Of a DNA stretch of 64,000 bases, positions 1-64,000 are shown piece after piece. The stretch lies in NCBI GenBank assembly GCA_043819135.1, contig JBDRFG010000106.1, positions 809 to 64,808 of the forward strand. The letters run 5' to 3'. The stretch is from Candidatus Eiseniibacteriota bacterium. GTDB lineage: Bacteria > Joyebacterota > Joyebacteria > Joyebacterales > Joyebacteraceae. The notes under the pieces are model-generated. The model had not been told where the DNA came from. It ran no database searches and worked only from the letters and a program-made list of their open reading frames with translations. The translations under genes were made by a program, and so were the position numbers. Position 1 is the first letter of the stretch. Every line of letters begins with the position of its first letter.

Positions 1-1569
1 GGTCCTACTGATGAGCCGTGCGGCCAGTGCGTATCGTGTCGCGAGATCGCGTCCGGCAAGAGCCTCGACGTCATCGAGATAGACGGCGCTTCCAACAGGA
101 AGATCGAGGACGCGCGTGGCATACGGGAGACGGTGCAGTACGCTCCGCTCTCGGGCCGCATGAAGATCTACATCATCGATGAGGCTCACATGCTCACGCG
201 CGAGGCGTTCAACGCGCTGCTGAAGACACTGGAAGAGCCGCCTCCTCACGTGGTCTTCGTCATGGCGACGACGGAACCCGGCAAGATCCCTGAGACGATA
301 ACCTCACGCTGCCAGCGATTTGACTTCCACAGGATCTCGTCCGCGGACACGGAAGCGCGTCTTGCGCAGATAGCCGCGGCGGAGGGGTTCGAGGTGGAGG
401 GCAGCGCTCTCAAGCTGGTCGCGGCGCGTTCCGACGGAAGCATGCGCGACGCCGTGAGCCTCCTCGACCAGATGGTGTCGGTCGGGGGAGGCACGGTGAC
501 GGTCGATGACGTGGCCCGCGTGCTGGGCATACCCGACATCGACGTCTTCTTCGGTCTGACGGATGCCGTTGCGACCAGTGACACATCCGGCACGCTGTCC
601 GCGCTGGAGTCGGCCATGGGCGCCGGCTTCGACGCGAGGGACCTCGTGGATGGTCTTGTCGAGCATCTCCGCAACCTGCTACTGGTCCGGGCCGCACCGG
701 AGCCCGAGCGCCTCGTGGGGCGGATCTTGGACTACGAGAAGCACGATGGCGCGTCCTCGACGATAACCGAAGAGGACCTGGTCCGGCTGCTTCGGATCGG
801 CATCGAGGCTCAGGCGTCCGTCAAGTGGAGCACGCAACCCGCTCTGATAGTCGAGGTGGCTCTGGTCAGGATGGCCAGGTTGACCAGCAGCGTGGCCATC
901 GAGGACGTCGTCAGGGCTCTTGAAGATGGTGGAGGCCCCGGGCGGGCGACGGAGCCGCCGGCATCAGAGGACAACGAAGGCGGACACGGCGGTGAGAGAA
1001 GAGGCCGGAAGAGCGTCCGCGACGCGGGCGGTGCCGATGTGACCGGTCAGCAGACGGGCGTAGGGACGGCGCGCCCGAAGGGCGCGATAGAGGAGACCGG
1101 CAGGAGCGATTTGCGGCGCGAGACTGCGACCGCGACGGCCGCTTCGCGGCCCTCCGCTCCAGCGACCGCCGTGGCAGATGCCCACTTGGGCGACGTCGAG
1201 CCGGAGCTGTGGCCCGACGTGCTCGCGAAGATCAGAGGTGAGAAACCCGCGCTGGCGGCCTTCCTGAACGACGCAGTGCCGTCCCGCGGCGAGAGCGCTG
1301 TCCTTGAACTGACGGTGCCGAACGGCTCCCGCTTCCACAGAGACCAGCTTAAGGACCGGGGCAACATGAGGCTGATGGAGCGCGCCGCCGGTGAGATTTT
1401 CGGTGGGAAGGTCAGGCTCGCGTTCACCTTCGGAGAGGCGCCTCAGGAGAGAGCCCCATGCCGTCGCGGTGAGCCACGGGTCAGCGAAGAGGCGGCCGAT
1501 GACCCGGTCGTCAAGAAGGTTCTGGACATGTTCGGCGGTGAGGTACGGGGATCGCGCAGAGAGGAGTAG
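1..1569 (+). CDS. dnaX: DNA polymerase III subunit gamma/tau (5'-truncated at window edge)
   Basis: Frame 1 is open from nt 1. The translation has the AAA+ clamp-loader motifs IIDEAHML and TSRCQRFDF (sensor) and a tau-like C-terminal low-complexity region. The stop codon is at 1567-1569. Confidence 0.9.
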   Translation, partial: GPTDEPCGQCVSCREIASGKSLDVIEIDGASNRKIEDARGIRETVQYAPLSGRMKIYIIDEAHMLTREAFNALLKTLEEPPPHVVFVMATTEPGKIPETITSRCQRFDFHRISSADTEARLAQIAAAEGFEVEGSALKLVAARSDGSMRDAVSLLDQMVSVGGGTVTVDDVARVLGIPDIDVFFGLTDAVATSDTSGTLSALESAMGAGFDARDLVDGLVEHLRNLLLVRAAPEPERLVGRILDYEKHDGASSTITEEDLVRLLRIGIEAQASVKWSTQPALIVEVALVRMARLTSSVAIEDVVRALEDGGGPGRATEPPASEDNEGGHGGERRGRKSVRDAGGADVTGQQTGVGTARPKGAIEETGRSDLRRETATATAASRPSAPATAVADAHLGDVEPELWPDVLAKIRGEKPALAAFLNDAVPSRGESAVLELTVPNGSRFHRDQLKDRGNMRLMERAAGEIFGGKVRLAFTFGEAPQERAPCRRGEPRVSEEAADDPVVKKVLDMFGGEVRGSRREE

Positions 1570-1577
1570 TGACGCAG

Positions 1578-1892
1578 ATGTCAGGCGGACTCGCGAAGAT
1601 GATGAAGGAGGCGCAGAAGCTGGAGAAGTCCCTCGGAGAGGTGCGGAAAAGGCTCGGGGAGATGACGGTGGAGGGAAGGTCGGGGGGCGGTGCGGTCGTC
1701 ATCACCATGAACGGACAGCGCGATGTCCTCAAGGTCTCGGTGGACCCCAGTGTTTTCGAGGACGGAGACGTCGAGATGCTCGAGGACCTGCTGCTCTCGG
1801 CCCTGCGTGACGCCAAACAGAAGTCGGACGAACTCGCCTCTGCCGAGATGTCGAAGGTGGCGGGGCCGGGCATCCCACCGGGGATGTTCTAG
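1578..1892 (+). CDS. ybaB: nucleoid-associated protein YbaB/EbfC
   Basis: MSGGLAKMMKEAQKLEKSL...VVITMNGQRDVLKVSVDPSV is a typical YbaB sequence and sits directly after dnaX, as in the conserved dnaX-ybaB-recR trio. I prefer the ATG at 1578 over the GTG at 1569 because GAGGAG lies about 11 nt upstream of it. Confidence 0.85.
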   Translation: MSGGLAKMMKEAQKLEKSLGEVRKRLGEMTVEGRSGGGAVVITMNGQRDVLKVSVDPSVFEDGDVEMLEDLLLSALRDAKQKSDELASAEMSKVAGPGIPPGMF

Positions 1893-1909
1893 CACAGATA
1901 CGGAGCGAC

Positions 1910-2512
1910 GTGTTGTCTTTGTTCCCACCCTCTCTCGAACGACTGGTTCTCATCTTGGCCCGGCTTCCGGGCATCGGCAGGAAGTCCGCGACGAGGATAG
2001 CCCTCAAGCTCGTGGCTTCGTCCGGGGCCGACTGCAGAGAGCTGGCCAGGACCATCATCGAGGCCAGCGAGAAGACCATCGGCTGCTCGACATGCGGGGC
2101 ACTGACCGAGTCGGACCCGTGCTCCATCTGCTCTGACACCCGCCGGGAATCCACGATCATATGCGTGGTCGAACGTCCCAGCGACGTGATAGCTCTTGAG
2201 CGAACGAGCCGATACCGGGGGAAATACCACGTTCTGGGCGGGCTTCTGTCGCCGCTGGACGGGATCGGTCCCGAGGACCTCAGGTTGGATTCCCTGGCGC
2301 AGCGCGCGCACGGCAACGAGGTCTCTGAGATCATTCTTGCACTGAACCCCACGGCGGAGGGGGAGGCGACGTCCCTCTACCTCGCGCGATTGCTGACGGA
2401 GGCGGGGGTTCGCGTCACAAAACTCGCAAGCGGCTTGCCTGTCGGCGGCGATCTCGACCTGGCCGATGAGCTGACCCTGGGCACCGCGCTCGAGGAGCGC
2501 AGAGAGCTCTGA
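1910..2512 (+). CDS. recR: recombination protein RecR
   Basis: The N-terminus has the helix-hairpin-helix LPGIGRKSATRIA. It is followed by a C4 zinc finger (CSTCGALTESDPCSIC) and a Toprim region. The gene starts at a GTG and completes the conserved synteny with dnaX-ybaB. Confidence 0.9.
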   Translation: MLSLFPPSLERLVLILARLPGIGRKSATRIALKLVASSGADCRELARTIIEASEKTIGCSTCGALTESDPCSICSDTRRESTIICVVERPSDVIALERTSRYRGKYHVLGGLLSPLDGIGPEDLRLDSLAQRAHGNEVSEIILALNPTAEGEATSLYLARLLTEAGVRVTKLASGLPVGGDLDLADELTLGTALEERREL

Positions 2513-2695
2513 CGGCGTCCGCCACCGCACGCGGATGACGGACAACCAGTCGCTCCCGCCGCAGCGCGCCGCCGCCGGCCCGACCCGAGCTACCATCCCT
2601 TTGAGCTTGACCCGTCCAAGAGCGGGTGCTAGCGTGATTATTCGATTTCTCTCCGTTATCGGGAAGTGATGTGCACGTCCGAAGGAGGTTGACGG

Positions 2696-3268
2696 ATGCA
2701 GCAGTTGACGGAAGTACGCTGGCACGCGAGGGGAGGTCAGGGGGCGAAGACCGCCTCACTGCTTCTCGCGGCGGCGGCGGCGATGGAGGGCAAGTACAGT
2801 CAGGGGTTTCCGGACTATGGCCCCGAGCGCATGGGCGCGCCGATGCGAGGTTTCACCAGGATCAGTGAGGAACCCATCCGGTTGCACTGTGCCATCTCTG
2901 AGCCCGGGATGGTCGTGGTTCTGGACGACACGCTCTTGTGTTCAGTCGACGTAGCCGGGGGCACGCCGGAGGACGGTCTGATCGTCGTGAACACGGTGCG
3001 GACCGCGGCGGAGGTGAGGAAGGAAATGAAGCTCACCGGGCGCAGGCTCTTCACCGTCGACGCAACGGGCATCGCCATCGACGAGATCGGGCGGCCGATC
3101 CCGAACGCGCCGATGCTCGGCGCGTTGGTCAAGGTTTCGAACGTGCTGGATCTCGACGCCGTCAAGAAGCAGATCAGGAAGAAGTTCTCTCACGGTTTCA
3201 GGCCCGAGGTCCTCGAGGGCAACATGCGAGCGATCCAGAGAGCCTACGAGGAGGTGGTCGGGGAATGA
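2696..3268 (+). CDS. porG: 2-oxoacid:ferredoxin oxidoreductase, gamma subunit (pyruvate/2-ketoisovalerate type)
   Basis: The N-terminus WHARGGQGAKTASLLLA is the gamma-subunit signature. AGGAGG sits 7 nt upstream of the ATG. It is the first gene of the gamma-delta-alpha-beta order. Substrate (pyruvate versus 2-ketoisovalerate) cannot be resolved by eye. Confidence 0.8.
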   Translation: MQQLTEVRWHARGGQGAKTASLLLAAAAAMEGKYSQGFPDYGPERMGAPMRGFTRISEEPIRLHCAISEPGMVVVLDDTLLCSVDVAGGTPEDGLIVVNTVRTAAEVRKEMKLTGRRLFTVDATGIAIDEIGRPIPNAPMLGALVKVSNVLDLDAVKKQIRKKFSHGFRPEVLEGNMRAIQRAYEEVVGE

Positions 3269-3564
3269 ACGACAGAGGCTGGACCGAGATACCGATCGGA
3301 GGCATAATCGAGGACGCGGGCAACGCCGCCACGTATGAGACCGGATCGTGGCGGACGTACCGACCCATCTGGAACGGCGAAGCGTGCATTCACTGTCTCA
3401 GGTGCTGGGTCGCGTGCCCCGACTCGTCGGTGAAGCTCGAGGACGGGAGGGTAACCGGCATTGATTACGATCACTGCAAGGGGTGCGGGATCTGCGGCTT
3501 CGAGTGCCCCGTGGACCCCAAGGCGATAGAGATGAAGCTCGAGACGGACGTGGCGAACGAATAG
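3265..3564 (+). CDS. porD: 2-oxoacid:ferredoxin oxidoreductase, delta subunit (2x[4Fe-4S] ferredoxin)
   Basis: Two CxxCxxCxxxCP motifs are present (CIHCLRCWVACP and CKGCGICGFECP). The ATG at 3265 overlaps the porG stop as ATGA. The longer track ORF starting at 2938 is an artefact lying inside porG. Confidence 0.8.
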   Translation: MNDRGWTEIPIGGIIEDAGNAATYETGSWRTYRPIWNGEACIHCLRCWVACPDSSVKLEDGRVTGIDYDHCKGCGICGFECPVDPKAIEMKLETDVANE

Positions 3565-3613
3565 GCTCGGATCGACCGGGTATGCCAGTACCGAATCAGA
3601 AGGGAGACACAGA

Positions 3614-4807
3614 GTGGCGAGGAGACTGATCCTTACGGGCAACGATGCGACCGCGGAGGCGATGCGGCAGATCGATCCCGACGTGGTCGCCGCTTTTCCT
3701 ATCACCCCACAGACTGAGCTGATGCACAAGTTCGCGGAGCACGTGGCCGATGGGGACGTGAAGACCGAGTTCGTGCTTGTCGAATCGGAGCACAGCGCGA
3801 TGAGCGCGGCGGTCGGAGCGGCGGCGGCGGGGGCGAGGGTCATGACGGCTACGTCGGCCAACGGGCTGGCGCTGATGTGGGAGATAGTCTATATCGCGGC
3901 GTCGTACCGGCTTCCCATAGTCATGCCGGTGGTGAACCGCGCGCTGTCGGGTCCCATCAACATCCACTGCGACCACAGCGATACGATGGGTTGCAGGGAT
4001 TCCGGATGGATACAACTGTACTCCGAGGACGCGCAGGAGGCCTACGACAACGTTCTGCAGGCGATAAGGATCGCCGAACATCCGGATGTTCTGTTGCCTG
4101 TGATGGTGACTTTCGACGGGTTCATCATCAGCCACACGGCCGAGGTTCTCGAGGGACTCGAGGACGCGGAAGTGAAGAGCTGGGTCGGGGAGCACGAGGC
4201 GAAGTACTCGCTTCTGAACACCGACGATCCCGTGACGTTCGGCCCGCTCGATCTTCAGGACTACTACTTCGAGCACAAGAGGCAGCAGACGGAGGCGATG
4301 TGGCGCGCTCCGGCCATCATCAAGGAGATCGGGAGGGCATACGGAGAGCTGTCCGGGCGCTCGTACGAGCTCATCGAGAGCTATCGGCTGGAGGACGCCG
4401 AACTCGTCGTCGTGGCCATCGGTTCGACGTGCGGCACCACGAAGGTGGTCGTCGACGAGTTGAGGGAGAATGGCACGAAGGCTGGTCTTCTGAAGATACG
4501 CTCGTTCCGGCCCTTCCCGGAGCGTGAGATAGCGGAGGCCCTCAAGAACGCCAAGGCGATAGGGGTGCTCGACAGGTCGATATCGTTCGGCGCGCCGGGC
4601 GGTCCGGTCCACAAGGAGATCAGGGCTGCGCTGTACGGGACCGGCCGTGAGATCGGGATCGTCAACTACATCTACGGACTCGGTGGACGCGACATGTCGA
4701 TGGAGAACATCAAGACGGCCTTCGCCGGACTCGAGAAGGTGGCCAGCGAAGGAACGCCTGACGACAACATCCGGTTCCTCGGACTGAGGGGCGAGGGAGG
4801 AGTGTAA
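3614..4807 (+). CDS. porA: 2-oxoacid:ferredoxin oxidoreductase, alpha subunit
   Basis: MARRLILTGNDA...ITPQTELMH...SEHSAMSAAVGAAAAGARVMTATSANGL matches the PFOR alpha subunit (domains I-II). Confidence 0.85.
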   Translation: MARRLILTGNDATAEAMRQIDPDVVAAFPITPQTELMHKFAEHVADGDVKTEFVLVESEHSAMSAAVGAAAAGARVMTATSANGLALMWEIVYIAASYRLPIVMPVVNRALSGPINIHCDHSDTMGCRDSGWIQLYSEDAQEAYDNVLQAIRIAEHPDVLLPVMVTFDGFIISHTAEVLEGLEDAEVKSWVGEHEAKYSLLNTDDPVTFGPLDLQDYYFEHKRQQTEAMWRAPAIIKEIGRAYGELSGRSYELIESYRLEDAELVVVAIGSTCGTTKVVVDELRENGTKAGLLKIRSFRPFPEREIAEALKNAKAIGVLDRSISFGAPGGPVHKEIRAALYGTGREIGIVNYIYGLGGRDMSMENIKTAFAGLEKVASEGTPDDNIRFLGLRGEGGV

Positions 4808-4808
4808 C

Positions 4809-5738
4809 ATGCCAGGTCTCAAGCAACTGGCCGAGCGCGAGGAGCTGATGGCCGGAGGGCACCGCGCATGCGCGGGCTGCCTGCCGATGACGGCGATGAG
4901 GCAAATCTTGTTGACGGCGGGCAAGGACACGGTCAGCGGGTGCGCCACGGGATGTGTGGAAGTGGTGACGACCATCTACCCGTACACGGCGTGGCGGAAT
5001 CCGTTCATCCACAGCGCCTTCGAGAACTCGGCCGCAACGATGTCGGGCGTGGAGGCCGCGTACAGGTCGCTTCGCCGTCAGGGCAAGGTCGACAAGGATA
5101 TCAACTTCATCGCCATGGGTGGTGACGGGGGGACGTACGACATCGGTCTGCAGTCCCTGTCGGGGGCGATGGAGCGCGGTCACAATATGCTGTACGTCTG
5201 CTACGACAACGAGGCGTACATGAACACGGGCATCCAGAGGTCGAGCGGCACGCCCAAGGGAACGGCGACGTCCACGACGCCGGCGGGCAAGGTCATTCCC
5301 GGGAAGAAGGAGTTTCCGAAGCCTCTGACCGAGATCATGATCGCCCACAGGATCCCGTACGTGGCTCAGGCCACTCCGGGTTACCCCAAGGACCTGACGG
5401 ACAAGGTCGAGAAGGCGCTGTCCATTGAGGGACCGGCCTTCATGAACATCCTGACGCCCTGCACGCGAGGCTGGCGCTATCCGATGGAAGAGTCGATGGA
5501 CATTGCGAGGCTGGCGGTCGACACATGCTTCTGGCCCCTGTTCGAGGTCGAGCACGGCAGTTTCCGGGTGACCAGGAAGCCGAAGGACAAGCGACCGGTC
5601 TCCGAGTGGCTCGAGAGGCAGGGACGTTTCTCGCACCTGTTCAAGGACAAGAACAGGTACATCATCGACGAGATACAGGAGGAGACTGACCGCAACTGGG
5701 AGTGGATTCTCAAGCGCGAGGAACTGAGCCAGGCGTAG
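4809..5738 (+). CDS. porB: 2-oxoacid:ferredoxin oxidoreductase, beta subunit (TPP-binding)
   Basis: The sequence has the Cys ligands CAGC...C and the TPP motif GGDGGTYDIG...YDNEAYMNTG. It starts 2 nt after the porA stop. Confidence 0.85.
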   Translation: MPGLKQLAEREELMAGGHRACAGCLPMTAMRQILLTAGKDTVSGCATGCVEVVTTIYPYTAWRNPFIHSAFENSAATMSGVEAAYRSLRRQGKVDKDINFIAMGGDGGTYDIGLQSLSGAMERGHNMLYVCYDNEAYMNTGIQRSSGTPKGTATSTTPAGKVIPGKKEFPKPLTEIMIAHRIPYVAQATPGYPKDLTDKVEKALSIEGPAFMNILTPCTRGWRYPMEESMDIARLAVDTCFWPLFEVEHGSFRVTRKPKDKRPVSEWLERQGRFSHLFKDKNRYIIDEIQEETDRNWEWILKREELSQA

Positions 5739-5775
5739 GATTCCCAAGTGCTCGCTTACGAGAGGCGTCCAAGCC

Positions 5776-6372
5776 ATGAACTGGCCGAACGGGCTGAGCG
5801 TAGCGCGGCTGATTATGGGACCAATCGTCCTTGTCTGCCTACTGACAGGTTTCGTGAGGCTTGCCTTCTACATCTTCGTGGTTGCTATGCTCACGGACCT
5901 CTGCGACGGTTACCTCGCACGGCGCTCGAACAGAGTGACGGAATTCGGGAAGCTGATGGATCCATTGGCCGACAAGGTCCTTGTCTCCCTGGTCCTTATC
6001 GGTCTCTTGTTCATGGGGTTGCCGTTCGTCTCGCTGTGGATGGTCGCTGTGATCATCGCGCGTGAACTCCTGATCCTTGGCTGTCGAACCGGCGTGTTCA
6101 AGAGCGGTGAGGGATTCGTGACCAGCAGGGCCGCCAAGTGGAAGACGGCCGCCCAGATGGTCTGGATCTCAGGGACGCTTCTCTACCTGACGGTCATCTC
6201 GCGGGTGGGCTTGAGCCCCGGCGATCCCCAGTGCCAGGCTATTGAGCGGGGGCTCTGGGGGGTCGGAGTGGTGGCCGTCGCCCTGACCATCATTTCCGGG
6301 GCGGACTACCTGGTTTGGAGCAGAGACTCCGGAGGCAATGTGCCGCAGGTCCACCGGAACGAGGAGGTCTAG
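5776..6372 (+). CDS. pgsA: CDP-diacylglycerol--glycerol-3-phosphate 3-phosphatidyltransferase
   Basis: The CDP-alcohol phosphatidyltransferase motif DxxDGxxAR...G...DxxxD is present as DLCDGYLARR...GKLMDPLADK. The protein is polytopic. Confidence 0.8.
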   Translation: MNWPNGLSVARLIMGPIVLVCLLTGFVRLAFYIFVVAMLTDLCDGYLARRSNRVTEFGKLMDPLADKVLVSLVLIGLLFMGLPFVSLWMVAVIIARELLILGCRTGVFKSGEGFVTSRAAKWKTAAQMVWISGTLLYLTVISRVGLSPGDPQCQAIERGLWGVGVVAVALTIISGADYLVWSRDSGGNVPQVHRNEEV

Positions 6373-6377
6373 CCGAC

Positions 6378-6872
6378 ATGGAAGAGCGCGCTCCGAGACT
6401 GAACCCGCTGGTCAGGTTTCTGGCCACCGGGGCCTACCTGGGATACGCCCCTTTCGCTCCCGGCACGGTGGGATCCCTCGGTTGCGCGGTGCTCGTCTGG
6501 TTTGCTGTTCCCGAGGTGACTCACTTGAGCTCGGCGCCGGCGATCGGCGTGGCGGCTCTCTCCACGCTGGCGTTCGTCGCGCTGGCCATCTGGGCGTCCG
6601 GTCTTGCCGAGAGAAGTTTCGGACACGATGCGTCACGAATCGTTATCGACGAGTATGCGGGCTTCCTCATCTCCGTTCTCCTGCTTCCCAAGTCACTCTT
6701 CGTGTTCGCCGTGGCGTTCCTGCTGTTCAGGGCCCTCGACATCGTGAAGCCGTTCCCCGCGAGGCGGGCGGAGGCACTTCCGGGAGGCACCGGAGTTGTG
6801 CTGGACGACGTCGTCGCGGGCATCTACGCGAACATACTCCTGCGGGTCATGCTGCTGGTTCAGGGTTGGTGA
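6378..6872 (+). CDS. pgpA: phosphatidylglycerophosphatase A
   Basis: GAYLGYAPFAPGTVGSLG...VIDEYAGF...ALDIVKPFP is typical PgpA. The ATG at 6378 follows the pgsA stop at 6372. The track ORF starting at 6315 overlaps pgsA and is rejected. Confidence 0.75.
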   Translation: MEERAPRLNPLVRFLATGAYLGYAPFAPGTVGSLGCAVLVWFAVPEVTHLSSAPAIGVAALSTLAFVALAIWASGLAERSFGHDASRIVIDEYAGFLISVLLLPKSLFVFAVAFLLFRALDIVKPFPARRAEALPGGTGVVLDDVVAGIYANILLRVMLLVQGW

Positions 6873-6898
6873 CCTAATACCTACCTGACGGTGGTCGG

Positions 6899-8149
6899 AT
6901 GAAGGCCGAGATAATCACCATAGGCGGAGAGCTTCTTGACGGAAGCCAGGTCGATCTCAATGCGACCTATCTGGGGTCGCGTCTGACGTCGCTCGGTGCC
7001 GAGGTCGTACGTGTGACATCGGTGCCGGACGCGGTCGACGACATCGAGGAAGAGACGGCTCGAGCCCTCGAGCGCGCGCACATCGTCATCACGACCGGAG
7101 GTTTGGGCGTTACGGCCGACGACCGCACGAAGCAGGCGGTGGCCAGACTGCTCGGTCGGAGGCTCGTCCTGGACGAGGACGTGCTGGAGAGAGTGCGAGG
7201 CTGGTTCGAGGCAAGGAACCTCCCGATGCCCGAGGCCAGCATTGCGATGGCCATGCTCCCGGAGGGCGCGCGTCCGATAGACAACCACAGGGGAACCGCA
7301 CCGGGCCTTCTCTTCGAGAAGGGGGCCGCGCTCCTCTTCGTCCTGCCCGGCGTTCCAGTTGAGCTCAGAGCGATGTTCGAGAGCTACGTGTCCCCTTTCC
7401 TGGAGGGGAGGGGGCTCAAGCCGCTGGCCCAGGAGCGTCTCATCCGGACCACCGGGCTGCCCGAGTCGGAGGTCGCCGAGAGGATCGAAGAACTCGCGCG
7501 CCGCCTGGCGAGAACGGACATCGTGTACCTTCCGTCCGTGACCGGCGTGGACCTCAAGGTGATCGGCCGGGGTCAGACCACCGTCCAGGCCACGAAGACC
7601 GCGGAGGCGTCGCAGGAGAAGCTGGCCGCCAGGCTCGAACCATACGTCTACGCGCGGGGCGACGAATCGATCGAGAAGGTCGTCGGATACCTGCTTTCGA
7701 TGAGGGATCGGACCGTGTCCGTGGCCGAGTCGTGCACGGGAGGACGACTCGGGTGGAGGATGACGCGCGTGCCGGGAAGCTCAGACTACTTCATGGGCGG
7801 CGTCATCGCCTACTCGGATGATCTCAAGAAGCGTCTTCTCGGGGTCAAGGCCGGCATCCTGAAGAAGCACGGCGCCGTCTCCGCCGAGACGGCGCTCGAG
7901 ATGGCGCGGGGCGTCCGTGCGAAGTGCGCCACGGACTGCGGCGTCGCCATCACGGGGCTGGCCGGTCCTGGGGGCGGCACGGAGGAGAAGCCCGTGGGCA
8001 CGGTCTTCATCGCCGTGTCTGGTGACTCCGGCGACCGGGTGCGAGAGCTGCGCCTTGCCGGCAGCAGGGGCGACATCCGGCGCGCCGCGGTCCAGGCCGC
8101 GATGGAGCTATTGCGGCGCTTTCTCCTCAACATCGAGGACGACACGTGA
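6899..8149 (+). CDS. cinA: competence/damage-inducible protein CinA (MoCF-binding N-domain + PncC-like NMN deamidase C-domain)
   Basis: MKAEIITIGGELL...ITTGGLG is the N-terminal domain. The C-terminal domain is ...SVAESCTGGRLG...GTVFIAVSG. Confidence 0.85.
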   Translation: MKAEIITIGGELLDGSQVDLNATYLGSRLTSLGAEVVRVTSVPDAVDDIEEETARALERAHIVITTGGLGVTADDRTKQAVARLLGRRLVLDEDVLERVRGWFEARNLPMPEASIAMAMLPEGARPIDNHRGTAPGLLFEKGAALLFVLPGVPVELRAMFESYVSPFLEGRGLKPLAQERLIRTTGLPESEVAERIEELARRLARTDIVYLPSVTGVDLKVIGRGQTTVQATKTAEASQEKLAARLEPYVYARGDESIEKVVGYLLSMRDRTVSVAESCTGGRLGWRMTRVPGSSDYFMGGVIAYSDDLKKRLLGVKAGILKKHGAVSAETALEMARGVRAKCATDCGVAITGLAGPGGGTEEKPVGTVFIAVSGDSGDRVRELRLAGSRGDIRRAAVQAAMELLRRFLLNIEDDT

Positions 8150-8709
8150 CCGTTCGGACCTTCATAGCTTTGGAGTTGTCCGAAGAGCTCAAAGAAGGCA
8201 TACTCGGCCTGACGGATGAGCTGCAAGAACGGGGCGTCCGGGCCAGCTGGGCCAGGCGCCAGACGTTGCATCTCACGCTCAAGTTCCTGGGAGACGTTGA
8301 AGAGACGGAGCTGCCCGAGGTCGTAGCGGCGGTAGCGCGGGCCTCGAGCCGCACGTCCTCGTTCGACTTCGAGACACGCTCGCTGGGCGCTTTTCCCTCT
8401 CCAGCGCGCCCCAGGGTGCTCTGGGCGGGAATCGAGCCTGTGGACGAGCTTATGGCCCTCCAACAGGCGATAGACGGCGAGCTGACCAAGCTGGGCTTCC
8501 CGCGGGAGAAACGCCGGTTTCATCCCCACATAACCCTCGGGAGGATACGAGACCCCCGCGCAGAGAGCGTCCAGGGTATTCTGGATGATCTCGTTGCCCC
8601 AGAGGGGAGGGTGGTGGCAACTGAGGTCCGGGTAATGCGAAGCACGCTTCGCCCCGGAGGTGCGTTGCACGAACTTGTTCAAGCAGTTCCCCTGGATAGC
8701 GGGTCCTGA
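8146..8709 (+). CDS. thpR: RNA 2',3'-cyclic phosphodiesterase (2H family, LigT/ThpR)
   Basis: Two H-x-T/S-x motifs are present (HLTLKFLG and HITLGRI). The GTG start overlaps the cinA stop as GTGA. Confidence 0.8.
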
Positions 8710-8768
8710 GAGTGAGCATCTTAAGAGCTTTGGTCGCCGCGCTTGCAGCGCGGCCCAGGGAGGTCACG

Positions 8769-9881
<1,113 letters not shown>

Positions 9882-9922
9882 CGGGAGCCGGGCGAAGAGG
9901 CCAATGACGGAGACGGACGCCC

Positions 9923-10564
9923 GTGAGCGGCACGATCACCGAGATCAGAAGGACCGGCGAAGACACGCTCCGTCTGACGGTGTTCGTTGACGGAGTGGAG
10001 GCCTTCACGGTCTCCGAGGAGGTAGCTCGCGAACTCGGCCTGTCGGTGGGCGACGAACTGGCTCAGCCTGCAGCCGTTTGTACTGCGGCCGACGACGATC
10101 GCGCGAAGGCGAGGGAAGCCGCGCTCAGGCTCCTGGCCGTGCGTGCCAGAAGCGAGGGTGAACTCTCCGACCGCCTGAGACGCAAGGGCTTCAGCGAGCA
10201 GCTGACGGCCGCGGTGGTGTTCTCACTGGCCGAGGTCGGACTGGTCGACGACGAGGCGTTCGCGCGCGCGTGGACCGACGAGCGAGTGAGACTTCGCCCC
10301 GTCGGGCCGCGGCGACTTGCTCAGGAACTTCTGTCGAAGAAGGTCAACAGAGACCTGGCCGCCCGCGTGGTGGACGAGACCTTCCGGGAGCACTCGGAGC
10401 TGGAGCTGGCCCGCAAGGCGGTTGAGAAGAAAGCGCGAGTGTCAGGGGGCGTGGACGGTGGCAAGCGCCGCGCCCGTCTGCACTCGTTTCTGATAAGAAG
10501 GGGCTTCTCTTTTGAGGTGGTGTCCGCCGTCATCAAGGAGATAGAGGGAGAATCAGATGCCTGA
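9923..10564 (+). CDS. recX: regulatory protein RecX
   Basis: It lies immediately downstream of recA and has the repeated RecX helical modules (ELSDRLRRKGFSEQL..., LAQELLSKKVNRDL...). Confidence 0.75.
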   Translation: MSGTITEIRRTGEDTLRLTVFVDGVEAFTVSEEVARELGLSVGDELAQPAAVCTAADDDRAKAREAALRLLAVRARSEGELSDRLRRKGFSEQLTAAVVFSLAEVGLVDDEAFARAWTDERVRLRPVGPRRLAQELLSKKVNRDLAARVVDETFREHSELELARKAVEKKARVSGGVDGGKRRARLHSFLIRRGFSFEVVSAVIKEIEGESDA

Positions 10565-13244
10565 CGGCATGTCGTCCAACGAGATCAGGCGCCGGTTCAT
10601 CGAGTACTTCATCGAGCGCGGACACGAGAAGGTAGAGAGCGCTCCGCTGATACCGCGCGACGACCCGACGCTTCTCTTCACGTCGGCGGGCATGGTGCCG
10701 TTCAAGCCGTACTACATGAACGATAACCCTCCGATCACACGCGCGGTTTCCGTTCAGAGATGCCTGCGCCTCTCCGACCTTGACGAGGTGGGGAAGACTC
10801 CCTATCACGCGACCTTCTTCGAGATGCTCGGCAACTTCTCCTTCGGCGATTACTTCAAAGAAGAGACGATCGAGTGGGGATGGGAGTTCCTGACGGAGGT
10901 CATCGGGTTGCCGAAGGACCGCCTGTGGGTCACCGTCCACAAGGACGACGCTGCGGCGGCCGACATCTGGCGGACGCGGATCAAGTTTCCCTCCGAGCGC
11001 CTTGTGGCGTTGGGTGACAAGCACAACTTCTGGGGGCCGGCGGGCGACTCGGGCCCCTGCGGGCCGTGCTCTGAGATCCATCTGGACATGGGCGCCGAGG
11101 CCGGTTGCGGAAACCCCGGCTGCGACCCCGGCTGCGAGTGCGACCGCTTCTTCGAGATATGGAACCTGGTCTTCCCGCAGTTCCTGCAGCGTGCGGATGG
11201 CACGCGCGAGCCGCTCAAGCGCCCCGGCATCGATACGGGCATGGGGTTCGAGCGTCTTGCCAGCGTCGTGCAGGGAGCCGCGAGCATTCACGAGACCGAC
11301 ACGGGCCTGCCCGTCCTGGCGGCAGTGAGGGACGACGCCGAGGCGGCAAGCGGAACGCGGCCACCCGAGGGGCGGCCCGGCCCGGATCTGGTCGTCATAG
11401 CCGATCACGCCCGGGCGGCGACGTTCGCGATCGCCGAGAACATCCTGCCGTCGAACGAGGCGCAGGGCTACATCGTGCGCCGCCTGATCCGCAGGGCGGT
11501 GCACCGCGGTCTCTCGCTCGGCATCGTCGAACCGTTCCTCTACCGCATCAGCGGAGTGATCGTTGACGCGCTCGGAGAGGCGCATCCGCATCTCGTCCAG
11601 AAGCGCGAGCATGTCGCGCTCGTGGTCAAGTCGGAGGAGGAGCGTTTTCACGAGACCCTGACGCGGGGGAGCGCCGTGTTCGAGGAGATGCTCGAGTCCC
11701 TCGCCGGGAGCGACTCGAAGGTCGTTCCCGGGGACGTCGCCTTCAGCCTCTATGACACATACGGATTCCCGCTCGATATCGCTGAAGAGATGGCCGCCGA
11801 GCGCGGCATGATCGTGGACCGCGAGGCCTTCCAGGCAGCAATGGCGGAGCAGAAGGACCGCGGCAGGCGGGCCTCGACGTTCGGCGACCCCGGCGATGCA
11901 GGCACGTGGGAAGGGAAGCGCGCCGCCACCGCGTTCGTAGGCTACGAACTCCCGTGTGCGTGCGGGGAGGGAGCGGAGTGCGAAACGGTCGATACGCTGC
12001 TGTCCGGCCCCGTAGCCACCGAGGTGGCGGAAGTCAGGCGCGCGCGTGAGAACACGCTCGAGTTCACGCTGACCGAGAGTCCTTTCTACGCGGAGTCTGG
12101 CGGACAGGTGGCCGACTCCGGCACGCTGACCGTGGGCGGCGCCACCGTGGAGGTGGTGAACGTGCTGACGCGCGACGAGCGCTACGTGCACGTCGGGACC
12201 GATCCCGGCGGGGCGATCACTCCCGGAGCGCCCGCGGAGGCGCGCGTCGACGTCGCGAGAAGACGCCTCATCGAGAAGAACCACACGGCCACTCATCTGC
12301 TCCAGGCCGCTCTGAGGAACGCGCTGGGTGACCACGTCCACCAGTCCGGGTCGTGGGTGGGTCCGGACAGGTTGCGATTCGACTTCACACACTTCTCCGA
12401 GCTGTCGGCCAGGGAGATCGCGGCTATCGAGGACAGGGTGAACGCCTGGGTCCGCGCCGACGTCCCTGTCGCGCCCGAGAGCATGGGGCTCGAAGCGGCG
12501 CTCGAGCGCGGTGCGACGGCGCTCTTCGGCGAGAAGTACGGCTCCGAGGTCCGGGTCGTCTGTGTCGGTTGCGGCGAGTCGAAGGTGAGCCTGGAACTCT
12601 GCGGCGGCACTCATGTCGAGAGAACGGGCGAGATCGGATCCTTCGCGGTGGTCAGCGAATCGGGCGTGGCCGCCGGCGTCAGGAGGATCGAGGCCGTGAC
12701 GGGCAGAACGGCGGTGGCGCGAGCCCGCCACAACGCGGAGCTTGTCAGAGAGCTCACCGATGTCCTCAAGGTCGCCCCGGGCGAAGCGCTCGACAGGGCG
12801 AGGGAACTCACCGCCGAAACATCGAAGCTCCGAAAGGAAGTCGAGCGGGAGCGGCAGAAGATCGCGGGCGGGTCAGTGGACTCGCTGCTCGACGGTGCAC
12901 GCGAGGTAGCGGGTATCCGACTTCTGGCCGCGCGAACCGACGCGCCGGACATCAAGACCCTCCGCGGCCAGGCCGACCGACTGCGCGACAGGCTGGGTAG
13001 CGGGGCGGGACTTCTGGCGGCCGTTACGGAGGGCGGTGTCATTGTCATAGCGGTCGTCACGGAAGATCTGGTCAAGAAGGGTACCCTCAGCGCGGGAGAC
13101 CTCGTCCACGAGGTGGCGGGAGTTCTGGGGGGACGCGGTGGAGGCAAACCGCAACTTGCCCAGGGCGGCGGCGGAGACCCGGCCAGGCTTGAGCAGGCGC
13201 TCGAGGAATTCTATGAGGTGGCCCGCCGTGCCATCGAGAGCTGA
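10557..13244 (+). CDS. alaS: alanine--tRNA ligase
   Basis: MSSNEIRRRFIEYFIERGHEKVESAPLIP...FTSAGMVPFKPYY is the class II aaRS catalytic domain. It is followed by the editing domain (HTATHLLQ...C.GTH) and a C-terminal DHHA1 domain. Confidence 0.95.
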   Translation: MPDGMSSNEIRRRFIEYFIERGHEKVESAPLIPRDDPTLLFTSAGMVPFKPYYMNDNPPITRAVSVQRCLRLSDLDEVGKTPYHATFFEMLGNFSFGDYFKEETIEWGWEFLTEVIGLPKDRLWVTVHKDDAAAADIWRTRIKFPSERLVALGDKHNFWGPAGDSGPCGPCSEIHLDMGAEAGCGNPGCDPGCECDRFFEIWNLVFPQFLQRADGTREPLKRPGIDTGMGFERLASVVQGAASIHETDTGLPVLAAVRDDAEAASGTRPPEGRPGPDLVVIADHARAATFAIAENILPSNEAQGYIVRRLIRRAVHRGLSLGIVEPFLYRISGVIVDALGEAHPHLVQKREHVALVVKSEEERFHETLTRGSAVFEEMLESLAGSDSKVVPGDVAFSLYDTYGFPLDIAEEMAAERGMIVDREAFQAAMAEQKDRGRRASTFGDPGDAGTWEGKRAATAFVGYELPCACGEGAECETVDTLLSGPVATEVAEVRRARENTLEFTLTESPFYAESGGQVADSGTLTVGGATVEVVNVLTRDERYVHVGTDPGGAITPGAPAEARVDVARRRLIEKNHTATHLLQAALRNALGDHVHQSGSWVGPDRLRFDFTHFSELSAREIAAIEDRVNAWVRADVPVAPESMGLEAALERGATALFGEKYGSEVRVVCVGCGESKVSLELCGGTHVERTGEIGSFAVVSESGVAAGVRRIEAVTGRTAVARARHNAELVRELTDVLKVAPGEALDRARELTAETSKLRKEVERERQKIAGGSVDSLLDGAREVAGIRLLAARTDAPDIKTLRGQADRLRDRLGSGAGLLAAVTEGGVIVIAVVTEDLVKKGTLSAGDLVHEVAGVLGGRGGGKPQLAQGGGGDPARLEQALEEFYEVARRAIES

Positions 13245-13288
13245 GGGTTCGTTGCCCGGATGCTGACGCGCGTGACCGAGGGGAGCGC

Positions 13289-14053
13289 ATGAGGGAGACT
13301 GGAAGAACGCTCGCCTGGCTGGAGGGTGAGATACGCGCCCGGGGCGCCCTGTACCTGGTGCTCCTGGACCCCGACAGGTTCGATCCCTCCGAGAACGCGA
13401 AGCTCGCGGCGCTCGCGGTGGGGGCCGGAGCCGACGCGCTCCTGGTCGGAGGCAGCCTGTCCCTGAAGGGAGGCTGCGACAGAACAGTGCGCGCGATCAA
13501 GGGGGCGGTCGACGTTCCTGTCATCCTCTTCCCGGGCGACATCGGCTTCGTTACCGAAGAGGCCGATGCGATACTGTTCCTGTCGCTGGTGAGCGGGCGC
13601 AACCCGCAGTTCCTCATAGGGGAGCACGTGCGCGCCGCACCCGTTCTGAAAGAGGCGGGGCTCGAGCCGATACCGACGGCCTACATGCTGGTCGAGGGCG
13701 GAGCCACGACATCCGTCGAGTTCATGAGCTCGACGAAGCCCATCCCTCGGGACAAGCCCGACATAGCCATGGCGCACGCGCTTGCGGCTCAGTATCTGGG
13801 CATGAGGCTGGCCTTCTTCGACGCGGGTAGCGGCGCAGCACAGCACGTTCCCGAGGAAATGGTCCGCATGGTCTCCCGCTACGTCGACCTGCCGGTCATG
13901 GTCGGGGGGGGGATCCGCGAGCCTGCCGCGGCTGGTCGGCTGGTGGAAGCCGGCGCCAGCGTCATCATCACCGGTGACGTAGTTGAGAAGACGGGAGACG
14001 CGGGTCTCATGAAGGCGCTCGCCGAGGCCGTGCACGAGCCGCGCAGTTCGTGA
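13289..14053 (+). CDS. pcrB: geranylgeranylglyceryl/heptaprenylglyceryl phosphate synthase (PcrB/GGGPS family TIM barrel)
   Basis: The protein is about 250 aa. LVLLDPDRF...ADALLVGGS...FFDAGSG...MVGGGIRE align along the whole length with B. subtilis PcrB (FKLDPNK...IIGGS...YLEYSG...YGGGI). Confidence 0.8.
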   Translation: MRETGRTLAWLEGEIRARGALYLVLLDPDRFDPSENAKLAALAVGAGADALLVGGSLSLKGGCDRTVRAIKGAVDVPVILFPGDIGFVTEEADAILFLSLVSGRNPQFLIGEHVRAAPVLKEAGLEPIPTAYMLVEGGATTSVEFMSSTKPIPRDKPDIAMAHALAAQYLGMRLAFFDAGSGAAQHVPEEMVRMVSRYVDLPVMVGGGIREPAAAGRLVEAGASVIITGDVVEKTGDAGLMKALAEAVHEPRSS

Positions 14054-14166
14054 GCGCCCAGGCGCGCGACGCGGCGCCCCGGAGTCGCTGAGGAGGCCGC
14101 CCGGTTCTGCGGCGGAGATCGTGCGGGGGCGTCGAGCTTCCGCTTCACGGAACACTCGAAAGGCAG

Positions 14167-15240
14167 GTGGTCCGCATCAAGGCTCTCGTCCTTTCAGGCG
14201 GCAAGGGTACGCGGCTCAGACCGATCACGCACACGAGCGCGAAGCAACTGGTCCCCATCGCGAACAAACCCATCCTGTTCTACGGACTGGAGGCGATCCG
14301 TAACGCGGGGATCGTCGACGTCGGGATCGTCGTGGGCGAGACGGCGAAGGAGATAGAGGCCGCCGTCGGCGACGGCTCCTCCTTCGGCCTCAAGGTCACA
14401 TACATTCTTCAGAATGAGCCCCTCGGTCTGGCCCACGCGGTCAAGATATCGAGCGACTACATCGGCAAGGAACCGTTCGTGATGTACCTCGGCGACAATC
14501 TTATCATGGGCGGCATCACCGATTTCGTCTCCGAGTTCCAGAGGCACAAGCCCAACGCACAGATCCTCCTGGCCCGCGTAGACAACCCGAGCGAGTTCGG
14601 CGTGGCCGAGTTGTCGGGCGGGAGGGTGGAACGGCTCCAGGAGAAACCCGAGAACCCACGCTCGAATCTCGCTCTTGTAGGCGTCTACATGTTCGACGCG
14701 GAGATCTTCGGAGCGGTGAACGACATCAAGCCGTCGGCGCGGAACGAACTCGAGATCACTGACGCCATCCAGAGGCTGATAGACACGGGCAGGGAGGTCC
14801 GGGCGCACGAGGTCACGGGCTGGTGGAAGGACACGGGGAAGCTGGAGGACATACTCGAGGCCAACCGGATGATACTCGAGACCATCAAGCGGGACATCGC
14901 GGGCAGCGTGGACAGCGGCTCGCGCATAGACGGGAACGTGGTGGTCGCGGAAGGGGCTGAGATCCACGGCAGCGTCCTTCGCGGTCCGCTGGTCATAGGA
15001 CGAGGCTGCAGGATCGTCAAGTCGTACATCGGACCGTTCACCTCCATCTATCACGACGTGACGGTCCAGAATTCCGAGATCGAGCACAGCATCATCCTCG
15101 AGAACTCGAGCATCTCCAATCTCGGCAGCAGGATGGAGAGGAGCCTTATCGGCAAGGACGTGGAGATCACGAAGAGCGGCACGATGCCGAAGGCCTTCCG
15201 CTTCATGGTGGGAGACGCCAGCAGGATCGAGGTGCCCTAG
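14167..15240 (+). CDS. rmlA: glucose-1-phosphate thymidylyltransferase, long form with C-terminal left-handed beta-helix
   Basis: LVLSGGKGTRLRPITHTSAKQLVPIANKPILFYGLE is the nucleotidyltransferase signature. The protein is about 357 aa, with an LbH C-terminal extension as in the actinobacterial/archaeal long RmlA. Confidence 0.8.
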   Translation: MVRIKALVLSGGKGTRLRPITHTSAKQLVPIANKPILFYGLEAIRNAGIVDVGIVVGETAKEIEAAVGDGSSFGLKVTYILQNEPLGLAHAVKISSDYIGKEPFVMYLGDNLIMGGITDFVSEFQRHKPNAQILLARVDNPSEFGVAELSGGRVERLQEKPENPRSNLALVGVYMFDAEIFGAVNDIKPSARNELEITDAIQRLIDTGREVRAHEVTGWWKDTGKLEDILEANRMILETIKRDIAGSVDSGSRIDGNVVVAEGAEIHGSVLRGPLVIGRGCRIVKSYIGPFTSIYHDVTVQNSEIEHSIILENSSISNLGSRMERSLIGKDVEITKSGTMPKAFRFMVGDASRIEVP

Positions 15241-16115
15241 TGGGAAGCGACACCCCGGGAACCGGACGCGGGACGGAGAGGGTCCTGGTCACGGGCTCAG
15301 CCGGCATGCTGGGGACGGAACTGGTTCCGCTGCTCAGGGGCGAGTTCGAGGTTACCGCGGCGGACCTAGACGACTTCGACCTGCGGGACGGTGCGGCGAC
15401 CGACGCGTTCGTGTCGCGGGTGGCGCCAGATCTCATCATCAACTGCGCCGCCTATACTGATGTCGACGGCGCCGAAGCCGATCCCGCCGCCGCGTTCGAC
15501 GTCAACGCCGGCGGTGCGGGGAACGTCGCGGCGGCCGGTGAGCGGGCCGGAGCGCGAGTCGTCCAGATCAGCACCGACTACGTCTTCGACGGCACGGGCA
15601 GGAGGCCCTACAGGGAAGAGGACGAACCGAGCCCGCTGGGAGCGTACGGACGCTCGAAGCACGAGGGCGAGCGCCGGGTCATCGAGTGCTCTTCCGACCC
15701 TCTGATAGTCCGTACGGCGTGGCTCTACGGACACGCGGGGCCGAACTTCGTCGAGAAGGTGCTGTCTCTGGCGACCTCCGGACGGGCGCTGAGGGTGGTC
15801 AACGACCAGGTCGGGGCTCCGACCAACGTCCGCGACCTCGCCTGGGCGATCCGGGAACTGATTGCGGCGGAGGCCACCGGTGTGGTAAACGCTACGAATG
15901 CGGGTTCGTGCTCGTGGTTCGACTTCGCTCGCGAGATACTGGACCGCGCCGGACACACCGGCGTCCCGATAGAGCCCGTGACCAGCGACGAGTTCCCGAG
16001 GCCCGCGCCTCGGCCGGGCTATTCGGTCCTGTCTCTCGCGAAGCTCGTGTCGCTCACTGGCAGGGAACCGAGGAACTGGCGGGACGCTCTGGCCGAGTAC
16101 ATCGCCGAAAGGTAG
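15240..16115 (+). CDS. rmlD: dTDP-4-dehydrorhamnose reductase
   Basis: The Rossmann motif VLVTGSAGMLG, the motif NCAAYTDVDGAE and the catalytic YGRSK are present. The GTG start overlaps the rmlA TAG stop by 1 nt. Confidence 0.8.
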   Translation: MGSDTPGTGRGTERVLVTGSAGMLGTELVPLLRGEFEVTAADLDDFDLRDGAATDAFVSRVAPDLIINCAAYTDVDGAEADPAAAFDVNAGGAGNVAAAGERAGARVVQISTDYVFDGTGRRPYREEDEPSPLGAYGRSKHEGERRVIECSSDPLIVRTAWLYGHAGPNFVEKVLSLATSGRALRVVNDQVGAPTNVRDLAWAIRELIAAEATGVVNATNAGSCSWFDFAREILDRAGHTGVPIEPVTSDEFPRPAPRPGYSVLSLAKLVSLTGREPRNWRDALAEYIAER

Positions 16116-16120
16116 GCTCA

Positions 16121-16714
16121 ATGGAACGACATGCTGAGACGGGCGTCGACCGCGCGAGGGCGGTCTTCACGGAGTCCTCGAGGATGCACGCGCTCGCGGC
16201 CGAGTCTCTGTCCGAGGCGGTTGCCGAGGCGGCCGCTGCGGTCACCGAAGCTCTCAGGGCCGGCAACAAGGTGCTTCTCTGCGGCAACGGGGGGAGCGCC
16301 GCAGACGCGCAGCATGTTGCGGCCGAGCTGGCGGGTAGACTGCGCCTGGAGCGTGGCGGCCTGCCTGCGATCGCGCTCACGGTGAACACCTCGGTCATGA
16401 CCGCTCTGGCGAACGACTACGGATACGACATGGTATTCGCAAGACAGGTGGAGGCACTGGGGTGCAGGGGAGACGTGCTGGTCGGCATCTCGACGAGCGG
16501 CAGGTCCCCCAATGTCGTAAGAGCTCTCGAGGCGGCGCGTGCCGGCGGTGTTGTCACGGTGGGGCTCGTCGGGTGCGACGCGGGGGAGATGGGGGGGCTG
16601 TGCGACTACCTGATCGCAGTCCCCACCGAGGACACACAGCGCATTCAGGAGATACACATCGCGGCCGGGCACGCGATATGCGAGATCGTGGAGTCCGCGC
16701 TGTTCGGTCAGTAG
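16121..16714 (+). CDS. gmhA: phosphoheptose (sedoheptulose-7-phosphate) isomerase, SIS domain
   Basis: LLCGNGGSAADAQHVAAELAGR...GDVLVGISTSGRSPNV matches GmhA. The ATG at 16121 lies 5 nt after the rmlD stop. The longer track ORF starting at 15686 overlaps rmlD and is rejected. Confidence 0.8.
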   Translation: MERHAETGVDRARAVFTESSRMHALAAESLSEAVAEAAAAVTEALRAGNKVLLCGNGGSAADAQHVAAELAGRLRLERGGLPAIALTVNTSVMTALANDYGYDMVFARQVEALGCRGDVLVGISTSGRSPNVVRALEAARAGGVVTVGLVGCDAGEMGGLCDYLIAVPTEDTQRIQEIHIAAGHAICEIVESALFGQ

Positions 16715-16736
16715 CCTCGGGGGAGAGGGAGAGCGA

Positions 16737-17357
16737 GTGGATCCCATAATCATCGGCATCGGAGGGGGAACCGGGTCGGGGAAAACGACCGTCGCCAAGC
16801 AGGTGCGGAAGCATTTCCCGGAGGAGAGCGTCGTCATCGTCCATCACGACTCCTACTACGTGGACCGCAGCGACCTTTCGCCCGCGAGCCGCGAGAACAT
16901 CAACTACGACCATCCGGATTCGTTCGACAATGAGCTCCTTCTGGCGCAGCTGAACGACCTGAGAGGCGGCAAGGCCGTCGATAAGCCGATATACGACTTC
17001 GAGACGCACACCAGACGGAAGGAGACCATCACCGTCCGTCCGGCTCGGATAATACTGCTCGAGGGCATTCTGGTGCTGGCCGAGGACGTACTCAGGGAGA
17101 CCATGGACATCAAGCTCTACGTCGACACGGATGCCGACGAGCGCTTCATTCGCCGATTGAGGCGCGACATCTCGGACCGAGGCAGAACAGTCGACCAGGT
17201 CATCGAACAGTACCTAAAGACCGTCCGGCCGATGCACCTGCAGTTCGTTGAGACCAGCAAACGGTACGCGGACGTGATAATCCCCGAGGGTGGGCTGAAC
17301 GTCGTGGCGGTCGACCTGATCGTTACAAAAATACGCGACATTCTCTCAGCTCACTAG
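16737..17357 (+). CDS. udk: uridine kinase
   Basis: The P-loop is IGIGGGTGSGKTT. The udk-type HHDSYY and DFETHTR motifs are present. Confidence 0.85.
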   Translation: MDPIIIGIGGGTGSGKTTVAKQVRKHFPEESVVIVHHDSYYVDRSDLSPASRENINYDHPDSFDNELLLAQLNDLRGGKAVDKPIYDFETHTRRKETITVRPARIILLEGILVLAEDVLRETMDIKLYVDTDADERFIRRLRRDISDRGRTVDQVIEQYLKTVRPMHLQFVETSKRYADVIIPEGGLNVVAVDLIVTKIRDILSAH

Positions 17358-17400
17358 CGGCAGCGGTCGTCGCCGTGGACGCACAGAAAGGGACACGCTT

Positions 17401-18291
17401 ATGATGGTGCGACACCTCTTCAGGATCCTCCGGCCGGACCAGTGGACGAAGAACCTCGTGCTCTTTGCGGGGCTTATGTTCGCGGGTGGTATGGGGACGC
17501 GGACGCTCGTCCTTCACGCGACCGCGGGCTTCCTTGCGTTCTGCGCCCTGTCCGGCGCCACCTACATATTCAACGACCTGATGGACGTACGTCGGGACCG
17601 TGAGCACCCAGTCAAGAAGCTGCGACCGCTGGCGTCGGGCGACCTGCCGATCGGAGTCGCTTCGGTCGCCGCGGTCGTTCTGGCGGTGCTCGCGCTCGTG
17701 TGGGCCTACGGTCTCCATCCGAACTTCGGGCTGGTTGCCACCGGCTACCTGGCTCTCAACGTCCTCTACAGCGTCGCCCTCAGGAAGATGGTCGTTCTGG
17801 ACGTCATGGCGATCGCGATCGGCTTCGTGCTCAGAGCGGTCGGCAGCGTGGAGGTCCTCAAGGGGCCTGCGCCCGACACCGAGCTTTCGCCCTGGCTTCT
17901 GGTCTGCACGTTCTTCCTTGCACTCTTTCTGGGGCTGGGGAAGAGGAGGCACGAGGTGCTGGTGCTCGGCGCCGACGGCGGGAAGCACCGTCCCGTGCTG
18001 AAGCACTACCCGCCGCCACTCATAGACGCCCTCTTCGGCGTCGTGACAGCGTCGACGGTCGTCTCGTACGCCATCTACACCATCTGGCCGGGAACCGTCG
18101 AGAAGGTGGGAGGCACGGGGCTCGTCTACACGATACCTTTCGTGGTGTACGGCGTTTTTCGATACCTCTACCTGATGTTCGCGGCGGGCGAGGGAGGGCA
18201 GCCGTCGCGCTCTCTCCTGTCTGACCTTCCACTCGCGCTGAACATCGTCCTGTGGGTCCTCGTGGTGGCGTTCGTCATCTACGCGAGGTGA
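17401..18291 (+). CDS. UbiA-family polyprenyl-phosphate transferase (DPPR-synthase-like or DGGGP-synthase-like)
   Basis: The protein has 8-9 TM helices and the first Asp-rich motif NDLMDVRRDREHPVKKLRPLASG. That motif is very close to the M. tuberculosis Rv3806c family (NDxxDxxADREHPxKRxRPxAxG). Confidence 0.65.
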   Translation: MMVRHLFRILRPDQWTKNLVLFAGLMFAGGMGTRTLVLHATAGFLAFCALSGATYIFNDLMDVRRDREHPVKKLRPLASGDLPIGVASVAAVVLAVLALVWAYGLHPNFGLVATGYLALNVLYSVALRKMVVLDVMAIAIGFVLRAVGSVEVLKGPAPDTELSPWLLVCTFFLALFLGLGKRRHEVLVLGADGGKHRPVLKHYPPPLIDALFGVVTASTVVSYAIYTIWPGTVEKVGGTGLVYTIPFVVYGVFRYLYLMFAAGEGGQPSRSLLSDLPLALNIVLWVLVVAFVIYAR

Positions 18292-18391
18292 GAACTGGGA
18301 ATCCGCGCCCGAGCGCCGCGTTCGCGCTCCGTCGGCGGGTCTCGCGTGGAAGCTGCCGTTCCGTCGACGGCAGCGTTTTCTTGGGAGGGCA

Positions 18392-19291
18392 GTGCAACTG
18401 CACCGCGTCAGCGTAGAAGCGTTCGCCAAGATCAACCTCGGATTGGCCGTGACGGGCGTGAGACCGGACGGCTATCACGACATCGAGACGGTGTACCAGA
18501 GCGTGTCTCTCTGCGACACGGTTGTTCTCGGTCCTCTGGAAGGTCCTCATCGAGTGTCTCTGACCGTCCACGGATCGTCTCTCCCCGACGGCCCGGACAA
18601 TCTGGCGTGGAGGGCCGCCGAAGCCGCCCGCGCCACCTTCGGGTGCGGGGGGGTCTCGATCGAGCTGACGAAGCGGATCCCGGTCGCAGCAGGTTTGGGT
18701 GGCGGGAGCGCCGACGCTGCAGCTGTCCTGGTGGGCATGGACGCCCTGTTCGACCTCAGAGCACCGGCGGACGCCCTGTTGGACCTGGCGGCCTCCATCG
18801 GCTCCGACGTGCCCTTCATGCTGTCCGGGGGCACGGCGCTGGGGACCGGAAGGGGAGAGAAGCTCGAGCGGCTGCCCGCCCTCGTCGGCGTCTGGTTTGT
18901 CCTCGCCGCCCCGCGCTTCGGGGTTTCGGCGGGCGAGGCCTACGGAATCCCGAGAATCGGGTTGACAGAGGCCGCTAGCTTCACTAGAGTAAACTGTTTA
19001 GCTGTCCGGGAAGGCGACATTCCGACGCTTGCCAAGGGGCTTCGGAACGACCTGGAAGCTGGTGTTGCGTCTGCCTATCCGGAGGTTGCGCGCGTCAAGG
19101 AGGCGCTGCTGGAACAGGGCGCCCTCGCCGCCGTGATGTCCGGAAGCGGACCGACGGTCGTCGGACTCGTTCCTGACGAAGCGACCGGGAAGGACATGGC
19201 GTCGCGCCTGGCGAGGTGTGACGTGGACATACATGTCGTAGCGCCGATCGACGTAGGCCAGAGCGTGACTCGGGTAGACGACGAGCCCTGA
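18392..19291 (+). CDS. ispE: 4-(cytidine 5'-diphospho)-2-C-methyl-D-erythritol kinase
   Basis: The GHMP kinase motifs KINLGLAV and [15 protein letters not shown] are present. The start codon is GTG. Confidence 0.85.
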
Positions 19292-19365
19292 GGGCAAGTC
19301 TCTTCGGACCGCGCCTGCTCCGAACTCGGTCCAGTCCCTTCATCCAGGCGGAGGGCGGTGAAACG

Positions 19366-19683
19366 ATGGAGATCACCGAGGTCAGGCTGACTTTGCGCCA
19401 CGAGGAGCGCCTGAAGGCGTTTGTCAGCATCACATTCGACAACGCGTTCGTCGTCAGGGGCCTCAAGGTCATTGACGGCAACACGGGTCTTTTCGTCGCG
19501 ATGCCCAGCAGGCGGCGTAAGGACGGGGAGTTCAGAGACATCGCTCACCCGATCAACAACGCGACGCGGCAGATGATAGAGGACGCCGTTCTCGCCGAGT
19601 TTGAGCGTCAGATCGCAATCGGCGGGGACGAGCCTCAAACGGCGGAGCAAGAGCTGGTGCTCGCCGATGAGTTTTGCGACTAG
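19366..19683 (+). CDS. spoVG: septation protein SpoVG
   Basis: [10 protein letters not shown]...[22 protein letters not shown]...FVAMPSRR is highly conserved SpoVG. GGAGGG lies upstream of the start. Confidence 0.9.
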
Positions 19684-19695
19684 AAGCATGGTCGC

Positions 19696-19769
19696 TGGGG
19701 CGTCGTCAAGTGGCAAGACACGGGACTTTGGATCCCGCCTCGGAGGTTCGAATCCTCCCGCCCCAGCCA
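19696..19769 (+). tRNA. tRNA-Gln (anticodon TTG), CCA encoded
   Basis: Hand-folded cloverleaf. Acceptor stem TGGGGCG/CGCCCCA, discriminator G and an encoded CCA. D-stem GTC/GAC. Anticodon stem CGGGA/TCCCG with loop CTTTGGA. T-arm GGAGG-TTCGAAT-CCTCC. The ends resemble E. coli tRNA-Gln (TGGGG...CCCCAGCCA). Confidence 0.85.
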
Positions 19770-19836
19770 GAACTACCGCTGGGGCGGTGCAACTATTTCG
19801 GCGTGACCAACGCGAGGGCCGTCTTGTGGAGGGGAC

Positions 19837-20772
19837 GTGATGCCTAACGAACTGGGGCTTTTCAGCGGCAACGCCAATCGCGCACTCGCTGAGGAGATCG
19901 CTGGGTACCTGGGCATGAGACTGGGTGAGGCCGCGGTCGGAAGATTCCGCGACGGGGAAATAAGCGTCAGCATCTCCGAGAACGTCCGCGGGATGGACGC
20001 GTTCGTCATACAGCCAACGGCGCCTCCGGCCGAGAGTCTCTTCGAGCTCTTGATAATGATGGACGCCCTGAGGCGGGCGTCGGCGCGGCGGATCACTGCG
20101 GTCGTGCCCTACTTCGGCTACGCCAGGCAGGACCGGAAGGACAGGCCGCGCGTGGCCATCACCGCGAAGCTCGTCGCCAACCTGCTGACGGTCGCGGGGG
20201 CAGACAGGATCCTGACCATGGACCTTCACGCTCCGCAGATCCAGGGGTTCTTCGACATCCCGATGGACCACATCTACGCGGCGCCGGTGCTTCTCCGCTA
20301 CTTCGACGAGCACGCGGGCAGCGACCTCGTTGTCATGTCGCCGGACATCGGGAGCATCAAGATGGGCAGAGCGTTCGCGAAGCGGCTGGGCGCATCGCTC
20401 GGCTTCGTTGACAAGAGACGCCCGAGACCCGACGCGACCGAGGTCATGAACGTCGTCGGCGAGGTCGAGGGTAAGCACGTCATCATGATAGATGACATCA
20501 TCAGCACCGGCAGTTCAATGATCGAGGGCGCGAACGCCGTGATGAGGATGGGAGCCGCGAAGGTCACGGCCGGCGCCACTCATGCGCTGTTCGCGGAAGG
20601 CGCCGTGGAGACGCTCTGCGACTCGGTGATCGAGGAGATCGTGGTCACGAACACGCTCAGCAACGAGCGGGCGGGCTTGGACAAGATCCGAACCCTGTCG
20701 GTCGCGGAACTCCTGGGAGAGGCGATAGACAGAATACACGGTGAGAAGTCGGTAAGCTCGCTCTTCGTCTGA
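19837..20772 (+). CDS. prs: ribose-phosphate pyrophosphokinase
   Basis: The sequence has RDGEISVSISENVRG..., the PRPP-binding loop HVIMIDDIISTGSSM and the GATH.LF motif. Confidence 0.9.
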   Translation: MMPNELGLFSGNANRALAEEIAGYLGMRLGEAAVGRFRDGEISVSISENVRGMDAFVIQPTAPPAESLFELLIMMDALRRASARRITAVVPYFGYARQDRKDRPRVAITAKLVANLLTVAGADRILTMDLHAPQIQGFFDIPMDHIYAAPVLLRYFDEHAGSDLVVMSPDIGSIKMGRAFAKRLGASLGFVDKRRPRPDATEVMNVVGEVEGKHVIMIDDIISTGSSMIEGANAVMRMGAAKVTAGATHALFAEGAVETLCDSVIEEIVVTNTLSNERAGLDKIRTLSVAELLGEAIDRIHGEKSVSSLFV

Positions 20773-20865
20773 TGCGAGTTGCCGCGAACGGTGCGCCGGA
20801 CCGGCCGGGGACGACCGGCATGTGGCTCCAGGCGCCGACTGACAGGCAGACACGGAGAGGAACAG

Positions 20866-21540
20866 ATGGCAACCGTTAAACTCAAGATGCGACGAAGAAC
20901 TGACACGGGCAAGCAGGGGACCAAGCGGACACGCGCCGGCGGCGATGTGCCCGCGGTGCTCTACGGCGAGAAGCAGGAGAACGTGCCGATCTCCATCGAG
21001 GCCAATGAATTCCGGACGGCCCTTTCGACCGCGTCGGGGCGGAACGTGATCATCCAGTTGGTGCTGGAGGGTGAGGATTCCGCGACGAGAGCGGTCATCA
21101 GAGACATGGAGCGCGACGCCGTGACGCGGGAGATACTTCACGTCGACCTGCAGCGGATCTCGGAGAACAAGCCCGTCGTCATGCACGTGCCGGTCGCTCT
21201 GGTGGGTGAGTCACTGGCAGTGAAGGAAGGGCGCGGCATCCTCGACCACGCGATGCGTCAACTGGAGGTCAAGTGCCTCCCGCGTGACATCCCGGAGCAC
21301 ATCGAGGTTGACATTTCCAGACTCGAGGTCAGGCACGCCATTCACGTCAGAGACATCGTGATCGACAAGCTCGAAATACTCGACCATCCGGACCGTCCGG
21401 TAGTAGAGGTTCTCCAGCCGACTCTGTTCACGGAGCCGGGCGCGGAGCTCGAGGGCGTCGGGGCGGCCGAGGGTGAAGAGGGCGAAGCGGCGCCGGCCGA
21501 GGGCGAGGGAACCGACGGGTCGCCCCCCAAAGCCCCGTAA
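20866..21540 (+). CDS. rplY: 50S ribosomal protein L25 / general stress protein Ctc
   Basis: MATVKLKMRRRTDTGKQGTKRTRAGGDVPAVLYG is the L25 N-domain. It is followed by a Ctc-type C-domain and an acidic tail. The ATG at 20866 follows GGAGAGG. The upstream part of the track ORF (start 20779) is rejected. Confidence 0.85.
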   Translation: MATVKLKMRRRTDTGKQGTKRTRAGGDVPAVLYGEKQENVPISIEANEFRTALSTASGRNVIIQLVLEGEDSATRAVIRDMERDAVTREILHVDLQRISENKPVVMHVPVALVGESLAVKEGRGILDHAMRQLEVKCLPRDIPEHIEVDISRLEVRHAIHVRDIVIDKLEILDHPDRPVVEVLQPTLFTEPGAELEGVGAAEGEEGEAAPAEGEGTDGSPPKAP

Positions 21541-21558
21541 GGAGAAGAGCTAGGCGCC

Positions 21559-22158
21559 GTGAGGGTAATCGCCGGACTCGGGAATCCAGAGAAGAGATAC
21601 GAGGGTTCCCGTCACAACGTTGGATTCCTTGTTGTCGCCGGGCTGGCCGACGGGTGCGGTATCCGACTCTCGGCTGGGCGCGGCGACTTCATGAGTGGGT
21701 CAGGCCAGATCGCCGGCGCCGGTGTGCGCCTCCTGATGCCGCTCACGTACATGAACAGAAGCGGCATCGCCGTGGAGCAGATCCTTGAAGAGACGGGCGC
21801 CGTTGCCAACCAGCTTCTGGTGGTTTGTGACGACACGAACCTGCCGTTGGGGCAGCTCCGTCTCAGGAGTTCGGGGAGCGCGGGCGGCCACAACGGTCTG
21901 GTATCGATAATCGAGCGGCTCGGCACAGAGGACTTCGCGCGCCTCCGGCTCGGGGTCGGCCAACCTCCCGAGGGAGGCGACCTGGCCGACTTCGTTCTCG
22001 ACCGCGTCAGCGACGACGAGCGTCCGGACGTTGACGAGATGGTCGGGCGCGCCGTCGAGGCCGTGAAGTTTCTGCTCAGCGATGGTATCGAGGCCGCAAT
22101 GATGGTGTTCAATCGGAAGGCGGACCCCGCCGAGAGCGAGGGGCCGCAGGAGGACTAA
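21559..22158 (+). CDS. pth: peptidyl-tRNA hydrolase
   Basis: GLGNPEKRYEGSRHNVGF...YMNRSGIAV...GGHNGLVSI matches Pth. Confidence 0.9.
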   Translation: MRVIAGLGNPEKRYEGSRHNVGFLVVAGLADGCGIRLSAGRGDFMSGSGQIAGAGVRLLMPLTYMNRSGIAVEQILEETGAVANQLLVVCDDTNLPLGQLRLRSSGSAGGHNGLVSIIERLGTEDFARLRLGVGQPPEGGDLADFVLDRVSDDERPDVDEMVGRAVEAVKFLLSDGIEAAMMVFNRKADPAESEGPQED

Positions 22159-24194
22159 TGTCACAGCTCGCTGTTCCGCTGGCGTCTGGCATCGTCGGCC
22201 TTATCTTTGTGGGCATTCTCGTTCGTGAAGTGCTGTCGAAGAACCCCGGCAACGAGGTCATGCAGAGGATCTCGCTGGCCATTCAGGAGGGCGCGCGCGC
22301 CTTCCTCAAGCGTGAATACACGTACGTCTCGGTGCTCGTTCTCGTGATCGCGGGTCTCATCGCGCTGGCCCCGACCCTGTCCGGGAATCCCGATCTGCCG
22401 CTGGGCTGGAAGACGTCGGTCGCGTTCGTACTGGGCGCGCTGGTGTCTGCGCTGGCCGGATACGTCGGCATGAGCATCGCGACGCGCGCCAACGCGAGGA
22501 CAACGCAGGCGGCGGCCGACGGAGGCGTCAGGGGAGCGCTCGGAGTTGCCGTTTCCGCCGGTTCGGTGATGGGCATGAGCGTGGCCAGCATGGCTCTCCT
22601 GGGCCTTGTTCTCGTCTACTGGCTCTTTCATGTGCCGGCCATCGTCAATGGATACGCGATGGGCGCATCGCTCGTGGCTCTATTCGCGCGCTCGGGCGGC
22701 GGACTCTTCACGAAGGGCGCCGACATGGGCGCCGACCTGGTCGGCAAGATAGAGGCCGGCATCCCGGAGGATGATCCCAGGAACCCGGCCGTGATCGCGG
22801 ACAACGTCGGCGACAACGTCGGCGACGTGGCGGGTCTTGGGGCCGACCTCCTGGAATCGTACGTCGAGTCCATTATCGCGAGCATGGCTCTAGCGGTCGC
22901 TCTCGTTAGCAGCGCCGCCATCTCAGACAAGCTCGTTCTCCTTCCGTTCAACATTGCCGCCGCCGGGATCGCGGCGTCCATACTGGGCATCATCTTCGTC
23001 AAGGTGGTGGGGCGGAAGAACCCACAGGCGGCCCTGATGGGCGGCACCTATGTGGCGGCCGGCCTCACGGCGCTGGCCAGCTTCTTCATCATCAAGATGA
23101 TGGGGACGGAATATACCATCGGCGGCACGACGTACGGCGTGCTAGGGCCCTTCTACGCGACCCTGTGCGGGATCGGCAGCGGCATCGTCGTTGGGTTGGT
23201 GAGCGAGTACTTCACTTCGACCAAGTACCGTCCCGTCAGAGGCCTCGCGGAGGCGTCGCAGACCGGGCCGGCCATCACGGTCACGACCGGAACGGCCGTC
23301 GGTATGGGCAGCACGGCGGTGCCGGTGATAGCCCTCGGCATCTCCATCATCGTGGCGCATCATTTCGCCGGGATGTACGGCATCGCGATGGCGGCGTTCG
23401 GGATGCTCGCCACGACCGGCATGGTCGTCGCCGTAGATTCTTACGGACCGGTCGCCGACAACGCCGGAGGCATCGCGGAGATGGCGGGCCTCGACCCGCA
23501 CGTCCGCGAGATCACGGACAATCTGGACGCGGTGGGGAACACAACAGCGGCCATCGGCAAGGGCTTCGCCATCGGGTCGGCCGCTTTCGCCGCGATCGGC
23601 CTTCTGTCCGCCTACATGGTGTCGGCCGGGATCACGGTCGCCGACATGTCTGAGCCGACCGTCATGGCGGGTCTCCTCATCGGGGGCATGTTGCCGTTCC
23701 TGTTCTCTTCGATGCTCTTCGGGGCAGTCTCGAAGGTCGCCTTCAAGATGATCGACGAGGTCAGGAGACAATTCAGGGAGATACCGGGGCTCCTGAAGGG
23801 CGAGGTAATGCCCGATTCGACGAGGTGCGTTGACATCAGCACCAAGGGAGCCATCGCGGGCATGATAAAGCCCGGGCTCCTGGCGATCCTCGTGCCCGTT
23901 GCGGTCGGTTTCTACGACGTGCGCGCGCTGGCGGGTCTCCTGGTCGGCGCCGTCGTAACGGGAGTGGTGCTCGGCATCCAGACGGCCAACTCCGGCGGCG
24001 CGATGGACAACGCCAAGAAGTACATAGAAGAGGGGCACTTCGGGGGCAAGGGCTCCGACGCCCACAAGGCCGCCGTGGTGGGGGACACCGTTGGTGATCC
24101 GCTCAAGGACACCGTCGGGCCGTCCATCAACATTCTGATCAAGCTGATGTCCGTCATCTCTCTGGTGCTGGCTCCCCTGTTCATCGGGGGATAG
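22158..24194 (+). CDS. hppA: membrane-bound H+/Na+-translocating pyrophosphatase
   Basis: The protein is 678 aa and polytopic. GADLVGKIEAGIPEDDPRNPAVIADNVGDNVGDVAG and DAVGNTTAAIGKGFAIGSAA are V-PPase signatures. Confidence 0.9.
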   Translation: MSQLAVPLASGIVGLIFVGILVREVLSKNPGNEVMQRISLAIQEGARAFLKREYTYVSVLVLVIAGLIALAPTLSGNPDLPLGWKTSVAFVLGALVSALAGYVGMSIATRANARTTQAAADGGVRGALGVAVSAGSVMGMSVASMALLGLVLVYWLFHVPAIVNGYAMGASLVALFARSGGGLFTKGADMGADLVGKIEAGIPEDDPRNPAVIADNVGDNVGDVAGLGADLLESYVESIIASMALAVALVSSAAISDKLVLLPFNIAAAGIAASILGIIFVKVVGRKNPQAALMGGTYVAAGLTALASFFIIKMMGTEYTIGGTTYGVLGPFYATLCGIGSGIVVGLVSEYFTSTKYRPVRGLAEASQTGPAITVTTGTAVGMGSTAVPVIALGISIIVAHHFAGMYGIAMAAFGMLATTGMVVAVDSYGPVADNAGGIAEMAGLDPHVREITDNLDAVGNTTAAIGKGFAIGSAAFAAIGLLSAYMVSAGITVADMSEPTVMAGLLIGGMLPFLFSSMLFGAVSKVAFKMIDEVRRQFREIPGLLKGEVMPDSTRCVDISTKGAIAGMIKPGLLAILVPVAVGFYDVRALAGLLVGAVVTGVVLGIQTANSGGAMDNAKKYIEEGHFGGKGSDAHKAAVVGDTVGDPLKDTVGPSINILIKLMSVISLVLAPLFIGG

Positions 24195-24214
24195 GCAGAG
24201 TCGGGGAGGCTGGA

Positions 24215-25321
24215 ATGGCTCTCGAACTCGGGATCATCGGCCTTCCGAACGTGGGCAAGTCGACCCTCTTCAATGCGCTCGCCGGCACGAGCGTTGCCTG
24301 TAGCAACTACCCGTTCTGCACGGTCGATGCCAACATCGGGGTCGTTGCAGTGCCGGACCCACGGCTCCGGCGTCTCGCGGAGATTCTCAGTCCGGAGAAG
24401 CTGACGCCCGCCGCGATCCGGTTCGTCGACATAGCCGGCCTCGTGCGCGGCGCCAGCAGGGGCGAGGGTCTGGGGAACAAGTTCCTGGCGAATATCCGGG
24501 AGGTCGACGCGGTCGCGCATGTCGTCAGGTGCTTCGACGATCCGTCCGTCGCTCACGTTGACGGAACGGTCAACCCGGAGCGGGACCTCGCGACCATCAG
24601 GACGGAGCTTCTGCTCGCCGACCTCGAGACCTGCGAACGGAACCACGAGAAGCGGCGAAAGGACAGAGAAAGAGGGGACAAGGAAGCGGGCCATGTCGCA
24701 GACGCGCTGGCAGTGGCCAGAGACGCGCTCGACGCCGGAACACCGCTTCGCGAGGCGTCCCTGTCGGAGGCCCAACTGGGTCTCCTGAGAGAGTTCAGTC
24801 TGCTGACGCTCAAGGACCACATCATCGTGGCCAACGTGTCAGAAGCGGACGCGGGAGCGGGCGCGGGAGCGGGCGAGGAGGCGTGGGTTGCACGCATCTC
24901 CGCTGCGACGGGCGAACCCGGCTGGAAGGTGGTCCCGATCGCCGCTTCGCTTGAGGCGGAGCTCGTTACTCTGCCAGAGGGTGAGCGCGCGGAGTTCCTG
25001 GACGGCTGGGGCATAGAAGAGAGGGGCCTTGAGAGACTCATTCGCGCGGGATACAGGCTGCTCGGGCTCGTGACCTTCTTCACGATCAAGGGTCCGGAGA
25101 CCAGGGCCTGGACGGTTCCAGCGGGAACGACGGTGTCCGAGGCGGCAGGCAGGATACACTCCGATATGGAGAAGGGCTTCATCAGGGCCGAGGTCGTGTC
25201 ATACGACGATCTCGTGGGTGAGGGCTCCATGCACGCCGTCCGCGAGAGCGGGCACCTGAGGACGGAGGGCCGCGACTACGAAGTGCACGAGGGCGATGTT
25301 GTTCTCGTCCACTTCCACTAG
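24215..25321 (+). CDS. ychF: ribosome-binding ATPase YchF (Obg-family GTPase)
   Basis: The G1 motif GLPNVGKST, the G3 motif DIAGLV, a TGS-like C-terminus and the ending VHFH are present. There is an unusual AGAGAGAG insertion (see repeat feature). Confidence 0.85.
24851..24874 (+). repeat. perfect 12-nt tandem duplication (gcgggagcgggc x2) inside ychF
   Basis: Read directly from the sequence. It encodes the (AG)4 insertion in the YchF helical domain. Confidence 0.9.
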
Positions 25322-25432
25322 GGCGCGGAGCAGCAACGCAGAAGCTGGTGGGCAGGGTGGTGCCCGCGCTGTCGCGCGGGGGACTAAGTGTAGTGCAGCT
25401 TCGTGCTGCGATTGTGTCAGGAGAGGGGCAAA

Positions 25433-25482
25433 CCCCGGTCGGACGAGATCCGGGGTCTCCTCACCCCGTCCGCGAGACGGGG
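25433..25482 (+). promoter_or_regulatory. two stable hairpins in the rpsF 5' leader (possible S6:S18 autoregulatory element)
   Basis: The first hairpin is CCCCGG-11nt-CCGGGG (25433-25455). The second is CCCCGTC-5nt-GACGGGG (25464-25482). They lie 30-80 nt upstream of the rpsF ATG at 25514, which has an AAGGGGAGG Shine-Dalgarno. Confidence 0.35.
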
Positions 25483-25513
25483 TCGCAGTCAGACCAAGGG
25501 GAGGTAGGAAGGA

Positions 25514-25801
25514 ATGAGGAACTACGAAGGTACGTTCATCTTCCGCCCGGGTCTCGACGAGGCCGGTCTCGAAGCAGAGATGGCCAAGGTCGAGGAGATG
25601 ATCACGGCGGAAGGTGGCGCGATCAAGGAGTGGGACAAGTGGGGCAAGCGTCGGCTCTCCTACGAGATCAAGGGCGAGTACGACGGGTACTACGCGTTCC
25701 TCACGTTCGAGGCGGATCCCGCGGCCATCGAGAGACTCGTTGAAGCTTATCGCCTGCGGGAGGACATTCTCCGCAACATGAACATCGTGATGGACCAGTA
25801 G
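25514..25801 (+). CDS. rpsF: 30S ribosomal protein S6
   Basis: [12 protein letters not shown]...YYAFLTFEA is canonical S6. Confidence 0.9.
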
Positions 25802-25842
25802 CCCGGGCTGCTCGAACTGCAACCTTTGACTCGGAGGCACAG

Positions 25843-26079
25843 ATGCCCAGAAATGAGAGCCACGGCAAGTTCTGCCGGTTCTGCCAGGACAAGGTCGACA
25901 AGCTCGACTACAAGGACGAGAAGCGGCTGCTTCGTTTCGTAACGGAGCAGGGCAAGATAATCCCGCGCAGGGTGACGGGAACCTGCGCAAGACACCAGAA
26001 ACAGCTGGCAGTGGCGGTGAAGCGCGCCCGTCAGATCGCCCTTCTGCCGTTCGTAGGTCGGCACCACAAGCACGGCTAG
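25843..26079 (+). CDS. rpsR: 30S ribosomal protein S18
   Basis: [60 protein letters not shown] is canonical S18. Confidence 0.9.
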
Positions 26080-26118
26080 ACGGACAGCAAGAGGCAGACA
26101 CAGGGAGGTGAATCCGCA

Positions 26119-26562
26119 ATGAAGGTCATACTAGTCGAGGACGTTCACCGACTCGGGTCGAGAGGCGATGTCGTCACGGTTAAGGACGGGTACGGAAGGA
26201 ACTTCCTCGTCCCGTCCGGCAAGGCGCTGCCGGCCACGGCCGGAGCGCTCGAGCAGCTCAAGATAAAGGTCCATGTAGACGAGGCACGCATCAAGAAAGA
26301 CAGGCGGGCCGCTGAGCTGATCGCGGAGCGTCTGAGTGGTGTCTCCTGCACTGTGCGAGTCCAGGCCGACGAGGCCGACAAGCTCTACGGATCCGTGGGC
26401 GAGAGGGACATCGCGCAGGCCCTTGAGGAGCAGGGACACGAGACCGACCCGGCCAACGTGATCATGGACGAGCACATCAAGATGCTCGGTGTCTACCCGA
26501 TCAAGATCCGCCTGTTCAAGGACGTGGAGGCGGAGATAAAGGTCTGGGTCATCAGAGAGTAG
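26119..26562 (+). CDS. rplI: 50S ribosomal protein L9
   Basis: MKVILVEDVHRLGSRGDVVTVKDGYGRNFLVP is the L9 N-domain. The gene order rpsF-rpsR-rplI is conserved. Confidence 0.9.
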   Translation: MKVILVEDVHRLGSRGDVVTVKDGYGRNFLVPSGKALPATAGALEQLKIKVHVDEARIKKDRRAAELIAERLSGVSCTVRVQADEADKLYGSVGERDIAQALEEQGHETDPANVIMDEHIKMLGVYPIKIRLFKDVEAEIKVWVIRE

Positions 26563-26637
26563 GGGCAAGGGCCGCAGTCGTTCTCCGGCTGCGCCTACAA
26601 CCGCAGCAAACACAAGCGAACAAGCGAGGAGGGGCAG

Positions 26638-27807
26638 ATGTCGAGACGTCTTATGGCAGGTACGCTCCTGCTCGTCGTTCTCGCCGCGGTCATTTGGTGC
26701 GTGGGCTGCGGCTCCGGGGGCGACGACGATATCGTGGCCAGAGTCGGAAGAACGAACATCACGAAGAGCTATTTGTTGCAGAAGTTGTCCGAGTTGCCAG
26801 CTTTCGCTCAGCAGCAGTTCGCCGGCCCCGAAGGAACGATCGATTTCCTCCACAGGCTGGTGGACGAGGAAGTCCTCTATCAGGCGGCCCTCCAGGCGGG
26901 GTACGACAAGAATCCCGAGATAGTGAAGGCTCTTGACGTCGTCAAGCGCCGTGCCGTCATCCAGGCGTACTACGCTGCCGACGTCGAGGGGACGGTAGTG
27001 GTGGCCGACGAGGACATTCAGACCTACTACGATGAGCACAGCGAGCAGTTCCAGCGCCGCGGACGCGTCAAGTTCCGCCACATCCTGCTGCCGACGCGCG
27101 CGCAGGCCGACGCGGCCAGGTCTCGCGTCCTCGGCGGAGATGACTTCACCGCAGTGGCCCGCGAAATGTCGACCGATAAGGGCACGAAGAGCGCCGGCGG
27201 ACTGATGGCGTCGGTCTCGCAGGGCGACGGCGTGCCGGGCACAAGCATGGACGCCGCGTTCATCGAGAGCGTCCGTGAGTGGAAGGTGGGGGAGGTCACG
27301 GATCCTATCCGCTCCGAGATGGGCTGGCACGTGGTCTACGTTGAGGAGAAAGTCGAGGAAGGGACCAAGCCCCTGGAAGAGGTCCGTGAGCAGATAGAGA
27401 AGAGCCTGCTGCCCGAGAAGACACGCAAGCGCTACGATGACATCCTTGCGGAGCTGAAGGGGAGCTACGGGGTCACGGTCAACGAGGAGGTCTTCAGGGC
27501 GAAGCCGCGGAGTGAAGAAGAGCTCTTCACGCTCGCGTCCGAGACCGACGATCCACTGAGCAGACTCAACTACTACTCCGAGCTGGTCTTCAACTACCCG
27601 CAGGGAGAGCACGCTGCAGAGGCGCAGTTCATGATCGGGTTCATTCACGCCGAGGAACTCCAGAACTACGATGCGGCACGCAACGCCTTCGAGAGAATGA
27701 AGCTACGCTACCCCGACTCGGAACTCGTTGCCTCGGCCGACTGGATGCTCGAGAACATGGGTGAGGAGAACCCGCCCTTCGAGGAAGGGGAACTCATCTC
27801 CCAGTAG
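26638..27807 (+). CDS. lipoprotein peptidyl-prolyl cis-trans isomerase, parvulin (PpiC) type, SurA/PrsA-like
   Basis: A signal peptide with a Cys-containing lipobox-like VGCGSG is present. The parvulin domain is FRHILLPT...GGDDFTAVAREMSTD...MGWHVVYVEE. Confidence 0.7.
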   Translation: MSRRLMAGTLLLVVLAAVIWCVGCGSGGDDDIVARVGRTNITKSYLLQKLSELPAFAQQQFAGPEGTIDFLHRLVDEEVLYQAALQAGYDKNPEIVKALDVVKRRAVIQAYYAADVEGTVVVADEDIQTYYDEHSEQFQRRGRVKFRHILLPTRAQADAARSRVLGGDDFTAVAREMSTDKGTKSAGGLMASVSQGDGVPGTSMDAAFIESVREWKVGEVTDPIRSEMGWHVVYVEEKVEEGTKPLEEVREQIEKSLLPEKTRKRYDDILAELKGSYGVTVNEEVFRAKPRSEEELFTLASETDDPLSRLNYYSELVFNYPQGEHAAEAQFMIGFIHAEELQNYDAARNAFERMKLRYPDSELVASADWMLENMGEENPPFEEGELISQ

Positions 27808-27839
27808 CTCAGGGAGACGGCGTGAGAGGAATCTGAGCG

Positions 27840-29150
27840 ATGCTCCCACTCGTCGCGGTGACGACGATCTTCGTTGCCGCTTACTTCTTCATCGTCACCG
27901 AGCGGCTTCATCGAACGACAATAGCCCTGGCGGGAGCCCTTGCGGTCCTGCTCCTGCCGGGGCTATCGCTGTCCCAGGAAGAAGCGGTCGGTTTCATAGA
28001 CTTCAACACCCTGGGCCTGCTCATCGGCATGATGCTCATCGTGGCCGTGCTTACGAGGACCGGTCTGTTCAAGTACCTTGCCCTCGTAGTGGCGAAGCGC
28101 GGCAAGGGGAGGGTCTTTCTGATCTTCGCCGGCTTCGCCGCGATCACCGCGGCCAGCTCGGCCCTCATCGACAACGTAACCACCGTCCTGATGATCGTCC
28201 CCGTCATCTATCTCGTCTCCGATCTCCTGGGCAAGAACGTCGTGCCGTTCCTGGTCATGGAGATAATCATGGCCAACGTAGGCGGAATGGCGACCCTTAT
28301 CGGCGACCCGCCCAACATACTGGTGGGCAGCCGTGCCGTCGTTCCGGGCATGTCAGGACATCTCTCGTTCATGGATTTCCTCGTCAACCTCGGGCCGCTT
28401 GCGCTCGTATGTCTCGTTGTCAGCCTGCTCTACCTGAGATTAGCGGGGCAGAGGGAGTTCTTCGCCCCTCCGCCCGAGGCCAAGAGGATGGCACTGGAAT
28501 CGATGGACGCGACGCAGGCGATACGAGACCCCGCGTTGCTCCGCCGCACTCTCGGGGTGCTCGGTCTGGTGCTCGCCGGATTCGTGTTCCACCACGTGCT
28601 GGGACTCGAACCTGCGACCGTCGCGCTCGCAGGCGCGGCCGTCCTGCTCGTAGTGACGCGCATCAACCCGGAGGAGCTGCTTGCGGAGGTCGAGTGGGGA
28701 GTGCTCTTCTTCTTCGTCGGTCTGTTCGTTCTCGTCGGCGCCCTGGAGAAGGTGGGAGCGGTTGATCTCCTGGCACGCGGCGTCCTCGGGGCGTCGGACA
28801 GCCCGGCGATCCTGATGGTCATCATCCTCTGGGGAACGGCCATCACCGCCTCACTGATATCGGCGGTTCCCACGGTCACCGTATTGATACCCATGGTGCA
28901 GATCATCGTGAATCACCTGGGCGCGGCCGACCCGGGCGTTGCGCTGGGCTTCTGGTGGGCGCTGGCGGCGGGTGCGTGCCTCGGTGGGAACGCGACCGTG
29001 GTCGGCGCGGCGGCGAACATGGCGGTAGTGGGTCTTTCGTCCAAGGAACGAGAACCGCTCTCGTTCGCCACCTACGCGCGGATGGGTGTGCCCGTCACGG
29101 CGCTCTGCCTGGTCGTCACGACGGCGTACATGCTCCTGAGATACACGTAG
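27840..29150 (+). CDS. ArsB/NhaD-superfamily anion permease (citrate/arsenite transporter-like)
   Basis: The protein has about 12 TM helices and the two-repeat architecture. DNVTTVLMIVPV and GDPPNILVGS match the ArsB/NhaD/YbiR family. Confidence 0.6.
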   Translation: MLPLVAVTTIFVAAYFFIVTERLHRTTIALAGALAVLLLPGLSLSQEEAVGFIDFNTLGLLIGMMLIVAVLTRTGLFKYLALVVAKRGKGRVFLIFAGFAAITAASSALIDNVTTVLMIVPVIYLVSDLLGKNVVPFLVMEIIMANVGGMATLIGDPPNILVGSRAVVPGMSGHLSFMDFLVNLGPLALVCLVVSLLYLRLAGQREFFAPPPEAKRMALESMDATQAIRDPALLRRTLGVLGLVLAGFVFHHVLGLEPATVALAGAAVLLVVTRINPEELLAEVEWGVLFFFVGLFVLVGALEKVGAVDLLARGVLGASDSPAILMVIILWGTAITASLISAVPTVTVLIPMVQIIVNHLGAADPGVALGFWWALAAGACLGGNATVVGAAANMAVVGLSSKEREPLSFATYARMGVPVTALCLVVTTAYMLLRYT

Positions 29151-29212
29151 CGTCGCTCGAGCGCAGGACAAGGCACGGCGGACCGGCGCCGAACCACGGC
29201 CCCACCAGACAG

Positions 29213-29245
29213 ATCGAGGGGCGGCCTTGACGGCCGTCCCTCGAT
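29213..29245. terminator. strong bidirectional hairpin between convergent genes
   Basis: ATCGAGGGGCGGCC-TTGAC-GGCCGTCCCTCGAT forms a 14-bp stem with one G.T wobble. It lies between the + strand permease stop (29150) and the - strand gene stop (29270). There is no clear U-tract on either side. Confidence 0.5.
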
Positions 29246-29269
29246 TGATCTCAGGTCACTTCCGGAAGA

Positions 29270-30520
29270 CTAGCGGTACATGGCCTTGATGCTGCCCCAG
29301 CTCTGCGCCTCGACCGGCGAACCGGTCCAGTCCTCGAGCCAGGTGTCGTCAAGCATGACGCCGGCGCCACCAGCGGCACCCGGACCGCAACCGTTGTCGG
29401 TCGAGTAGAACGTGATCTTGTACCGGAACGCCGTTCCCGGCAGCAGCGGGCTGATGTCGTAACCGACGATTCCGCTCGTGCCCCATCCGTCGCACTGGCC
29501 GAAGTCGCCCCAGAACGCCGCGGTCATGGTCCAGCTGCCGCCACCGTCCACGCTGACTTCCTCTGTCCAGTAGTCGTTGTCGACCGTCGGCACCTCGGCG
29601 TGAATAAGCATGCGAAGCGTGCACGTGACGCTTCCGACGATGCTCACGGCGGGGGAGATCAACGAGTTGTTGAGATTCGGAGGCGTCAGGGACGTGTCGG
29701 CGGCGTCGCCGCACCACCAGCTGTGCGGGTCGCTGTAGGCGATACACGCACGATCGATGATGTGCCACCAGTCGCCGGCCGAAGACGGGATGCCGGAGAC
29801 GCAGAGGCCGCCGCTCTCGCCGTCATCGTAGAAGTACACGTAGCCGCCGAAGTAGTCGAACACCTTCACGTTGTCGCACATGAAACCGCCACCGACCGAC
29901 AGATAGTGGCCGTCCTGATCCGACCAGCCGCCGTCCGACAGGAAGCGGAAGCGGGCGTTGAGCGGATTGTCGTACGCATCCAGGATGAAGCCGTAGAGAC
30001 CGATGTCGGTCCACGGCTGCTTGCCGTCGTAGCCCTTGTTCAGGTTCACGTAGACGCCGAGGCTCTCGGCCTGAACGTACGTGTAGTCGTAGCCGGCCTC
30101 CGAGTCGTGACGGAACGCGTAGGTCAGGATCGGGTACGTGGCACCGGTCAGGTCCACCGTCGGGATGACCAGCCTGTCATCCCAGCTGTTGCCGTAACCA
30201 CCGTCCGCGTCATAGTCGAAATTACCGCACCACCAGGACTGTCCGCGCCCTCTGCTCGCGGGCGGCTCGTAGGCCATGTAGGTGTCCAGATGGAAGTGGG
30301 GAACCGAGGTGGCGGTGTTGTCTTCATGCGTCCAACCGGCGACGCCGCCCTCCATGTCATCGAAATACAGGATGACGGGGCTGCGCGACGCGTACGCGTC
30401 GATCTGATCGGTGTAGCTGGCAACGGTCTTCCGCGCGGTCGCGGTCGTGGCAAGTGCAAACACCGCGGCGACGACCATCATCACACAAAGCGTTCTCTTA
30501 AGCATCGTTTCGAACTCCAT
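29270..30520 (-). CDS. secreted hypothetical protein with internally duplicated Trp/Tyr/Asp/Gly-rich domain
   Basis: This is the only substantial minus-strand gene. It has a signal peptide (MLKRTLCVMMVVAAVFALATTATA; an alternative start is at 30505). Two roughly 150-aa repeats each begin S-W-W-C-G (SWWCGNFDYDADGG... and SWWCGDAADTS...). I see no catalytic motif. Confidence 0.6.
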   Translation of the reverse strand: MEFETMLKRTLCVMMVVAAVFALATTATARKTVASYTDQIDAYASRSPVILYFDDMEGGVAGWTHEDNTATSVPHFHLDTYMAYEPPASRGRGQSWWCGNFDYDADGGYGNSWDDRLVIPTVDLTGATYPILTYAFRHDSEAGYDYTYVQAESLGVYVNLNKGYDGKQPWTDIGLYGFILDAYDNPLNARFRFLSDGGWSDQDGHYLSVGGGFMCDNVKVFDYFGGYVYFYDDGESGGLCVSGIPSSAGDWWHIIDRACIAYSDPHSWWCGDAADTSLTPPNLNNSLISPAVSIVGSVTCTLRMLIHAEVPTVDNDYWTEEVSVDGGGSWTMTAAFWGDFGQCDGWGTSGIVGYDISPLLPGTAFRYKITFYSTDNGCGPGAAGGAGVMLDDTWLEDWTGSPVEAQSWGSIKAMYR

Positions 30521-30938
30521 GTTGAAGCCCTGGGTTATGAGAAGGATCGTACGACTCCCTCTCGTTCACTACGATGTCGCCCCGCAACTCTCGTGCCCCG
30601 GGTGTAACAACGTGCGTCTCGCTTCCCTCCCCGGCTACGCCCGCGCTCGGTGATTCACCGTCCCCGCAACCTTCGTCGGGGGTCCCGCACGCCTTCTGTT
30701 CGTGCAAGTGACGTGCCAAGCCGGATACGATGCAGACGTAACTGGCACGGCAGCGGGGGATTAGAGCGCCCGCGGGCCTCTGCGGGACTTCGGCACAAGA
30801 TCTGGGGCGCCGCTGCTGTGAAGCGAATCGCGGCGGACGATGATCGTGCACGCCGCCGATTGGCAGCGTGCCCCGTACAAACTGCGCCCCGCCAGATGCT
30901 AGGGACGGGCCCTTCGCGACTTACGCGGGCAAAACCCC

Positions 30939-30967
30939 TTGACCACCCGTTCATGGACGGATATTCT
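30939..30967 (+). promoter_or_regulatory. putative sigma70-type promoter upstream of selA
   Basis: TTGACC (30939-30944), a 17-nt spacer, then TATTCT (30962-30967). It lies about 80 nt upstream of the selA ATG. Confidence 0.4.
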
Positions 30968-31049
30968 GACGCCATCACCGATCATTCTTGGCCGCGATCC
31001 AAAGCGGCCGTTTTGAGGCGCGGGCTTCAGGGAGCGTGCGGGCTGACGT

Positions 31050-32462
31050 ATGACCGACAAGAGAAGACTGAGCGCGATACCGTCCGTCGATGCAGTGCTG
31101 GCTCATCTCGAGGAGAGAAGCCTCAGCACAGTACAGCCTACGCCCATACTGACCCGTCTCGTCAGGGAGATACTCGAACGCGAGCGCGCGGCAATGCTCG
31201 CCGGCGAGGGGCACCACGGGGACACCCCCGAGGACACACGCGCCGGTATCCTCAGGAAGGTGGAGGCGGAGGTCCTGCGCTCGCCTGCCCGCGGTCTCGT
31301 GCCTGTCATCAACGCCACCGGCGTGGTCGTTCACACCAATTTGGGAAGAGCGCCGCTCTCTGAAGAGGCCGTGGCGGCGGTTGCGGAGATTGCGCGAGGG
31401 TACTCGAATCTGGAGTACGACCTGATCAGGGGCACTCGCGGGAAGAGGGACTACCTTGTCAGGGACGCGCTGTGCGAGCTGACCGGCGCCGAGGACGCTC
31501 TCGTGGTGAACAACAACGCGGCGGCCGTCCTCCTGGTTCTGAACACTCTCGCCGCCGGTCGCGAGGTCGTCGTATCGCGAAGCGAACTGATAGAGATCGG
31601 CGGCTCGTTCAGGCTTCCGGACGTGTTCGAGCGCAGCGGCTCGCGCATGGTCGAGGTCGGAACGACGAACCGCACACACCTGTCGGATTTCCGGGACGCC
31701 ATCAGGAGCAGCACAGGGGCGCTCATGTCAGCGCACTGGAGCAACTACTCGATCTCGGGATTCGTCGAGCGCGTTTCGTTGAGCAAACTCGCCTCACTGG
31801 GAGAGCGCTTCGGCATTCCCGTTATCCATGACCTTGGAAGCGGCATCCTCATCGATCCCGCGAAGCTCGGGCTTTCCGGAGAGATGACGGTGGCTGAGAG
31901 CGTCTCCGCCGGAGCGACCGTCTCGACCTTCAGCGGCGACAAGATCCTCGGAGGCCCGCAGGCCGGCATCGCGGTGGGCACGGAGAGCGCCATCTCGCGC
32001 ATGAGGGCGAATCCCCTGATGCGAGCGCTTCGCCCGGGCAAGCTGACTCTGGCCGCCCTGTCGGCGACGCTCGCAAGCTACCTTCGCGGCGACGCAGAGA
32101 CGTCGGTCCCCGTGTTGTCAACGATCCTGGCGCCTCTCGATTCGCTTGCCGGAAGGGCCGAGCGAATGGCCAAGTCGCTGTCGTTGGCGCTGGGCGAGGG
32201 GGCGCGGGTATCGGCGCGTGAACTGGAAGGGCGCGTGGGCGGAGGCGCCGCTCCGGAGATAGTCATACCCAGCAGCGGGATCGAGATAGAGCCGCGCGGG
32301 AGCGTCACCGCGGGATCGGTTACGGCCGCGATGCTCGCGGCGTCACCGGCCGTCGTCGCGCGCACACAGGACGACCGCATAATCGTTGACTTGAGAACCG
32401 TCCCTGAAGACCAGGACAGCGCGGTCGTCGAGGCCCTGATCCACGCGTTCGGGGAGAGGTAA
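31050..32462 (+). CDS. selA: L-seryl-tRNA(Sec) selenium transferase
   Basis: INATGVVVHTNLGRAPL, the PLP region GGSFRLP and FSGDKILGGPQAGI with the PLP lysine are present. The protein is about 470 aa. Confidence 0.85.
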   Translation: MTDKRRLSAIPSVDAVLAHLEERSLSTVQPTPILTRLVREILERERAAMLAGEGHHGDTPEDTRAGILRKVEAEVLRSPARGLVPVINATGVVVHTNLGRAPLSEEAVAAVAEIARGYSNLEYDLIRGTRGKRDYLVRDALCELTGAEDALVVNNNAAAVLLVLNTLAAGREVVVSRSELIEIGGSFRLPDVFERSGSRMVEVGTTNRTHLSDFRDAIRSSTGALMSAHWSNYSISGFVERVSLSKLASLGERFGIPVIHDLGSGILIDPAKLGLSGEMTVAESVSAGATVSTFSGDKILGGPQAGIAVGTESAISRMRANPLMRALRPGKLTLAALSATLASYLRGDAETSVPVLSTILAPLDSLAGRAERMAKSLSLALGEGARVSARELEGRVGGGAAPEIVIPSSGIEIEPRGSVTAGSVTAAMLAASPAVVARTQDDRIIVDLRTVPEDQDSAVVEALIHAFGER

Positions 32463-32464
32463 CA

Positions 32465-34003
32465 GTGGAATACACATCCGTGTCGGGAGCGACCACACAG
32501 CAGTTCGAACACCTTCGCGAGTCCGGAGTGCTCTCCGAGGGGGTGACCCTGGAGCGTTCCGGCATCGCGCGGTCACCCGTGCTCGTGCGACCGGTCGTGG
32601 GAGACGCCCTCGACGGCTGGATGCCTAGGATCGAACAATCCATCGGCGTCGTGAAGGGCGTTGTCGCTTTTTCGGGATCCGACATGGCGGAGACCGCCCA
32701 GATCGCGGCGGCCGCGGCCGCGTGGCTCGGCGACCGAGGAAGAACCGTAGTTCTTGTGGACGCGTCCGTCGAGCGCCCCGTTCTCGGGAAGCCTCTTCCA
32801 GAGGACGGGGACGAGGGTCTGGTGGACGCGGTCCTGTTCGGCGTGTCACCTCCGGCGGTCGTCAGACGTACGCTCTCGTCCGGGGTCCGTGTGGTCACGA
32901 CGGGATCACATCCGCTTTCGGTCGATCGCGTGTTCGAGGGCGGTGAACTCTCCGGTGTCCTCAGGGGACTTGCGGAGGAGGCCCTCGTTCTCGTTCTCGT
33001 GCCTCCCGCCAACCTCGCGATGACGTCCGAAGCGCTCGACGCCGTCATCTGCATCGCCGGGAGCGTGGCCGAAGTCGAATCTCTCGCATCGTGCATAGAG
33101 GGCGTCAGGACGACGGGGGTCCACGTCCGCGATCAGGTCGAGAAGGTCGCCGACACCGAGCGGGCCGGCGAGCCATCTGAACTTCCGCCAATCGTCCTGC
33201 CGGCGCGCGAGCGGCCCGGCGAGCCGGTGGACGCGGAGGCGCAGGCGGGGGAGCTGACGCCGACGCGCCCGGAGCTGATGCACGGCGAGGGCGGAGACGA
33301 ACCCGACGACACCGAGGAGCCACGGCATACGCCCATTGTGCTCGGCGCGTCGTCGCCCCCTCGAACGCGGCCTGACCATCTGGCCTCCACGGTGGCGGTC
33401 GCAGTTATACTCGTGATAGCGACGGTTCTATGGTGGTACATGGACGGACAGCGGAGGTTCTACTCCGCTCCCGACGGACCCGCCTATACGGGACAGGAGC
33501 AAGTGACCGAAAGCGGGGACTCGGAGCCCGACGGGGGCGGTCCACCAGCTTCAACTGAGACGGGCGAGGAAACGACGGGACAGGACGGAGCGAGCGACGA
33601 GGCACCAGGCGTCGAGGGGGAAGGACCGACCGACGGTCGACCCTCAGCTGCCGTGGAGCCCGGGGAGTCGGGCGATGAGGGCGGCGCAACTGCCGCCGCC
33701 GTTCCTCAGGCGGGCGAGCGTCCCGACGGAGCCCCGCTGATAAGCGGGCCCGGCGGGTCGTACAGGATCATGGTCAGCTCACACCACCGCGAATCGGCGG
33801 CGGAAGTTGAGGTAGCCGAACTCAGCGAACGGGGCGTCGTGGCCGAAGTGATGGCAGCGGAGGTAGCGGACAGAGGAACCTGGTTTCGCGTGCTGGTGTC
33901 CGGCGGATACCCGACGCTCGCGAGCGCCAGCGCGGTCCTTGACACAATCAAGAGTTTCGGGTATGAAGGTGCCTGGGTAGGGCGCGCACCACAAAGCGAA
34001 TAG
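32465..34003 (+). CDS. SPOR-domain cell-division protein with degenerate ParA/MinD-like N-terminal domain
   Basis: The N-terminal ~200 aa have a ParA/MinD-like layout but lack the P-loop (VVAFSGSDMAETAQIAAAAAAWLGDRGRTVVLVDAS in place of KGGVGKT). One TM helix follows (LASTVAVAVILVIATVLWWY). Then comes an acidic Gly/Glu/Pro-rich linker and a C-terminal SPOR domain (YRIMVSS...TWFRVLVSGGYPTLASASAVLDTIKSFGYEGAWV). Confidence 0.6.
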   Translation: MEYTSVSGATTQQFEHLRESGVLSEGVTLERSGIARSPVLVRPVVGDALDGWMPRIEQSIGVVKGVVAFSGSDMAETAQIAAAAAAWLGDRGRTVVLVDASVERPVLGKPLPEDGDEGLVDAVLFGVSPPAVVRRTLSSGVRVVTTGSHPLSVDRVFEGGELSGVLRGLAEEALVLVLVPPANLAMTSEALDAVICIAGSVAEVESLASCIEGVRTTGVHVRDQVEKVADTERAGEPSELPPIVLPARERPGEPVDAEAQAGELTPTRPELMHGEGGDEPDDTEEPRHTPIVLGASSPPRTRPDHLASTVAVAVILVIATVLWWYMDGQRRFYSAPDGPAYTGQEQVTESGDSEPDGGGPPASTETGEETTGQDGASDEAPGVEGEGPTDGRPSAAVEPGESGDEGGATAAAVPQAGERPDGAPLISGPGGSYRIMVSSHHRESAAEVEVAELSERGVVAEVMAAEVADRGTWFRVLVSGGYPTLASASAVLDTIKSFGYEGAWVGRAPQSE

Positions 34004-34019
34004 CGAGTAAGGAGGGTCG

Positions 34020-37000
34020 GTGTACCTCAAGCAGCTGGACATCTTCGGGTTCAAGTCATTCGCGCACAAACTTGATCTGGAGTTCGGCCCGGGCATGACC
34101 TGCGTCGTCGGACCGAACGGGTGCGGGAAGACAAACGTTGCTGACGCCATCAGGTGGGTCCTCGGCGAGCAGAGCGCCGCGGAACTGCGCGGCGCCAACA
34201 TGGCCGACGTCATCTTCAACGGCACCAAGCAGCGTCGCCGCCTCGGCATGGCCGAAGTGGCCCTGACCATCGACAACTCCGCGGGCTACCTGCCGACCGA
34301 TTACACCGAGGTGGTCATCGGACGTCGCGTCTTCAGGTCCGGCGAGAGTGAGTATCTTCTCAATAAGACGCCGTGTCGCCTCAGGGACATCAACGACCTG
34401 TTCCTGGACACCGGAGTCGGCACGCGGACCTATTCGCTCATCGAGCGAAAGATGGTCGATTCTATCCTCTCGGATTCCACCGGCCACCGCCGCTTCATGT
34501 TCGAGGAAGCGGCAGGCATCATGAAGTACAAGATCCGGAAGAGGTCCGCCCTCAACAAGCTCGAGGCGACCGCGACGGACATGCAGCGCGTGTCCGACAT
34601 TATCAGCGAGGTTGAGAAGCAGGTGCGATCGCTCAAGCGGCAGCTCGCGCAGGCCAGGCGGCATCGGCGCTACACGGACGAACTCAGGGAACTCGACATC
34701 GCGCTGGGTCGGAGGGAGTACGCCGAGTGGCAGACACGCAAGGACGAGTCGGCCGGACGGATCTCCGAGCTGCGGCGGTCGATAGGCGAGTGCGACGACG
34801 TGTTGTCCAGCTCCGAGCGCGAGGGCATGGGCATCCGAACAGAACGTCACGACAAGGAAGAGGCGCTCGGGAGCCTCGAGATCGAGATCGCTGAACTCGA
34901 CGCGCGTGCGCGCTCCCTCGCGGACGGTCTGCTCGTGGGAACGGAGAGGCGCAACGCATCCGAGCGCCGTGTCGCCGAGTTGGACACCGAACTCACGGAC
35001 ATCCGCGCCAACCTGTCTCTCGCCCTCGCCAGGGCGGCAAGGCTCGAAGACCGGATCAAGGAAGCCGCTTCGCGAGCGGAGGAGCGCGACGGCGAGCTGT
35101 CATCGATGACCGAGGGCCTCGCGGAGGTCGAAAAGGAACATCACAGGCTCAAGGAACTCCTCGACGGCGATAAGCAGACGCGGCTAGCCGGGCTCGAGAG
35201 CTCCGCGGGACTCAAGGGCGAGCTCGAAAGCTACCGAACGCGCCTGGACGACCTGATGGAGGAACACGTTGTTCTCGAGGCCGAACTTAGCGAGAACAGG
35301 GCGACACTCGCCGACAAGGAAGAGCACATTCTCACCGGCCTCGAGTCCGAGAAGAGACTGCGCGGAGCCGCGCACGACGCCGGCGCCGCGCACAAGCAGG
35401 CAACAGCGTCCCTGGACGGCGGAAGGGAAAATCTGCTGAGCGCGCGCGAGCGGAAGACGAAGCTAGAGGGCGAGCTCGACGCCGCGGAGCACAAGAGACA
35501 ACTGCTCTTCGAGATCAGGGACGGCTACGGCGGTTTCCAGGACGGGGTCCGCTCGCTCCTTTCGGAGGAAGCTGGCTCGGTCGCCGGTCTTATCGGGACC
35601 GTTGCTGACGTTCTTGCGATCGACCAGGGTATGGACGGGGCCATCGAGACCGCGCTTGGAGGGGCGGTGCAGTACGTCGTCACGCGTGACGTGGAGTCTG
35701 CACGCAGCGCCATGGGGCACCTCTCGAGGGGCTCCCTCGGCAAGGCGACGTTCATCCCGGTTTCGGAGCTTGCCGGCGTTCGGACCGAGCGCCCGCCCGA
35801 CGGCGTGCTTTCCTCGGATGGAGTCGTCGGCCCGGCGTCAGACTTCGTCAGGTGTGACGCCTCGCTCGGACTGCTGCCGCAGTTCCTGCTGGAGGGCGTC
35901 GTGATCGTGCGCGATCTCGACACGGCCCTGACCCTCAGAACGCGCGACGACGCGCGCGACCTCGCTTTCGTCACTCCGGCGGGTGACATGGTCACGGCGG
36001 CGGGCGTGATGTCCGGTGGTCGTCCAGGGAATGAAGAGGCCGGTCTCCTGCGACGCGCCGAGCGCCTTGATGCGGCTGAGCGCGCCGTCGCGGAACTCGC
36101 GAAGCGTCTGACCGAGGCCAGACAGAACGAGGAGAAGGCCGAGTCGGAGCTCGCGGCCGCGTCGGAGGCGGCGGAGAAGTCAGAGGCGGCGGCCGAATGG
36201 GCCGAGGCGCAGCTGTGGGACGCCAAGCGGGAGCTGGCCGAACTCGAGCTGGGGAAGACGAACCTCTCGGGCGGCGTATCGCGGCTTGCCGCCAACAGGG
36301 ACGCCCTGGGCGTGAGAATGGAGTCCACGCGGCGGGACCTCACCGCGCTCGCGAATCGTCTGTCCCAGCTGTCCAAGGGTGAGGACGAACTGGGAGAGAA
36401 GCTGGGCGAACTCGAGAGGAACTTCAGGGTAGCCGAGAGGAAGCGGGCCAAGGTCACCGAAGAGGAGAAGCAGGCCGAGATCGGGGCCGCGGCCGCAAGG
36501 GTGGAGGTCACTCAGCTCAAGGGTGAGCACGCGCAGCTCGGGGAGAGCGTTCGGACGGCCAGAAGCTCGATCGAGAAGAAGACGGAGGAGCGCGAGCAGC
36601 ACCTTCGCACCGTCGCGGAACTGGACACGCGTAACGGGGCCGACGGAGAGGTCCTGTCCGGTCTGAACACTGAGAAGAGCGCGCTCGAGCGCGACAGAGA
36701 CAAAATGCGCGATGCGGTCAGAGAGCTTCGGACGCACATAGAGAAACTGGACGGCGACACCAGGACGTCCCGAGAGGCCAGAGACAAGGCGCAGTCCGCA
36801 CTGCACGAGATCGAGCTGCGTAACACCGAGCTCAGGAGTCGGTTCGAGGCTCTTCGCGAGAGGCTTCGCGAGGAATACTCCGCCGACGTTCAGGAGCTGG
36901 GCGACCTTCGAAGCGAGGAAGGGGAACCTCACTTCGACGCGCCGAAGGCCAAGGAGGAGATCGAGCGGCTCAAGGCTCGCCTGCGCGCCATGGGCCCTGT

Positions 37001-37631
37001 CAACCTTCTGGCCCTCGACGAGTATGACGAAGAGAGCAAGCGTCTCGAGTTTCTCACGGGGCAGTATGACGACCTGGAGAAATCCAAGGAGTCGCTGAAG
37101 GCCGCCATCGACAAGATCAACGGCACGGCGAGGGACATGTTCCTCGAGACGTTCGAGCTGGTCAGACAGAACTTCATCACCATGTTCCAGAGGCTGTTCG
37201 AGGGCGGCGACGCCGATCTGAGACTGGCCGATCCGAACGATCCCCTCGATTCCGCGATCGAGATAGTGGCCTCGCCCAGAGAGAAGAAGCTCGGCCGTCT
37301 CTCACTGCTCTCGGGCGGAGAGAGGGCGCTGACGGCCATCGCGTTGCTGTTCGCGATCTATCTCGTCAAGCCTTCTCCTTTCTGCATCCTCGACGAGGTC
37401 GACGCGCCGCTCGACGACGCGAACGTTCAGCGGTTCGTCCGGATGCTGAAGGAGTTCTCGGCGCGGACGCAGTTCATCATCATCACGCACAACAAGGCAA
37501 CCATGAAGGAGGCCGACCGGCTCTACGGCATCACCATGGAAGAGTCGGGCGTATCAAAGGTCGTCTCGGTCAGTCTCGACGCCGCACGGGAAGAGGTGGG
37601 GAGTGAGGAAGCGGTTCTCGAGGCTGCGTGA
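34020..37631 (+). CDS. smc: chromosome segregation protein SMC
   Basis: The protein is 1203 aa. The N-terminal Walker A is GPNGCGKTNV. Long coiled coils flank a hinge. The C-terminus has the ABC signature LSGGERALTAIALLFA and the Walker B motif FCILDEVDAPLD. Confidence 0.95.
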   Translation: MYLKQLDIFGFKSFAHKLDLEFGPGMTCVVGPNGCGKTNVADAIRWVLGEQSAAELRGANMADVIFNGTKQRRRLGMAEVALTIDNSAGYLPTDYTEVVIGRRVFRSGESEYLLNKTPCRLRDINDLFLDTGVGTRTYSLIERKMVDSILSDSTGHRRFMFEEAAGIMKYKIRKRSALNKLEATATDMQRVSDIISEVEKQVRSLKRQLAQARRHRRYTDELRELDIALGRREYAEWQTRKDESAGRISELRRSIGECDDVLSSSEREGMGIRTERHDKEEALGSLEIEIAELDARARSLADGLLVGTERRNASERRVAELDTELTDIRANLSLALARAARLEDRIKEAASRAEERDGELSSMTEGLAEVEKEHHRLKELLDGDKQTRLAGLESSAGLKGELESYRTRLDDLMEEHVVLEAELSENRATLADKEEHILTGLESEKRLRGAAHDAGAAHKQATASLDGGRENLLSARERKTKLEGELDAAEHKRQLLFEIRDGYGGFQDGVRSLLSEEAGSVAGLIGTVADVLAIDQGMDGAIETALGGAVQYVVTRDVESARSAMGHLSRGSLGKATFIPVSELAGVRTERPPDGVLSSDGVVGPASDFVRCDASLGLLPQFLLEGVVIVRDLDTALTLRTRDDARDLAFVTPAGDMVTAAGVMSGGRPGNEEAGLLRRAERLDAAERAVAELAKRLTEARQNEEKAESELAAASEAAEKSEAAAEWAEAQLWDAKRELAELELGKTNLSGGVSRLAANRDALGVRMESTRRDLTALANRLSQLSKGEDELGEKLGELERNFRVAERKRAKVTEEEKQAEIGAAAARVEVTQLKGEHAQLGESVRTARSSIEKKTEEREQHLRTVAELDTRNGADGEVLSGLNTEKSALERDRDKMRDAVRELRTHIEKLDGDTRTSREARDKAQSALHEIELRNTELRSRFEALRERLREEYSADVQELGDLRSEEGEPHFDAPKAKEEIERLKARLRAMGPVNLLALDEYDEESKRLEFLTGQYDDLEKSKESLKAAIDKINGTARDMFLETFELVRQNFITMFQRLFEGGDADLRLADPNDPLDSAIEIVASPREKKLGRLSLLSGGERALTAIALLFAIYLVKPSPFCILDEVDAPLDDANVQRFVRMLKEFSARTQFIIITHNKATMKEADRLYGITMEESGVSKVVSVSLDAAREEVGSEEAVLEAA

Positions 37632-38544
37632 TGGCCTGGCCAAGACCAGACGTGCGATCACGGAGGGCATCAGGGTAGCTCTGGGCAGGGGCGCCGGCGT
37701 CGACAGCGCGGCGCTGGAGTCCATAGAAGAGACTCTGATCGCCGCCGACCTGGGCGTCGAGACGGCCCTTCATCTAGTAGACGTCCTCGGGCAGCGTTTC
37801 AGCGCGGGCGGCGGATCGGAATCCGAGGTCAGAGAATTCCTCGCGCTCGAGATCGAGACAATGCTCCGCGCGGCAGAGAAGGAGGGCGTCCAGGGAGAAC
37901 CCGGGGCGCCTCTTGTTGTTATGGTCGCGGGGGTTAACGGCGTCGGTAAGACGACCACGATAGGCAAGCTCTCGAAACTCCACATCGACGACGGGCGCAA
38001 GGTGATCCTCGCGGCGGGCGACACGTTCAGGGCCGCTGCGACCGAGCAGCTCTCCATCTGGGCGGAGCGAAGCGGGGCGCAGTTCGTTGGCGGACAGCTC
38101 GGGGGTGATGCGGCCGCCGTGGCCTTCGACGCGCTCGATGCGGCGATCGCCCGTTCCGCGGACGTGCTCATAGTCGACACGGCGGGGCGTCTCCACACTC
38201 AGAAAAATCTGATGCAGGAACTCGAGAAGGTCAGACGCGTGTTGGGCAGGCGACTCGCCGGCGCGCCGCACGAGGTCCTGCTGGTGATCGACGCGAACAC
38301 GGGACAGAACGCCCTGTCACAGGCGAGGATTTTCGACGAGATGCTGGGCCTGACGGGTCTCGTGCTGACGAAGCTGGACGGCACGGCGCGCGGCGGCATC
38401 GTGGTCGCGATAGCGAAGGAACTGGCGGTGCCGGTCGTGTATGTCGGCACGGGAGAGGCCATCGACGACATCGAGCCCTTCGACGCCTCGGCGTTCGCGA
38501 GAGGGCTTCTGGGGGTCGAGGAAGAGGGTCCCGAGGCAGCTTGA
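37603..38544 (+). CDS. ftsY: signal recognition particle receptor FtsY (NG domains only, no acidic A-domain)
   Basis: The SRP GTPase G1 motif GVNGVGKTTTIGKL, DTFRAAA, DTAGR and TKLDGTARGG are present. The gene overlaps the smc 3' end by 29 nt. Confidence 0.85.
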   Translation: MRKRFSRLRDGLAKTRRAITEGIRVALGRGAGVDSAALESIEETLIAADLGVETALHLVDVLGQRFSAGGGSESEVREFLALEIETMLRAAEKEGVQGEPGAPLVVMVAGVNGVGKTTTIGKLSKLHIDDGRKVILAAGDTFRAAATEQLSIWAERSGAQFVGGQLGGDAAAVAFDALDAAIARSADVLIVDTAGRLHTQKNLMQELEKVRRVLGRRLAGAPHEVLLVIDANTGQNALSQARIFDEMLGLTGLVLTKLDGTARGGIVVAIAKELAVPVVYVGTGEAIDDIEPFDASAFARGLLGVEEEGPEAA

Positions 38545-38569
38545 CACCGCACCCTGCGGGTGGTAGATT
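38541..38569 (+). promoter_or_regulatory. sigma70-type promoter of the rib operon
   Basis: TTGACA (38541-38546), a 17-nt spacer, then TAGATT (38564-38569). It overlaps the ftsY stop and lies about 25 nt upstream of the riboswitch. Confidence 0.55.
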
Positions 38570-38592
38570 CCTAGGTGACAGCTGAATACATG

Positions 38593-38706
38593 TTCCTTCG
38601 GGGCGGGGTGCAAATCCCCACCGGCGGTTACAGCCCGCGAGCGGAGCGATCCGCAGAGCCTGTGAAATCCAGGCGCCGACAGTGAGAGTCTGGATGGTAG
38701 AAGGAA
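38593..38706 (+). promoter_or_regulatory. FMN riboswitch (RFN element) aptamer
   Basis: The RFN consensus blocks are present: TTCGGGGCGGGGTGCAAATCCCCACCGGCGGTTA, AGCCCGCGAGC and GCCGACAGTGAGAGTCTGGATGGTAGAAGGAA. A P1 helix forms between ttccttc and gaaggaa. It sits upstream of ribD. Confidence 0.85.
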
Positions 38707-38743
38707 CCGGCACGGGAGGTGAGTCTCTTCCTGTGCCCCTTGA

Positions 38744-38777
38744 GCGCCCCGAGGGATGTACGGGGCGCTTTTCTGTT
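38744..38777 (+). terminator. intrinsic terminator (riboswitch expression platform)
   Basis: GCGCCCCG-agggatgta-CGGGGCGC forms the stem-loop and is followed by TTTTCTGTT. It lies between the aptamer and the ribD Shine-Dalgarno/GTG start. Confidence 0.75.
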
Positions 38778-38845
38778 GCCCCGCCTGCGGCCGCACCCGG
38801 CACGGCAACGCGCGGGAACGACATCACCCCGGGAGGAACAGAGGC

Positions 38846-40024
38846 GTGAGCACTATCGCCGGAAGCCCGAAGAAGGCCTTCGACGTGCTGGATTCCGCCT
38901 TCATGGAGCGCGCGTTCGAACTCGCGAGGCGCGGCCGCGGGGCGACCAGCCCGAATCCGGTCGTCGGCGCCGTGATCGTCAAGGACGGCGAGGTCGTGGG
39001 AGCGGGCTATCACGAACGGTACGGAGGCCCTCATGCCGAGGTCAACGCCATCGCCGAGGCTGGCGAGAAGACGTCCGGCGCGACGCTCTACGTGACGCTC
39101 GAACCATGTTGTATCTCGGGTAACACGCCGCCCTGCACCAACGCGGTAATCGCGGCCGGCATCAGTAGGGTCGTGGTTCCCATCGAGGATCCGAACCCGA
39201 AGGTCTCGGGACGCGGTCTGTCCATCTTGCGAGAGGCGGGCGTCGAGGTGGACTTCGGCCTGATGCGCGACGCGGCGCGGACCCTGAACGCGCCTTACTT
39301 CAAGTTCCGACGAACCGCACTGCCGTTCACGACGCTTAAGCTTGCGCTCTCGCTGGACGGACGGATCGCGCCGCCCACGGGCGGCCCCCGCTGGACCTCG
39401 TCGCGCGCGTCGCGCGCGCTGGTCCACTCGATGCGGGCAGAGGCCGACTGCGTAATGGTCGGTGTCGGAACGGTGCTTGCTGACGACCCGCGGTTGACGG
39501 CCAGGAGGGTGGACGACGCGGGACCGGGCGCCGGCGATGTCCGACAGCCCGTTCGGCTGGTCCTGGACACCCACCTGCGCGTTCCCCTGGATTCGGAGGT
39601 GGTCACGGGCGCACGCGAGGTCAGAACCATCGTGGCCGGCGGCGAGAACGCGAGCGGTTCGGCGGCCGGCGCTCTCGAGGAGAAAGGCGTCGAGATCTGG
39701 CGGTGCAAGGAATCCGACGGGACGCTCGACCTTCGCGACGTGCTCAAGCGCGCCGCCTCTGATGGACTCATCTCGGTCCTCGCCGAGGGGGGCGCCACGG
39801 TGGCGACTTCGCTCTTGTCAGATGGGCTGGTGGACCGCGTGGCCTTCTTCGTGGCGCCCAGGCTCTACGGCGCGGCCGGGCTGCCCGCGCTGGCTTCGCT
39901 CGACGAGCGCTGGTGGGGCGGGGGCTCGAGGTTTGTCGGCGGAAGGTGGACGGAGATCGGCGGGGACTGCTTGTTCGAGGCCGATGTGCTCACGGCGGAC
40001 CCTGAAGCCGCAGAGGAGGAGTGA
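38846..40024 (+). CDS. ribD: bifunctional diaminohydroxyphosphoribosylaminopyrimidine deaminase / 5-amino-6-(5-phosphoribosylamino)uracil reductase
   Basis: The deaminase zinc motifs HAEVNA and PCC...PPC are present, followed by a C-terminal reductase domain. I start it at the GTG at 38846, which has GGGAGGAACAGAGGC upstream. The track ORF starting at 38756 would overlap the terminator. Confidence 0.8.
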   Translation: MSTIAGSPKKAFDVLDSAFMERAFELARRGRGATSPNPVVGAVIVKDGEVVGAGYHERYGGPHAEVNAIAEAGEKTSGATLYVTLEPCCISGNTPPCTNAVIAAGISRVVVPIEDPNPKVSGRGLSILREAGVEVDFGLMRDAARTLNAPYFKFRRTALPFTTLKLALSLDGRIAPPTGGPRWTSSRASRALVHSMRAEADCVMVGVGTVLADDPRLTARRVDDAGPGAGDVRQPVRLVLDTHLRVPLDSEVVTGAREVRTIVAGGENASGSAAGALEEKGVEIWRCKESDGTLDLRDVLKRAASDGLISVLAEGGATVATSLLSDGLVDRVAFFVAPRLYGAAGLPALASLDERWWGGGSRFVGGRWTEIGGDCLFEADVLTADPEAAEEE

Positions 40025-40025
40025 C

Positions 40026-40697
40026 GTGTTCACTGGACTGGTGGAGGCGAAGGGCAGAGTGGCGCGTGTCCGCAGGACGAGCGGCGGCGCCACCGTTCGC
40101 ATCGCGGCACCCTTCTCGCCGGAACTCGAGCGCGGTGAGAGCGTGTCGGTGAACGGAGTCTGCCAGACCGTCGTGCGCTCAGACGCCTCGGGATTCGAGG
40201 TGGACGTCGTCAGGCAGACGATGTTGGTCACCACTATCGGGGACTTGAGAAGTGGCAGTGAGGTCAACCTCGAGCGAGCGTTCAGACTGGGCGACAGACT
40301 AGGAGGGCACCTGGTCGCGGGACACGTCGACGGGGCCGCGCGCGTGACGGCGCTCAGACAGGACGCGAACGGAACACGGCTCTCGCTTGAGCTGCCAGAG
40401 GGCCTGTCCAGGTACGTCGTGCCGAGAGGCTCCATAGCGGTGGACGGCGTCAGCCTGACCGTCGCCGAGGTCTCGGGCGCGCTCGTGACCGTCGCGCTCA
40501 TCCCGGAGACGCTCCGAGCCACTCTGGCCGGAACGTATCGCCCAGGGACGAGAGTCAACGTAGAGACCGATCTCCTGGCCAAGCACACGGAGAAGCTCCT
40601 GAGGGGTAGCGAAGAGGACGGTCAGCCGGAACAGCGGGGCGAGAGCGCCGGAGGGCTGACAGAGAAGCGGCTCAGGGAACTGGGATTCACGGGGTAA
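40026..40697 (+). CDS. ribE: riboflavin synthase alpha chain
   Basis: The sequence begins [11 protein letters not shown]...SVNGVCQTV and has the two lumazine-binding repeats ([11 protein letters not shown]). The GTG at 40026 lies 2 nt after the ribD stop. Confidence 0.8.
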
Positions 40698-40702
40698 CAA
40701 CC

Positions 40703-41962
40703 ATGAAACAAGATGTCGAGAGGGTGGAGGCCGCGATAGAGGAAGTCCGGCAGGGCAGGATGGTCATCGTGGTTGATGACGAGACCAGGGAGAACGAGGG
40801 AGACCTGATCATGGCCGCGGAGAAGGTGACACCGGCGGCGATCAACTTCATCTCCCGTGAGGGGAGGGGGCTCATCTGCGTTCCGATGACCGGCGCGCGA
40901 CTTGATGAACTGGACCTCCATCCGATGGTCGGGAAGAACACGTCGATCATGGGCACGGCCTTCGCCGTGTCCGTCGACGCCGTCCGAGGTACGACGACCG
41001 GCATCTCGGCGCACGACCGGGCCACCACCATCAAGGCTCTGGTCGACTCGAACACCCGGCCGTCCGACCTCGGGAGGCCCGGTCACGTATTCCCACTGAG
41101 GGCAAGCGAGGGCGGCGTGCTGAAGCGGGCGGGCCACACGGAGGCTGCCGTGGACCTCTCCAGACTCGCCGGTCTCATGCCCGCCGGGGTCCTCTGTGAA
41201 ATCATGGGTGAGGACGGGAGCATGGCGAGGATGCCTGAGCTCGAGCAGATGGCGAAACGTTTCGACATGCGCATAGTGAGCGTCCGCTCGCTGATAGAGT
41301 ACCGCCAGTCGACGGAGAGACTGGTGCGCGCCGTGGCTCGAACGGTTCTGCCAACGAGGTACGGTGAGTTCGATCTCACGCTGTACGAGAGCGACCTCGA
41401 CGACAACCCCCACCTGGCGCTCGTCAAGGGGAACCCCGGACCGGACAAGGACGTGCTGGTCCGAGTCCATTCGGAGTGTCTGACGGGCGACGTGTTCGGC
41501 TCGGCGAGATGCGATTGCGGAGACCAGCTGGGACATGCGCTCATGGCAATAGAGCGTGAGGGCGAAGGCGTCTTCCTCTACATGCGCCAGGAAGGTAGAG
41601 GCATAGGCCTCCGCAACAAGATCAAGGCATACGAACTTCAGGACCGCGGCAGGGACACGGTGGAGGCCAACGAGGAGCTGGGCTTCGACGCCGACCTTCG
41701 CGACTACGGCATCGGGGCGCAGATCCTAGCGGACCTGGGGGTCCGCCGCATCAGGCTCTTGACAAACAACCCGAAGAAGGTGGTCGGCCTCGAGGGCTAC
41801 GGCCTGACCATCGTGGAAAGAGTAGGGATAGAGATAGAACCCAACGAGAAGAACAGAAGGTATCTGACGACCAAGAGGGAGAAACTGGGGCACTTACTGG
41901 AGTTTGAGAGCTGTGCAGTAGGCGAGAACGGGTGCGGCTCCGATGCGGAGCACGACGACTAG
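40703..41962 (+). CDS. ribBA: bifunctional 3,4-dihydroxy-2-butanone-4-phosphate synthase / GTP cyclohydrolase II
   Basis: The DHBP synthase domain has RENEGDL. The GTP cyclohydrolase II domain has the zinc ligands CxxGxxxxSxRCDC ([16 protein letters not shown]). Confidence 0.9.
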
Positions 41963-41978
41963 CGGAGGGGATTCAGAC

Positions 41979-42446
41979 ATGAGCACAGTCTACGAGGGGA
42001 ACATCACAGGTAGGGGACGTAAGTTCGCCGTCGTCGTCTCGAGGTTCAACGAATTCGTGTCGCTGAGGCTTCTGGAAGGCGCGATGGACTGCCTGAGAAG
42101 ACACGGAACGGCCGACGATGACATCACCGTGGCCTGGGTGCCCGGCGCATTCGACATCCCGGCGGTCGCCAAAAGAATGGGTGACGCCGGAAGTTACGAT
42201 GCGGTAATATGTTTGGGCGTGGTCATACGTGGGGCGACCCCGCATTTTGACTACGTGGCATCGGAAGTCGCGAAGGGTGTCGCTCACGTGGCGGCTGAAA
42301 CGGGCGTCCCGGCGGTGTTCGGAGTGATCACCGCGGACAGCCTCGAGCAGGCCATGGAACGGGCCGGGTCGAAGAGCGGAAACAGGGGCTGGGACGCCGC
42401 GCAGTCGGCCATGGAACTGGCCGACCTCTACGCGGCGATGGAATAG
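41979..42446 (+). CDS. ribH: 6,7-dimethyl-8-ribityllumazine synthase
   Basis: [12 protein letters not shown]...GAFDIP...[17 protein letters not shown] matches lumazine synthase. The ATG at 41979 has GGAGGGG upstream. Confidence 0.85.
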
Positions 42447-42472
42447 CAGGAGTTGGGAGGGGCGTTCCGCTC

Positions 42473-42886
42473 ATGGAAGTCAGAAGGCAAGGTCGCGAAC
42501 TAGCCGTGATGCTCCTGTACCGCGAGAAGCTGACGGGGTTGACGGATCTGGGCATACCGGACATCGACGATGCCGCCGCAGAAGCTCGTGCATTCGCGGC
42601 CACACTCGTTTCCGGGGTGCGTGAGGGGCTCGAGGGCATCGACAGCGCCATAGCCGGCGCCAGCGAGCACTGGGACATCTCGCGGATGGGCATTGTGGAC
42701 CTCACGGTGCTCCGCATAGGTGTGTACGAGCTGTTCGAACGGCCCGACACGCCCGTGGGGGTCATCATCAACGAGGCCGTCGAGATCGCTCGCAAGTTCA
42801 GCTCAGACGAGTGTGGCAAGTTCGTCAACGGGGTTCTGGACCGGATAGCAGGCGACGTCAGGTACGGATCGAAGGCGGAGGGCTGA
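42473..42886 (+). CDS. nusB: transcription antitermination factor NusB
   Basis: RELAVMLLYR...INEAVEIARKF...KFVNGVLDRI matches NusB. It lies downstream of the rib genes, as in many bacteria. Confidence 0.85.
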   Translation: MEVRRQGRELAVMLLYREKLTGLTDLGIPDIDDAAAEARAFAATLVSGVREGLEGIDSAIAGASEHWDISRMGIVDLTVLRIGVYELFERPDTPVGVIINEAVEIARKFSSDECGKFVNGVLDRIAGDVRYGSKAEG

Positions 42887-42896
42887 GAGACTTCCC

Positions 42897-43622
42897 GTGC
42901 GATACGCCATCCTGAGCGACATACACGCCAACTACGAGGCGTTCACAGCGGTGCTCGAGGCGATCGACGCGATGAAAGTCGACGGCATTATGTGCCTCGG
43001 CGACGTCGTGGGCTACGGCGCCAATCCCAACGAGGTGGTGGAACTCACGAGAGAGCGGGCCGATGTGACCACGAAGGGCAATCACGACCATGCCGCGGTT
43101 GACCCGGCCGAGGAGGCCTATTTCAACTCGTGGGCGGTCCAGGCTATTCGATGGACTCGCGACGAACTGACCGAGGAGAATCTGGAGTACCTCAGGAGCC
43201 TGCCGTACGAGAGCCTCCTTCCGGACGCCCGGCTCGTTCACGCGTCCCCGGGAGAGCCCGAGAGGTGGCACTACGTGTTGAGCCCGCAGGCCGCGGCCAG
43301 GGAGTTCTCGACCTTCGAGGAGTCGTTCTGCTTCATCGGGCACTCACACGTTCCGATGATGGTTCTGAGAACCGAGGTGGGAACGAGCGAACTCCTGGAG
43401 GGCGAGGTCGCGCTGCCCGCGGGGGCACGCGTGTTGATAAACGTGGGCAGCGTGGGGCAGCCGCGCAACGGCGACCCGCGAGCGTCTTTCGCCGTGCTGG
43501 ACCTCGAGGACAGGAGCGCGCGGCTCGTGCGGGTCGCGTACGACCTCCAAACGGCCAGGACGAAGATAATCGAGGCGGGGCTCCCGAGATTCCTCGGAGA
43601 CAGGCTTCTGCTCGGGCAGTAG
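42897..43622 (+). CDS. metallophosphoesterase (calcineurin-like MPP superfamily, YfcE-like)
   Basis: MRYAILSDIHAN..., GDVVGYG, GNHD and GHSH metal-binding motifs are present. Confidence 0.7.
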   Translation: MRYAILSDIHANYEAFTAVLEAIDAMKVDGIMCLGDVVGYGANPNEVVELTRERADVTTKGNHDHAAVDPAEEAYFNSWAVQAIRWTRDELTEENLEYLRSLPYESLLPDARLVHASPGEPERWHYVLSPQAAAREFSTFEESFCFIGHSHVPMMVLRTEVGTSELLEGEVALPAGARVLINVGSVGQPRNGDPRASFAVLDLEDRSARLVRVAYDLQTARTKIIEAGLPRFLGDRLLLGQ

Positions 43623-43644
43623 CGAGACTACCGGAGGCTAAGAC

Positions 43645-44577
43645 GTGCTGACTGCAAGCGTCGGCGTGATGGCATACAACGAAGAGCAGAACATCGACAA
43701 GCTGCTGGCCGCGCTCACCAGCCAGTCGCTCGAGCGCGTGGATATGCGTCAGATAGTCGTCGTGTCCAGCGGCTCGACCGATCGTACGGACGACATCGTT
43801 CGCGAATGGGCCGACAAAGACCAGCGCATCTCGCTCATCAGGCAGGAATCGCGCGAGGGCAAGGCGTCCGCCATCAACCTGTTCCTCGACGCGGCCGACG
43901 CCGACGTCTTCGTACTCGAGAGCGGCGACACCATCCCCGCGCCCGACTGCGTGGAGCACATGCTGGCGCCCTTCGAGAACCCGAATGTGGGGATGACCGG
44001 CGGCCGGCCGACACCCGTCGACGACCCGAACACCTTCATGGGATTCGTGGTGCACATGCTCTGGCGTCTTCACCATATGCTGGCGCTCAAGTCGCCGAAG
44101 CTCGGAGAGATGGTCGCGTTTCGGTCCTTCGTCCGTTCGATCCCGCCTGATACGGCCGTCGACGAAGCCAGCATAGAGGCCATCGTGATCGAACGCGGCA
44201 GTTCCCTGGCCTACGTACCTGAAGCGATCATCTACAACAAGGGCGCGTCGACGGTGGGCGATTTTCTCAAGCAGAGACGGCGCATATACGCCGGTCATAT
44301 CTGGCTGTCGAAGGTCCAGTCCTACGAGGTCTCGACGAAGAGGGTCGGAGGCATCGTCTCCGTCCTCCTGGAAGACCTCACGCCTTCGCCGCGCGCGCTG
44401 CTCTGGACCGCGGGCGGCGTCTTCCTCGAGTTCGTGGGGCGTCTTCTGGGCGCGATCGACTACTACGTGATGAAGAAGAACCCCTATACCTGGGAAGTGT
44501 CCCGAAGCACAAAGAGCCTCGATGCGCCCGCGACTCACGACACAGGAGCCAGGGGGGCGGGGGCGGTCGATGGTTGA
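43645..44577 (+). CDS. family 2 glycosyltransferase
   Basis: The N-terminal GT-A motif is VGVMAYNEEQNI..., with a DxD-like ESGD and R/K..YAG. This is the first gene of the glycan locus. Confidence 0.65.
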   Translation: MLTASVGVMAYNEEQNIDKLLAALTSQSLERVDMRQIVVVSSGSTDRTDDIVREWADKDQRISLIRQESREGKASAINLFLDAADADVFVLESGDTIPAPDCVEHMLAPFENPNVGMTGGRPTPVDDPNTFMGFVVHMLWRLHHMLALKSPKLGEMVAFRSFVRSIPPDTAVDEASIEAIVIERGSSLAYVPEAIIYNKGASTVGDFLKQRRRIYAGHIWLSKVQSYEVSTKRVGGIVSVLLEDLTPSPRALLWTAGGVFLEFVGRLLGAIDYYVMKKNPYTWEVSRSTKSLDAPATHDTGARGAGAVDG

Positions 44578-45655
44578 GATTCTCGCGAAGATCCCACTCT
44601 ACAAGTTGGCTCACGCGACCGGGTGGCCAAGGATCCTCCCGCTCAACCTCACGGTCAGCGTGACCTACCGCTGCAACTCCAGGTGCCTCACGTGCAACGT
44701 CTACACCAAGGACGCTCGTGAATTCACGGCCGAGGAGTTCGACCGAACGTTTCGCTCGCTCGGCCGCGCGCCTTACTGGTACACGATGAGCGGCGGGGAG
44801 CCGTTCCTTCGGTCCGACCTTCCCGACATCTGCGAGAGCGCGTACCGGAACGGACGCCCCGGGATCATCAACATTCCGACAAACGGGCTTCTCTCATCCC
44901 GGATCCCAGCGATGGTAGAGGACCTTGCCGGACGCTGCCCGAAGACGCAGGTCATCATCAACCTGTCGCTGGACGGCGTCGGAGAGGAGCACGACCGGAT
45001 CCGTGGCAGAGACGGGAGCTTCGAGAAGGCCGTCGAGACCTACCGGGGATTGAGGGCGCTCAAGTCACCGAACCTCACGGTGGGCGTTCACACGGTCATC
45101 TCGGTGCACAACGTCGAGCGAATACGATCGATCTACGAATACGTCGTCCGCGAACTCGCGCCGGACTCGTTCATCACGGAGATAGCCGAGGAGCGCGTGG
45201 AGCTCGAGACTCTCGGGGCGTCTATCACACCGACGGCAACCGCTTACGCCGTGGCCGTCGACTTTCTGATCGCCAGGATCAAGGAGCAGGACTACTCAGG
45301 CATCTCGCGCGTCACCCAGTCGTTCAGGGTGCGCTACTATGAGCTCGTGAAGCGATACCTCGCGTCGGGCGCGCAGCCGATCCCGTGCTATGCGGGAGTG
45401 GCGTCGGCCCAGATCGCGCCGGACGGACACGTGTGGTTCTGCTGCATCAAGGCCGAGTCGATGGGAAATCTGCGCGACGTCGACTTCGACTTCAGCCGCA
45501 TCTGGTACGGCGAGAAGGCGATGGAGGAACGGAAGAGGATCCGGGCGGGCGAGTGCGCGTGTCCGCTGGCGAACGCCGGCTACACGAACATGCTGATGCA
45601 CGTGCCGACCGTCACCGGCGTGGCCTTCGAGGTCGCATCGGGAGGGCGGCGGTAG
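44570..45655 (+). CDS. radical SAM protein with Cys-rich SPASM-like C-terminal region
   Basis: The CxxxCxxC triad CNSRCLTC is present with YTMSGGEPFL (the glycine-rich SAM motif). C-terminal cysteines are CYAGV...WFCC...GECACP. The start at 44570 overlaps the upstream GT2 gene by 8 nt. Confidence 0.7.
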   Translation: MVEILAKIPLYKLAHATGWPRILPLNLTVSVTYRCNSRCLTCNVYTKDAREFTAEEFDRTFRSLGRAPYWYTMSGGEPFLRSDLPDICESAYRNGRPGIINIPTNGLLSSRIPAMVEDLAGRCPKTQVIINLSLDGVGEEHDRIRGRDGSFEKAVETYRGLRALKSPNLTVGVHTVISVHNVERIRSIYEYVVRELAPDSFITEIAEERVELETLGASITPTATAYAVAVDFLIARIKEQDYSGISRVTQSFRVRYYELVKRYLASGAQPIPCYAGVASAQIAPDGHVWFCCIKAESMGNLRDVDFDFSRIWYGEKAMEERKRIRAGECACPLANAGYTNMLMHVPTVTGVAFEVASGGRR

Positions 45656-45712
45656 GAAGCCGGCCGCGGAGGCTCCGCGCCCGCTGCGAGAAAAGCGGTC
45701 GCTGGCATCTTT

Positions 45713-46870
45713 GTGAGGGAGAGCGTCGGAGTGGCGGTCTTTCTGGAAGAGATAGGACACCACAGGCTCGGCGATGTCCAGGATGCGATCGAACGCGCGC
45801 TGGACGCGCTCGGCGTGAACCTGTCGGGCAAGCACAGCGCGTTCATCAAACCGAACCTTGTGGTCGCTGCCAGCCCGAAGACCGCCGTAGTTACGCATCC
45901 CGTGGTGGTCGAGGCGCTCGTCAATGTGCTCCGGAAGCGGGGATTCACTTCCATCGCGATGGGCGACGGACCCGGGGTCGGACTCGACGTCGAGGAGGTC
46001 TTCCGCGTCACCGGCTACTCCAAGCTGGCCGCTCGGCTCGGTGTCGAACTCGTCAATCTGAACACGGCTGAGCGTCGGAAGAGGGAGTGGAAGTACGGGG
46101 AGTTGGGAGTTCCCGCGATCGTCGAAGACACCGACCTCTACGTCAACGTTCCGAAGCTCAAGACGCACGGCTACACGACGGTCACGCTCGCGGTCAAGAA
46201 CCACAAGGGGCTGCTGTCCGAGCCCGACAAGAAGCGCGATCACCAGCTGGGGCTGCACGACCCGCTGGCACAGCACGCCTCCATACGTCCGCCGGACCTC
46301 GTCGTGCTGGACGGCATCACCGGAGTCGAGGGCGACGGACCGCTTCACGGACGTGTCGTCAAGTCGCGCGTCTTCGCGGTCGGCACCAACATGCTTGAGG
46401 TCGATTCGGTGGCGGCGCGTCTGATGGGGTTCGACCCCATGAAGGTCGAACACCTGAGGCTCGCGCAGGAACTGGGAGTGGGCGACATGAACCCGGGGGT
46501 CATCGGCGCGGCGCCCTCCAGGGACTTCGAGCCGGCCAACGAGAACTTTGGGAGAGTAGTCAACATATACTCGTGGCGCGACCCGACCGCGTGCTCCATG
46601 TGCATAGACTCCTTCGGCGGCGCAGTGCAGCTGGCGATAAGACGGCCGAAGTACTGGTTCACGCTCGTGCCCAAGCTGGCGTACTGGGGCGTCTTCCGAA
46701 AACTGCACATCATCCAGGGGAAGGCCGCGAAAGTCCCGGACCAGCAGGGACGCGTGATCTGCCTCGGGCAGTGTACCCGGGGGCTTGCGGATAGGGAGGC
46801 GCTCACGCACCTCGCCGGGTGCCCGCCCACACCCGAGGAAGTAGCGGAAACACTCAGGAGGGAGCTCTGA
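45713..46870 (+). CDS. DUF362-family protein (putative Fe-S cluster-binding)
   Basis: The length and architecture are typical of DUF362. Conserved PNLV, KTHGYT and GD.EGDGP segments and C-terminal cysteines (CSMC...CLGQC...C) are present. Confidence 0.55.
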   Translation: MRESVGVAVFLEEIGHHRLGDVQDAIERALDALGVNLSGKHSAFIKPNLVVAASPKTAVVTHPVVVEALVNVLRKRGFTSIAMGDGPGVGLDVEEVFRVTGYSKLAARLGVELVNLNTAERRKREWKYGELGVPAIVEDTDLYVNVPKLKTHGYTTVTLAVKNHKGLLSEPDKKRDHQLGLHDPLAQHASIRPPDLVVLDGITGVEGDGPLHGRVVKSRVFAVGTNMLEVDSVAARLMGFDPMKVEHLRLAQELGVGDMNPGVIGAAPSRDFEPANENFGRVVNIYSWRDPTACSMCIDSFGGAVQLAIRRPKYWFTLVPKLAYWGVFRKLHIIQGKAAKVPDQQGRVICLGQCTRGLADREALTHLAGCPPTPEEVAETLRREL

Positions 46871-46873
46871 CGG

Positions 46874-47728
46874 ATGCCGGCGACCGAGAAGGACACCGGG
46901 CTGGGAACCACGTACGAGCGCGTCGCCGTTGCGCGGCTGCTCGCAAGGCTCGCTGAGAGGCACACGATACACAAGGTCCTCGAGGGACCGACCGACGGCA
47001 TAACGGGCATCAGCGGGCTCAACAGCATCCCGCTGGCGCAGCGGGGCGCCTCCGTCGAGCTCGTGCTCGGCGAGCCGGACGAGGTCGCGCTCGCTGAGCG
47101 CGCATGGAGCGCTCTCGGCCTGAGTGACAGAGTGATCATCCGTTCGGCCGACGGGGATTCCCTCGGTGTCGAGCCGCGCTCGTTCGACCTCGTGTGGAAC
47201 TTCAATTCCCTGCCGCAGGTCGCCTCGGCCGACGCACTTCTCGACGAGATGTGCGAGGCGAGCGCGAGGTTCGTCATGGTCTTTGTCTCCAACACCTGGA
47301 ACTACGGGTTCCCCGTCCACCGCCTCCACCACAAGGCGGCGGGCGAGGCGTGGAGCCACGGCAACATCTCCGTGATGAACACAAGGGTGATCGCAAGGAA
47401 GCTCGCCGACCGGGGATTCGAGGTCGTGGAACGTTTGCTCGTCGACACGCCGTGGTGGCCGGACATCGACTCGCCGATAGAGGAAGTGGCCGCGACCTTC
47501 CTGCCGTTCCTGAAGAGGTTCGTCAGCGGCTCCAAGAGGTTGGAGAGGTACACCTGGACGATCGACACGCTGCCGTACTTCGACGAAGCACGCAGAACCA
47601 AGCTTCTGTCCGACATCGAGAAGCACTTCGCAATAGAGAACACCGGCTTCCCGCCGCTCAAGATCTTCTTCGCCCACCACAGAGGCGTGCTGGCGCAGAG
47701 GCTGAACGGCGAGGAGGCGTCGGCATGA
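46874..47728 (+). CDS. putative class I SAM-dependent methyltransferase-fold protein
   Basis: Rossmann-like motif I is VLEGPTDGITGISG. An acidic post-I residue (VELVLGEPDE) and motif II FDLVWNFNSL follow. The assignment is weak. Confidence 0.4.
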   Translation: MPATEKDTGLGTTYERVAVARLLARLAERHTIHKVLEGPTDGITGISGLNSIPLAQRGASVELVLGEPDEVALAERAWSALGLSDRVIIRSADGDSLGVEPRSFDLVWNFNSLPQVASADALLDEMCEASARFVMVFVSNTWNYGFPVHRLHHKAAGEAWSHGNISVMNTRVIARKLADRGFEVVERLLVDTPWWPDIDSPIEEVAATFLPFLKRFVSGSKRLERYTWTIDTLPYFDEARRTKLLSDIEKHFAIENTGFPPLKIFFAHHRGVLAQRLNGEEASA

Positions 47729-48819
47729 GCAGGCGACTTCGCATGTCGCTCGGGATAGTAGCGGGCGTCGTCCTGCTTGCGCTCGCACTCTGGGGCGTGG
47801 ACGCGGACGAGCTTCGGCGCAACATCGCCGGGGCGAACGCCGGGTGGCTCGTCGCCGCGGCGGTTCTCTACCTGACCGCCTATTTCGTGCGAAGCCTCAG
47901 ATGGCGGGCCATCCTTCGCCCCATCGCTTCGGTGCGCGTCTCCGAGAGCTTCCACATGCTCATGGCCGGGTACTTCCTCAACTACGTCATTCCGATCAGG
48001 GCGGGAGAGGTGGCGAAGTCGTTCTTTCTCAAACGGCTCAAGGGAATCCCGATCGCCACCAGCCTGCCGACGGTATTCGTGGACAAGCTCTTCGAACTCG
48101 TGTCCATCCTCTTCGTCGTCGCCATGGTGCCCATACTCTCCGTCAGCATGAGCGTCACGCTCGCTGCGCTTATCTATACGGTGCTGGCCATCTTCGTTCT
48201 GGCGATCGCCCTCCTGTTCTTCGCGTTCAGAAACCCGGAAGGCGCCTCGCGCCTTCTCTGCGGCCTCATCTCCTGGCTGCCCAAGAAGGTCTACGCCAGG
48301 TTGTCCGAGTTCATCGGGCTTTTCGTCCAGGGCATGGGGGTCGCAAGACGGGAGGCCCGCACGCTGTGGTCGTTCCTCGGGCTAACGGGTCTTGCGGTGC
48401 TCATAGACGGCCTGTACTTCTACTTCATGTTCAGAGCCTTCTCGGTGGATGTCGCCTTTACGCGAGTGCTCTTCGGGTATACTCTCCTGACGCTGTCGTA
48501 CATCCTGCCGACTCCTCCCGCGCAAATCGGCTACAACGAGTTTGTCATCGGGCTGATATTCGCGGGAGGCGTGGCAGCGGCCGGCATGGCGCGCCACGAG
48601 GTGATGGCGGTGATCATAGTCGCGCACGCCCTGACGGGGCTCCTGATAGCCGGCGTCGGCCTGTGGTCGTTCGGCGCGATGGGCATTAGGGTGGGAGAGA
48701 GCTTCAGGAATATCACGGGCGCCTACGGGCCGGGGCCGGACGGCCCGGCCGAGGGCGCAGCCAGTACCGGCGAAACGACGCGCGGACGGACGTGCAGCGG
48801 GAGGTCGGAACGTGGGTGA
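47725..48819 (+). CDS. flippase-like integral membrane protein (UPF0104 / lysylphosphatidylglycerol-synthase TM-domain family)
   Basis: The protein has about 8 TM helices. The conserved AGYFLNYVIPIRAGEVAKSFFLKR segment is typical of the family. The ATG overlaps the upstream stop as ATGA. Confidence 0.6.
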   Translation: MSRRLRMSLGIVAGVVLLALALWGVDADELRRNIAGANAGWLVAAAVLYLTAYFVRSLRWRAILRPIASVRVSESFHMLMAGYFLNYVIPIRAGEVAKSFFLKRLKGIPIATSLPTVFVDKLFELVSILFVVAMVPILSVSMSVTLAALIYTVLAIFVLAIALLFFAFRNPEGASRLLCGLISWLPKKVYARLSEFIGLFVQGMGVARREARTLWSFLGLTGLAVLIDGLYFYFMFRAFSVDVAFTRVLFGYTLLTLSYILPTPPAQIGYNEFVIGLIFAGGVAAAGMARHEVMAVIIVAHALTGLLIAGVGLWSFGAMGIRVGESFRNITGAYGPGPDGPAEGAASTGETTRGRTCSGRSERG

Positions 48820-49792
48820 CATCGTCCTTGTAACGGGCGCGGCGGGCTTCGTCGGCTCACACGTCGTCGAGCGCCTGCTCGCCGACGGCAGGAACGTCCG
48901 CGGGGTGGACGCCTTCACGGACTACTACCCGCGCGCGTTCAAGGAAGAGAACCTCCGAGGAGCGCGTGACAACGCGTCCTTCGAGCTCGTGGAGGCCGAC
49001 CTGGCGGTCGCCGACCTCGCGCCCATCCTCGACGGAGTGACGTCCGTCTGCCACCTGGCCGCCCAGGCGGGGGTCAGGGCCAGCTGGGGTACGACGTTCT
49101 CGACGTACATCAAGTGCAACATTCTGTCGAGCCAGCGTCTGCTCGAGGCCGTCAAGGACGGAGGCGTCTCCAAGTTCGTTTACGCCTCGTCTTCCTCGGT
49201 CTACGGAGAGACCACGGACCTTCCGATGCGCGAGAACGGGCTCACCTGCCCGGTGTCCCCTTACGGCGTCACCAAGCTCGCCGCCGAACATCTCGCGGTG
49301 CTCTATCACCGGAACTACGGCGTCCCGACCGTGTCGCTGAGGTACTTCACCGTCTACGGTCCGCGCCAGCGACCCGACATGGCGTTTCATCGTTTCATAC
49401 GCTCGGGACTCCTCGACGAGCCCATCACGATCTACGGCAACGGCCACCAGACGCGCGATTTCACTTACATCGACGACACCGTCGCCGCTACCGTTGTGGC
49501 CCTTGAATCGGGCCCCGATGGAAGCGTGCTGAACGTAGGGGGTGGGAGCCGTGTCACACTCAATGACGCTCTGGACGCCATAGAGGGCTGCCTGGGCGCT
49601 GCTCTCGACAGGCGCTACGTCGAGCGCGCCAGGGGAGACGTCACTGACACGCTCGCTGACAACTCGAGGGCCAGAGAGACACTCGGCTTCCGTCCGCGCG
49701 TCGGGCTCCCGGAGGGATTGGAGCGCGAGAGGGAGTGGATCGAATCGACGGCGCTCACGCTTGGCGAGGGCGCGAACGGGGAGGTCGGCTGA
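48812..49792 (+). CDS. NAD-dependent nucleotide-sugar epimerase/dehydratase (extended SDR)
   Basis: The Rossmann motif VTGAAGFVGSHV, the catalytic YGVTK and the YFTVYGPRQRPDMAF motif are present. Confidence 0.8.
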   Translation: MGDIVLVTGAAGFVGSHVVERLLADGRNVRGVDAFTDYYPRAFKEENLRGARDNASFELVEADLAVADLAPILDGVTSVCHLAAQAGVRASWGTTFSTYIKCNILSSQRLLEAVKDGGVSKFVYASSSSVYGETTDLPMRENGLTCPVSPYGVTKLAAEHLAVLYHRNYGVPTVSLRYFTVYGPRQRPDMAFHRFIRSGLLDEPITIYGNGHQTRDFTYIDDTVAATVVALESGPDGSVLNVGGGSRVTLNDALDAIEGCLGAALDRRYVERARGDVTDTLADNSRARETLGFRPRVGLPEGLEREREWIESTALTLGEGANGEVG

Positions 49793-49795
49793 CAC

Positions 49796-50749
49796 ATGGA
49801 TATCTCTATCGTGATACCGCTTCTGAACGAGGCCGACAGCATCAGAGAGCTGTACGAGCGCATCGGGGCCGCGCTCACTCCCCTCGGGCGGGAGTGGGAG
49901 GTAGTTTTCATCAACGACGGCAGCACCGACTCCTCGATGGACGTCCTGCGGAGCCTCCACGAACAGAACGACAACGTCAGGGTGCTCGTGTTCGGCCGGA
50001 ACCTCGGCAAGTCGGCCGCTCTCAGCGTGGGGTTCAAGGAAGCCGCGGGCGATGTCGTGTTCACGATGGACGCCGATCTGCAGGATGACCCGGCCGAGCT
50101 GCCCGCGATGCTCGAGGTCATAGAGAGCGGGTACGACCTCGTCTCAGGCTGGAAGAAGGAACGCCATGACCCGCTGTCCAAGCGGCTCCCGTCGAAGCTC
50201 TACAACGCGGTGACCGCGAGGCTCTCCGGCGTACGCATCCACGACATGAACTGTGGTCTCAAGGCCTACCGTTGCCAGGTCGTGAAGACCATCAGGGTAT
50301 ACGGCGAGCTTCATCGCTACACGCCCGTCCTGGCGCAGTGGGCGGGCTTCACGGTGACCGAGGTCGTGGTCAAGCATCACGCGCGCCAGTACGGCCGCTC
50401 CAAGTTCGGCGCGGAGCGCTTCGTCAGGGGGTTCTTCGACCTCGTGACGGTGCTGTTTCTGCGCCGCTACATCACGAGGCCCCTCCACCTGTTCGGGATG
50501 CTGGGCGCGCTGCTGTTCGCGGGCGGATTTCTCTCCGGGGTCTATCTGACGGTCCTCAAGCTCATGGGAGAGGCGATAGGCCGCAGGCCTCTCCTGACCC
50601 TCGCCATTCTACTCATGGTCATCGGCGTGCAGTTCATCTCGTTCGGCCTCCTCGGGGAGATGGTGGCGAATCTCAAGGGGGACGACATCTCGTTCCCCGT
50701 GAGGGAACGTCTGGGCCGGAAGGGCGGTGAGCTTGGCGACAGCGCCTGA
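49796..50749 (+). CDS. polyprenol-phosphate glycosyltransferase, GT2 (DPM1/ArnC/GtrB-like) with C-terminal TM hairpin
   Basis: ISIVIPLLNEADSI...VVFINDGSTD...DADLQDDP form the DxD region. Two C-terminal TM helices follow. Confidence 0.75.
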   Translation: MDISIVIPLLNEADSIRELYERIGAALTPLGREWEVVFINDGSTDSSMDVLRSLHEQNDNVRVLVFGRNLGKSAALSVGFKEAAGDVVFTMDADLQDDPAELPAMLEVIESGYDLVSGWKKERHDPLSKRLPSKLYNAVTARLSGVRIHDMNCGLKAYRCQVVKTIRVYGELHRYTPVLAQWAGFTVTEVVVKHHARQYGRSKFGAERFVRGFFDLVTVLFLRRYITRPLHLFGMLGALLFAGGFLSGVYLTVLKLMGEAIGRRPLLTLAILLMVIGVQFISFGLLGEMVANLKGDDISFPVRERLGRKGGELGDSA

Positions 50750-51935
50750 CAGGAGTTCGCCCGCGGACGCGCCTCTCGCGACCGAGGAAAGCGCGCGCAT
50801 TGCCGTCGTCGGCCCGGCCTATCCGCTCCGGGGCGGCAACGCACTCTTCGTCGCCCACCTCTACGACAACCTCAGGCTCGACCACGACACGTACGTCGTC
50901 TCGTTCACGCGGCTGTATCCGTCTCTGCTCTTCCCGGGGAAGACGCAGATGAACGTCAGCCGCGACCCCGTGAAGAACACGCCGTCGCGGCAGATCATCG
51001 ATTCCGTCAATCCGTTCTCCTGGCTGAAGGCTGTCAGGTGGATCTCCCAGCCGCGGAGACGACCCGACATGGTCGTCTTCGTCTGGTGGAACCCCTTCTT
51101 CGGAATATGCTACGGCACGATGGCGCGGTTGCTCCGGCGAAGGACAGGCGCCCGTGTGGTCTTCGTGTGTGAGAACGTCGTGTCACACGAGAACCGGTTC
51201 GCCGATCAGTTCCTCACGAAGTTCGCGCTCGCTTCGGCCGACTACTTCATGGTCCTTTCCGGCGTCGTCGCGAACCGCGTCCACTCACTCTTCCCTCGGA
51301 CGCCGGTGAGGCAAGCGGCGCTGCCGATCTACGACTGCTACGCACCGTCCGGGATCGACAGAGACGCGGTCAGGAAATCGCTGGGACTCACGCGGCCGAC
51401 CGTGCTCTTCTTCGGTTACGTCCGCGAGTACAAGGGCCTGGCGTATCTGCTCCGTGCGATGCCCCTGATACTCAAGGAGGTCGACGTAGAGCTGCTCGTC
51501 GTCGGGGAGTTCTACGACGACCGCTCCAAGTACGACCGGATCATCGACGAATTGAGCTTGGGCGAGCGGGTCCATGTGGTCGCCGAACACGTCCCCGACG
51601 AGTCGGTTGGGGACTACTTCTTGGCCGCCGATGTGGCCGTGCTGCCCTACGTATCGGCCACGCAGAGCGGAATCACTCAGATAGCCATTGCCGCAGGCCT
51701 TCCCGTGATAAGCACCGACGTCGGGGGACTCCCTGAGGTGGTGCGGGACGGGGAAACGGGCTATATTGTGAAACCTGAGGACGAAGGGGAGCTTGCTGCC
51801 GCCGTCGTGCGATACTTCAAGAGCGGAGATGCCCCTCGGATGAGGGCGAACGTGGCCCTGGAGGCCCAGCGCGACCACGCGGGTGACCTTATGCGCAGGG
51901 CCGTTCGTGACTTCCTCGAGATGGCGAGGTCTTAG
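50727..51935 (+). CDS. family 4 (GT-B) glycosyltransferase
   Basis: The C-terminal GT4 signature is EYKGLAYLL...GEF...GLPVISTDVGGLPEVVRDGETGYIV. Confidence 0.75.
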   Translation: MSLATAPDRSSPADAPLATEESARIAVVGPAYPLRGGNALFVAHLYDNLRLDHDTYVVSFTRLYPSLLFPGKTQMNVSRDPVKNTPSRQIIDSVNPFSWLKAVRWISQPRRRPDMVVFVWWNPFFGICYGTMARLLRRRTGARVVFVCENVVSHENRFADQFLTKFALASADYFMVLSGVVANRVHSLFPRTPVRQAALPIYDCYAPSGIDRDAVRKSLGLTRPTVLFFGYVREYKGLAYLLRAMPLILKEVDVELLVVGEFYDDRSKYDRIIDELSLGERVHVVAEHVPDESVGDYFLAADVAVLPYVSATQSGITQIAIAAGLPVISTDVGGLPEVVRDGETGYIVKPEDEGELAAAVVRYFKSGDAPRMRANVALEAQRDHAGDLMRRAVRDFLEMARS

Positions 51936-51936
51936 G

Positions 51937-52833
51937 GTGCAGCATCCCCCAGTCTGGGCGGTCGTTGTCAACTGGAATGGTCTAGAGGTTGTCGAGCCCT
52001 GTCTGCGGACGCTGCTCGCCTCGTCTTATCCGAACCTCTCGGTGCTGGTCGTGGACAACGCGTCGTCCGACGGGTCCGCGCATTTCGTGCGTGAGGAGTT
52101 CCCTTCCGTGCGCGTGGCCGAACAGCCGTCGAACCGCGGCTACGCGGCCGGAGTGAACGCGGGTCTGACAGTCGCGCTCGATGGGGGAGCGGAGTACGTG
52201 CTGCTCCTCAACAACGACATCGAACTGGACGCCGGGGCGGTGAGCGCTCTGGTCGATGTCGCGACCGCGCATCCGCAAAGCGCGTTCGTTGGTCCCATGA
52301 TCTACTACGCCGACCGTCCGAACGTCATCTGGTCGGCGGGGGGCGCCGTCTCCTTCTGGTCAGGTGGTATACGGCACCTCGGGCTGCGGGAGGAGGACGT
52401 CGGACAGTATGCCGGCGTCCGAGAGGTCGACTACGTCACCGCGTGTGCCGTGCTCGCTTCCGCGAGCGCCGTCAGGAAGATCGGCCCGATGGACGAAAGC
52501 TACTACATGTACAACGAGGACACGGACTGGTGCGTCCGTGCCCGAAGTGCGGGGTTCACCGTGCTCGTCGCTCCGACCGCGAAGATCTGGCACAAGGTCT
52601 CGATGAGTTCAGGCGGCGGGCTGACGCCTTTCAGGATCTACAACCGGTTGCGCAGCACCCTGAGGTTCTTCTCCCTGCACGCGCGGCCGTACCACTGGCT
52701 CGGTATCCTCCCTCTGACGGCGTGTCGGACCGTTGGCTTCGCGGCGCGCGAACTGGTCGGAGGAAGGGGCGGCAACGTCGGAGCGGTCCTGCGGGGACTC
52801 TGGGATTCGATCACGAGACGAAGGAGAGCCTGA
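51937..52833 (+). CDS. family 2 glycosyltransferase (rhamnosyltransferase-like)
   Basis: AVVVNWNG...VVDNASSDGS...LLNNDIEL..., YMYNEDTDWCVRA are typical GT2 features. It is paralogous to the N-domain of the last gene in the locus. The GTG at 51937 lies 2 nt after the upstream stop. Confidence 0.75.
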   Translation: MQHPPVWAVVVNWNGLEVVEPCLRTLLASSYPNLSVLVVDNASSDGSAHFVREEFPSVRVAEQPSNRGYAAGVNAGLTVALDGGAEYVLLLNNDIELDAGAVSALVDVATAHPQSAFVGPMIYYADRPNVIWSAGGAVSFWSGGIRHLGLREEDVGQYAGVREVDYVTACAVLASASAVRKIGPMDESYYMYNEDTDWCVRARSAGFTVLVAPTAKIWHKVSMSSGGGLTPFRIYNRLRSTLRFFSLHARPYHWLGILPLTACRTVGFAARELVGGRGGNVGAVLRGLWDSITRRRRA

Positions 52834-52837
52834 ACAA

Positions 52838-54259
52838 GTGCACAGAACGCACTACACGAAGACACCCCCGGCTGCCACCGGACGCCGCGCGCGGGCGCTG
52901 ACCGTCGCGAGCGCGTTCGCTGCGGCCGTTCTGCTGGCGATGCTCCTGCCGCTGGCCGGGTGCTCGAGCGAGGAACCCCCGGCAAGACACCCGCGCCTCG
53001 TCCTCTTCGGGATTGACGCGGCGAACTGGAACATTCTTACCCCCATGATGCAGGCGGGCGAACTGCCTGCCATGACTTCGCTGGTCAATCGCGGCTCCTT
53101 CGGAGTGTTGAAGACGGGTGTACCGATCCAGTCGCCGCAGATGTGGACATCAATAGCAACGGGTGTCGTTCCGGAGAGGCACGGCATCACGCGTTTCACG
53201 GCCGTGATCCCGGGAACGGACCGCGAAGTCCCGGTGACGAGCAACATGAGGAAGGTCAAGGCCTTCTGGAACATCCTCTCCGAGGCGGACGTCTCCGTCG
53301 GCATCGTGGGATGGTGGCCGAGCTGGCCCGCCGAAGAGGTCAACGGTTTCATGATCGCGCAGCGCGCGTGGCCCGTCAACTGGAGCCGTCACGGGATCCC
53401 GTTCGGAGCCGCACGCGATGCGTCGGGACGTCTGATCGTTGAGGACTTCCCGGGACGAACCTACCCGGAGGAGCTCTACGCTGACTTCGAGCCGTTCATC
53501 ATCACCGAGGAGGACGTGACGGCCGACGAGCTGTCTCTCCTCTTCCAGGACCCCTCGTTCACCAACCCGGCCAAGCAGTTCCACGCCCGGTGGGTGTTCG
53601 CCAAGGACAAGACCTTCGCGGACGCGGGGCTGGCGATGCTCAAGCGCTTCAATCCGGATGTGTTCGCGGTCTATCTGCAGGGCACGGACGTGGTGTCCCA
53701 CTACTACTGGGGCGATCAGCGCGAGGAGGGCTTCGTCGTCTCTCCGTCCAACGAGCGGCTGTACGGCAGCGTCGTGAGGAACTATTACCGCTACGTCGAC
53801 GGCGTGATCGCGGATTACCTCGCGGAGATCGGTGACGACACGACCGTCATGATCGTGTCCGACCACGGCTTCGAGACCAAGCGCGACCTCAAGGAGCTGT
53901 GGGAGAGAGGCGAGAAGATAAGGACCGTGGAAGGCGGCAAGGACGTACCGTGGGACCACGGCGTGGACGGCGTGTTCATCATGGCGGGCCCCGGTATCAG
54001 GGAAGACTTCAGACTGCCGGAGGCGTCGGTGGTGGACATCACCCCGACGATGCTCGCCTACCTGGGACTCCCGGTGGCCGAGGACATGGACGGAGTTCCT
54101 GTGCTCGCGGCGTTCACCGAGTCCTACCTTGCGCAATACCCGGTCACGTTCGTTCCAACGTACGAGACCGACGGGCCCCGGGGCGACGATGCTCCGATGG
54201 AGTCGCCGATGGATGATGGGATCAAGGAGAAGCTCAGGGCGCTCGGCTACATAGAGTAG
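52838..54259 (+). CDS. AlkP-superfamily type I phosphodiesterase/nucleotide-pyrophosphatase-like lipoprotein
   Basis: The signal peptide has the lipobox LAGC. LVLFGIDAANWNIL, VPERHGI and IVSDHGFE metal-site motifs are present. The C-terminus ends in LGYIE. AAGGAGAG lies before the GTG start. Confidence 0.65.
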   Translation: MHRTHYTKTPPAATGRRARALTVASAFAAAVLLAMLLPLAGCSSEEPPARHPRLVLFGIDAANWNILTPMMQAGELPAMTSLVNRGSFGVLKTGVPIQSPQMWTSIATGVVPERHGITRFTAVIPGTDREVPVTSNMRKVKAFWNILSEADVSVGIVGWWPSWPAEEVNGFMIAQRAWPVNWSRHGIPFGAARDASGRLIVEDFPGRTYPEELYADFEPFIITEEDVTADELSLLFQDPSFTNPAKQFHARWVFAKDKTFADAGLAMLKRFNPDVFAVYLQGTDVVSHYYWGDQREEGFVVSPSNERLYGSVVRNYYRYVDGVIADYLAEIGDDTTVMIVSDHGFETKRDLKELWERGEKIRTVEGGKDVPWDHGVDGVFIMAGPGIREDFRLPEASVVDITPTMLAYLGLPVAEDMDGVPVLAAFTESYLAQYPVTFVPTYETDGPRGDDAPMESPMDDGIKEKLRALGYIE

Positions 54260-54293
54260 AGCAGCCGAGCCTGGACCGGGACGGAGCGGGCCG

Positions 54294-55400
54294 ATGCCGA
54301 TTCATGTCAAGACCGATTGCAGACTGTTTCTGGGTGACAGGCCCTGCGCGTGGGGCGGGCGGTGCGAGGCGTGCGAGCACTACGCTCCACGGGGCGAGCA
54401 CATAGTCGTCGTCAAGCTGGCGGCGGCCGGTGACGTGCTCCGCACCACGTCGATACTGCCTCCTCTCAAGAGGGCGCATCCCGACTCGTACGTTACCTGG
54501 ATAACCGACCGCGGCGCGCTCCCGTTGATGGAGCGCAATCCCTTCATTGACCGCGCGCTGCCGTTCTCGTTCGGCACGTGGCTCACGCTGTCCGTGCAAT
54601 CCATCGACCTTCTCATCTGTCTGGACAAGGAGGAGCGCGCCTGCGCGCTTGCCTCGTCACTCGACGCCGCCGCGAAAGTCGGATTCGCGATGTCGTCAGC
54701 AGGCGGAGTGGAGCCGCTGAACGACGGGGCGCGTTACGACTACGAGCTGGGCCTGTCCGACGAGATGAAGTTCCGCGAGAACACGATGACTTATCCTGCG
54801 ATCTTCTGCCGGACCGCCGAACTGAAGTATGAGAGCGAGCCCTACATGCTGGCTCTCCCGGAGCTATCGATCGAGTACGCCCGGCGCTTCCTTGGAGGCC
54901 TCTCGTTCACAGAGCCGCTCGTGGGGCTCAACGTGGGCGCGGGTCGCGTTTTCGCGAACAAGGCCTGGACACCGGCGGGGTACGCCGCGCTGGCCGATGC
55001 GGTACGCGAGCGGCTCGGAGGGACGGCGATCGTCCTCGGCGGGCCGGACGACAGAGAGCGGGCCGAAGCGGTGATGGCCCTGGCGCCCGAGACGACCGTA
55101 GACGGCGGGCTGCATGAGGTCCTCGATTTCGCGGCCATCGTGGGCATGCTCGACGCGATGGTAACGGGGGACACGCTGGCGATGCACATAGCGATCGCTC
55201 TCGGCGTGCCCGTGATCGCGCTGTTCGGACCCAGCGCGCCTCAGGAGATCGAACTCTTCGGCTCAGGCGGGAAGGTGCTGACACCGCTCGACTGCGCGCC
55301 CTGCTACAGACGCGTGTGCGACAGGAGCCCGTCCTGCATGGACGCGATCGGTTTGGAGAGCGTGTTCGCGGCGCTCAAGGAGGCTCTCGAAGAGGCATGA
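54294..55400 (+). CDS. family 9 glycosyltransferase (heptosyltransferase-like)
   Basis: IVVVKLAAAGDVLRTTSILPPLK is the GT9 N-terminal motif. VGLNVGAG..., GGPDD and VTGDTLAMHIAIALGVPVIALFGPS match the RfaF/WaaC family. Confidence 0.75.
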   Translation: MPIHVKTDCRLFLGDRPCAWGGRCEACEHYAPRGEHIVVVKLAAAGDVLRTTSILPPLKRAHPDSYVTWITDRGALPLMERNPFIDRALPFSFGTWLTLSVQSIDLLICLDKEERACALASSLDAAAKVGFAMSSAGGVEPLNDGARYDYELGLSDEMKFRENTMTYPAIFCRTAELKYESEPYMLALPELSIEYARRFLGGLSFTEPLVGLNVGAGRVFANKAWTPAGYAALADAVRERLGGTAIVLGGPDDRERAEAVMALAPETTVDGGLHEVLDFAAIVGMLDAMVTGDTLAMHIAIALGVPVIALFGPSAPQEIELFGSGGKVLTPLDCAPCYRRVCDRSPSCMDAIGLESVFAALKEALEEA

Positions 55401-57184
55401 CCGCTGATACTCCTCATAATCCCCGCGGCCGAGGCGAAGGCGTGATGTGGAGAACGCTCGTCCTCACGTCCGTCGGATTCGCGCTGGCAACCGGCGCCCT
55501 GTTGGGCGTCACGGGCCTCAGGACCAGCGGTTTCGCGCTGTCACTCGCGCCGCGTCAGATTCTGCCCATGCTCGTCGCGTTCGCGGTTGTGTACGCCGCG
55601 CTCGGCGGGCTGGTTCTTCCGCTGACGACCCGCTCCAGAAGACGAGCGCCCACTCCCGGCGCCTCAGAGCGCGCGGTCTTCGGAGCTCTGGCGACCGTGA
55701 CCCTCTGGGTCGCACTTGTGCTCACGTTCCTTCCGCTCAAGGGTTCAGAGGCCTTCGTGCGGGCGGACACGCTCACGACGCTCCAGCTGAACGTGATAGG
55801 GCTCGCGGTCGTGTTGGTGGTCGGGCTCGTTGTCGGGTGGCTCTTAGCGTGGGCGCTGTCGCGCGTGCTCTCGTTTCTGAGGAGGCGTGTCCCCGGAAGG
55901 GGAGTGGCCGTCGTCGGAGCGATCTGCGCCGTGGTCGCTCTCGTCGTCCTTCTGGTTGGAGTTCAGGCGCGGACGGGCGGCGGGGGCGCTGGGAGCGCAT
56001 CCTCAGCGGCGGGTTCGGCGCCGCGCGTGGCCATCATCGGAGTCGACGGATGCGACTGGGAGAAACTCGGTCCACTGGTCGAATCCGGGAGACTTCCGAA
56101 CTTCGAGCGCTTGATGGAGCGGGGCGCACACGGGACGCTGTGGTCGGAGCCGCCCCTGATATCCCCGCGCATATGGACGACCATTGCGACGGGCAAGTCC
56201 GCGGACAAGCACGGCATCCGCGATTTCGTCAACGAGGCGGGCGTGCCCGTGAACGCGACCATGAGGTCAGCGGCGCCCGTGTGGGACATCGTATCCAGCT
56301 TCGGCCTTCCGGTCGGCGTCGTCGGGTGGTACGTCACGTGGCCCGTCGACGAGGTCAACGGCTTCCTGCTGTCCGACCGACTTCACTCGCTCATGCGCGG
56401 GCCCGTGCAGGTGCTTCAGTCGCTCGGCGGACGCCCCACCAACGAACGTCTGCAATCGTTCGGAGCGTTCACGTTCGACCCCGGATACAAGCGCTATCCG
56501 AGCGATGAGCTCCACCATCAGCAGAACAGGATCGTCGACGAGCCCCTTCGCTGGGGATACCTCCGGGACGCCATCTACTCCCGCATGTCGACAGCGCTGA
56601 CTCCCAGCTACAGGCCGACCCTGTCGGCCGTCTACCTGCGTGGCGTCGACTTCGTCCAGCACTTCTTCTGGAAGTACGCGGACCCCGAGCCTTTCGGGGA
56701 CGTTCCCGACGAGGACATCGCCGCCTACGGTGGTGTCATAGACAACTACTACGTCTACACGGACAAGCTTCTCGGCCGGCTGCTCGATGCGCTGGGCGAC
56801 GACGTCAACATCATCGTGGTCTCCGACCACGGCTTCAAGGCGCGCCTCGACCCGGACCCCGGGAGGCCTCAGCTGACCGGAACGCACGACGTGGCCGGGG
56901 TCTTCATTGCCTCCGGTCCTGCATTCAGTGCCTCGGGACGGTTCGAAGACGCGACGATATTCGACATCACACCCACGGCGCTCGCCGTCATGGGACTGCC
57001 AGTCGGGGAGGACATGGACGGCAGGGTGCTGACCGAGATCATCGAGGAGCAGCATCTCGCCGCCCGCCCGGTGTCGTTCATTCCCTCATACGAGCCCGCC
57101 GTCGGGAAGGAGAGGGGAGAAGTCGGGTCGACGATGGACGACTCGATCAGAGAGCAGCTCAAGTCGCTTGGCTACATCGAGTGA
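55397..57184 (+). CDS. membrane-anchored AlkP-superfamily type I phosphodiesterase-like protein (paralog of 52838..54259)
   Basis: About 5 N-terminal TM helices precede an extracytoplasmic domain with VAIIGVDGCDWEKL, DKHGI and IVVSDHGFK. The C-terminus ends in LGYIE like its paralog. The ATG overlaps the upstream stop as ATGA. Confidence 0.65.
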   Translation: MTADTPHNPRGRGEGVMWRTLVLTSVGFALATGALLGVTGLRTSGFALSLAPRQILPMLVAFAVVYAALGGLVLPLTTRSRRRAPTPGASERAVFGALATVTLWVALVLTFLPLKGSEAFVRADTLTTLQLNVIGLAVVLVVGLVVGWLLAWALSRVLSFLRRRVPGRGVAVVGAICAVVALVVLLVGVQARTGGGGAGSASSAAGSAPRVAIIGVDGCDWEKLGPLVESGRLPNFERLMERGAHGTLWSEPPLISPRIWTTIATGKSADKHGIRDFVNEAGVPVNATMRSAAPVWDIVSSFGLPVGVVGWYVTWPVDEVNGFLLSDRLHSLMRGPVQVLQSLGGRPTNERLQSFGAFTFDPGYKRYPSDELHHQQNRIVDEPLRWGYLRDAIYSRMSTALTPSYRPTLSAVYLRGVDFVQHFFWKYADPEPFGDVPDEDIAAYGGVIDNYYVYTDKLLGRLLDALGDDVNIIVVSDHGFKARLDPDPGRPQLTGTHDVAGVFIASGPAFSASGRFEDATIFDITPTALAVMGLPVGEDMDGRVLTEIIEEQHLAARPVSFIPSYEPAVGKERGEVGSTMDDSIREQLKSLGYIE

Positions 57185-58493
57185 TCCGCAGTCTCGGTCG
57201 ACGCGCCAGCTCCAGCACGGAGGGCCGGTGAGGGGCACCAACAGACTCCAGACCCTGCTTGCCAGACACGCATCCTCCACGCCGACGCGCGTCGGTCGCG
57301 TGTTTGCCGTGGTTCTCCTCGGCGCCGCCCTGCAACTGGTCACGCAGACCCTGCTCGCCCGCTCGCTCTCCAAGACCGAGGTCGGGCTGATATCGCTCCT
57401 GCTGGGCGCGCTCCCCATCCTGTCCACGTTGTCCATGGCCGGCCAGGGCGCTTCAGTGGTCCGCTTCCTCTCGAAGAGCGACCGCGGCACGTTCGACACC
57501 CCGTCGCACGTGCGCCGTGTTCTCGCCATCGTGCTCCCGCTGGGAGTCGTCGCGTCCTTCGCCGGCGCGGGTTTCTACGGGCTGGGCTGGAGCCTCGCTC
57601 TGGTCCTCCTTGCGCTGGTCCTCTCTCAGAACGTGGCCACCACCCTGAGCTCGGTGATGCGGGCGGAGCACCGCTACGAGCTGGCGATGACGGCCGTGCG
57701 GCTCCCGACGATAGCCTCCGGCGTCGTGCTGCTGGCGCTCAGGTTCGCCGGCACTCTCACGTACACGACCGCACTCGTGACGCTGGCCCTCGCGTTCGCG
57801 CTGTCCGGACTCCTGCTGTTACTGCTGCGCTCCGGAGCGGCCAGGAAGGACGCCGCGCCGGTTCCACGATCGGTCTTGCGCGAGGGCGTGTTCCTCCTGG
57901 GCCTGGACCTGTCCTTCGCGCTGATGGTGTCCGTCGACAAGCTGGTCATCGGGAAGATGATGCCCTACGCCGATCTGGCCGTCTACGCGTCGATATTCGC
58001 CGTCATGAGGGGCTTCGACTTCCTCTTCTACTCGATCAGCTTCGTCCTGATGCCGCGTGTCAACGTCATCAGGAAGCTCGAACTGCGGAAGTACAACCTC
58101 CTGATCGGCGGCCTCGCCGCCGTCGTTACGGCGGCGTATCTGCTAGCCGGCAAGAGCATCGTCAGTTTCCTCTACGCCGGCAGGTACGACGAGGGCGCCT
58201 ACCTGATACTGCCTTTCGCCTTGTCCGGCATCGCCAAGCTGTTCTACTCTGTTCCTTCCAGCGTGATAGGCGGACGGCTGCCGAGGCCGGCGCTCAAGCA
58301 GTTCATGTGGCTGAACCTCGCCGGCGTCGTCGTGAGCATCGTTCTCGACGTCATCATGATCAGGGCGATGGGACTGATGGGGGTGGCGATCGCAACGGCC
58401 ATCGCGTGGGGACTGCGCCTTGCCGGCGGATACGTCATCATTGCGCGGCACCGTTCGCATCTCGAGGAACCAACAGGAGAGAGAAACGCATGA
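57168..58493 (+). CDS. polysaccharide biosynthesis protein / Wzx-like MOP-superfamily flippase
   Basis: The protein has about 12 TM helices and the topology of Wzx-type flippases. The start codon is uncertain; the 5' end overlaps the previous gene. Confidence 0.55.
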   Translation: MATSSDPQSRSTRQLQHGGPVRGTNRLQTLLARHASSTPTRVGRVFAVVLLGAALQLVTQTLLARSLSKTEVGLISLLLGALPILSTLSMAGQGASVVRFLSKSDRGTFDTPSHVRRVLAIVLPLGVVASFAGAGFYGLGWSLALVLLALVLSQNVATTLSSVMRAEHRYELAMTAVRLPTIASGVVLLALRFAGTLTYTTALVTLALAFALSGLLLLLLRSGAARKDAAPVPRSVLREGVFLLGLDLSFALMVSVDKLVIGKMMPYADLAVYASIFAVMRGFDFLFYSISFVLMPRVNVIRKLELRKYNLLIGGLAAVVTAAYLLAGKSIVSFLYAGRYDEGAYLILPFALSGIAKLFYSVPSSVIGGRLPRPALKQFMWLNLAGVVVSIVLDVIMIRAMGLMGVAIATAIAWGLRLAGGYVIIARHRSHLEEPTGERNA

Positions 58494-60880
58494 CGGCCAA
58501 GAGAACAGCGAGGGCCGAGAAGGGCCCCCGCGAGACGACCCCGGCGAAGGCCTCACCACTCTTCGGGAACCGCGCGACGCTCGTGTCGGTGCTCCTGATA
58601 GTCACCGCGTGTTTCATTTTCTTCTGGCGAGTCATCTTCCTGGGCGAGATCCTGACCGGCGGGGACGTTCTGGCGGCCGCGGCGATCTTCGAGGACTACG
58701 CCAACGAGCAGATGGCGGCGGGCCACCTGCCACTCTGGAACCCTTACATATTCTCGGGCATGCCGTTCTTCGACAGCATGAGCTGGAGCGCGTTCGTCTA
58801 TCCCAGCTACTGGATCAAGTTCCTGCTGGAGAGGATCCCCGGCGTCCACATGCCCAGGCTCTTCTTCCTGTTCATTCACTACCAGCTTGCAGGGCTCGGC
58901 ACGTTCTTCTACCTGAGATCCCGGAAGGTGGGGCACGGCGGCGCGGTCATCGGTGGCATCGCATTCATGCTGTCTCCGCACCTGGTGGGGCTTGCGACCA
59001 TCGGTCACGGAGGGAAGATACTCGCGACGGCGTACATCCCGCTCGTCCTCATGGCCGCGCAGAAGCTCATGGAGTCGGCCGGGAGGCGCTGGATAGCCAT
59101 CCTCGGGCTGGTGGGCGGACTGCAGTTCCTGGCGCGCCACGTGCAGATAAGCTACTACACGTGGCTCGCCGTGCTGGTTCTCGTGATCTACTACCTCGTC
59201 TCGCGAAGGCGGGCCGGGGAGACGTGGGGCCCCCTGGGCTCGAGCGTCGGGTCCATAGCGGCGGGAGGCGTTCTTTCCGCCTTGCTGGCCGCGGTTCTGC
59301 TTCTGCCGCTCATGAGCTACTCGGGGTTCTCGACGCGCGCCGCCGAGGCCGGCGGCATGGGATTCGACAGCGCCGTGATGTGGTCGCTTCACCCGTATGA
59401 GCTAATGACCTTCCTGGTCCCGTCGTTCTTCGGCCTGGCGAACGAGACGTACTGGGGAACCATGCCGTTCCAGCAGGTCTCTCACTACGTGGGCTACGTG
59501 GTCCTGTCTCTCGCGGCGGTCGCGCTCATTCGCAGGCGGGACCGCAGCGTCGGATTCCTCCTGGTGCTCGTGGCCGTCGGGATCTTCATGGCGTTCGGGC
59601 GACACCTCGGACCTGTCTACAGAGTAATCTACCAGGTGCTGCCCGGCTTCCGGCGCTTCAGGGTGCCGGCGCTGTCGCTGATACTGGCCCAGTTCTCTTT
59701 GGCCACGCTGGCCGGCTACGGCGCGTCCATACTGCTGGGGGAGATGGGGCAGCGCAAGGAGAGCATGGTGCGGTGGGCCGCAGGTTGCGCTGCGGTCGGG
59801 GGTGCGGTCGCGCTCGTCGTGCTGGGCGCGAGGGGCGCGCTGGGGTCGGCGGCGACGACGGCTCTGCTGGTCAAGCACGTCGGCGCTCAGGTGGCCCAGC
59901 TCCGCGGCCTAGGGGCGACCGCCGCGACGCTCGCGTTCAAGGACGCTGGCATTCTACTCGCCTTCGCCGCGGCGTCCGGAGTGGCCATCTTCGTCGCCGG
60001 AACGCGCAGGCTCCAGCGGCCGCTTGTCTTCGCGCTGCTACTCGGACTGGTCGTCTGGGACGTAGGTTTGGTCAACGCGAGATTCATGAGGCCCGAGAAG
60101 ATGAGGCCGCTCGACTCCTACTACCCCGAGTCGCCGGCGGTGTCCTTTCTGAAACAGCAGGAGGGCGTGTTCAGGATCGCCCCCGTCGACCGCGAGTTCT
60201 CGTCGAACGCTTGGATGTATCACCGCATCGAGTCCATCGGGGGCTACCACCCGGCCAAGCTGGCGGTCACCGACGACGTCCTGAACAAGCTAAGCGTCAG
60301 CAACCTGAAGCTCCTGGCTTTACTCAACGTCAAGTATGTGGTCGGCCCCGAAGAACTCAAGCACCCGGCGTTCGTGCGGGTCGGTCCGGGGGTACACGAG
60401 AATCTCACGGTGCTTCCCAGGGTCTTCCTGGTCGGCGCGGCGAAGCGCGTCTCGAGCGGCAGCATGGTGCTGGCGGAGCTGCGTGTGGACAACTTCAATC
60501 CGGCGCAAACAGCGATAGTGACCGAGGAACTGCCCGGTCCCGTGGTCGGCGCCGAGGGGAGCGTCGCCGAACTCGTCTCCTACGAGCCGGGCGAGATCCG
60601 TGTGCGCGCCAGCATCCGGCAACCTTGTCTTCTCGTCTTCTCGGAGGTATACTATCCACCGGGCTGGAAGGCGTCCGTTGACGGCGCCGAGACAACCATC
60701 TATCGAACCGACTACGCCTTGAGATCCGTGTATCTCACGCCCGGTGAGCATACCGTGGTGATGAGCTACGTCCCGTCCCAATTGCGGCTCGGCCTCTTCA
60801 TCAGCCTCCTTGCGCTCGCGGCTCTGGTGGGGCTTCTGGTCTGGCCGGCACGAGCACAAGATGGGGGAGCCCCTGCGTGA
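58490..60880 (+). CDS. YfhO-family GT-C fold membrane glycosyltransferase
   Basis: The protein is about 796 aa. A large N-terminal polytopic domain (PLWNPYIFSGMPFF...) matches the YfhO family. A C-terminal extracytoplasmic domain follows. The ATG at 58490 has AGGAGAGAG upstream and overlaps the previous stop as ATGA. The track ORF starting at 58307 is rejected. Confidence 0.7.
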   Translation: MTAKRTARAEKGPRETTPAKASPLFGNRATLVSVLLIVTACFIFFWRVIFLGEILTGGDVLAAAAIFEDYANEQMAAGHLPLWNPYIFSGMPFFDSMSWSAFVYPSYWIKFLLERIPGVHMPRLFFLFIHYQLAGLGTFFYLRSRKVGHGGAVIGGIAFMLSPHLVGLATIGHGGKILATAYIPLVLMAAQKLMESAGRRWIAILGLVGGLQFLARHVQISYYTWLAVLVLVIYYLVSRRRAGETWGPLGSSVGSIAAGGVLSALLAAVLLLPLMSYSGFSTRAAEAGGMGFDSAVMWSLHPYELMTFLVPSFFGLANETYWGTMPFQQVSHYVGYVVLSLAAVALIRRRDRSVGFLLVLVAVGIFMAFGRHLGPVYRVIYQVLPGFRRFRVPALSLILAQFSLATLAGYGASILLGEMGQRKESMVRWAAGCAAVGGAVALVVLGARGALGSAATTALLVKHVGAQVAQLRGLGATAATLAFKDAGILLAFAAASGVAIFVAGTRRLQRPLVFALLLGLVVWDVGLVNARFMRPEKMRPLDSYYPESPAVSFLKQQEGVFRIAPVDREFSSNAWMYHRIESIGGYHPAKLAVTDDVLNKLSVSNLKLLALLNVKYVVGPEELKHPAFVRVGPGVHENLTVLPRVFLVGAAKRVSSGSMVLAELRVDNFNPAQTAIVTEELPGPVVGAEGSVAELVSYEPGEIRVRASIRQPCLLVFSEVYYPPGWKASVDGAETTIYRTDYALRSVYLTPGEHTVVMSYVPSQLRLGLFISLLALAALVGLLVWPARAQDGGAPA

Positions 60881-61590
60881 AAACCACGGTGGTAGTGCCC
60901 ACCTACAACGAGAGGGCAAACCTCGAGCAGCTGATACCTCGAGTACTCGGACAGCTGCCCGACATCGAGCTTCTGGTCGTCGATGACGGCTCGCCGGACG
61001 GGACGGGTGAGTACGCCGACTCGGTCGCCGCGAAAAACCCGCGCGTCCATGTGCTGCACCGGCCGGGGAAGATGGGCCTGGGCTCCGCGTACGTCTACGC
61101 TTTCAAACACACGCTGGCGACGGACGCCGAACTTATCATCCAGATGGACGCCGACTTCTCGCACGATCCCGACGTGATCCCGGATCTGGTGAAGCAGGCC
61201 GCCGAGCACGACGTCGTCCTCGGCTCGCGATACATCACCGGCGCCAACGTGGTCAACTGGCCGCTCCAGCGGCTGTTCCTGAGCTACTTCGCCAACGTGT
61301 ACACTCATATCATTACTGGATTGCCGCTCCGCGACTCGACCGGTGGTTTCAAGTGCTTCCACCGCAAGGTGCTGGCGGAGATCGAGCTCGATACCATCAG
61401 GTCGGACGGGTACTCGTTCCAGATCGAGGTCAACTTCAGGAGCTGGAGGAAGGGCTTCTCGATAGTCGAGATACCCATCGTGTTCGTTGACCGCCACGCC
61501 GGCACGTCGAAGATGTCCAGGCGAATCGTATGGGAGGCAATGTGGTTGGTCTGGCGCCTGAGACTCGAGAGAATCCTGAAGAGGCCGTAG
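60877..61590 (+). CDS. polyprenol-monophosphate hexose synthase (DPM1/Ppm1-like GT2, soluble)
   Basis: TVVVPTYNERANL...LVVDDGSPDGT...MDADFSHDP is very close to dolichyl/polyprenyl-phosphate mannose synthases. The GTG start overlaps the YfhO stop as GTGA. Confidence 0.75.
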   Translation: MKTTVVVPTYNERANLEQLIPRVLGQLPDIELLVVDDGSPDGTGEYADSVAAKNPRVHVLHRPGKMGLGSAYVYAFKHTLATDAELIIQMDADFSHDPDVIPDLVKQAAEHDVVLGSRYITGANVVNWPLQRLFLSYFANVYTHIITGLPLRDSTGGFKCFHRKVLAEIELDTIRSDGYSFQIEVNFRSWRKGFSIVEIPIVFVDRHAGTSKMSRRIVWEAMWLVWRLRLERILKRP

Positions 61591-63785
61591 CTCGATCTCA
61601 GGGGCCCGACCTCTCGATCGTCATCGTCGGCTACAACAGCCTGCCGGAGCTGGGCGAGTGTCTGGCGTCCGTGCGCGATTCCGACGGCTCCGCGCGCATC
61701 GAGGCTGTGGTCGTCGACAACGCCTCGACGGACGGGACGGTCGAGTTCCTCGAGCGGGAGCACCCCGAGGTCCGCCTGGTGGCCAACGGCAGGAACGTGG
61801 GGTACTCCAGAGCGGTCAATCAAGGCATCGCCGAGGCGCGAGCGGGCTACGTCCTCGTCCTCAATCCGGACATCGTGGTCCTTCCCGGCGCGCTCGACCG
61901 GCTCGTTTCCTTCATGGACGAGCGCCCCAATGTGGGAATAGCCGGCTCGAAGCTGCTGAATCCCGACGGCTCGCTGCAGCACTCGTGCAGGCGGTTCTAC
62001 ACGTTCTGGACGCTCGTGCTTCGAAGGACACCGCTAGGGAGGCTCTTCAAGAACGGACGCACGATCTCGAACTACCTCATGCTCGACTTCGATCACGAGC
62101 GATCCAGGGAGGTTGACTGGGTCATCGGGGCCTGCATGATCGTGCGGAAGGCCGCGCTGGCGGACTTCGGGGGAATGGACGAGCGCTTCTTCCTCTATTT
62201 CGAGGACGTGGACTGGTGCTACAGAGTGTGGCAGAGCGGCTGGAAGGTCTGGTACGTGGCCGACTCGGTCATGCGGCACCGCCACGCGCGTGAGAGCGCG
62301 CGCCCCGGGCTGTCGAAGCAGCTCATCGCGCACGGCCTCTCTATGATCCACTTCTACGAGAAGTGGGGGAAGGCGATCTATCGGTTGAAGAAGTACAGGC
62401 GCGTGCTCACGAACTCGGTGCTGCTTGTCTCGGACCTGGTCGCCATCAACGGCGGCTTTGCGCTGGCGTACGTTCTCAGGTCTAGTTTGAAAGGGCTCCT
62501 GGAAAAACCGATGTTCGGCGTGTCCGTCTACGGCACGTTCCTGGTGTTCGCCAACCTGGTGTTCGCGTTCTCGTTCGCCTTCTTCGGCCTCTACGGCGCC
62601 ACCATCGAGAGGGAGAGGGCGTCCGATGTGACAATGCGGGTCTTCCGGGCGACCGTTGTATCCGCCATCATCCTGATGGCGAGCACGTACCTCACGTCAC
62701 AGACGGTCTACTCGCGAGTCCTTGTCGGGGCGTTCTGCGTGCTTGCGGTGGTGCTGACCGTGGTCCTCCGCATGGGGCTCAAGAGGCTCCACAGCATGGT
62801 GCGCGCCGGGCGGTTCGACCTTACCAGAGTGGCGGTCGTGGGCACCGACGAGACGGCCCGCCGCGTGGCGGAGCGGCTGCTCCAGCATTCAGCTCTGGGC
62901 TACGACCTCGCGGGACTCGTGTCCACGAACGGCGGTGACCGGCCGCCGGGATTCCCGGTGATCGGCCGCCTCGAAGAACTGCCGGAGTTCATCGAGAAGT
63001 ACCGGATCGGCGAGGTGATATTCGCAGATCCCGACGTATCCCACGAGAGGATCGCCGACTTCCTGCTCAAGGCGAGGAGGAGCGCCGTCGACGTCAAGAT
63101 GGTCTCGGGGTTGACGTCAATACTCACACAGCGCGCGAAGGTAGAGGAGTTTCTGGATCTCCCCGTCGTTGCTTTTGAACGTGAGGCGTTGCTGCGTGCG
63201 GGCGCCGTAGCCAAGCGAGCGCTGGACGTTGTCGGCGCCGCGGTCCTCCTGGTCGCCTGGACGCCCCTCCTGATTATCACGTCCGTCACGACGCTGGTCG
63301 GCAGACGAACAGGGCCCTTCTCGGCTGTTCCCAGAGCCGGGCTCGAGGCAGAGACCTTCGGCATGTACCGTCTCAACCGCGACGGCAAGGCGACCGCGCT
63401 CCGGAGGTTCGTCCTCCGGCACGGGTTCTCCCTGTTCCCGGCGGTCATCAACGTCCTCAAGGGGGAGATGAGCTTCGTCGGGCCGCGAGCAGTCGCTCCG
63501 GTCGATCTGGAGACACTCAGCTTGCGGGAACGCCTGAGATTCGACGCGCGACCCGGCCTCACCGGCCTCTCCCAGGTCTCGGCGGCGGAGGCCGCGAGTT
63601 CACACGACGAACTCAGGGCTCTCGACGCCTACTACGTGCAGAACTGGTCGCTGAGCGGGGACGTCAAGATCGTGATGAGATGGTTCATGCAGTGTCTGCT
63701 CGGGTGGGCCGATGTGCCTTCGGACGAGGGCTTGCCCGCCAAGTCGGTGACGTCGGACGTGTCCGCCCACAAGGACGGCGTCTGA
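61530..63785 (+). CDS. fusion protein: N-terminal GT2 glycosyltransferase + C-terminal polyprenyl-phosphate hexose-1-phosphate transferase (WbaP/CpsE-type PGT)
   Basis: Residues ~20-290 form a GT2 domain (IVIVGYNSL...VVDNASTDGT...YFEDVDWCYRVW). About 4 TM helices follow, then the PGT catalytic domain (VGPRAV...PGLTGLSQVS...YVQNWSLSGDVKIVMRW). The start (ATG 61530 or GTG 61542) lies inside the 3' end of the upstream gene. Confidence 0.7.
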   Translation: MGGNVVGLAPETRENPEEAVARSQGPDLSIVIVGYNSLPELGECLASVRDSDGSARIEAVVVDNASTDGTVEFLEREHPEVRLVANGRNVGYSRAVNQGIAEARAGYVLVLNPDIVVLPGALDRLVSFMDERPNVGIAGSKLLNPDGSLQHSCRRFYTFWTLVLRRTPLGRLFKNGRTISNYLMLDFDHERSREVDWVIGACMIVRKAALADFGGMDERFFLYFEDVDWCYRVWQSGWKVWYVADSVMRHRHARESARPGLSKQLIAHGLSMIHFYEKWGKAIYRLKKYRRVLTNSVLLVSDLVAINGGFALAYVLRSSLKGLLEKPMFGVSVYGTFLVFANLVFAFSFAFFGLYGATIERERASDVTMRVFRATVVSAIILMASTYLTSQTVYSRVLVGAFCVLAVVLTVVLRMGLKRLHSMVRAGRFDLTRVAVVGTDETARRVAERLLQHSALGYDLAGLVSTNGGDRPPGFPVIGRLEELPEFIEKYRIGEVIFADPDVSHERIADFLLKARRSAVDVKMVSGLTSILTQRAKVEEFLDLPVVAFEREALLRAGAVAKRALDVVGAAVLLVAWTPLLIITSVTTLVGRRTGPFSAVPRAGLEAETFGMYRLNRDGKATALRRFVLRHGFSLFPAVINVLKGEMSFVGPRAVAPVDLETLSLRERLRFDARPGLTGLSQVSAAEAASSHDELRALDAYYVQNWSLSGDVKIVMRWFMQCLLGWADVPSDEGLPAKSVTSDVSAHKDGV

Positions 63786-63819
63786 GCAGGTCTCGGCCCT
63801 ACGGTGAAGGAGTTGCACC

Positions 63820-64000
63820 ATGAGAGCACTACTGCTGGCGGGAATCGTGGCGGCGCTCGGGACGGCGTCCGGGGCGCAGGCCCAGGAGTGGCGCCAGGTG
63901 ACTCTGCCGGACGGGCCTGGAACGGGCACTCCTCTGATCACGGACGTGACCATCGATGGGGGGACGCTGTGGCTCTCCACCAGCTTCGACGGGCTCATGG
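63820..64000 (+). CDS. secreted protein, 3'-truncated at window edge (possible BNR/Ycf48-like repeat)
   Basis: A signal peptide (MRALLLAGIVAALGTASGAQA) is followed by ...TIDGGTLWLSTSFDG. Only about 60 aa are visible. Confidence 0.4.
   Translation, partial: MRALLLAGIVAALGTASGAQAQEWRQVTLPDGPGTGTPLITDVTIDGGTLWLSTSFDGLM

Follow-up and report, generated by a model that had tools for sequence, protein, structure and literature searches.

Does a block of ordinary bacterial housekeeping genes in an uncultured member of Candidatus Eisenbacteria hold a genuine enzyme of archaeal-type ether-lipid synthesis and, if so, what would become of its product? Bacterial genes for geranylgeranylglyceryl phosphate (GGGP) synthase, GGGPS, matter for the 'lipid divide' that separates archaea from bacteria, and a candidate lies in the 64-kb window (the whole stretch of DNA that was analysed, 64.6% GC, from a Candidatus Eisenbacteria MAG) whose features are collected in Table 1. 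The open reading frame starts with ATG, and its product matches Pfam PF01884 (PcrB) with an E-value of 6.6e-45 (153.8 bits, cutoff 23.9) over profile positions 8-223 of 226, which is a full-length match. It also passes NCBIfam NF003198 (291 bits, cutoff 247) and the GGGP equivalog TIGR01769 (211 bits, cutoff 161.6), and falls far under the cutoffs of the group-I-specific models TIGR04146 and TIGR04147. The division of GGGPS into groups I and II is reportedly that of Peterhoff and co-workers from 2014. In a sequence search of the PDB, the M. thermautotrophicus GGGPS scores 206 bits (44% identity), the Thermoplasma enzymes 173 and 161 bits and Flavobacterium GGGPS 160 bits; the group I enzymes of A. 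fulgidus and PcrB reach 33-34 and 26 bits, respectively. Sequence comparison places the window protein in group II of GGGPS, nearer to the enzymes of that group than to those of group I, and homology identifies the gene as that of a genuine, well-conserved enzyme forming the initial ether bond in lipids of archaeal type. A longer antisense ORF (13211-14155) was rejected as a typical spurious ORF of high-GC DNA, as both the homology and the low dN/dS lie in the + frame.

Table 1. Coordinates of the GGGPS gene, its neighbours and associated signals in the 64-kb window.
Feature	Position	Strand	Basis
pgsA (CDP-diacylglycerol--glycerol-3-phosphate phosphatidyltransferase)	5776..6372	+	TIGR00560, 116.9 vs 109.1 bits; synteny
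pgpA (phosphatidylglycerophosphatase A)	6315..6872	+	Pfam PF04608; start codon uncertain
alaS (alanyl-tRNA synthetase), upstream neighbour	10557..13244	+	Pfam PF01411, PF07973, PF02272; adjacency conserved across phyla
Shine-Dalgarno-like GAGGGGAG	13278..13285	+	Read directly from sequence; 3 nt 5' of GGGPS ATG
GGGPS, group II, 254 aa	13289..14053	+	Pfam, NCBIfam, PDB sequence search, AlphaFold/Foldseek, residue mapping, dN/dS
rmlA, long form (glucose-1-phosphate thymidylyltransferase)	14167..15240	+	TIGR01208, 474.7 vs 320 bits; synteny
rmlD (dTDP-4-dehydrorhamnose reductase)	15240..16115	+	TIGR01214, 311.9 vs 224 bits
gmhA-like sedoheptulose-7-phosphate isomerase, SIS domain	16121..16714	+	Start re-set to ATG at 16121; 207 and 214 bits, just under equivalog cutoffs
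udk (uridine kinase)	16737..17357	+	NF004018, 294.5 vs 180 bits
UbiA-superfamily decaprenyl-phosphate phosphoribosyltransferase homologue	17401..18291	+	NF008977, 264 vs 234 bits; PDB 8J8J, 117 bits
Intrinsic-terminator-like hairpin, 9-bp stem then GTTTTCTT	18352..18384	+	Consensus scan
ispE (MEP-pathway kinase)	18392..19291	+	TIGR00154, 213 vs 139 bits

We compared the AlphaFold model of the protein (pLDDT 91.7) with solved structures using Foldseek. The model contains a helix at residues 6-18 and eight strands, and it superposes on 4MM1, 5NEZ and 5NDY with TM-scores of 0.93-0.95 and rmsd values of 1.4-2.2 Å; against PcrB the TM-score is about 0.85 at 19% identity. The predicted structure is a (beta-alpha)8 barrel modified by an additional helix, alpha0, at the N terminus, and this fold is shared with the M. 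thermautotrophicus GGGPS (4MM1; group IIa, hexamer). The full-length PcrB/GGGPS TIM barrel proposed in the preliminary description is therefore borne out by Pfam, NCBIfam and Foldseek alike.

The residue roles used in the mapping were taken from PMC9385802 and PMC7888582. The window protein and the M. thermautotrophicus enzyme have in common the Mg/diphosphate-binding Asp and Ser, a Val limiter, the first tyrosine contacting sn-glycerol-1-phosphate (G1P), the phosphate loops and an aromatic anchor. The Mg/diphosphate residues map to D27, D29 and S56, of which D27 (Af D13, Mt D25) and S56 (Mt S54) are invariant in a 60-sequence alignment. The phosphate loops, G180-S181-G182, G206-G207-G208 and T228-G229-D230, follow beta6, beta7 and beta8, and the first two loops and G229 are also invariant. 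The limiter on helix alpha3' is V88 (Mt V86, Fj I90), a small aliphatic residue that implies a C20 donor. At the anchor position, an aromatic residue (Trp, Tyr or Phe) marks hexamers (PMC7888582), so the F145 found here predicts a hexamer. F145 aligns with W141 of the M. thermautotrophicus enzyme, and relative to that enzyme the window protein has two inserted residues ahead of the anchor helix.

The glycerol-phosphate site shows distinct differences. The first tyrosine is kept as Y132 (Af Y124, Fj Y134), and its column holds Tyr in 58 of the 60 aligned sequences and in 142 of 143 family representatives. The second tyrosine that contacts G1P (Af Y165, Fj Y178) is replaced by Phe176, which is found in 8 of the 143 representatives and at all of the Eisenbacteria loci. 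The position of the catalytic glutamate (Af E167, Fj E180), which polarizes the C3-OH of G1P, is taken by Asp178, one methylene shorter; Asp occurs here in 39 of 143 representatives (27%), including most Bacteroidia, and the column is D or E in 140 of 140. In the M. thermautotrophicus enzyme, the corresponding residues are Y172 and E174 (Mt chain numbering). The F176-F177-D178 motif of the window protein is thus a variant of the canonical Y-x-E glycerol-phosphate motif. In the F. johnsoniae enzyme, Y178 and E180 are two of the three residues to which G1P stereospecificity and catalysis are ascribed and which are called strictly conserved (PMC9385802). The F-x-D combination is present in just two of the 143 representatives, and F-[FM]-D is fixed across the core Eisenbacteria sequences and rare elsewhere. 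The preliminary description had staked its assignment on the conserved G1P-binding residues; the phosphate loops and the first tyrosine are indeed retained, but the Y-x-E pair appears as F176-x-D178, so that this check is passed in part only.

The gene lies between alaS and the nucleotide-sugar genes rmlA and rmlD, as originally described, with 44 nt between the alaS stop codon and its own start. In a consensus scan, no terminator-like site was found between the genes from alaS to the UbiA-family gene, and the hairpin downstream of the latter is the first such intergenic site 3' of alaS; two weaker matches lie within the UbiA ORF itself (17454-17473). The hairpin possibly marks the end of a transcription unit that would run from alaS to the UbiA gene. 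Beyond it, ispE indicates that isoprenoid precursors are made by a bacterial route, which is context and not a proven partner of GGGPS. Upstream, pgsA belongs to the same conserved collinear block as GGGPS, and pgsA-type enzymes have been shown to accept CDP-archaeol in other systems (PMC7852524).

The UbiA-family gene, which begins 3.35 kb 3' of GGGPS, had been put forward as a neighbouring prenyltransferase of interest for lipid synthesis. Its position and family stand, but as a lipid partner it was rejected. It passes the equivalog for decaprenyl-phosphate phosphoribosyltransferase and is not matched to solved structures of DGGGPS, the second ether-lipid enzyme, in the PDB even at E<=10, nor to the DGGGPS models NF009512, NF009521 and NF009522 at E<1e-5; with NF009523 it scores 48 bits against a cutoff of 269. 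For comparison, a genuine DGGGPS-like protein from a Bacteroidetes locus (L044) scores 102-183 bits on the DGGGPS NCBIfam models, and a phmmer search seeded with it matched neither the UbiA gene at E<=1 nor anything else in the window.

To define the partner genes in the window, every ORF of the 64 kb, including those in gene-call gaps, was scanned by Pfam or NCBIfam. These ORF profile scans found no DGGGPS, G1P dehydrogenase, CarS (CDP-archaeol synthase), geranylgeranyl reductase (GGR) or polyprenyl diphosphate synthase in the window, and no domain of the Fe-ADH (EgsA/AraM) or CarS type among the ORFs. When the neighbours of 57 loci were clustered, no lipid gene was conserved beside GGGPS in other phyla, and only housekeeping and sugar genes recurred. 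Among 69 related loci, none has a DGGGPS-like gene beside GGGPS, the one exception being a Bacteroidetes MAG with such a gene at a distance of 8.5 kb. Published surveys place DGGGPS at another genomic site in many FCB phyla. G1P dehydrogenase is missing from most FCB phyla (PMC6431249), and in E. coli G1P is made although no G1P dehydrogenase is known there (PMC7852524).

The order recA-recX-alaS-GGGPS-rmlA-rmlD-gmhA is common to all of the Eisenbacteria loci fetched, and GGGPS-rmlA-rmlD-SIS is kept in Eisenbacteria and in loci L026-L030 and L065-L069 (GGGPS-SIS in L058). The alaS-GGGPS adjacency is also found in Latescibacterota, Edwardsbacteria and other lineages, which points to an old, vertically inherited gene. 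The dN/dS values against orthologues are 0.08-0.11, no higher than those of alaS, which amounts to purifying selection at the level of a housekeeping gene. In neighbour-joining trees with 100 bootstrap replicates, built without a group I outgroup, the window protein groups with labelled bacterial sequences, Eisenbacteria are monophyletic in 71 of 100 replicates (the core in 100 of 100), and the archaeal references stand apart from all labelled bacteria in 100 of 100. On these sequence comparisons, the gene has long resided in its housekeeping block and been passed on vertically; it is not a recent archaeal import.

Four sister-lineage Eisenbacteria loci (L065, L066, L067 and L069) were compared with the window. 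The region of about 20 kb from recR/PFOR to pth/ychF is collinear, and the sister GGGPS orthologues are 50-55% identical to the window protein; in L069, a DPPR-synthase-like UbiA gene occupies the same place as in the window. However, the sister loci read alaS-ferredoxin-GGR-GGGPS-rmlA-rmlD-SIS, with a ferredoxin of 66-82 aa and a GGR of 392-394 aa between alaS and GGGPS, whereas the window lineage lacks this pair at the locus and has only the 44-nt gap. GGR adjoins GGGPS in L063 as well as in these four loci. Judged from gene content, the ferredoxin-GGR-GGGPS cluster of the sister lineages is an archaeal-style lipid operon within a bacterial housekeeping block. The motif also differs, since the sister loci keep the glutamate (F-L-E) and the window lineage has aspartate. 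At the locus of P0040, a GGGPS that is 72% identical, the order is plain alaS-GGGPS-rmlA with no link to GGR. The cross-phylum alaS-GGGPS adjacency and the sister-lineage operon both fit a gene under long-standing selection and not a sporadic import.

Among known systems, close parallels in a bacterial setting are the group IIb enzymes of the FCB group (Ca. Cloacimonetes, Villanueva et al. 2021; F. johnsoniae, 4JEJ), which are likewise bacterial group II proteins. GGGP formation has been proposed or demonstrated for them in organisms whose lipids are ordinary esters, and GGGPS enzymes of the FCB group are experimentally active (PMC7852524). Their genes are old and appear vertically inherited, like that of the window, whereas the M. 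thermautotrophicus gene lacks the bacterial host and housekeeping context seen here. In Cloacimonetes, DGGGPS is adjacent to GGGPS, and the window locus has no such neighbour. The Flavobacterium enzyme is dimeric, with Arg at the anchor position and a Y-L-E motif, in contrast to the aromatic anchor and F-F-D of the window protein. The phyla listed in the published FCB survey of GGGPS do not include Eisenbacteria. Enzymes of the same kind are known in related phyla, so the Eisenbacteria gene adds an example to a familiar kind; GGGPS has already been published for many FCB-related phyla, and NCBI already names the exact window protein as GGGPS/PcrB-family, with a product name that allows both options. 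The novelty implied in the preliminary description is smaller to that extent. With this locus, Eisenbacteria join the FCB-related phyla that have a conserved group II GGGPS, and the same evidence brings in Latescibacterota and Poribacteria.

We consider it probable, at roughly 0.85, that the product of the ORF is a soluble and functional group II prenyltransferase with a (beta-alpha)8 barrel, its activity being assigned by homology. From the computed family, fold, residue conservation, selection and synteny, we infer a scheme for its substrates, stereochemistry, oligomeric state, co-transcription and product fate. Mg2+-geranylgeranyl diphosphate (GGPP) would be bound via D27, D29 and S56, with the C20 chain in a groove closed by V88. 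The glycerol phosphate, most likely G1P, would be held by the GSG (180-182), GGG (206-208) and TGD (228-230) loops, and Y132 and the carboxylate of D178 would also contact it. An ether bond would then join the GGPP chain to the glycerol phosphate, giving GGGP, in a hexamer predicted from the F145 anchor. The gene is probably co-transcribed with alaS and with the downstream rhamnose, heptose and polyprenyl-phosphate genes, and GGGP most likely enters isoprenoid glycerol ethers that form a minor lipid pool beside ordinary ester phospholipids. The ether-bond prenyltransferase in a bacterial housekeeping context that had been described at the outset is upheld by family, fold and gene order, and mixed membranes have been proposed in FCB-group phyla to which the lineage is related (PMC7852524, PMC6431249). 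Counting against the scheme are the F176/D178 replacements, the lack of further archaeal-type lipid genes in the 64 kb and the ferredoxin-GGR pair missing from the locus. The literature search found no lipid data for Eisenbacteria, and the F-x-D variant is not by itself proof of mixed membranes.

An active enzyme need not lead to archaeol-type diether phospholipids. Its product may instead remain a mono-alkyl glycerol ether, for which the dephosphorylated and acetylated products of Bacillus PcrB offer a parallel, or serve as an anchor or carrier for a surface glycan, which the co-oriented rmlA, rmlD, gmhA and phosphoribosyltransferase genes could make. The conserved GGGPS-rmlA-rmlD-SIS order, the run of genes free of intergenic terminator-like sites from alaS until past UbiA and the lack of a DGGGPS-like gene in the window and, with the one distant exception, beside GGGPS in the 69 loci are all consistent with this, and according to PMC7888582 no function is known for the GGGPS products of bacteria. 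We nevertheless regard this fate as possible but doubtful. In the sister lineages, GGGPS is coupled to a ferredoxin and to a GGR resembling digeranylgeranylglycerophospholipid reductase, which points to membrane-lipid chemistry; the remote DGGGPS genes of many FCB phyla weaken the argument from the neighbourhood; and gene order can be conserved among relatives by inheritance without functional coupling. It is very improbable that the protein is a PcrB of the Bacillus type, transferring C35 heptaprenyl groups. That enzyme (heptaprenylglyceryl phosphate synthase, group Ib) shares the superfamily, the Pfam family and the G1P-ether chemistry, and the NCBI name would accommodate it, but it is a group I dimer with the low PDB score and identity given above, its equivalog NF003197 is unmatched at E<1e-5 and the Val limiter is that of the C20-specific mtGGGPS. 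A recent transfer from archaea, or a mis-binned archaeal fragment, has next to no likelihood: although the best solved-structure match is archaeal, the contig of uniform GC also carries bacterial recA, recX, alaS, ribosomal proteins and pth, the gene holds the same position in more than 20 bacterial genomes of several phyla, and the bootstrap separation from archaeal references is complete.

The F176/D178 variant raises the question of acceptor stereochemistry. If it allowed sn-glycerol-3-phosphate (G3P) to be used, a G1P dehydrogenase would not be required, in keeping with its absence from most FCB phyla; the replaced residues are those credited with G1P stereospecificity (PMC9385802), the motif is fixed in core Eisenbacteria and rare elsewhere, and promiscuity of GGGPS toward G3P has been observed (PMC7852524). 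This reading is unlikely, however. Both substitutions are conservative, with the carboxylate retained throughout the column and Asp common in Bacteroidia; Phe co-occurs with Glu in the GGR-linked sister clade, so that each change alone looks tolerated; and E. coli, as noted, produces G1P with no recognized G1P dehydrogenase. Use of G1P stays the preferred reading, and the F-x-D variant gives the choice between G1P and G3P a definite point at which it can be tested. A broader scenario, which we hold to be just as unlikely as G3P use, is that an ether-lipid module was remodelled in the Eisenbacteria clade: with the ferredoxin-GGR pair gone from the locus, Y-x-E changed to F-F-D and apparent transcription with the rhamnose, heptose and phosphoribosyltransferase genes, the output might have shifted from a saturated archaeol-type lipid to an unsaturated polyprenyl-glycerol ether, perhaps G3P-based and perhaps a glycan anchor or specialized envelope lipid.

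Two features of the locus had not been anticipated: the ferredoxin-GGR pair, which the collinear sisters carry and the window lineage lacks, and F-F-D in place of Y-x-E.

The geranylgeranylglyceryl phosphate synthase (GGGPS) ORF, which the preliminary description had read as a full-length member of the PcrB/GGGPS family, is confirmed as such: Pfam PF01884 (PcrB family) covers the protein end to end (E = 6.6e-45), and two NCBIfam cutoffs are passed, those of NF003198 (291 against 247 bits) and of the GGGP equivalog TIGR01769 (211 against 161.6 bits). The neighbours that had been named are also present, with alaS upstream, and rmlA, rmlD and, at 3.35 kb, a UbiA-family gene downstream. A longer antisense ORF (13211-14155) was rejected as a high-GC artefact.

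We judged the class of the enzyme by its scores against solved structures. The Methanothermobacter thermautotrophicus structure (mtGGGPS) gives 206 bits, two Thermoplasma structures 173 and 161, and that of Flavobacterium johnsoniae (fjGGGPS) 160, whereas the group I enzyme of A. fulgidus gives 33-34 bits. The AlphaFold model from 47 homologues (pLDDT 91.7, pTM 0.91) superposes on group II structures with TM 0.93-0.95 and an rmsd of 1.4-2.2 Å, and below these, at TM ~0.8 and 17-21% identity, comes a second tier made up of PcrB, MoeO5 and A. fulgidus GGGPS. Aligned globally, the protein is 44% identical to mtGGGPS and 38% to fjGGGPS. These scores, tiers and identities point to a group II GGGPS; PcrB is ruled out by its place in the second tier and by the 26 bits of the B. 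subtilis structure. We put the probability that the enzyme is a GGGPS at about 0.85.

To map residues from PMC9385802 and PMC7888582, the window protein, 57 genomic relatives, mtGGGPS and fjGGGPS were aligned with MAFFT. The counterparts D27, D29 and S56 (D25, E27 and S54 in mtGGGPS) are kept, and the limiter V88 (V86 in mtGGGPS, I90 in fjGGGPS) is conserved. F145 occupies the aromatic-anchor position (W141 in mtGGGPS); thus, a hexamer is predicted. The conserved G1P-binding residues, which the preliminary description expected in a genuine member of the family, are kept only in part: Y132 (Y134 in fjGGGPS), the phosphate loops GSG 180-182 and GGG 206-208, and G229 are conserved, but the Y-x-E pair is replaced by F176-x-D178. 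PMC9385802 credits three strictly conserved residues with G1P stereospecificity and catalysis, and two of these differ here (fjGGGPS Y178 to Phe, E180 to Asp). That review labels Y134/Y178/E180 'MtGGGPS'; the numbering fits the Flavobacterium chain (4JEJ) instead. F-[FM]-D is fixed in the alignment throughout core Eisenbacteria, the lineage of the window. An exhaustive HMMER search gave 280 clusters at E ≤ 1e-30, and the motif columns were checked in 143 of its cluster representatives (50% identity). The acid column holds E in 101 and D in 39 (Asp = 27%) and nothing else, the Tyr column Y in 125 and F in 8, and F-x-D occurs in only two of the 143. Relatives in an operon with geranylgeranyl reductase (GGR) carry F-L-E, so Phe on its own seems not to impair function. 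The canonical Y-x-E motif is the one defining GGGPS feature that the window protein lacks; we read F-F-D as a rare but conservative variant, and it does not refute the family assignment.

Regarding descent, dN/dS of GGGPS against five Eisenbacteria orthologues is 0.08-0.11 for close and 0.21-0.32 for distant pairs, equal to or below that of alaS and similar to those of rmlA and the UbiA gene. Scanning one genome per GTDB species gave 57 loci, and all sufficiently long Eisenbacteria loci share with the window the order pgsA-pgpA-cinA-recA-recX-alaS-GGGPS-rmlA-rmlD(-gmhA-udk-UbiA-ispE-spoVG-prs-L25-pth). The alaS-GGGPS adjacency is also found in Latescibacterota, Edwardsbacteria and several further MAGs, and in three further lineages, some with one small gene (FAA hydrolase or RNase T) in between; the loci are L013-L015, L018-L020, L022, L023, L028-L030, L058, L062 and L064. 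Bacteroidia and Poribacteria do not have it, and we list this as a loss. In the NJ tree, Eisenbacteria GGGPS is monophyletic (71/100; core clade 100/100) and stands beside Poribacteria and Latescibacterota, and archaeal references split from all labelled bacteria in 100/100 replicates. This separation and the conserved gene order exclude a recent transfer or mis-binning. The nearest other clusters are named Ignavibacteriaceae and unclassified bacteria. One 86%-identical orthologue (P0089, 229 aa, on a 2.2-Mb ENA contig) is apparently frameshifted past the AGSG loop; an error of long-read assembly is likelier than a pseudogene.

Four loci of sister lineages (L065, L066, L067 and L069) are collinear with the window over ~20 kb and carry a ferredoxin (66-82 aa) and a GGR (392-394 aa) between alaS and GGGPS. 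The L066 and L067 MAG proteins bear the NCBI label Candidatus Eisenbacteria, and the collinearity of L069 runs from recR/PFOR to pth/ychF, the same UbiA included. In a further locus, L063, GGR lies directly upstream of GGGPS without alaS; it passes TIGR02032, and its closest models are digeranylgeranylglycerophospholipid reductase. The GGGPS sequences linked to a GGR group in a separate clade (200/200), and the tree does not settle where it stands relative to the core clade. These relatives keep an archaeal-style ferredoxin-GGR-GGGPS module inside a bacterial housekeeping block, which argues that the module performs real isoprenoid-lipid chemistry. The window and every core Eisenbacteria locus have only ~44 nt between alaS and GGGPS, and no trace of the pair is found there; the window lineage either lost it or has it elsewhere in the genome, though the sister lineages may instead have gained it. 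This presence/absence polymorphism and the F-x-D motif merit further study.

The UbiA gene had been hinted at as a partner in ether-lipid synthesis, and this role proved wrong. The gene scores 264 bits, above the 234-bit cutoff of the NCBIfam equivalog for decaprenyl-phosphate phosphoribosyltransferase, an enzyme type of the mycobacterial arabinan pathway, and its product matches the M. tuberculosis enzyme 8J8J (117 bits); solved structures of DGGGPS, the second ether-lipid enzyme, give no match even at E ≤ 10. Among 69 loci, a DGGGPS-like UbiA accompanies GGGPS only in a Bacteroidetes MAG, 8.5 kb away (L044:647-1552, minus strand; NF009512 153 bits and NF009513 183 bits, both below cutoff), and used as a query it finds nothing in the window, UbiA gene included, at E ≤ 1. 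A search of every plausible ORF of the 64-kb window, gaps included, found no G1P dehydrogenase, CDP-archaeol synthase (CarS), DGGGPS, GGR or polyprenyl synthase. In a consensus scan, the first terminator-like site between genes from alaS onward is the hairpin at 18352-18384, just past UbiA, and two weaker matches lie within the UbiA ORF; a single alaS-GGGPS-rmlA-rmlD-gmhA-udk-UbiA transcript would be allowed. Most likely, a hexameric, Mg2+-dependent group II GGGPS would form geranylgeranylglyceryl phosphate, the first step towards a minor pool of isoprenoid ether lipids.

Biochemical work has established group II GGGPS in Bacteroidetes, and the majority of group II enzymes are hexamers (PMC7888582). 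Coleman et al. surveyed 12 FCB phyla: every one had homologues of GGGPS and DGGGPS, and only two had G1P dehydrogenase (PMC6431249). In the work of Villanueva et al. (PMC7852524), both Cloacimonetes enzymes, GGGPS and DGGGPS, proved active. The authors allowed for either G1P or G3P stereochemistry, and their list of a dozen phyla with both genes does not include Eisenbacteria, Latescibacteria or Poribacteria. Our literature search found nothing connecting Eisenbacteria with GGGPS/DGGGPS-type genes. The preliminary description was right about the enzyme family and overstated the novelty: GGGPS is already published for many FCB-related phyla, and an identical public protein, on a 144,625-bp MAG contig, is already named 'geranylgeranylglyceryl/heptaprenylglyceryl phosphate synthase [Candidatus Eisenbacteria bacterium]'.

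Coordinates of features in the window and in related loci
Feature	Location	Strand	Remarks
GGGPS ORF	13289-14053	+	ATG start, 254 aa
Ribosome-binding motif GAGGGGAG	last nt 3 nt 5' of GGGPS start codon		read from sequence
F176-F177-D178 (canonical Y-x-E glycerol-phosphate motif)	13814-13822		residue mapping
Ferredoxin-GGR insertion	L065:8628-9999; L066:9808-11179; L067:225-1635; L069:9814-11185		window equivalent, 44-nt gap 13245-13288
UbiA gene	17401-18291		between udk and ispE, two genes from prs (PRPP synthetase); position conserved in Eisenbacteria
9-bp hairpin with T-tract	18352-18384		just past UbiA gene; consensus scan
tRNA-Gln (anticodon TTG)	19696-19769		between spoVG and prs; sole tRNA in window
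selA (selenocysteine synthase)	31050-32462		tRNA-Sec absent from window
FMN riboswitch	38590-38709		RF00050, 111.6 bits; upstream of ribD-ribE-ribBA-ribH-nusB
Large envelope-glycan cluster	43645-63785		GT2, GT1, GT9, flippase, YfhO-like, Bac_transf
Cluster, start	radical SAM/SPASM 44522-45655		GT2, radical SAM/SPASM, DUF362
Cluster, next	LPG_synthase_TM-like ~47.7-48.8 kb		LPG_synthase_TM-like, epimerase, GT2, GT1, GT2
Cluster, next	GT9 ~54.5-55.4 kb		two phosphodiesterase/sulfatase-like proteins, GT9 heptosyltransferase, flippase
Cluster, end			YfhO-like protein, GT2, GT2 + Bac_transf fusion

Apart from the glycan cluster, the ORF scan of the 64 kb shows replication and repair genes, PFOR, pgsA, pgpA, ribosomal and translation genes, an H+-pyrophosphatase and the rib operon. 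The radical SAM protein of the cluster has a weak likeness to the tetraether synthase Tes (42.7 bits against a cutoff of 450). Among the other loci, the low-GC relative L064 has a type I-C CRISPR-Cas system (14311-20759; Cas3, Cas5d, Csd1, Cas7, Cas4, Cas1) just downstream of recA-alaS-GGGPS, and in two Methanosarcinaceae MAGs a GGGPS of group II type (L056:2916-3659 and L057:7467-8210; NF003198, 337 bits) lies beside gltA-like oxidoreductase genes. In one family protein (P0155, 446 aa) a 4'-phosphopantetheinyl transferase domain is fused N-terminal to the GGGPS domain, and two others (P0175 and P0210) are fusions with ~170-200 unannotated N-terminal residues.

Follow-up and report, generated by a model that had tools for sequence, protein, structure and literature searches.

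A UbiA-fold gene of Candidatus Eiseniibacteriota resembling decaprenyl-phosphate 5-phosphoribosyltransferase

Introduction

A UbiA-fold gene in a 64-kb contig stretch of Candidatus Eiseniibacteriota (here called the window) very probably encodes a membrane phosphoribosyltransferase, predicted to convert PRPP and polyprenyl phosphate into a lipid-linked 5-phosphoribose destined for an envelope glycan donor. PRPP-derived lipid-linked pentofuranose donors were long held to be a mycobacterial speciality, serve as an anti-tuberculosis drug target, and, according to recent work, are in wide use for glycan decoration. Profile searches, a fold match, conservation of the PRPP site, and DprE1/DprE2 neighbours in other phyla support the assignment of the protein as DPPR-synthase-like, neither a quinone, heme or chlorophyll UbiA enzyme nor a DGGGPS. 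The same evidence bears out the first-pass annotation, which had recognised a motif and family of the Mycobacterium tuberculosis Rv3806c type from the sequence alone.

The gene and its distribution

The open reading frame begins with ATG, and its GC content by codon position (0.66/0.42/0.85) is consistent with a real gene, while an overlapping antisense frame at 17323-18435 displays the pattern of a shadow in its own codon-position GC. Residues 58-80 of the product, which hold the first Asp-rich motif, read NDLMDVRRDREHPVKKLRPLASG; this is the sole occurrence of the UbiA-type [ND]DxxDxxxD motif in a long reading frame of the window, the one other regular-expression match lying in a frame of 52 codons. 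Pfam recognises only the generic UbiA family (56.5 bits), and orthologues reach 94% identity. Together with the NF008977 and 8j8j matches described below, these results confirm, at the level of sequence homology, that the observation is real and far beyond chance. The coordinates of the gene, its motifs, and its surroundings are collected in Table 1.

Genes of the NF008977 type occur in at least 563 species genomes from many mostly uncultivated phyla, according to a genome scan seeded with a narrower alignment (A2), the 40-sequence alignment (A1) being too diverse to serve as a seed. Orthologues from Candidatus Eisenbacteria MAGs already bear the phosphoribosyltransferase name in NCBI records. 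The gene is thus one more lineage for an enzyme family that has already been named, a sound and fairly ordinary result, and the earlier description of it as non-trivial for this lineage was overstated.

Table 1. Features of the window discussed in the text.
Feature	Position	Strand	Remark
GGGPS/PcrB-family gene	13289..14053	+	NF003198, 291 bits; 3.3 kb upstream; context only, not partner
rmlA_long	14167-15240	+	co-oriented, tightly spaced upstream gene
rmlD	15240-16115	+	co-oriented, tightly spaced upstream gene
SIS/GmhA-like isomerase	about 16121-16714	+	co-oriented, tightly spaced upstream gene
udk	16737-17357	+	last gene of upstream set 14167..17357
Putative polyprenyl-phosphate 5-phosphoribosyltransferase gene (PPPRS/DPPRS family, NF008977 subfamily)	17401..18291	+	296 aa, UbiA fold
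First Asp-rich motif and cytoplasmic loop 1	17572..17640	+	residues 58-80: N58 D59 D62 D66 ... K72 R75
Loop IV motif K181-R182-R183-H184-E185	17941..17955	+	occupies place of second DxxxD of true prenyltransferases
Terminator-like hairpin	18352..18374	+	9-bp stem, T-rich tail; in 100-nt gap before ispE
ispE	18392-19291	+	downstream housekeeping block (18392..20772)
spoVG	19366-19683	+	downstream housekeeping block
tRNA-Gln	19696-19769	+	downstream housekeeping block
prs	19837-20772	+	downstream housekeeping block; starts 1546 nt 3' of gene
SDR epimerase/dehydratase	48812..49792	+	53% identical to SDR adjoining UbiA homologue in locus L025; candidate partner only
YfhO-like GT-C	58307-60880	+	possible consumer of lipid-linked sugar
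PgfS/AglJ/PpgS-like GT2	60877-61590	+	overlaps YfhO-like GT-C gene; polyprenyl-P-hexose-type

Family assignment and fold

The protein scores 264.1 bits with NF008977 ("decaprenyl-phosphate phosphoribosyltransferase"; cut-off 234), while the models of other UbiA subfamilies all stay below 50 bits. Three related models are matched without passing their cut-offs: NF008978 (197 bits, cut-off 207), NF008976 (134 bits, cut-off 474), and the HAD-fused model NF006088 (164 bits, cut-off 351). Rv3806c itself reaches only 153 bits on NF008977, its own models being NF008976 and NF008978; since it falls in another NCBIfam model than the window protein, the name is an extrapolation across about 29% identity. 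The literature examined contains no assay of any member of the NF008977 subfamily.

The closest solved relative is Rv3806c (8j8j), a cell-wall enzyme of the tuberculosis bacterium, aligned at full length over residues 4-291 with an E-value of 1.4e-32. A profile built from 40 family sequences scores 228.5 bits on 8j8j, 53 on AfUbiA and 44 on the M. jannaschii DGGGPS (6m31), the latter two matches covering the N-terminal half only. Searched with Foldseek, the all-helical, multi-pass AF2 model of the window protein (pLDDT 96.1) returns 8j8j_A as its top match with a TM score of 0.84, compared with 0.72 for AfUbiA and 0.67 for DGGGPS.

Conservation of the PRPP site

The residues of Rv3806c that contact PRPP, Mg2+ and the lipid phosphate have been listed (PMC10994848), and nine of them are identical in the window protein: R22 (R11), K28 (K17), Y70 (Y55), N73 (N58), D77 (D62), K87 (K72), R90 (R75), Y138 (Y123), and K191 (K181). 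All nine are kept in essentially all of 117 close orthologues and are invariant in 40 diverse representatives. They include the 5-phosphate ligands K28 and Y70, the pyrophosphate ligands K87 and R90, and the Mg2+/ribose ligands N73 and D77, the last pair showing no variation among 118 close and 40 diverse sequences. Three further contacts are substituted conservatively. Among the PRPP-specific basic residues (R22, K87, R90, K143), three are identical and K143 is replaced by R128; the ribose ligand Q135 corresponds to N120; and beside the identical lipid-phosphate ligands K28 and K191, Y157 is replaced by F142, a substitution that also occurs in some mycobacteria (PMC10994848).

The second Asp-rich DxxxD motif is absent from the window protein, which carries a basic loop IV, KRRHE, in its place, comparable to KRYAE in Rv3806c. 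In this region R182, E185 and R197 are invariant. One Rv3806c residue that is lost is K208: its counterpart is P198, next to the invariant R197.

Genomic neighbourhood and pathway partners

The neighbourhood comparison comprised 83 loci, with all open reading frames clustered across loci. Upstream of the gene in related loci, rmlA and the SIS gene are kept in 17 and rmlD in 23-24. The first-pass annotation had placed the gene two genes upstream of prs, the PRPP source; with ispE, spoVG and tRNA-Gln lying between them, this is right when protein genes are counted. The linkage that it drew from this position, itself offered as perhaps coincidental, is weaker: the ispE-spoVG-tRNA-prs block accompanies the gene in Eisenbacteria-like lineages only (prs in 23 of the 83 loci), and a tRNA gene and a terminator-like hairpin separate the units. 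Terminator-like sites in the region do not exceed in number the expectation from shuffling, and the hairpin weakly suggests that the gene closes the upstream unit.

Neither DprE1, DprE2, a PAP2 phosphatase, a HAD phosphoribose phosphatase, nor an obvious dedicated GT-C was found adjoining the gene, elsewhere in the 64-kb window, or in the 10 kb to either side of its counterparts in related Eisenbacteria loci. Likewise, no flippase partner adjoins the gene or is recognisable in the 64-kb window, and no MATE or GT136-type gene adjoins it. A tblastn comparison of the cross-phylum partners with the window recovered nothing beyond the SDR (53%) and a distant DUF362 match (34% over 128 aa); it gave no homologue of the SMR-like, GT4, DprE1 or DprE2 proteins. 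SDR genes of the cluster that includes the window's SDR adjoin the UbiA homologue in eight loci. As for the YfhO protein, which the first-pass annotation had proposed as consumer of the lipid-linked pentose, such a role is possible; however, the GT2 gene that overlaps its own is more likely to supply its donor than the UbiA-fold enzyme is.

In other phyla, partners of the expected kind stand beside the gene. In three loci from Rokubacteria, Methylomirabilota and Deferrimicrobiaceae (L056, L058, L077), a gene of the same subfamily is followed directly by a DprE1 homologue (E-value of 1e-77 to 4aut/4fdn) and a DprE2-like SDR; the UbiA homologues of L056 and L077 score 259-270 bits with NF008977. 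Neighbours in other loci include GT4s, SDR epimerases, small SMR/EamA-like membrane proteins, DegT aminotransferases, and PMT_2-type GT-C proteins. Ten large multi-pass proteins encoded close to UbiA homologues were considered; six were judged on inspection to be transporters or enzymes without a connection (among them FeoB, an RND pump, CcmF and a Na/Pi carrier), and a Pfam scan of three of the other four returned one PMT_2 GT-C, one weak DUF2079, and one with TPR repeats only. In sister lineages, a DUF362 protein (LarA clan) is tightly coupled to the UbiA homologue. A PDB sequence search with this protein gave nothing significant, and apparent mentions of DUF362 in the TmAT paper proved to be prefix matches to DUF3623.

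Proposed function and alternatives

The enzyme would act at the cytoplasmic face, with Mg2+-PRPP held in an extramembrane cleft and polyprenyl phosphate in an intramembrane cavity. The 5-phosphoribose is predicted to be moved onto the lipid phosphate with inversion, yielding polyprenyl-P-beta-5-phosphoribose and PPi in a reaction of the EC 2.4.2.45 type, and the carrier in this bacterium is probably undecaprenyl-P and not decaprenyl-P. The later steps are proposed from the pathways of Mycobacterium, Pseudomonas and Citrobacter: removal of the phosphate, perhaps epimerisation, and flipping across the membrane, after which a GT-C enzyme would transfer a pentofuranose to an envelope glycan, the sugar finally used and its acceptor being likewise presumed.

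An extension of this proposal, speculative and on balance doubtful, is that a constitutive pentofuranose-bearing envelope polymer is a core trait of Eisenbacteria and their relatives, and that the DUF362 protein of sister lineages is a new epimerase or processing enzyme for lipid-linked pentose. It is based on the conservation of the NF008977 gene in the order rmlA-rmlD-gmhA-like-(udk)-PPPRS, followed by ispE-spoVG-tRNA-prs, without DprE1/DprE2. If true, these uncultivated phyla would possess a polymer of ribofuranose or another pentofuranose, built from a polyprenyl-P-pentose donor.

It is unlikely that the enzyme, while a PRPP-dependent transferase of this fold, uses another lipid phosphate or serves a pathway that does not end in a GT-C. 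Examples of such a fate would be a membrane lipid that stays phosphoribosylated as the end product, or a donor used by an enzyme outside the GT-C class. This would suit the lack of any dedicated phosphatase, epimerase, flippase or GT-C gene beside the gene, its position among precursor-supply genes (rmlA, rmlD, gmhA-like, udk, ispE, prs) outside the polysaccharide cluster at 43.6-63.8 kb, 25 kb away, and the distinctness of the NF008977 subfamily from all assayed enzymes. However, the window protein agrees with Rv3806c at the lipid-phosphate ligands K17 and K181 and at the F142 position, and genes of the same subfamily elsewhere are accompanied by DprE1/DprE2, GT4s, SMR-like and GT-C-like proteins, as expected of a glycan donor pathway.

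A conventional UbiA prenyltransferase for aromatic, quinone, heme O or chlorophyll substrates, mislabelled by PGAP-style models, is very improbable. The generic Pfam match would allow it, and JGI annotates many orthologues as "4-hydroxybenzoate polyprenyltransferase"; yet the CtaB, ChlG, UbiA and EboC models give 28, 23, 22 and 22 bits against 264 for the phosphoribosyltransferase model, a second DxxxD is lacking, the K/R cluster specific to Rv3806c and the 5-phosphate ligands are invariant, and no quinone or heme genes lie near the gene. That the protein fits its proposed family better than quinone UbiA or DGGGPS, as first suggested from the motif, is upheld: the UbiA, CtaB, ChlG and DGGGPS models all remain under 30 bits.

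The other possibility raised at first is hardly credible: a DGGGPS would act after the nearby GGGPS/PcrB, attaching a second prenyl chain to what that enzyme makes, so that a bacterium of the FCB superphylum would contain archaeal-type diether lipid. In its favour, the UbiA fold is common to DGGGPS and the window protein, the GGGPS-family gene lies on the same strand, and co-localised GGGPS and DGGGPS homologues in FCB-group bacteria provide a precedent (PMC7852524). Against it, the DGGGPS model NF009521 gives 21.2 bits (cut-off 296), and the protein lacks the second Asp-rich motif, by which a prenyl diphosphate would have to be bound with the help of another Mg2+. The reading is rejected because GGGPS accompanies the gene within 10 kb in only 5 of 83 loci, being absent from the syntenic L003, which carries a 66% identical orthologue, and from L005. 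For the "lipid divide" question, the result clears away a false positive that was easy to fall for, since the UbiA gene, though close to a bacterial GGGPS, does not encode a DGGGPS.

Comparison with known systems

Archaeal DGGGPS (M. jannaschii, 6m31) and AfUbiA/ApUbiA share with the window protein the UbiA superfamily fold and the first NDxxDxxxD motif. They differ in their donor, a prenyl diphosphate, and in having a pair of Asp-rich motifs and a pair of Mg2+ ions for its use, and they are only 14-20% identical to it, with TM scores of 0.67-0.73 and profile matches confined to the N-terminal half. The Ubi-297 paper (PMC9235831) refers to DPPRS only as a group set apart and has no bearing here.

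Citrobacter youngae ORF15 and the PPPRS of Pseudomonas aeruginosa PA7 serve as the polyprenyl phosphoribofuranose synthases in three-component pentofuranose glycosylation systems (PMC11127046), and the reaction predicted for the window protein is the same. The loop II N-D-D-D and loop IV R/E motifs that were mutated in ORF15 correspond here to N58, D59, D62, D66, R182 and E185. In ORF15 the synthase is fused to a HAD phosphoribose phosphatase domain, and its gene neighbours encode a MATE flippase, a GT136 GT-C and an epimerase, whereas the window protein stands alone in a housekeeping neighbourhood. The clustering with a glycan locus that characterises the three-component system (PPPRS, MATE flippase and GT136 GT-C; Kelly et al. 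2024) is not seen around the window gene.

Rv3806c (8j8j/8j8k) is alike in fold, in alignment over the full length, in the nine identical and three conservative contacts, and in a KRxxE loop IV that replaces the second Asp-rich motif. It differs in its NCBIfam models and in K208, and the window gene has no adjoining equivalents of Rv3807c, DprE1 and DprE2, its lipid being probably other than decaprenyl-P. In the UbiA-DprE1-DprE2 operons of L056, L058 and L077, DprE1 and DprE2 lie directly downstream and a DegT aminotransferase upstream, unlike in the window and other Eisenbacteria loci; their UbiA homologues are of the NF008977 subfamily, share 48-50% identity with the window protein and fall into the same radiation of the NJ tree. 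The comparison thus shows chemistry-defining residues that are invariant across the subfamily and a link to DprE1/DprE2-type epimerases that is kept in a few phyla, and the results back the database name for NF008977-type genes.

Family assignment

The G+C of the UbiA-fold gene by codon position (0.66/0.42/0.85) is typical of a real gene, and the antisense ORF that overlaps it has the codon-position G+C of a shadow. Residues 58-80 of the product read NDLMDVRRDREHPVKKLRPLASG, exactly the motif letters given by the first-pass annotation. A regex search of the long ORFs of the window found no second UbiA-type [ND]DxxDxxxD motif, the sole further match lying in a 52-codon frame. The window has 64-68% G+C and carries nearly every gene on the plus strand; the sole clear minus-strand gene of its central region encodes a 416-aa protein without a Pfam or NCBIfam match.

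Pfam recognises only a generic UbiA domain in the protein (PF01040, 56.5 bits). NCBIfam is more precise: with 264.1 bits, the protein clears the 234-bit cut-off of NF008977, 'decaprenyl-phosphate phosphoribosyltransferase'. The remaining UbiA models score far lower, including heme O synthase (28 bits), chlorophyll synthase (23), EboC (22), 4-hydroxybenzoate prenyltransferases (19-22) and DGGGPS (21). The closest solved structure by sequence is Rv3806c, the Mycobacterium tuberculosis decaprenyl-phosphate 5-phosphoribosyltransferase (DPPRS; PDB 8j8j), matched over residues 4-291 at E 1.4e-32, followed by AfUbiA at E 7e-5. A profile built from 40 diverse relatives matches 8j8j over its full length with 228.5 bits, and matches AfUbiA (53 bits) and the M. 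jannaschii DGGGPS (44 bits) in the N-terminal half only. The AlphaFold2 model based on the 40-relative alignment is very confident (pLDDT 96.1, pTM 0.91), and a Foldseek search of the PDB returned 8j8j_A first (TM 0.84, 29% identity); AfUbiA (0.72), ApUbiA (0.69) and DGGGPS (0.67) scored lower. Together with an Rv3806c-type site and DprE1/DprE2 neighbours in other genomes, the NF008977 score and the fold match bear out the earlier reading of a DPPR-synthase-like protein.

PRPP and lipid-phosphate site

In the cryo-EM structure of Rv3806c, Mg2+ is contacted by N73 and D77, the ribose by N73 and Q135, the 5-phosphate by K28, Y70 and Y157, the pyrophosphate by R22, K87, R90, K143 and Y138, and decaprenyl phosphate by K28, Y157 and K191; the pocket is basic, whereas true prenyltransferases have an acidic two-Mg2+ pocket (PMC10994848). 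An alignment of the window protein, Rv3806c and 117 close orthologues shows R11, K17, Y55, N58, D62, K72, R75, Y123 and K181 to be identical to their Rv3806c counterparts and essentially invariant; they are also invariant in 40 representatives sharing only 37-50% identity with the window protein. Conservative changes convert Q135 to N120 (Q in 13 orthologues), K143 to R128 and Y157 to F142, the last a change also seen in some mycobacteria (PMC10994848). The sole contact lost is K208, replaced by P198 beside an invariant R197. Loop IV, K-R-R-H-E, corresponds to KRYAE in Rv3806c and to the R366/E369 motif in ORF15, the polyprenyl phosphoribofuranose synthase of Citrobacter youngae (PMC11127046), and a second DxxxD motif is absent. 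Judged by sequence, a basic site and loop IV without the second DxxxD form the signature that parts PRPP-using from prenyl-diphosphate-using UbiA enzymes. Alignment and model show a UbiA-fold membrane protein with PRPP/Mg2+ and lipid-phosphate sites of the Rv3806c type.

By analogy with Rv3806c and ORF15, Mg2+-PRPP would occupy a cytoplasmic cleft, its pyrophosphate held by R11, K72, R75 and R128, its Mg2+ by N58 and D62, and its 5-phosphate by K17 and Y55. Polyprenyl phosphate would enter laterally, with its phosphate bound by K17 and K181, and attack C1 from the face opposite the pyrophosphate, yielding a beta-linked polyprenyl-P-5-phosphoribose. Putative enzymes would then dephosphorylate the product, optionally epimerise it, flip it and use it for GT-C transfer.

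Local gene order

The gene order of the window, alaS - GGGPS/PcrB - rmlA_long - rmlD - SIS (GmhA-like) - udk - UbiA - ispE - spoVG - tRNA-Gln - prs - L25 - pth - H+-PPase - ychF, is seen again in related contigs. Among 83 compared loci around UbiA-homologue genes in other genomes (L numbers), ispE lies near the homologue in 27, rmlD in 23-24, prs in 23, rmlA and SIS in 17 each, and udk in 6; every ispE- and prs-linked locus is labelled Eisenbacteria, Krumholzibacteria, Aegiribacteria or unclassified. The proximity of prs, previously noted as a linkage that may be coincidental, most plausibly reflects synteny particular to these lineages rather than a functional operon, because ispE-(spoVG)-prs-ctc-pth is a long-standing housekeeping block of many bacteria not known to have any DPPRS, such as B. 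subtilis (ispE and prs are also adjacent in E. coli), spoVG and prs are parted by a tRNA gene, and a terminator-like hairpin, of a kind whose count in this region is not above shuffle expectation, separates UbiA from ispE. If the UbiA gene is co-transcribed, the upstream sugar-precursor genes, spaced by gaps of -1, about 5, 22 and 43 nt, are more likely partners.

The alternative that the protein is a DGGGPS partner of the nearby GGGPS is refuted by its 21-bit DGGGPS score, the 44-bit half-length profile match, the missing second DxxxD and the scarcity of GGGPS, which is found in 5 of the 83 loci, at the post-alaS position of only some Eisenbacteria relatives, and is lacking in L003 and L005, which are syntenic in other respects; the 64-kb window holds no G1P dehydrogenase or DGGGPS candidate.

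Features of the window and of loci in other genomes
Feature	Position	Strand	Details
GGGPS/PcrB-family gene	13289-14053	+	NF003198, 291 bits; directly 3' of alaS
Antisense ORF	17323-18435		overlaps UbiA gene
UbiA-fold gene	17401-18291	+	ATG start, 296 aa
Terminator-like hairpin	18352-18374	+	9-bp stem, 6 G-C pairs, T-rich tail; 100-nt UbiA-ispE gap
tRNA-Gln (anticodon TTG)	19696-19769	+	between spoVG and prs
416-aa protein gene	29270-30520	-	
selA (L-seryl-tRNA(Sec) selenium transferase)	31050-32462	+	
FMN riboswitch	38590-38709	+	111.6 bits
Polysaccharide cluster	43.6-63.8 kb		
Radical SAM-SPASM sub-cluster	44522-49792	+	
Methyltransferase-like gene	46874-47728		weak match
SDR epimerase gene	48812-49792		
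Flippase, YfhO-like, GT2 row	57168-61590	+	
YfhO-like gene	58307-60880		
UbiA-DprE1-DprE2 runs	L056:10001-13159, L058:5820-8859, L077:9971-12974		
DUF362 partner genes	L012:10822-11937, L015:10861-11940, L023:10880-11959, L050:10857-11936, L069:10871-11956		and 8 further loci
Acidobacteriota cassette	L032, L040, L060, L061, L066, L076, L080, L085		about 9100-15900 where UbiA homologue begins near 10001

Candidate partners in the window

The polysaccharide cluster comprises several GT2s, a GT1, a GT9, rSAM-SPASM and DUF362 proteins, a flippase-like LPG_synthase_TM protein, an SDR epimerase, two alkaline-phosphatase-family proteins, a Wzx-like flippase, a YfhO-like protein and a GT2-Bac_transf priming domain fusion. 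Three of its genes stand in a row: the Wzx-like flippase (Polysacc_synt), the YfhO-like GT-C, whose Pfam YfhO match is confined to the C-terminus, and a 237-aa GT2 overlapping the YfhO-like gene by 4 nt, with polyprenyl-P-hexose synthases (AglJ, PgfS, dolichyl-P-hexose transferase and PpgS) as its top models, all far under cut-offs. This set looks like a self-contained extracytoplasmic hexose glycosylation system, so the YfhO-like protein, earlier proposed as a consumer of polyprenyl-P-ribose, is not a specific candidate for that role, which it may nevertheless fill.

An unusual sub-cluster unites the radical SAM-SPASM, DUF362, methyltransferase-like, LPG_synthase_TM/TIGR00374 and SDR genes. 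The SDR, 53% identical to one adjoining the UbiA homologue in L025 (a Schekmanbacteria MAG), may be regarded as a weak lead for an epimerase partner. DprE1-like and DprE2-like sequences were not found in the 64-kb window (best tblastn E 0.28 and 0.54), nor was a PAP2 motif, and Eisenbacteria-type loci contain no recognisable downstream partners. Elsewhere in the window, the FMN riboswitch precedes ribD-ribBA-ribH-nusB, and the presence of selA indicates that the organism probably uses selenocysteine.

Subfamily and distribution

The nearest database proteins, 55-94% identical, are metagenomic, and the named ones come from Candidatus Eisenbacteria MAGs. These orthologues are called 'decaprenyl-phosphate phosphoribosyltransferase' by NCBI, so the family assignment is already public, and '4-hydroxybenzoate polyprenyltransferase' by JGI. 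Rv3806c scores 584 bits on NF008976, 420 on NF008978 and 153, under the cut-off, on NF008977; because of that last score and the 134 bits it reaches on NF008976, the window protein is placed by profile in a sister subfamily to Rv3806c. Since no assayed member of this subfamily was found in the literature consulted, the enzyme name has to be extrapolated over a distance of about 29% identity.

The subfamily comprises 1,987 clusters (50% identity, E<=1e-30), with relatives in at least 563 GTDB species genomes, the best 80 of which include Eisenbacteria, Armatimonadota, Margulisiibacteriota, WOR-1, WOR-3, Latescibacterota, Zixibacteria, Ignavibacteria, Krumholzibacteria, Acidobacteriota, KSB3/Moduliflexus, Rokubacteria/Methylomirabilota, Gemmatimonadota, Planctomycetes, Omnitrophota, Anaerolineae and others. 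In a neighbour-joining tree it forms a star-like radiation distant from Rv3806c; the window protein clusters with L001, L003 and L006, and the radiation also encloses the clade linked to DprE1/E2. The enzyme kind is already known, publicly named and present across many phyla.

Gene neighbours in other phyla

All ORFs in the 83 loci were called and clustered between loci, and representatives were identified by Pfam, NCBIfam and PDB searches. Sister lineages pair the UbiA homologue with DprE1/DprE2 or with a DUF362 protein. The latter (PF04015), with a C-terminal hydrophobic tail, lies on the same strand 3' of the homologue in 13 loci that span at least 7 named phyla, at a median gap of 11 nt. 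DUF362 is a member of the LarA racemase/epimerase clan (PMC11770544), and the partner could be a processing enzyme for a lipid-linked pentose. Two or three GT4 glycosyltransferases occur near the homologue in 14-15 loci, a small SMR/EamA-like four-helix protein in 9, an SDR epimerase/dehydratase in 8 and DegT in 7; large membrane neighbours are a PMT_2-type GT-C in L017 and, in L067, a protein that weakly resembles DUF2079 and clusters with a homologue in L055. All these recurrent neighbours are compatible with a pathway that supplies donors for envelope glycans. A conserved cassette recurs in many Acidobacteriota loci: a treble-clef zinc-finger protein, a STAS-domain protein, the UbiA homologue, a low-complexity/coiled-coil protein and then two or three GT4s.

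In Rokubacteria (L056), Methylomirabilota (L058) and Deferrimicrobiaceae (L077), a DprE1 homologue and then a DprE2-like SDR are encoded immediately after the UbiA homologue, which is 48-50% identical to the window protein (259-270 bits on NF008977 for L056 and L077); a DegT aminotransferase gene lies upstream. The DprE1 homologue matches mycobacterial DprE1 (4aut/4fdn) at E 1e-77 and scores 390 bits on NF053785, short of the cut-off of 500; the SDR scores 182 bits on NF053786, short of 250. These runs form an apparent polyprenyl-P-arabinose-type operon outside Actinobacteria, and their layout, the same as that of the mycobacterial decaprenyl-P-arabinose pathway, makes a PRTase function of the NF008977 subfamily credible.

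Follow-up and report, generated by a model that had tools for sequence, protein, structure and literature searches.

Within the window, that is the whole 64,000-nucleotide stretch of Candidatus Eiseniibacteriota DNA analysed here, one gene for a putative secreted protein lies on the minus strand. It raises the question of whether this gene was inserted into the locus, as the original prediction proposed, or belongs to it, and what its exported product might do. The gene is the sole credible minus-strand ORF of at least 150 aa within the window, in line with that prediction; the remaining minus-strand ORFs overlap stronger plus-strand genes, and Pfam matches none of them. The tRNA and the riboswitch of the window are likewise encoded on the plus strand. 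A summary of the features of the locus is presented in Table 1.

Table 1. Features of the minus-strand gene (tandem-MAM gene) and its flanks, with positions in the window.
Feature	Position	Strand	Basis or remark
GC-rich predicted terminator hairpin	29213-29245	(-)	between the convergent transporter gene and the tandem-MAM gene
ORF of the tandem MAM-like exported protein	29270..30520	(-)	416 aa as listed; coding signature, 452 homologues
Stop codon of the ORF	29270-29272	(-)
C-terminal tail tag PVEAQSWGSIKAMYR	29273..29317	(-)	last 15 residues, directly at the stop codon
Domain 2, homologue of domain 1, residues ~227-401	29318..29842	(-)	hhalign, AF2
SWWCG of domain 2	29708-29722	(-)
Domain 1, InhA-like MAM / jelly-roll beta-sandwich, residues ~48-226	29843..30379	(-)	AF2, PF20773, Foldseek
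SWWCG of domain 1	30224-30238	(-)
Sec-type signal peptide, M6-A29 of the ORF, MLKRTLCVMMVVAAVFALATTATA	30434..30505	(-)	cut before RK; read from the sequence
Probable genuine Shine-Dalgarno sequence GGAG	30515-30518	(-)	conserved upstream of ATG 30505
Predicted 5' leader, ~185 nt	30506..30692	(-)	from the predicted transcription start
Internal Shine-Dalgarno-like GGAGG in the leader, followed by a GC hairpin	30626-30630	(-)
Sigma-54 type -24/-12 promoter TGGCACGTCACTTGCA	30703..30718	(-)	sole match in the window
Conserved block CTAATCCCCC...GTTACG	30737..30764	(-)	just upstream of the -24 element; conservation
Sigma-70 type promoter TTGACC-17-TATTCT	30939..30967	(+)	divergent selA operon; scan and conservation

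The gene and its product

The ORF has a coding signature (GC1/2/3 = 0.56/0.49/0.86), and 452 homologues of its product were found. Its true start is probably the ATG at 30505-30503, which would give a protein of 411 aa, since a GGAG sequence is located 9 nt upstream of this codon and the aligned homologues begin with MLKR. In agreement with the earlier reading, the N-terminus resembles a signal peptide; its residue A29 is nearly invariant (alignment A1) and the region contains no lipobox. The product, of approximately 42 kDa, is acidic (pI 4.15) and abundant in Gly, Asp, Tyr and Trp.

Conservation of the locus

The gene had been described as bounded by a strong hairpin on one side and by an intergenic region of about 530 nt on the other, which was taken as the pattern of an inserted gene. 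Both boundaries are present, the spacer having a length of 529 nt (30521-31049), and together with the position of the gene as the only one on the minus strand in 64 kb they would suit a recent horizontal insertion, in which a foreign secreted-protein gene was placed head-on in a co-oriented housekeeping block. Against this, an ortholog occupies the identical slot, in the same orientation, between selA and CitMHS/PPIase in 30 MAG loci of Eisenbacteria/Effluviviacota, even though the SelA proteins of these loci share only 52-91% identity. The syntenic orthologs are 50-89% identical, a divergence similar to that of SelA, and the tandem-MAM gene thus evolves like its housekeeping neighbours. The local G+C content (0.63-0.65) matches that of the window and the GC3 of the gene is native, and its flanks contain no repeats, integrase or mobility gene, or tRNA. 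The terminator and the length of the spacer (approximately 540-630 nt in the seven relatives' loci that were read) are conserved among relatives, and what varies at this locus is the neighbouring CitMHS/ArsB transporter gene, present in some relatives and absent from others. We therefore give recent insertion hardly any credence, the synteny across 30 loci ruling it out. The compared sequences show the tandem-MAM gene to be an old core gene, inherited vertically within the Eisenbacteria/Effluviviacota lineage. Insertion cannot be deduced from a gene that lies alone and head-on between a hairpin and a long spacer; here, both of these boundaries appear to be native regulatory parts.

Folding of positions 29200-29275 gave a strong hairpin 3' of the stop codon (dG -34.9 kcal/mol, z -2.9). 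In five of the related loci (L001, L002, L003, L006 and L007) the stop codon is likewise followed by an equivalent hairpin, whose stem sequence differs, and on these alignments the hairpin is a predicted conserved terminator with covarying stems.

The 112 genomic relatives all originate from MAGs labelled Eisenbacteria, Effluviviaceae or unnamed 'bacterium', in which the family is multi-copy (4-6 or more paralogues in each MAG). The Effluviviacota genome paper makes no mention of the family. Clustering of the genes neighbouring the non-syntenic paralogues revealed no dedicated partner, receptor or sorting gene. The same clustering showed a second conserved chromosomal slot, with genes for GlmU-like, TonB_C, S55 peptidase and ECF sigma/anti-sigma proteins, and some paralogues adjoin genes for C25 peptidases, sulfatases and InhA-like proteins.

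Two tandem MAM-like domains

The original prediction divided the protein into two repeats of approximately 150 aa, each starting with the residues SWWCG. Two homologous domains are indeed present (hhalign profile-profile comparison: probability 92.7%, E 4.1e-7, 156 columns; BLASTP: E 0.019), but their size is approximately 175-180 aa. Each is headed by (V/I)xFxDDxExG, located about 45 residues ahead of SWWCG, which is therefore an internal motif and not the head of the repeat. Domain 2 also contains an Asp-box-like sequence, SVDGGGSW, and a BNR hit was obtained in Pfam with an E value of 0.11.

The beta-sandwich character of the repeats, which had been suggested from their composition, was borne out by the AF2 model (pLDDT 80.6) and Foldseek. 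The strands of domain 1 span residues 49-222, mostly with pLDDT >85, and Foldseek matched the model to the MAM-like domain of InhA2 (4yu5/4yu6; E 2.6e-6 to 1.2e-5, probability 1.0). The best whole-chain matches (E 2e-7) were to tandem carbohydrate-binding modules and related galactose-binding-like domains; taken together, the fold matches (CBM22, reelin, Eph, MAM) are generic jelly-rolls. Profile HMM searches place the protein in relation to PF20773 at the level of the domain, although for the window sequence itself the match is weak and below threshold (residues 109-155, 15.5 bits against a gathering cut-off of 26.9, E 0.013 for the whole protein). PF20773 is matched by 21 of 46 close relatives (E<0.1; best E 3.9e-8), and a distant relative, P0172, matches it with E 6.4e-20, with SWWCG...GYGNxW inside the matched region. 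NCBIfam contains no match to the tandem-MAM protein, and a PDB sequence search using the family profile returned no relative at E<=10. In the AF2 model no part of the chain is left over once the signal peptide, the jelly-rolls and the tail are assigned. Sequence comparison and structure prediction thus show a two-domain protein whose predicted jelly-rolls, probably of the InhA-like MAM type, have many invariant residues of Asp, Trp and Cys.

With InhA, an M6 metallopeptidase, the protein shares the beta-jelly-roll fold of the MAM-like domain (PF20773, 4yu5/4yu6; Foldseek E 2.6e-6) and several sequence hallmarks: a (D/E)FE-like start strand, SWWxG...GYGNxW, L.SP.ixL and DxDY...vS.DGG.(S/T)W. 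Unlike InhA, it has no M6 catalytic domain or HExxH N-terminal to the MAM region, and it consists of two MAM-like domains standing alone in tandem, in another phylum and with a C-terminal tag of its own. Two consecutive jelly-roll sandwiches also occur in the tandem CBM22-1/CBM22-2 of Xyn10C (4xup), in reelin repeats and in the Eph ligand-binding domain, and, like CBM-type proteins, the tandem-MAM protein is acidic, aromatic-rich and probably calcium-stabilised. The likeness is one of fold only, as the identity to CBM/galactose-binding-like domains is 9-17% (12-13% for CBM22), and neither a CBM or glycoside hydrolase match in Pfam nor an attached glycoside hydrolase was found.

The absence of a recognisable catalytic motif, noted earlier from the sequence, was confirmed: there is no HExxH, and Pfam and NCBIfam detect no peptidase or glycosidase signature. 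A role as a binding or surface protein is plausible for a secreted, non-catalytic-looking tandem beta-sandwich, and the protein, whose function was first described as not obvious from its sequence, still has none assigned. However, the mean column identity is 62% along the full length of 46 sequences, with invariant His, Cys and many Asp residues, and such conservation could be that of an enzyme or lattice protein and not of a simple binder. The jelly-rolls might then be catalytic, with an unrecognised active site, e.g. that of a Cys/His or metal-dependent hydrolase, formed by the invariant H77, H253 and H307 and by C98 and C270 next to the WW motifs; the peptidase and sulfatase genes beside some paralogues would agree with this. 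On the other hand, no catalytic family was matched in Pfam, NCBIfam or the PDB sequence search, HExxH is missing, and the six conserved Cys residues fit disulfides in an exported protein. The His and SWWCG motifs occur in both domains and again in the MAM-like domain of InhA-type proteins, which is non-catalytic; this fits a structural role. We consider an enzyme with this active site quite unlikely. The two domains probably contain putative disulfides and putative bound calcium. On its own, the tandem-MAM gene adds to a known domain class one more member, uncharacterised and from an uncultured lineage, and is thus modest news.

The C-terminal tail

The tail follows the pattern PVExxSWGxIKAMYR-COOH or, more broadly, PVExx[ST]WGx[IV]KA[LM]YR-COOH. 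In the consensus of 86 non-redundant tags, W and K are present in 100%, V, G and R in 93-98%, E in 90% and Y in 88% of the sequences. A six-frame search of 1.34 Mb of related loci gave 113 matches, all of which could be explained, with no stray occurrence: 98 terminate 1-2 residues ahead of a stop codon, 14 belong to variants of the family with the tag in an internal loop, and one is a doubled tag. The tagged ORFs of the lineage MAG loci comprise 84 family members (of 98) and 14 non-family carriers with Beta_helix/PMP, FG-GAP, cohesin or unknown domains, while in a metagenome scan 139 of 150 tagged ORFs were outside the family. The unrelated exported proteins that end in the tag are of the beta-helix/PMP, FG-GAP, cohesin and DUF11 types. 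By a heuristic test, 170 of 217 tag-bearing ORFs (78%) have a signal-peptide-like N-terminus, compared with 4 of 31 control genes (13%). Neither Pfam nor NCBIfam contains a model for the tag, and NCBIfam was empty for ten other tag carriers; a literature search for the tag strings yielded nothing relevant, and searching for homologues of a low-GC tag carrier revealed nothing about the taxonomy of the tag. Judged by its distribution, the tail looks like a portable tag, statistically similar to a protein-sorting or anchoring tag.

The two-domain module also occurs without the tag, at the head of proteins of 900-1800 aa that end in FlgD_ig/Por_Secre_tail; the long homologues P0121, P0123, P0136, P0141, P0166 and P0172 carry a domain of the type IX secretion system (T9SS) in place of the tag. 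Of 120 beta-helix/PMP homologues, 66 terminate with the tag and 20 with FlgD_ig/Por tails, and no protein combines the two. In two cargo families, the tag and the C-terminal domains of type IX secretion exclude each other. Tag carriers resemble type IX cargo (Por_Secre_tail PF18962 / FlgD_ig PF13860) in combining an N-terminal Sec signal with a C-terminal element shared by unrelated proteins. The tandem-MAM protein differs from such cargo in having no Por_Secre_tail, FlgD_ig or CHU_C domain (Pfam, NCBIfam), and the tag differs from the domain in its length of 15 residues and in being tolerated in an internal loop. Known T9SS signals are folded domains of approximately 70-100 aa.

In the AF2 model of the tandem-MAM protein the tail is disordered or forms a short helix (pLDDT <50). 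Both AF2 models, the other being that of an internal-loop variant, present the tag as a short, undocked helix on low-confidence linkers. In a helical arrangement, W, I, M and Y cluster on one face, with K and R adjacent. This clustering, the mutual exclusion described above and the T9SS-type cargo encoded by the same MAGs would be expected if the tail were a minimal signal read by the T9SS, or an interfacial membrane- or LPS-binding helix like the C-terminal amphipathic anchor of PBP5. We nevertheless regard such a tail as unlikely: it is far shorter than the folded T9SS signals, 31% of shuffled sequences have a helical hydrophobic moment as high or higher, and the internal-loop position argues against a signal threaded or cleaved from a free C-terminus. 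The idea of an amphipathic anchor is not supported, since the hydrophobic moment of the tag is no better than that of shuffled sequences.

The tag may also be compared with LPXTG, PEP-CTERM, GlyGly-CTERM and MYXO-CTERM signals, which are likewise located at the extreme C-terminus, occur many times per genome and have several invariant signature residues. Signals of the PEP-CTERM class are tripartite, being composed of a signature motif, a transmembrane helix and an Arg cluster (bioRxiv 10.1101/2023.06.07.544157). Like the carriers of tripartite signals, the tag carriers possess signal peptides and are otherwise unrelated, whereas the tag itself contains no transmembrane helix, hydrophobic segment or Arg cluster, having a single terminal Arg. 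Neighbourhood clustering identified no sortase-like partner for it. By the absence of a transmembrane helix and of an Arg cluster, and by the tolerated internal position, the tag departs from all described small sorting signals.

We tentatively propose, as a single combined reading that we rate as possible rather than probable, that the tag is the label of an undescribed envelope sorting or anchoring route, used by hundreds of unrelated exported proteins. This route would exist in Eisenbacteria/Effluviviacota and in neighbouring uncultured lineages as an alternative to the T9SS C-terminal domain, would require no transmembrane segment and would also accept a tag in an internal loop. In this reading the tandem-MAM family, one copy of which is under sigma-54 control, would be either the dominant cargo of the route or the receptor or scaffold at the surface. 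If real, the tag would help to predict the surface proteomes of several candidate phyla, and phylogenetic profiling could then be aimed at finding a new receptor or sorting enzyme.

The family might instead build a self-assembling surface scaffold, in which the tail of one subunit docks onto the MAM domain of the next, paralogues with an internal-loop tag act as self-complemented caps, and other tagged proteins occupy the same site, much as in cohesin-dockerin or S-layer display. Several observations are in keeping with this: the family is multi-copy and the main tag carrier in the lineage MAG loci (84 of 98 tagged ORFs), its whole surface is unusually conserved (62% mean column identity), some paralogues have the tag shifted into a loop of domain 1 and none at the C-terminus, and the tag is modelled as a tethered helix. 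AF2, however, docks the tag neither as a cis-tail nor as a cis-loop, and in the wider metagenome sample 139 of 150 tagged proteins are not family members. We regard a scaffold with all of these properties as rather unlikely.

The upstream region

The long spacer is presumably conserved because it holds two divergent promoters. One half is accounted for by the putative sigma-70 promoter of the selA operon: the scan found one site against 0.2 expected, within a conserved block (alignment A2). The other half contains the sigma-54 type site, TGGCACG-N4-TTGCA, which precedes the first ATG by 198 nt and the probable start by 213 nt. This site has the canonical spacing and is found on the correct strand, upstream of the tandem-MAM gene. 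A perfect 11/11 site occurs, 140-220 nt upstream, in 28 of the 28 other orthologous loci having upstream DNA, and its core is invariant within an otherwise unalignable spacer. It is associated one-to-one with the selA-adjacent copy and is missing from most paralogue loci. We infer from this sequence evidence that transcription begins at a sigma-54 (-24/-12) promoter; the gene should then stay silent until an enhancer-binding activator fires. This constitutes sequence evidence for a sigma-54 promoter in a lineage whose gene regulation is almost blank.

A motif search detected neither an RpoN box nor GAFTGA in the window and in the 1.34 Mb sampled from related loci, so that the presence of sigma-54 in this lineage is an assumption. 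This result, and the chance expectation of approximately 0.9 sigma-54-type matches per window when one mismatch is allowed, would leave room for the site being the operator of another conserved regulator, with transcription starting elsewhere. We judge this very unlikely, as the match to the canonical -24/-12 consensus, including the spacing, is exact, its orientation and distance to the gene fit a promoter, and nothing else in the spacer is invariant across the 28 other loci; by arithmetic, chance alone would produce an exact match of 11 bases in a stretch of 500 nt about 1e-4 times.

With modest confidence, we favour as the best overall explanation that the core gene encodes a sigma-54-switched, exported binding head with a tail anchor. 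Transcription would be driven by the sigma-54 promoter once an enhancer-binding activator fires, the mRNA would carry a leader of approximately 185 nt with the internal Shine-Dalgarno-like GGAGG, and the transcript would terminate at the intrinsic-type hairpin. The protein would be exported by Sec, its two beta-sandwich domains forming a non-catalytic ligand-binding or adhesive head. The tail, a short peptide on a flexible tether, would dock or anchor the protein at a common receptor of the envelope or surface, taking the role of the type IX secretion C-terminal domain of the homologous long proteins.

An Rfam search of positions 29000-31200 at E<=1 returned nothing, RNAalifold detected no consensus structure in 16 orthologous leaders, and the minimum free energy of the single leader sequence is unexceptional (z -1.2). 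The internal GGAGG (AAGGAGG in most relatives) is kept approximately 110-130 nt upstream of the ATG (alignment A3, the 16 orthologous leaders). Inspection by eye for a small ORF behind it revealed no conserved start codon or frame, which makes a leader peptide unlikely. By analogy, this sequence may stabilise the transcript in the manner of a STAB-SD, as described for the leader of Bacillus thuringiensis cry3A (Agaisse and Lereclus, 1996, pmid 8736542, as cited in PMC7509114). Both leaders are long, and in both an SD-like GGAGG, with no ORF behind it, precedes the start codon by more than 100 nt. STAB-SD is a Gram-positive, RNase J-related mechanism, and its transfer to the Eisenbacteria/Effluviviacota lineage is speculative.

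The conserved block adjacent to the -24 element takes the form of a GTAAC-N17-18-GTTAC dyad in other lineages. With low confidence, it may be considered a candidate site for the activator or for a bending protein.

The only minus-strand gene of the window

The ORF identified on the minus strand (29270-30520) encodes 416 aa and has G+C contents of 0.56, 0.49 and 0.86 at the three codon positions, matching the pattern of the real genes of the window. All other ORFs of at least 150 aa carrying this coding signature are located on the plus strand. A few further ORFs on the minus strand also show high GC3, but these lie over stronger plus-strand genes and lack a Pfam match, whereas the plus-strand genes beneath them do match Pfam (LPG_synthase_TM, Lum_binding). 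The single tRNA and the FMN riboswitch also lie on the plus strand. The statement that this is the only minus-strand gene therefore stands, and the original observation holds for the most part. The coordinates of the described features are presented in the table.

Features of the window and of related loci
Feature	Position	Strand	Remarks
tRNA-Gln	19696-19769	+	
CitMHS/ArsB-type transporter	27840-29150	+	variable neighbour of the tandem-MAM gene
GC-rich hairpin	29213-29245		3' of the tandem-MAM stop codon
Tandem-MAM ORF	29270-30520	-	416 aa; codon-position GC signature
C-terminal tag	last 15 residues of the ORF		PVEAQSWGSIKAMYR; conserved as strongly as the domains
-24/-12 element	30718-30703	-	TGGCACGTCACTTGCA; exact match to the sigma-54 consensus
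Sigma-70-type promoter	30939-30967	+	TTGACC-17-TATTCT; near selA, conserved in alignment
SPOR-domain protein	32465-34003	+	gene after selA
FMN riboswitch	38590-38709	+	RF00050, 111.6 bits
ribD	38756-40024		after the FMN riboswitch
ribBA	40703-41962		in the riboflavin genes after the riboswitch
Second-slot paralogue with surrounding genes	L009 1-11215		also L054, L069, L076 and ~10 further loci
Tandem-MAM duplicates	L006 1732-4385		407+406 aa
Tandem-MAM duplicates	L010 10001-13054		401+401 aa
Protein with doubled tag	L011 4077-4715	+	212 aa
Array of small tagged ORFs	L172 2057-4777	-	also L180, L147, L117, L198

The strand bias is extreme across the whole window (1-64000), with this gene as the sole exception among the credible ones. 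In the majority of 1-kb windows the GC skew lies above zero, and its cumulative value climbs from 0.08 to 4.03, a pattern compatible with a long, continuous leading-strand block in which only one gene is head-on. The FMN riboswitch is placed immediately 5' of riboflavin genes (ribD, a riboflavin synthase/Lum_binding gene and ribBA).

A conserved GGAG of the orthologous upstream regions aligns with the sequence ATGGAG of the window, 9 nt 5' of the second ATG (30505), and the majority of homologues start at MLKR, equivalent to this codon; the product therefore likely begins at M6 of the ORF. Its N-terminus has the classical positive-hydrophobic-AxA layout of an export signal (MLKRTLCVMMVVAAVFALATTATA), with cleavage predicted ahead of RK, and lacks a lipobox. 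The mature protein (~387 aa, 42.4 kDa, pI 4.15) contains 12.7% Gly, 10.3% Asp, 7% Tyr and 4.4% Trp.

Domain architecture

Comparison of the two halves of the protein by BLASTP was marginal (E 0.019). A profile-profile comparison (46 homologues) aligned residues ~50-226 with ~228-400 over 156 columns (92.7% probability, E 4e-7), and the tandem duplication described earlier is therefore real. The repeat unit comprises ~175-180 aa, instead of the ~150 aa proposed, and opens with (V/I)xFxDDxExG; the SWWCG motif, previously taken as its head, is located ~45 residues inside each unit. In agreement with the expected fold, AlphaFold2 (46-homologue alignment, mean pLDDT 80.6) modelled two beta-sandwiches followed by a disordered tail.

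A Foldseek search of the PDB with this model returned jelly-roll binding domains: (i) tandem CBM22 (E 2e-7), (ii) the MAM-like domain of Bacillus InhA2 (4yu5; E 2.6e-6), (iii) reelin repeats and (iv) Eph ligand-binding domains, MAM and meprin. The only Pfam match was InhA-like_MAM, below threshold (E 0.013); 21 of the 46 relatives match this model (best E 3.9e-8), and a distant relative with a strong PF20773 match shares the pattern SWWCG...GYGNxW...DYDFxYVxVSxDGGxTW. The protein shares the jelly-roll MAM-like fold with InhA2, but contains no HExxH. Searches for a catalytic family (Pfam, NCBIfam) and for a sequence relative in the PDB were also negative. An unrecognised enzyme is retained as a less likely alternative; the best description of this exported-type, tandem MAM-like protein is a pair of InhA-like MAM domains to which no catalytic part is joined. 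The jelly-rolls may have a ligand-binding or adhesive role, probably involving disulfides and calcium.

Conservation of the locus

The family comprises 452 members (55-89% identity); where an organism is named for them, it is Candidatus Eisenbacteria. A scan of species-representative genomes revealed 112 relatives. The MAGs that contain them all bear the label Eisenbacteria, Effluviviaceae or unnamed 'bacterium', and each has 4-6 or more family paralogues. Several of these MAGs belong to Ca. Effluviviacota (VGIX01), a proposed phylum that is the sister of Eisenbacteria (PMC11323493).

Roughly two dozen assemblies contribute 30 loci in which the closest copy of the gene has an identical arrangement: it diverges from selA and converges on the CitMHS/ArsB transporter and PPIase genes, which are located downstream of rpsF-rpsR-rplI. 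Across these loci, SelA is 52-91% and the tandem-MAM protein 50-89% identical to its counterpart in the window. Given the same slot and the SelA-like divergence, the gene has been inherited together with its housekeeping neighbours. Its local GC content is ordinary for the window. Horizontal insertion, the reading originally favoured, is rejected by this synteny; we are dealing with a core syntenic gene that looks ordinary but is uncharacterised, and that probably encodes a surface protein.

The two boundaries invoked for an insertion exist, but they too recur in relatives. The strong hairpin is real (folding of 29200-29275: dG -34.9 kcal/mol, z -2.9), and orthologues carry an equivalent GC-rich hairpin after the stop codon, with differing stem sequences, a pattern that suits a terminator lying between convergent genes. 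The intergenic region, given earlier as ~530 nt, measures 529 nt; in the seven relatives' loci read it is of comparable length (~540-630 nt).

The variable element of the locus is the transporter gene, not the tandem-MAM gene. The transporter is missing in some related loci (L002/L015, L005, L047), and the copy in L001 is truncated and accompanied by small ORFs. The least conserved neighbour is the SPOR-domain protein (39-70% identity across loci), whose long middle part is of low complexity and acidic/Pro/Gly-rich.

Predicted regulatory sequences

The spacer is mostly unalignable among relatives, with the exception of two elements: the sigma-70-type promoter and a -24/-12 element. The latter is the sole site in the window of the sigma-54 type (consensus TGGCACG-N4-TTGCW). 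It is conserved, with an 11/11 match in all 28 other syntenic loci with upstream DNA, 140-220 nt 5' of the gene. Most family paralogues elsewhere in the genomes lack it, and all copies that possess it are selA-adjacent. Transcription would thus depend on sigma-54 and an activator. The window and 1.34 Mb of related loci yielded neither rpoN nor enhancer-binding-protein genes, so this assignment is based on the promoter sequence and its conservation, and a non-sigma-54 operator is kept as an alternative. Just 5' of the putative sigma-54 promoter lies a dyad that differs among lineages, reading CTAATC...GTTACG in the window but GTAAC-N17-18-GTTAC in part of the relatives; it could be an activator or bending-protein site.

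The predicted mRNA leader (~185 nt) has no Rfam match and no exceptional fold, and no consensus structure was found across orthologous leaders. It holds a conserved Shine-Dalgarno-like GGAGG some 110-130 nt 5' of the ATG, behind which a reading of the sequences revealed no conserved ORF. It resembles, by appearance only, the mRNA-stabilising STAB-SD (Agaisse & Lereclus 1996, as cited in PMC7509114), and by analogy may stabilise the transcript.

The C-terminal tag

Besides the conserved sigma-54-type control, it is above all the short tail (PVExxSWGxIKAMYR-stop) that merits further study. It looks like a label for sorting or anchoring that has not been described before, reaching far beyond the tandem-MAM family. 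No NCBIfam or Pfam model covers it, and a literature search with the motif strings found no paper. In the AlphaFold model it is disordered or a short helix.

A six-frame search of the 1.34 Mb of related loci with W-[GSTAN]-x-[IVLM]-[KR]-[ASGT]-[LMFIV]-[YFW] yielded 113 matches and no stray ones: 98 end 1-2 residues ahead of a stop codon, 14 represent an internal-loop variant of the family and one is a doubled tag. Of the proteins with a C-terminal tag, 84 belong to the family; the remaining 14 are unrelated to it and bear Beta_helix/PMP or FG-GAP repeats or a cohesin domain, or lack any known domain. Scanning metagenomes with a degenerate DNA pattern revealed at least 120 loci (contig GC 0.49 to 0.71) with at least 150 tagged ORFs; only 11 of the 150 listed are family members. 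Among the others are beta-helix/PMP and DUF11 proteins as well as numerous small proteins of unknown type, which frequently form tandem arrays. By a crude heuristic, a signal-peptide-like N-terminus is present in 170 of 217 tagged ORFs and 4 of 31 control genes.

The arrays of L172, L180, L147, L117 and L198 consist of 3-5 ORFs of ~170-250 aa without a known family, each ending PVExSTWGxVKALYR, often with 1-2 Cys just before PVE. In the 212-aa protein of L011 two tag copies (…TTWGCVKAMFY…TNWTRIKALYR-stop) lie 19 residues apart. In P0188 (576 aa) an unrelated N-terminal part of ~500 aa, cytoplasmic in appearance, precedes the final ~70 residues typical for the family (domain 2 end and tag); it may stem from a chimeric assembly or a chimeric gene call and not be a real protein.

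Tag and type IX domains show an either/or pattern in two independent cargo families: (i) tandem-MAM modules without the tail head proteins of 900-1800 aa, in which beta-helix, cohesin or BACON domains follow and a type IX domain (FlgD_ig/Por_Secre_tail) forms the C-terminus, and (ii) among 120 beta-helix/PMP homologues (one tagged member labelled Gemmatimonadota), 66 end in the tag, 20 in FlgD_ig/Por tails and none in both. The tag is a portable motif of unrelated proteins that have signal-peptide-like N-termini, mutually exclusive with T9SS domains. Judged by the criteria that have been published for small C-terminal sorting signals (bioRxiv 10.1101/2023.06.07.544157), it agrees in C-terminal position, multiplicity, invariant residues, the signal peptides of its carriers and the unrelated nature of its cargo, but lacks a transmembrane helix and Arg cluster. 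Two less likely readings of the tail are kept: a mini type IX signal, and an interfacial membrane helix, which gains no support from the hydrophobic moment.

In one sub-family (P0122, P0128, P0146 and 12 loci) the tag is internal, flanked by charged linkers in the domain 1 loop between LxLPP(I/V) and PVLTFxYRHDSE, and the C-terminal copy is absent. In the AlphaFold model it forms a helix (residues 110-119, pLDDT 54-59), and the linkers on both sides are of low confidence. As the tag would function within a loop too, peptide-in-groove docking is more likely than a mechanism for which the tag must be cleaved or have its C-terminus free. The tail may act as a tethered peptide that docks or anchors its carriers at an envelope or surface receptor common to them; a self-assembling scaffold, with the MAM domains themselves as tag receptor, is kept as an alternative.

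Neighbourhood clustering revealed no dedicated tag partner. Its only outcome was a second ancient slot, occupied by another family paralogue without a sigma-54 site. This paralogue is divergent from a block encoding (i) a GlmU-like NTP-transferase, (ii) a TonB_C protein, (iii) an S55 (SpoIVB-like) peptidase, (iv) a ~700-aa Big_13/WD40-like protein and (v) an ECF sigma/anti-sigma pair, with C25 peptidases and FlgD_ig proteins downstream. Tandem duplicates of the tandem-MAM gene occur in two loci, in one of which (L010) they adjoin a 978-aa PAS/GAF sensor protein and InhA-like_MAM/FlgD_ig proteins.
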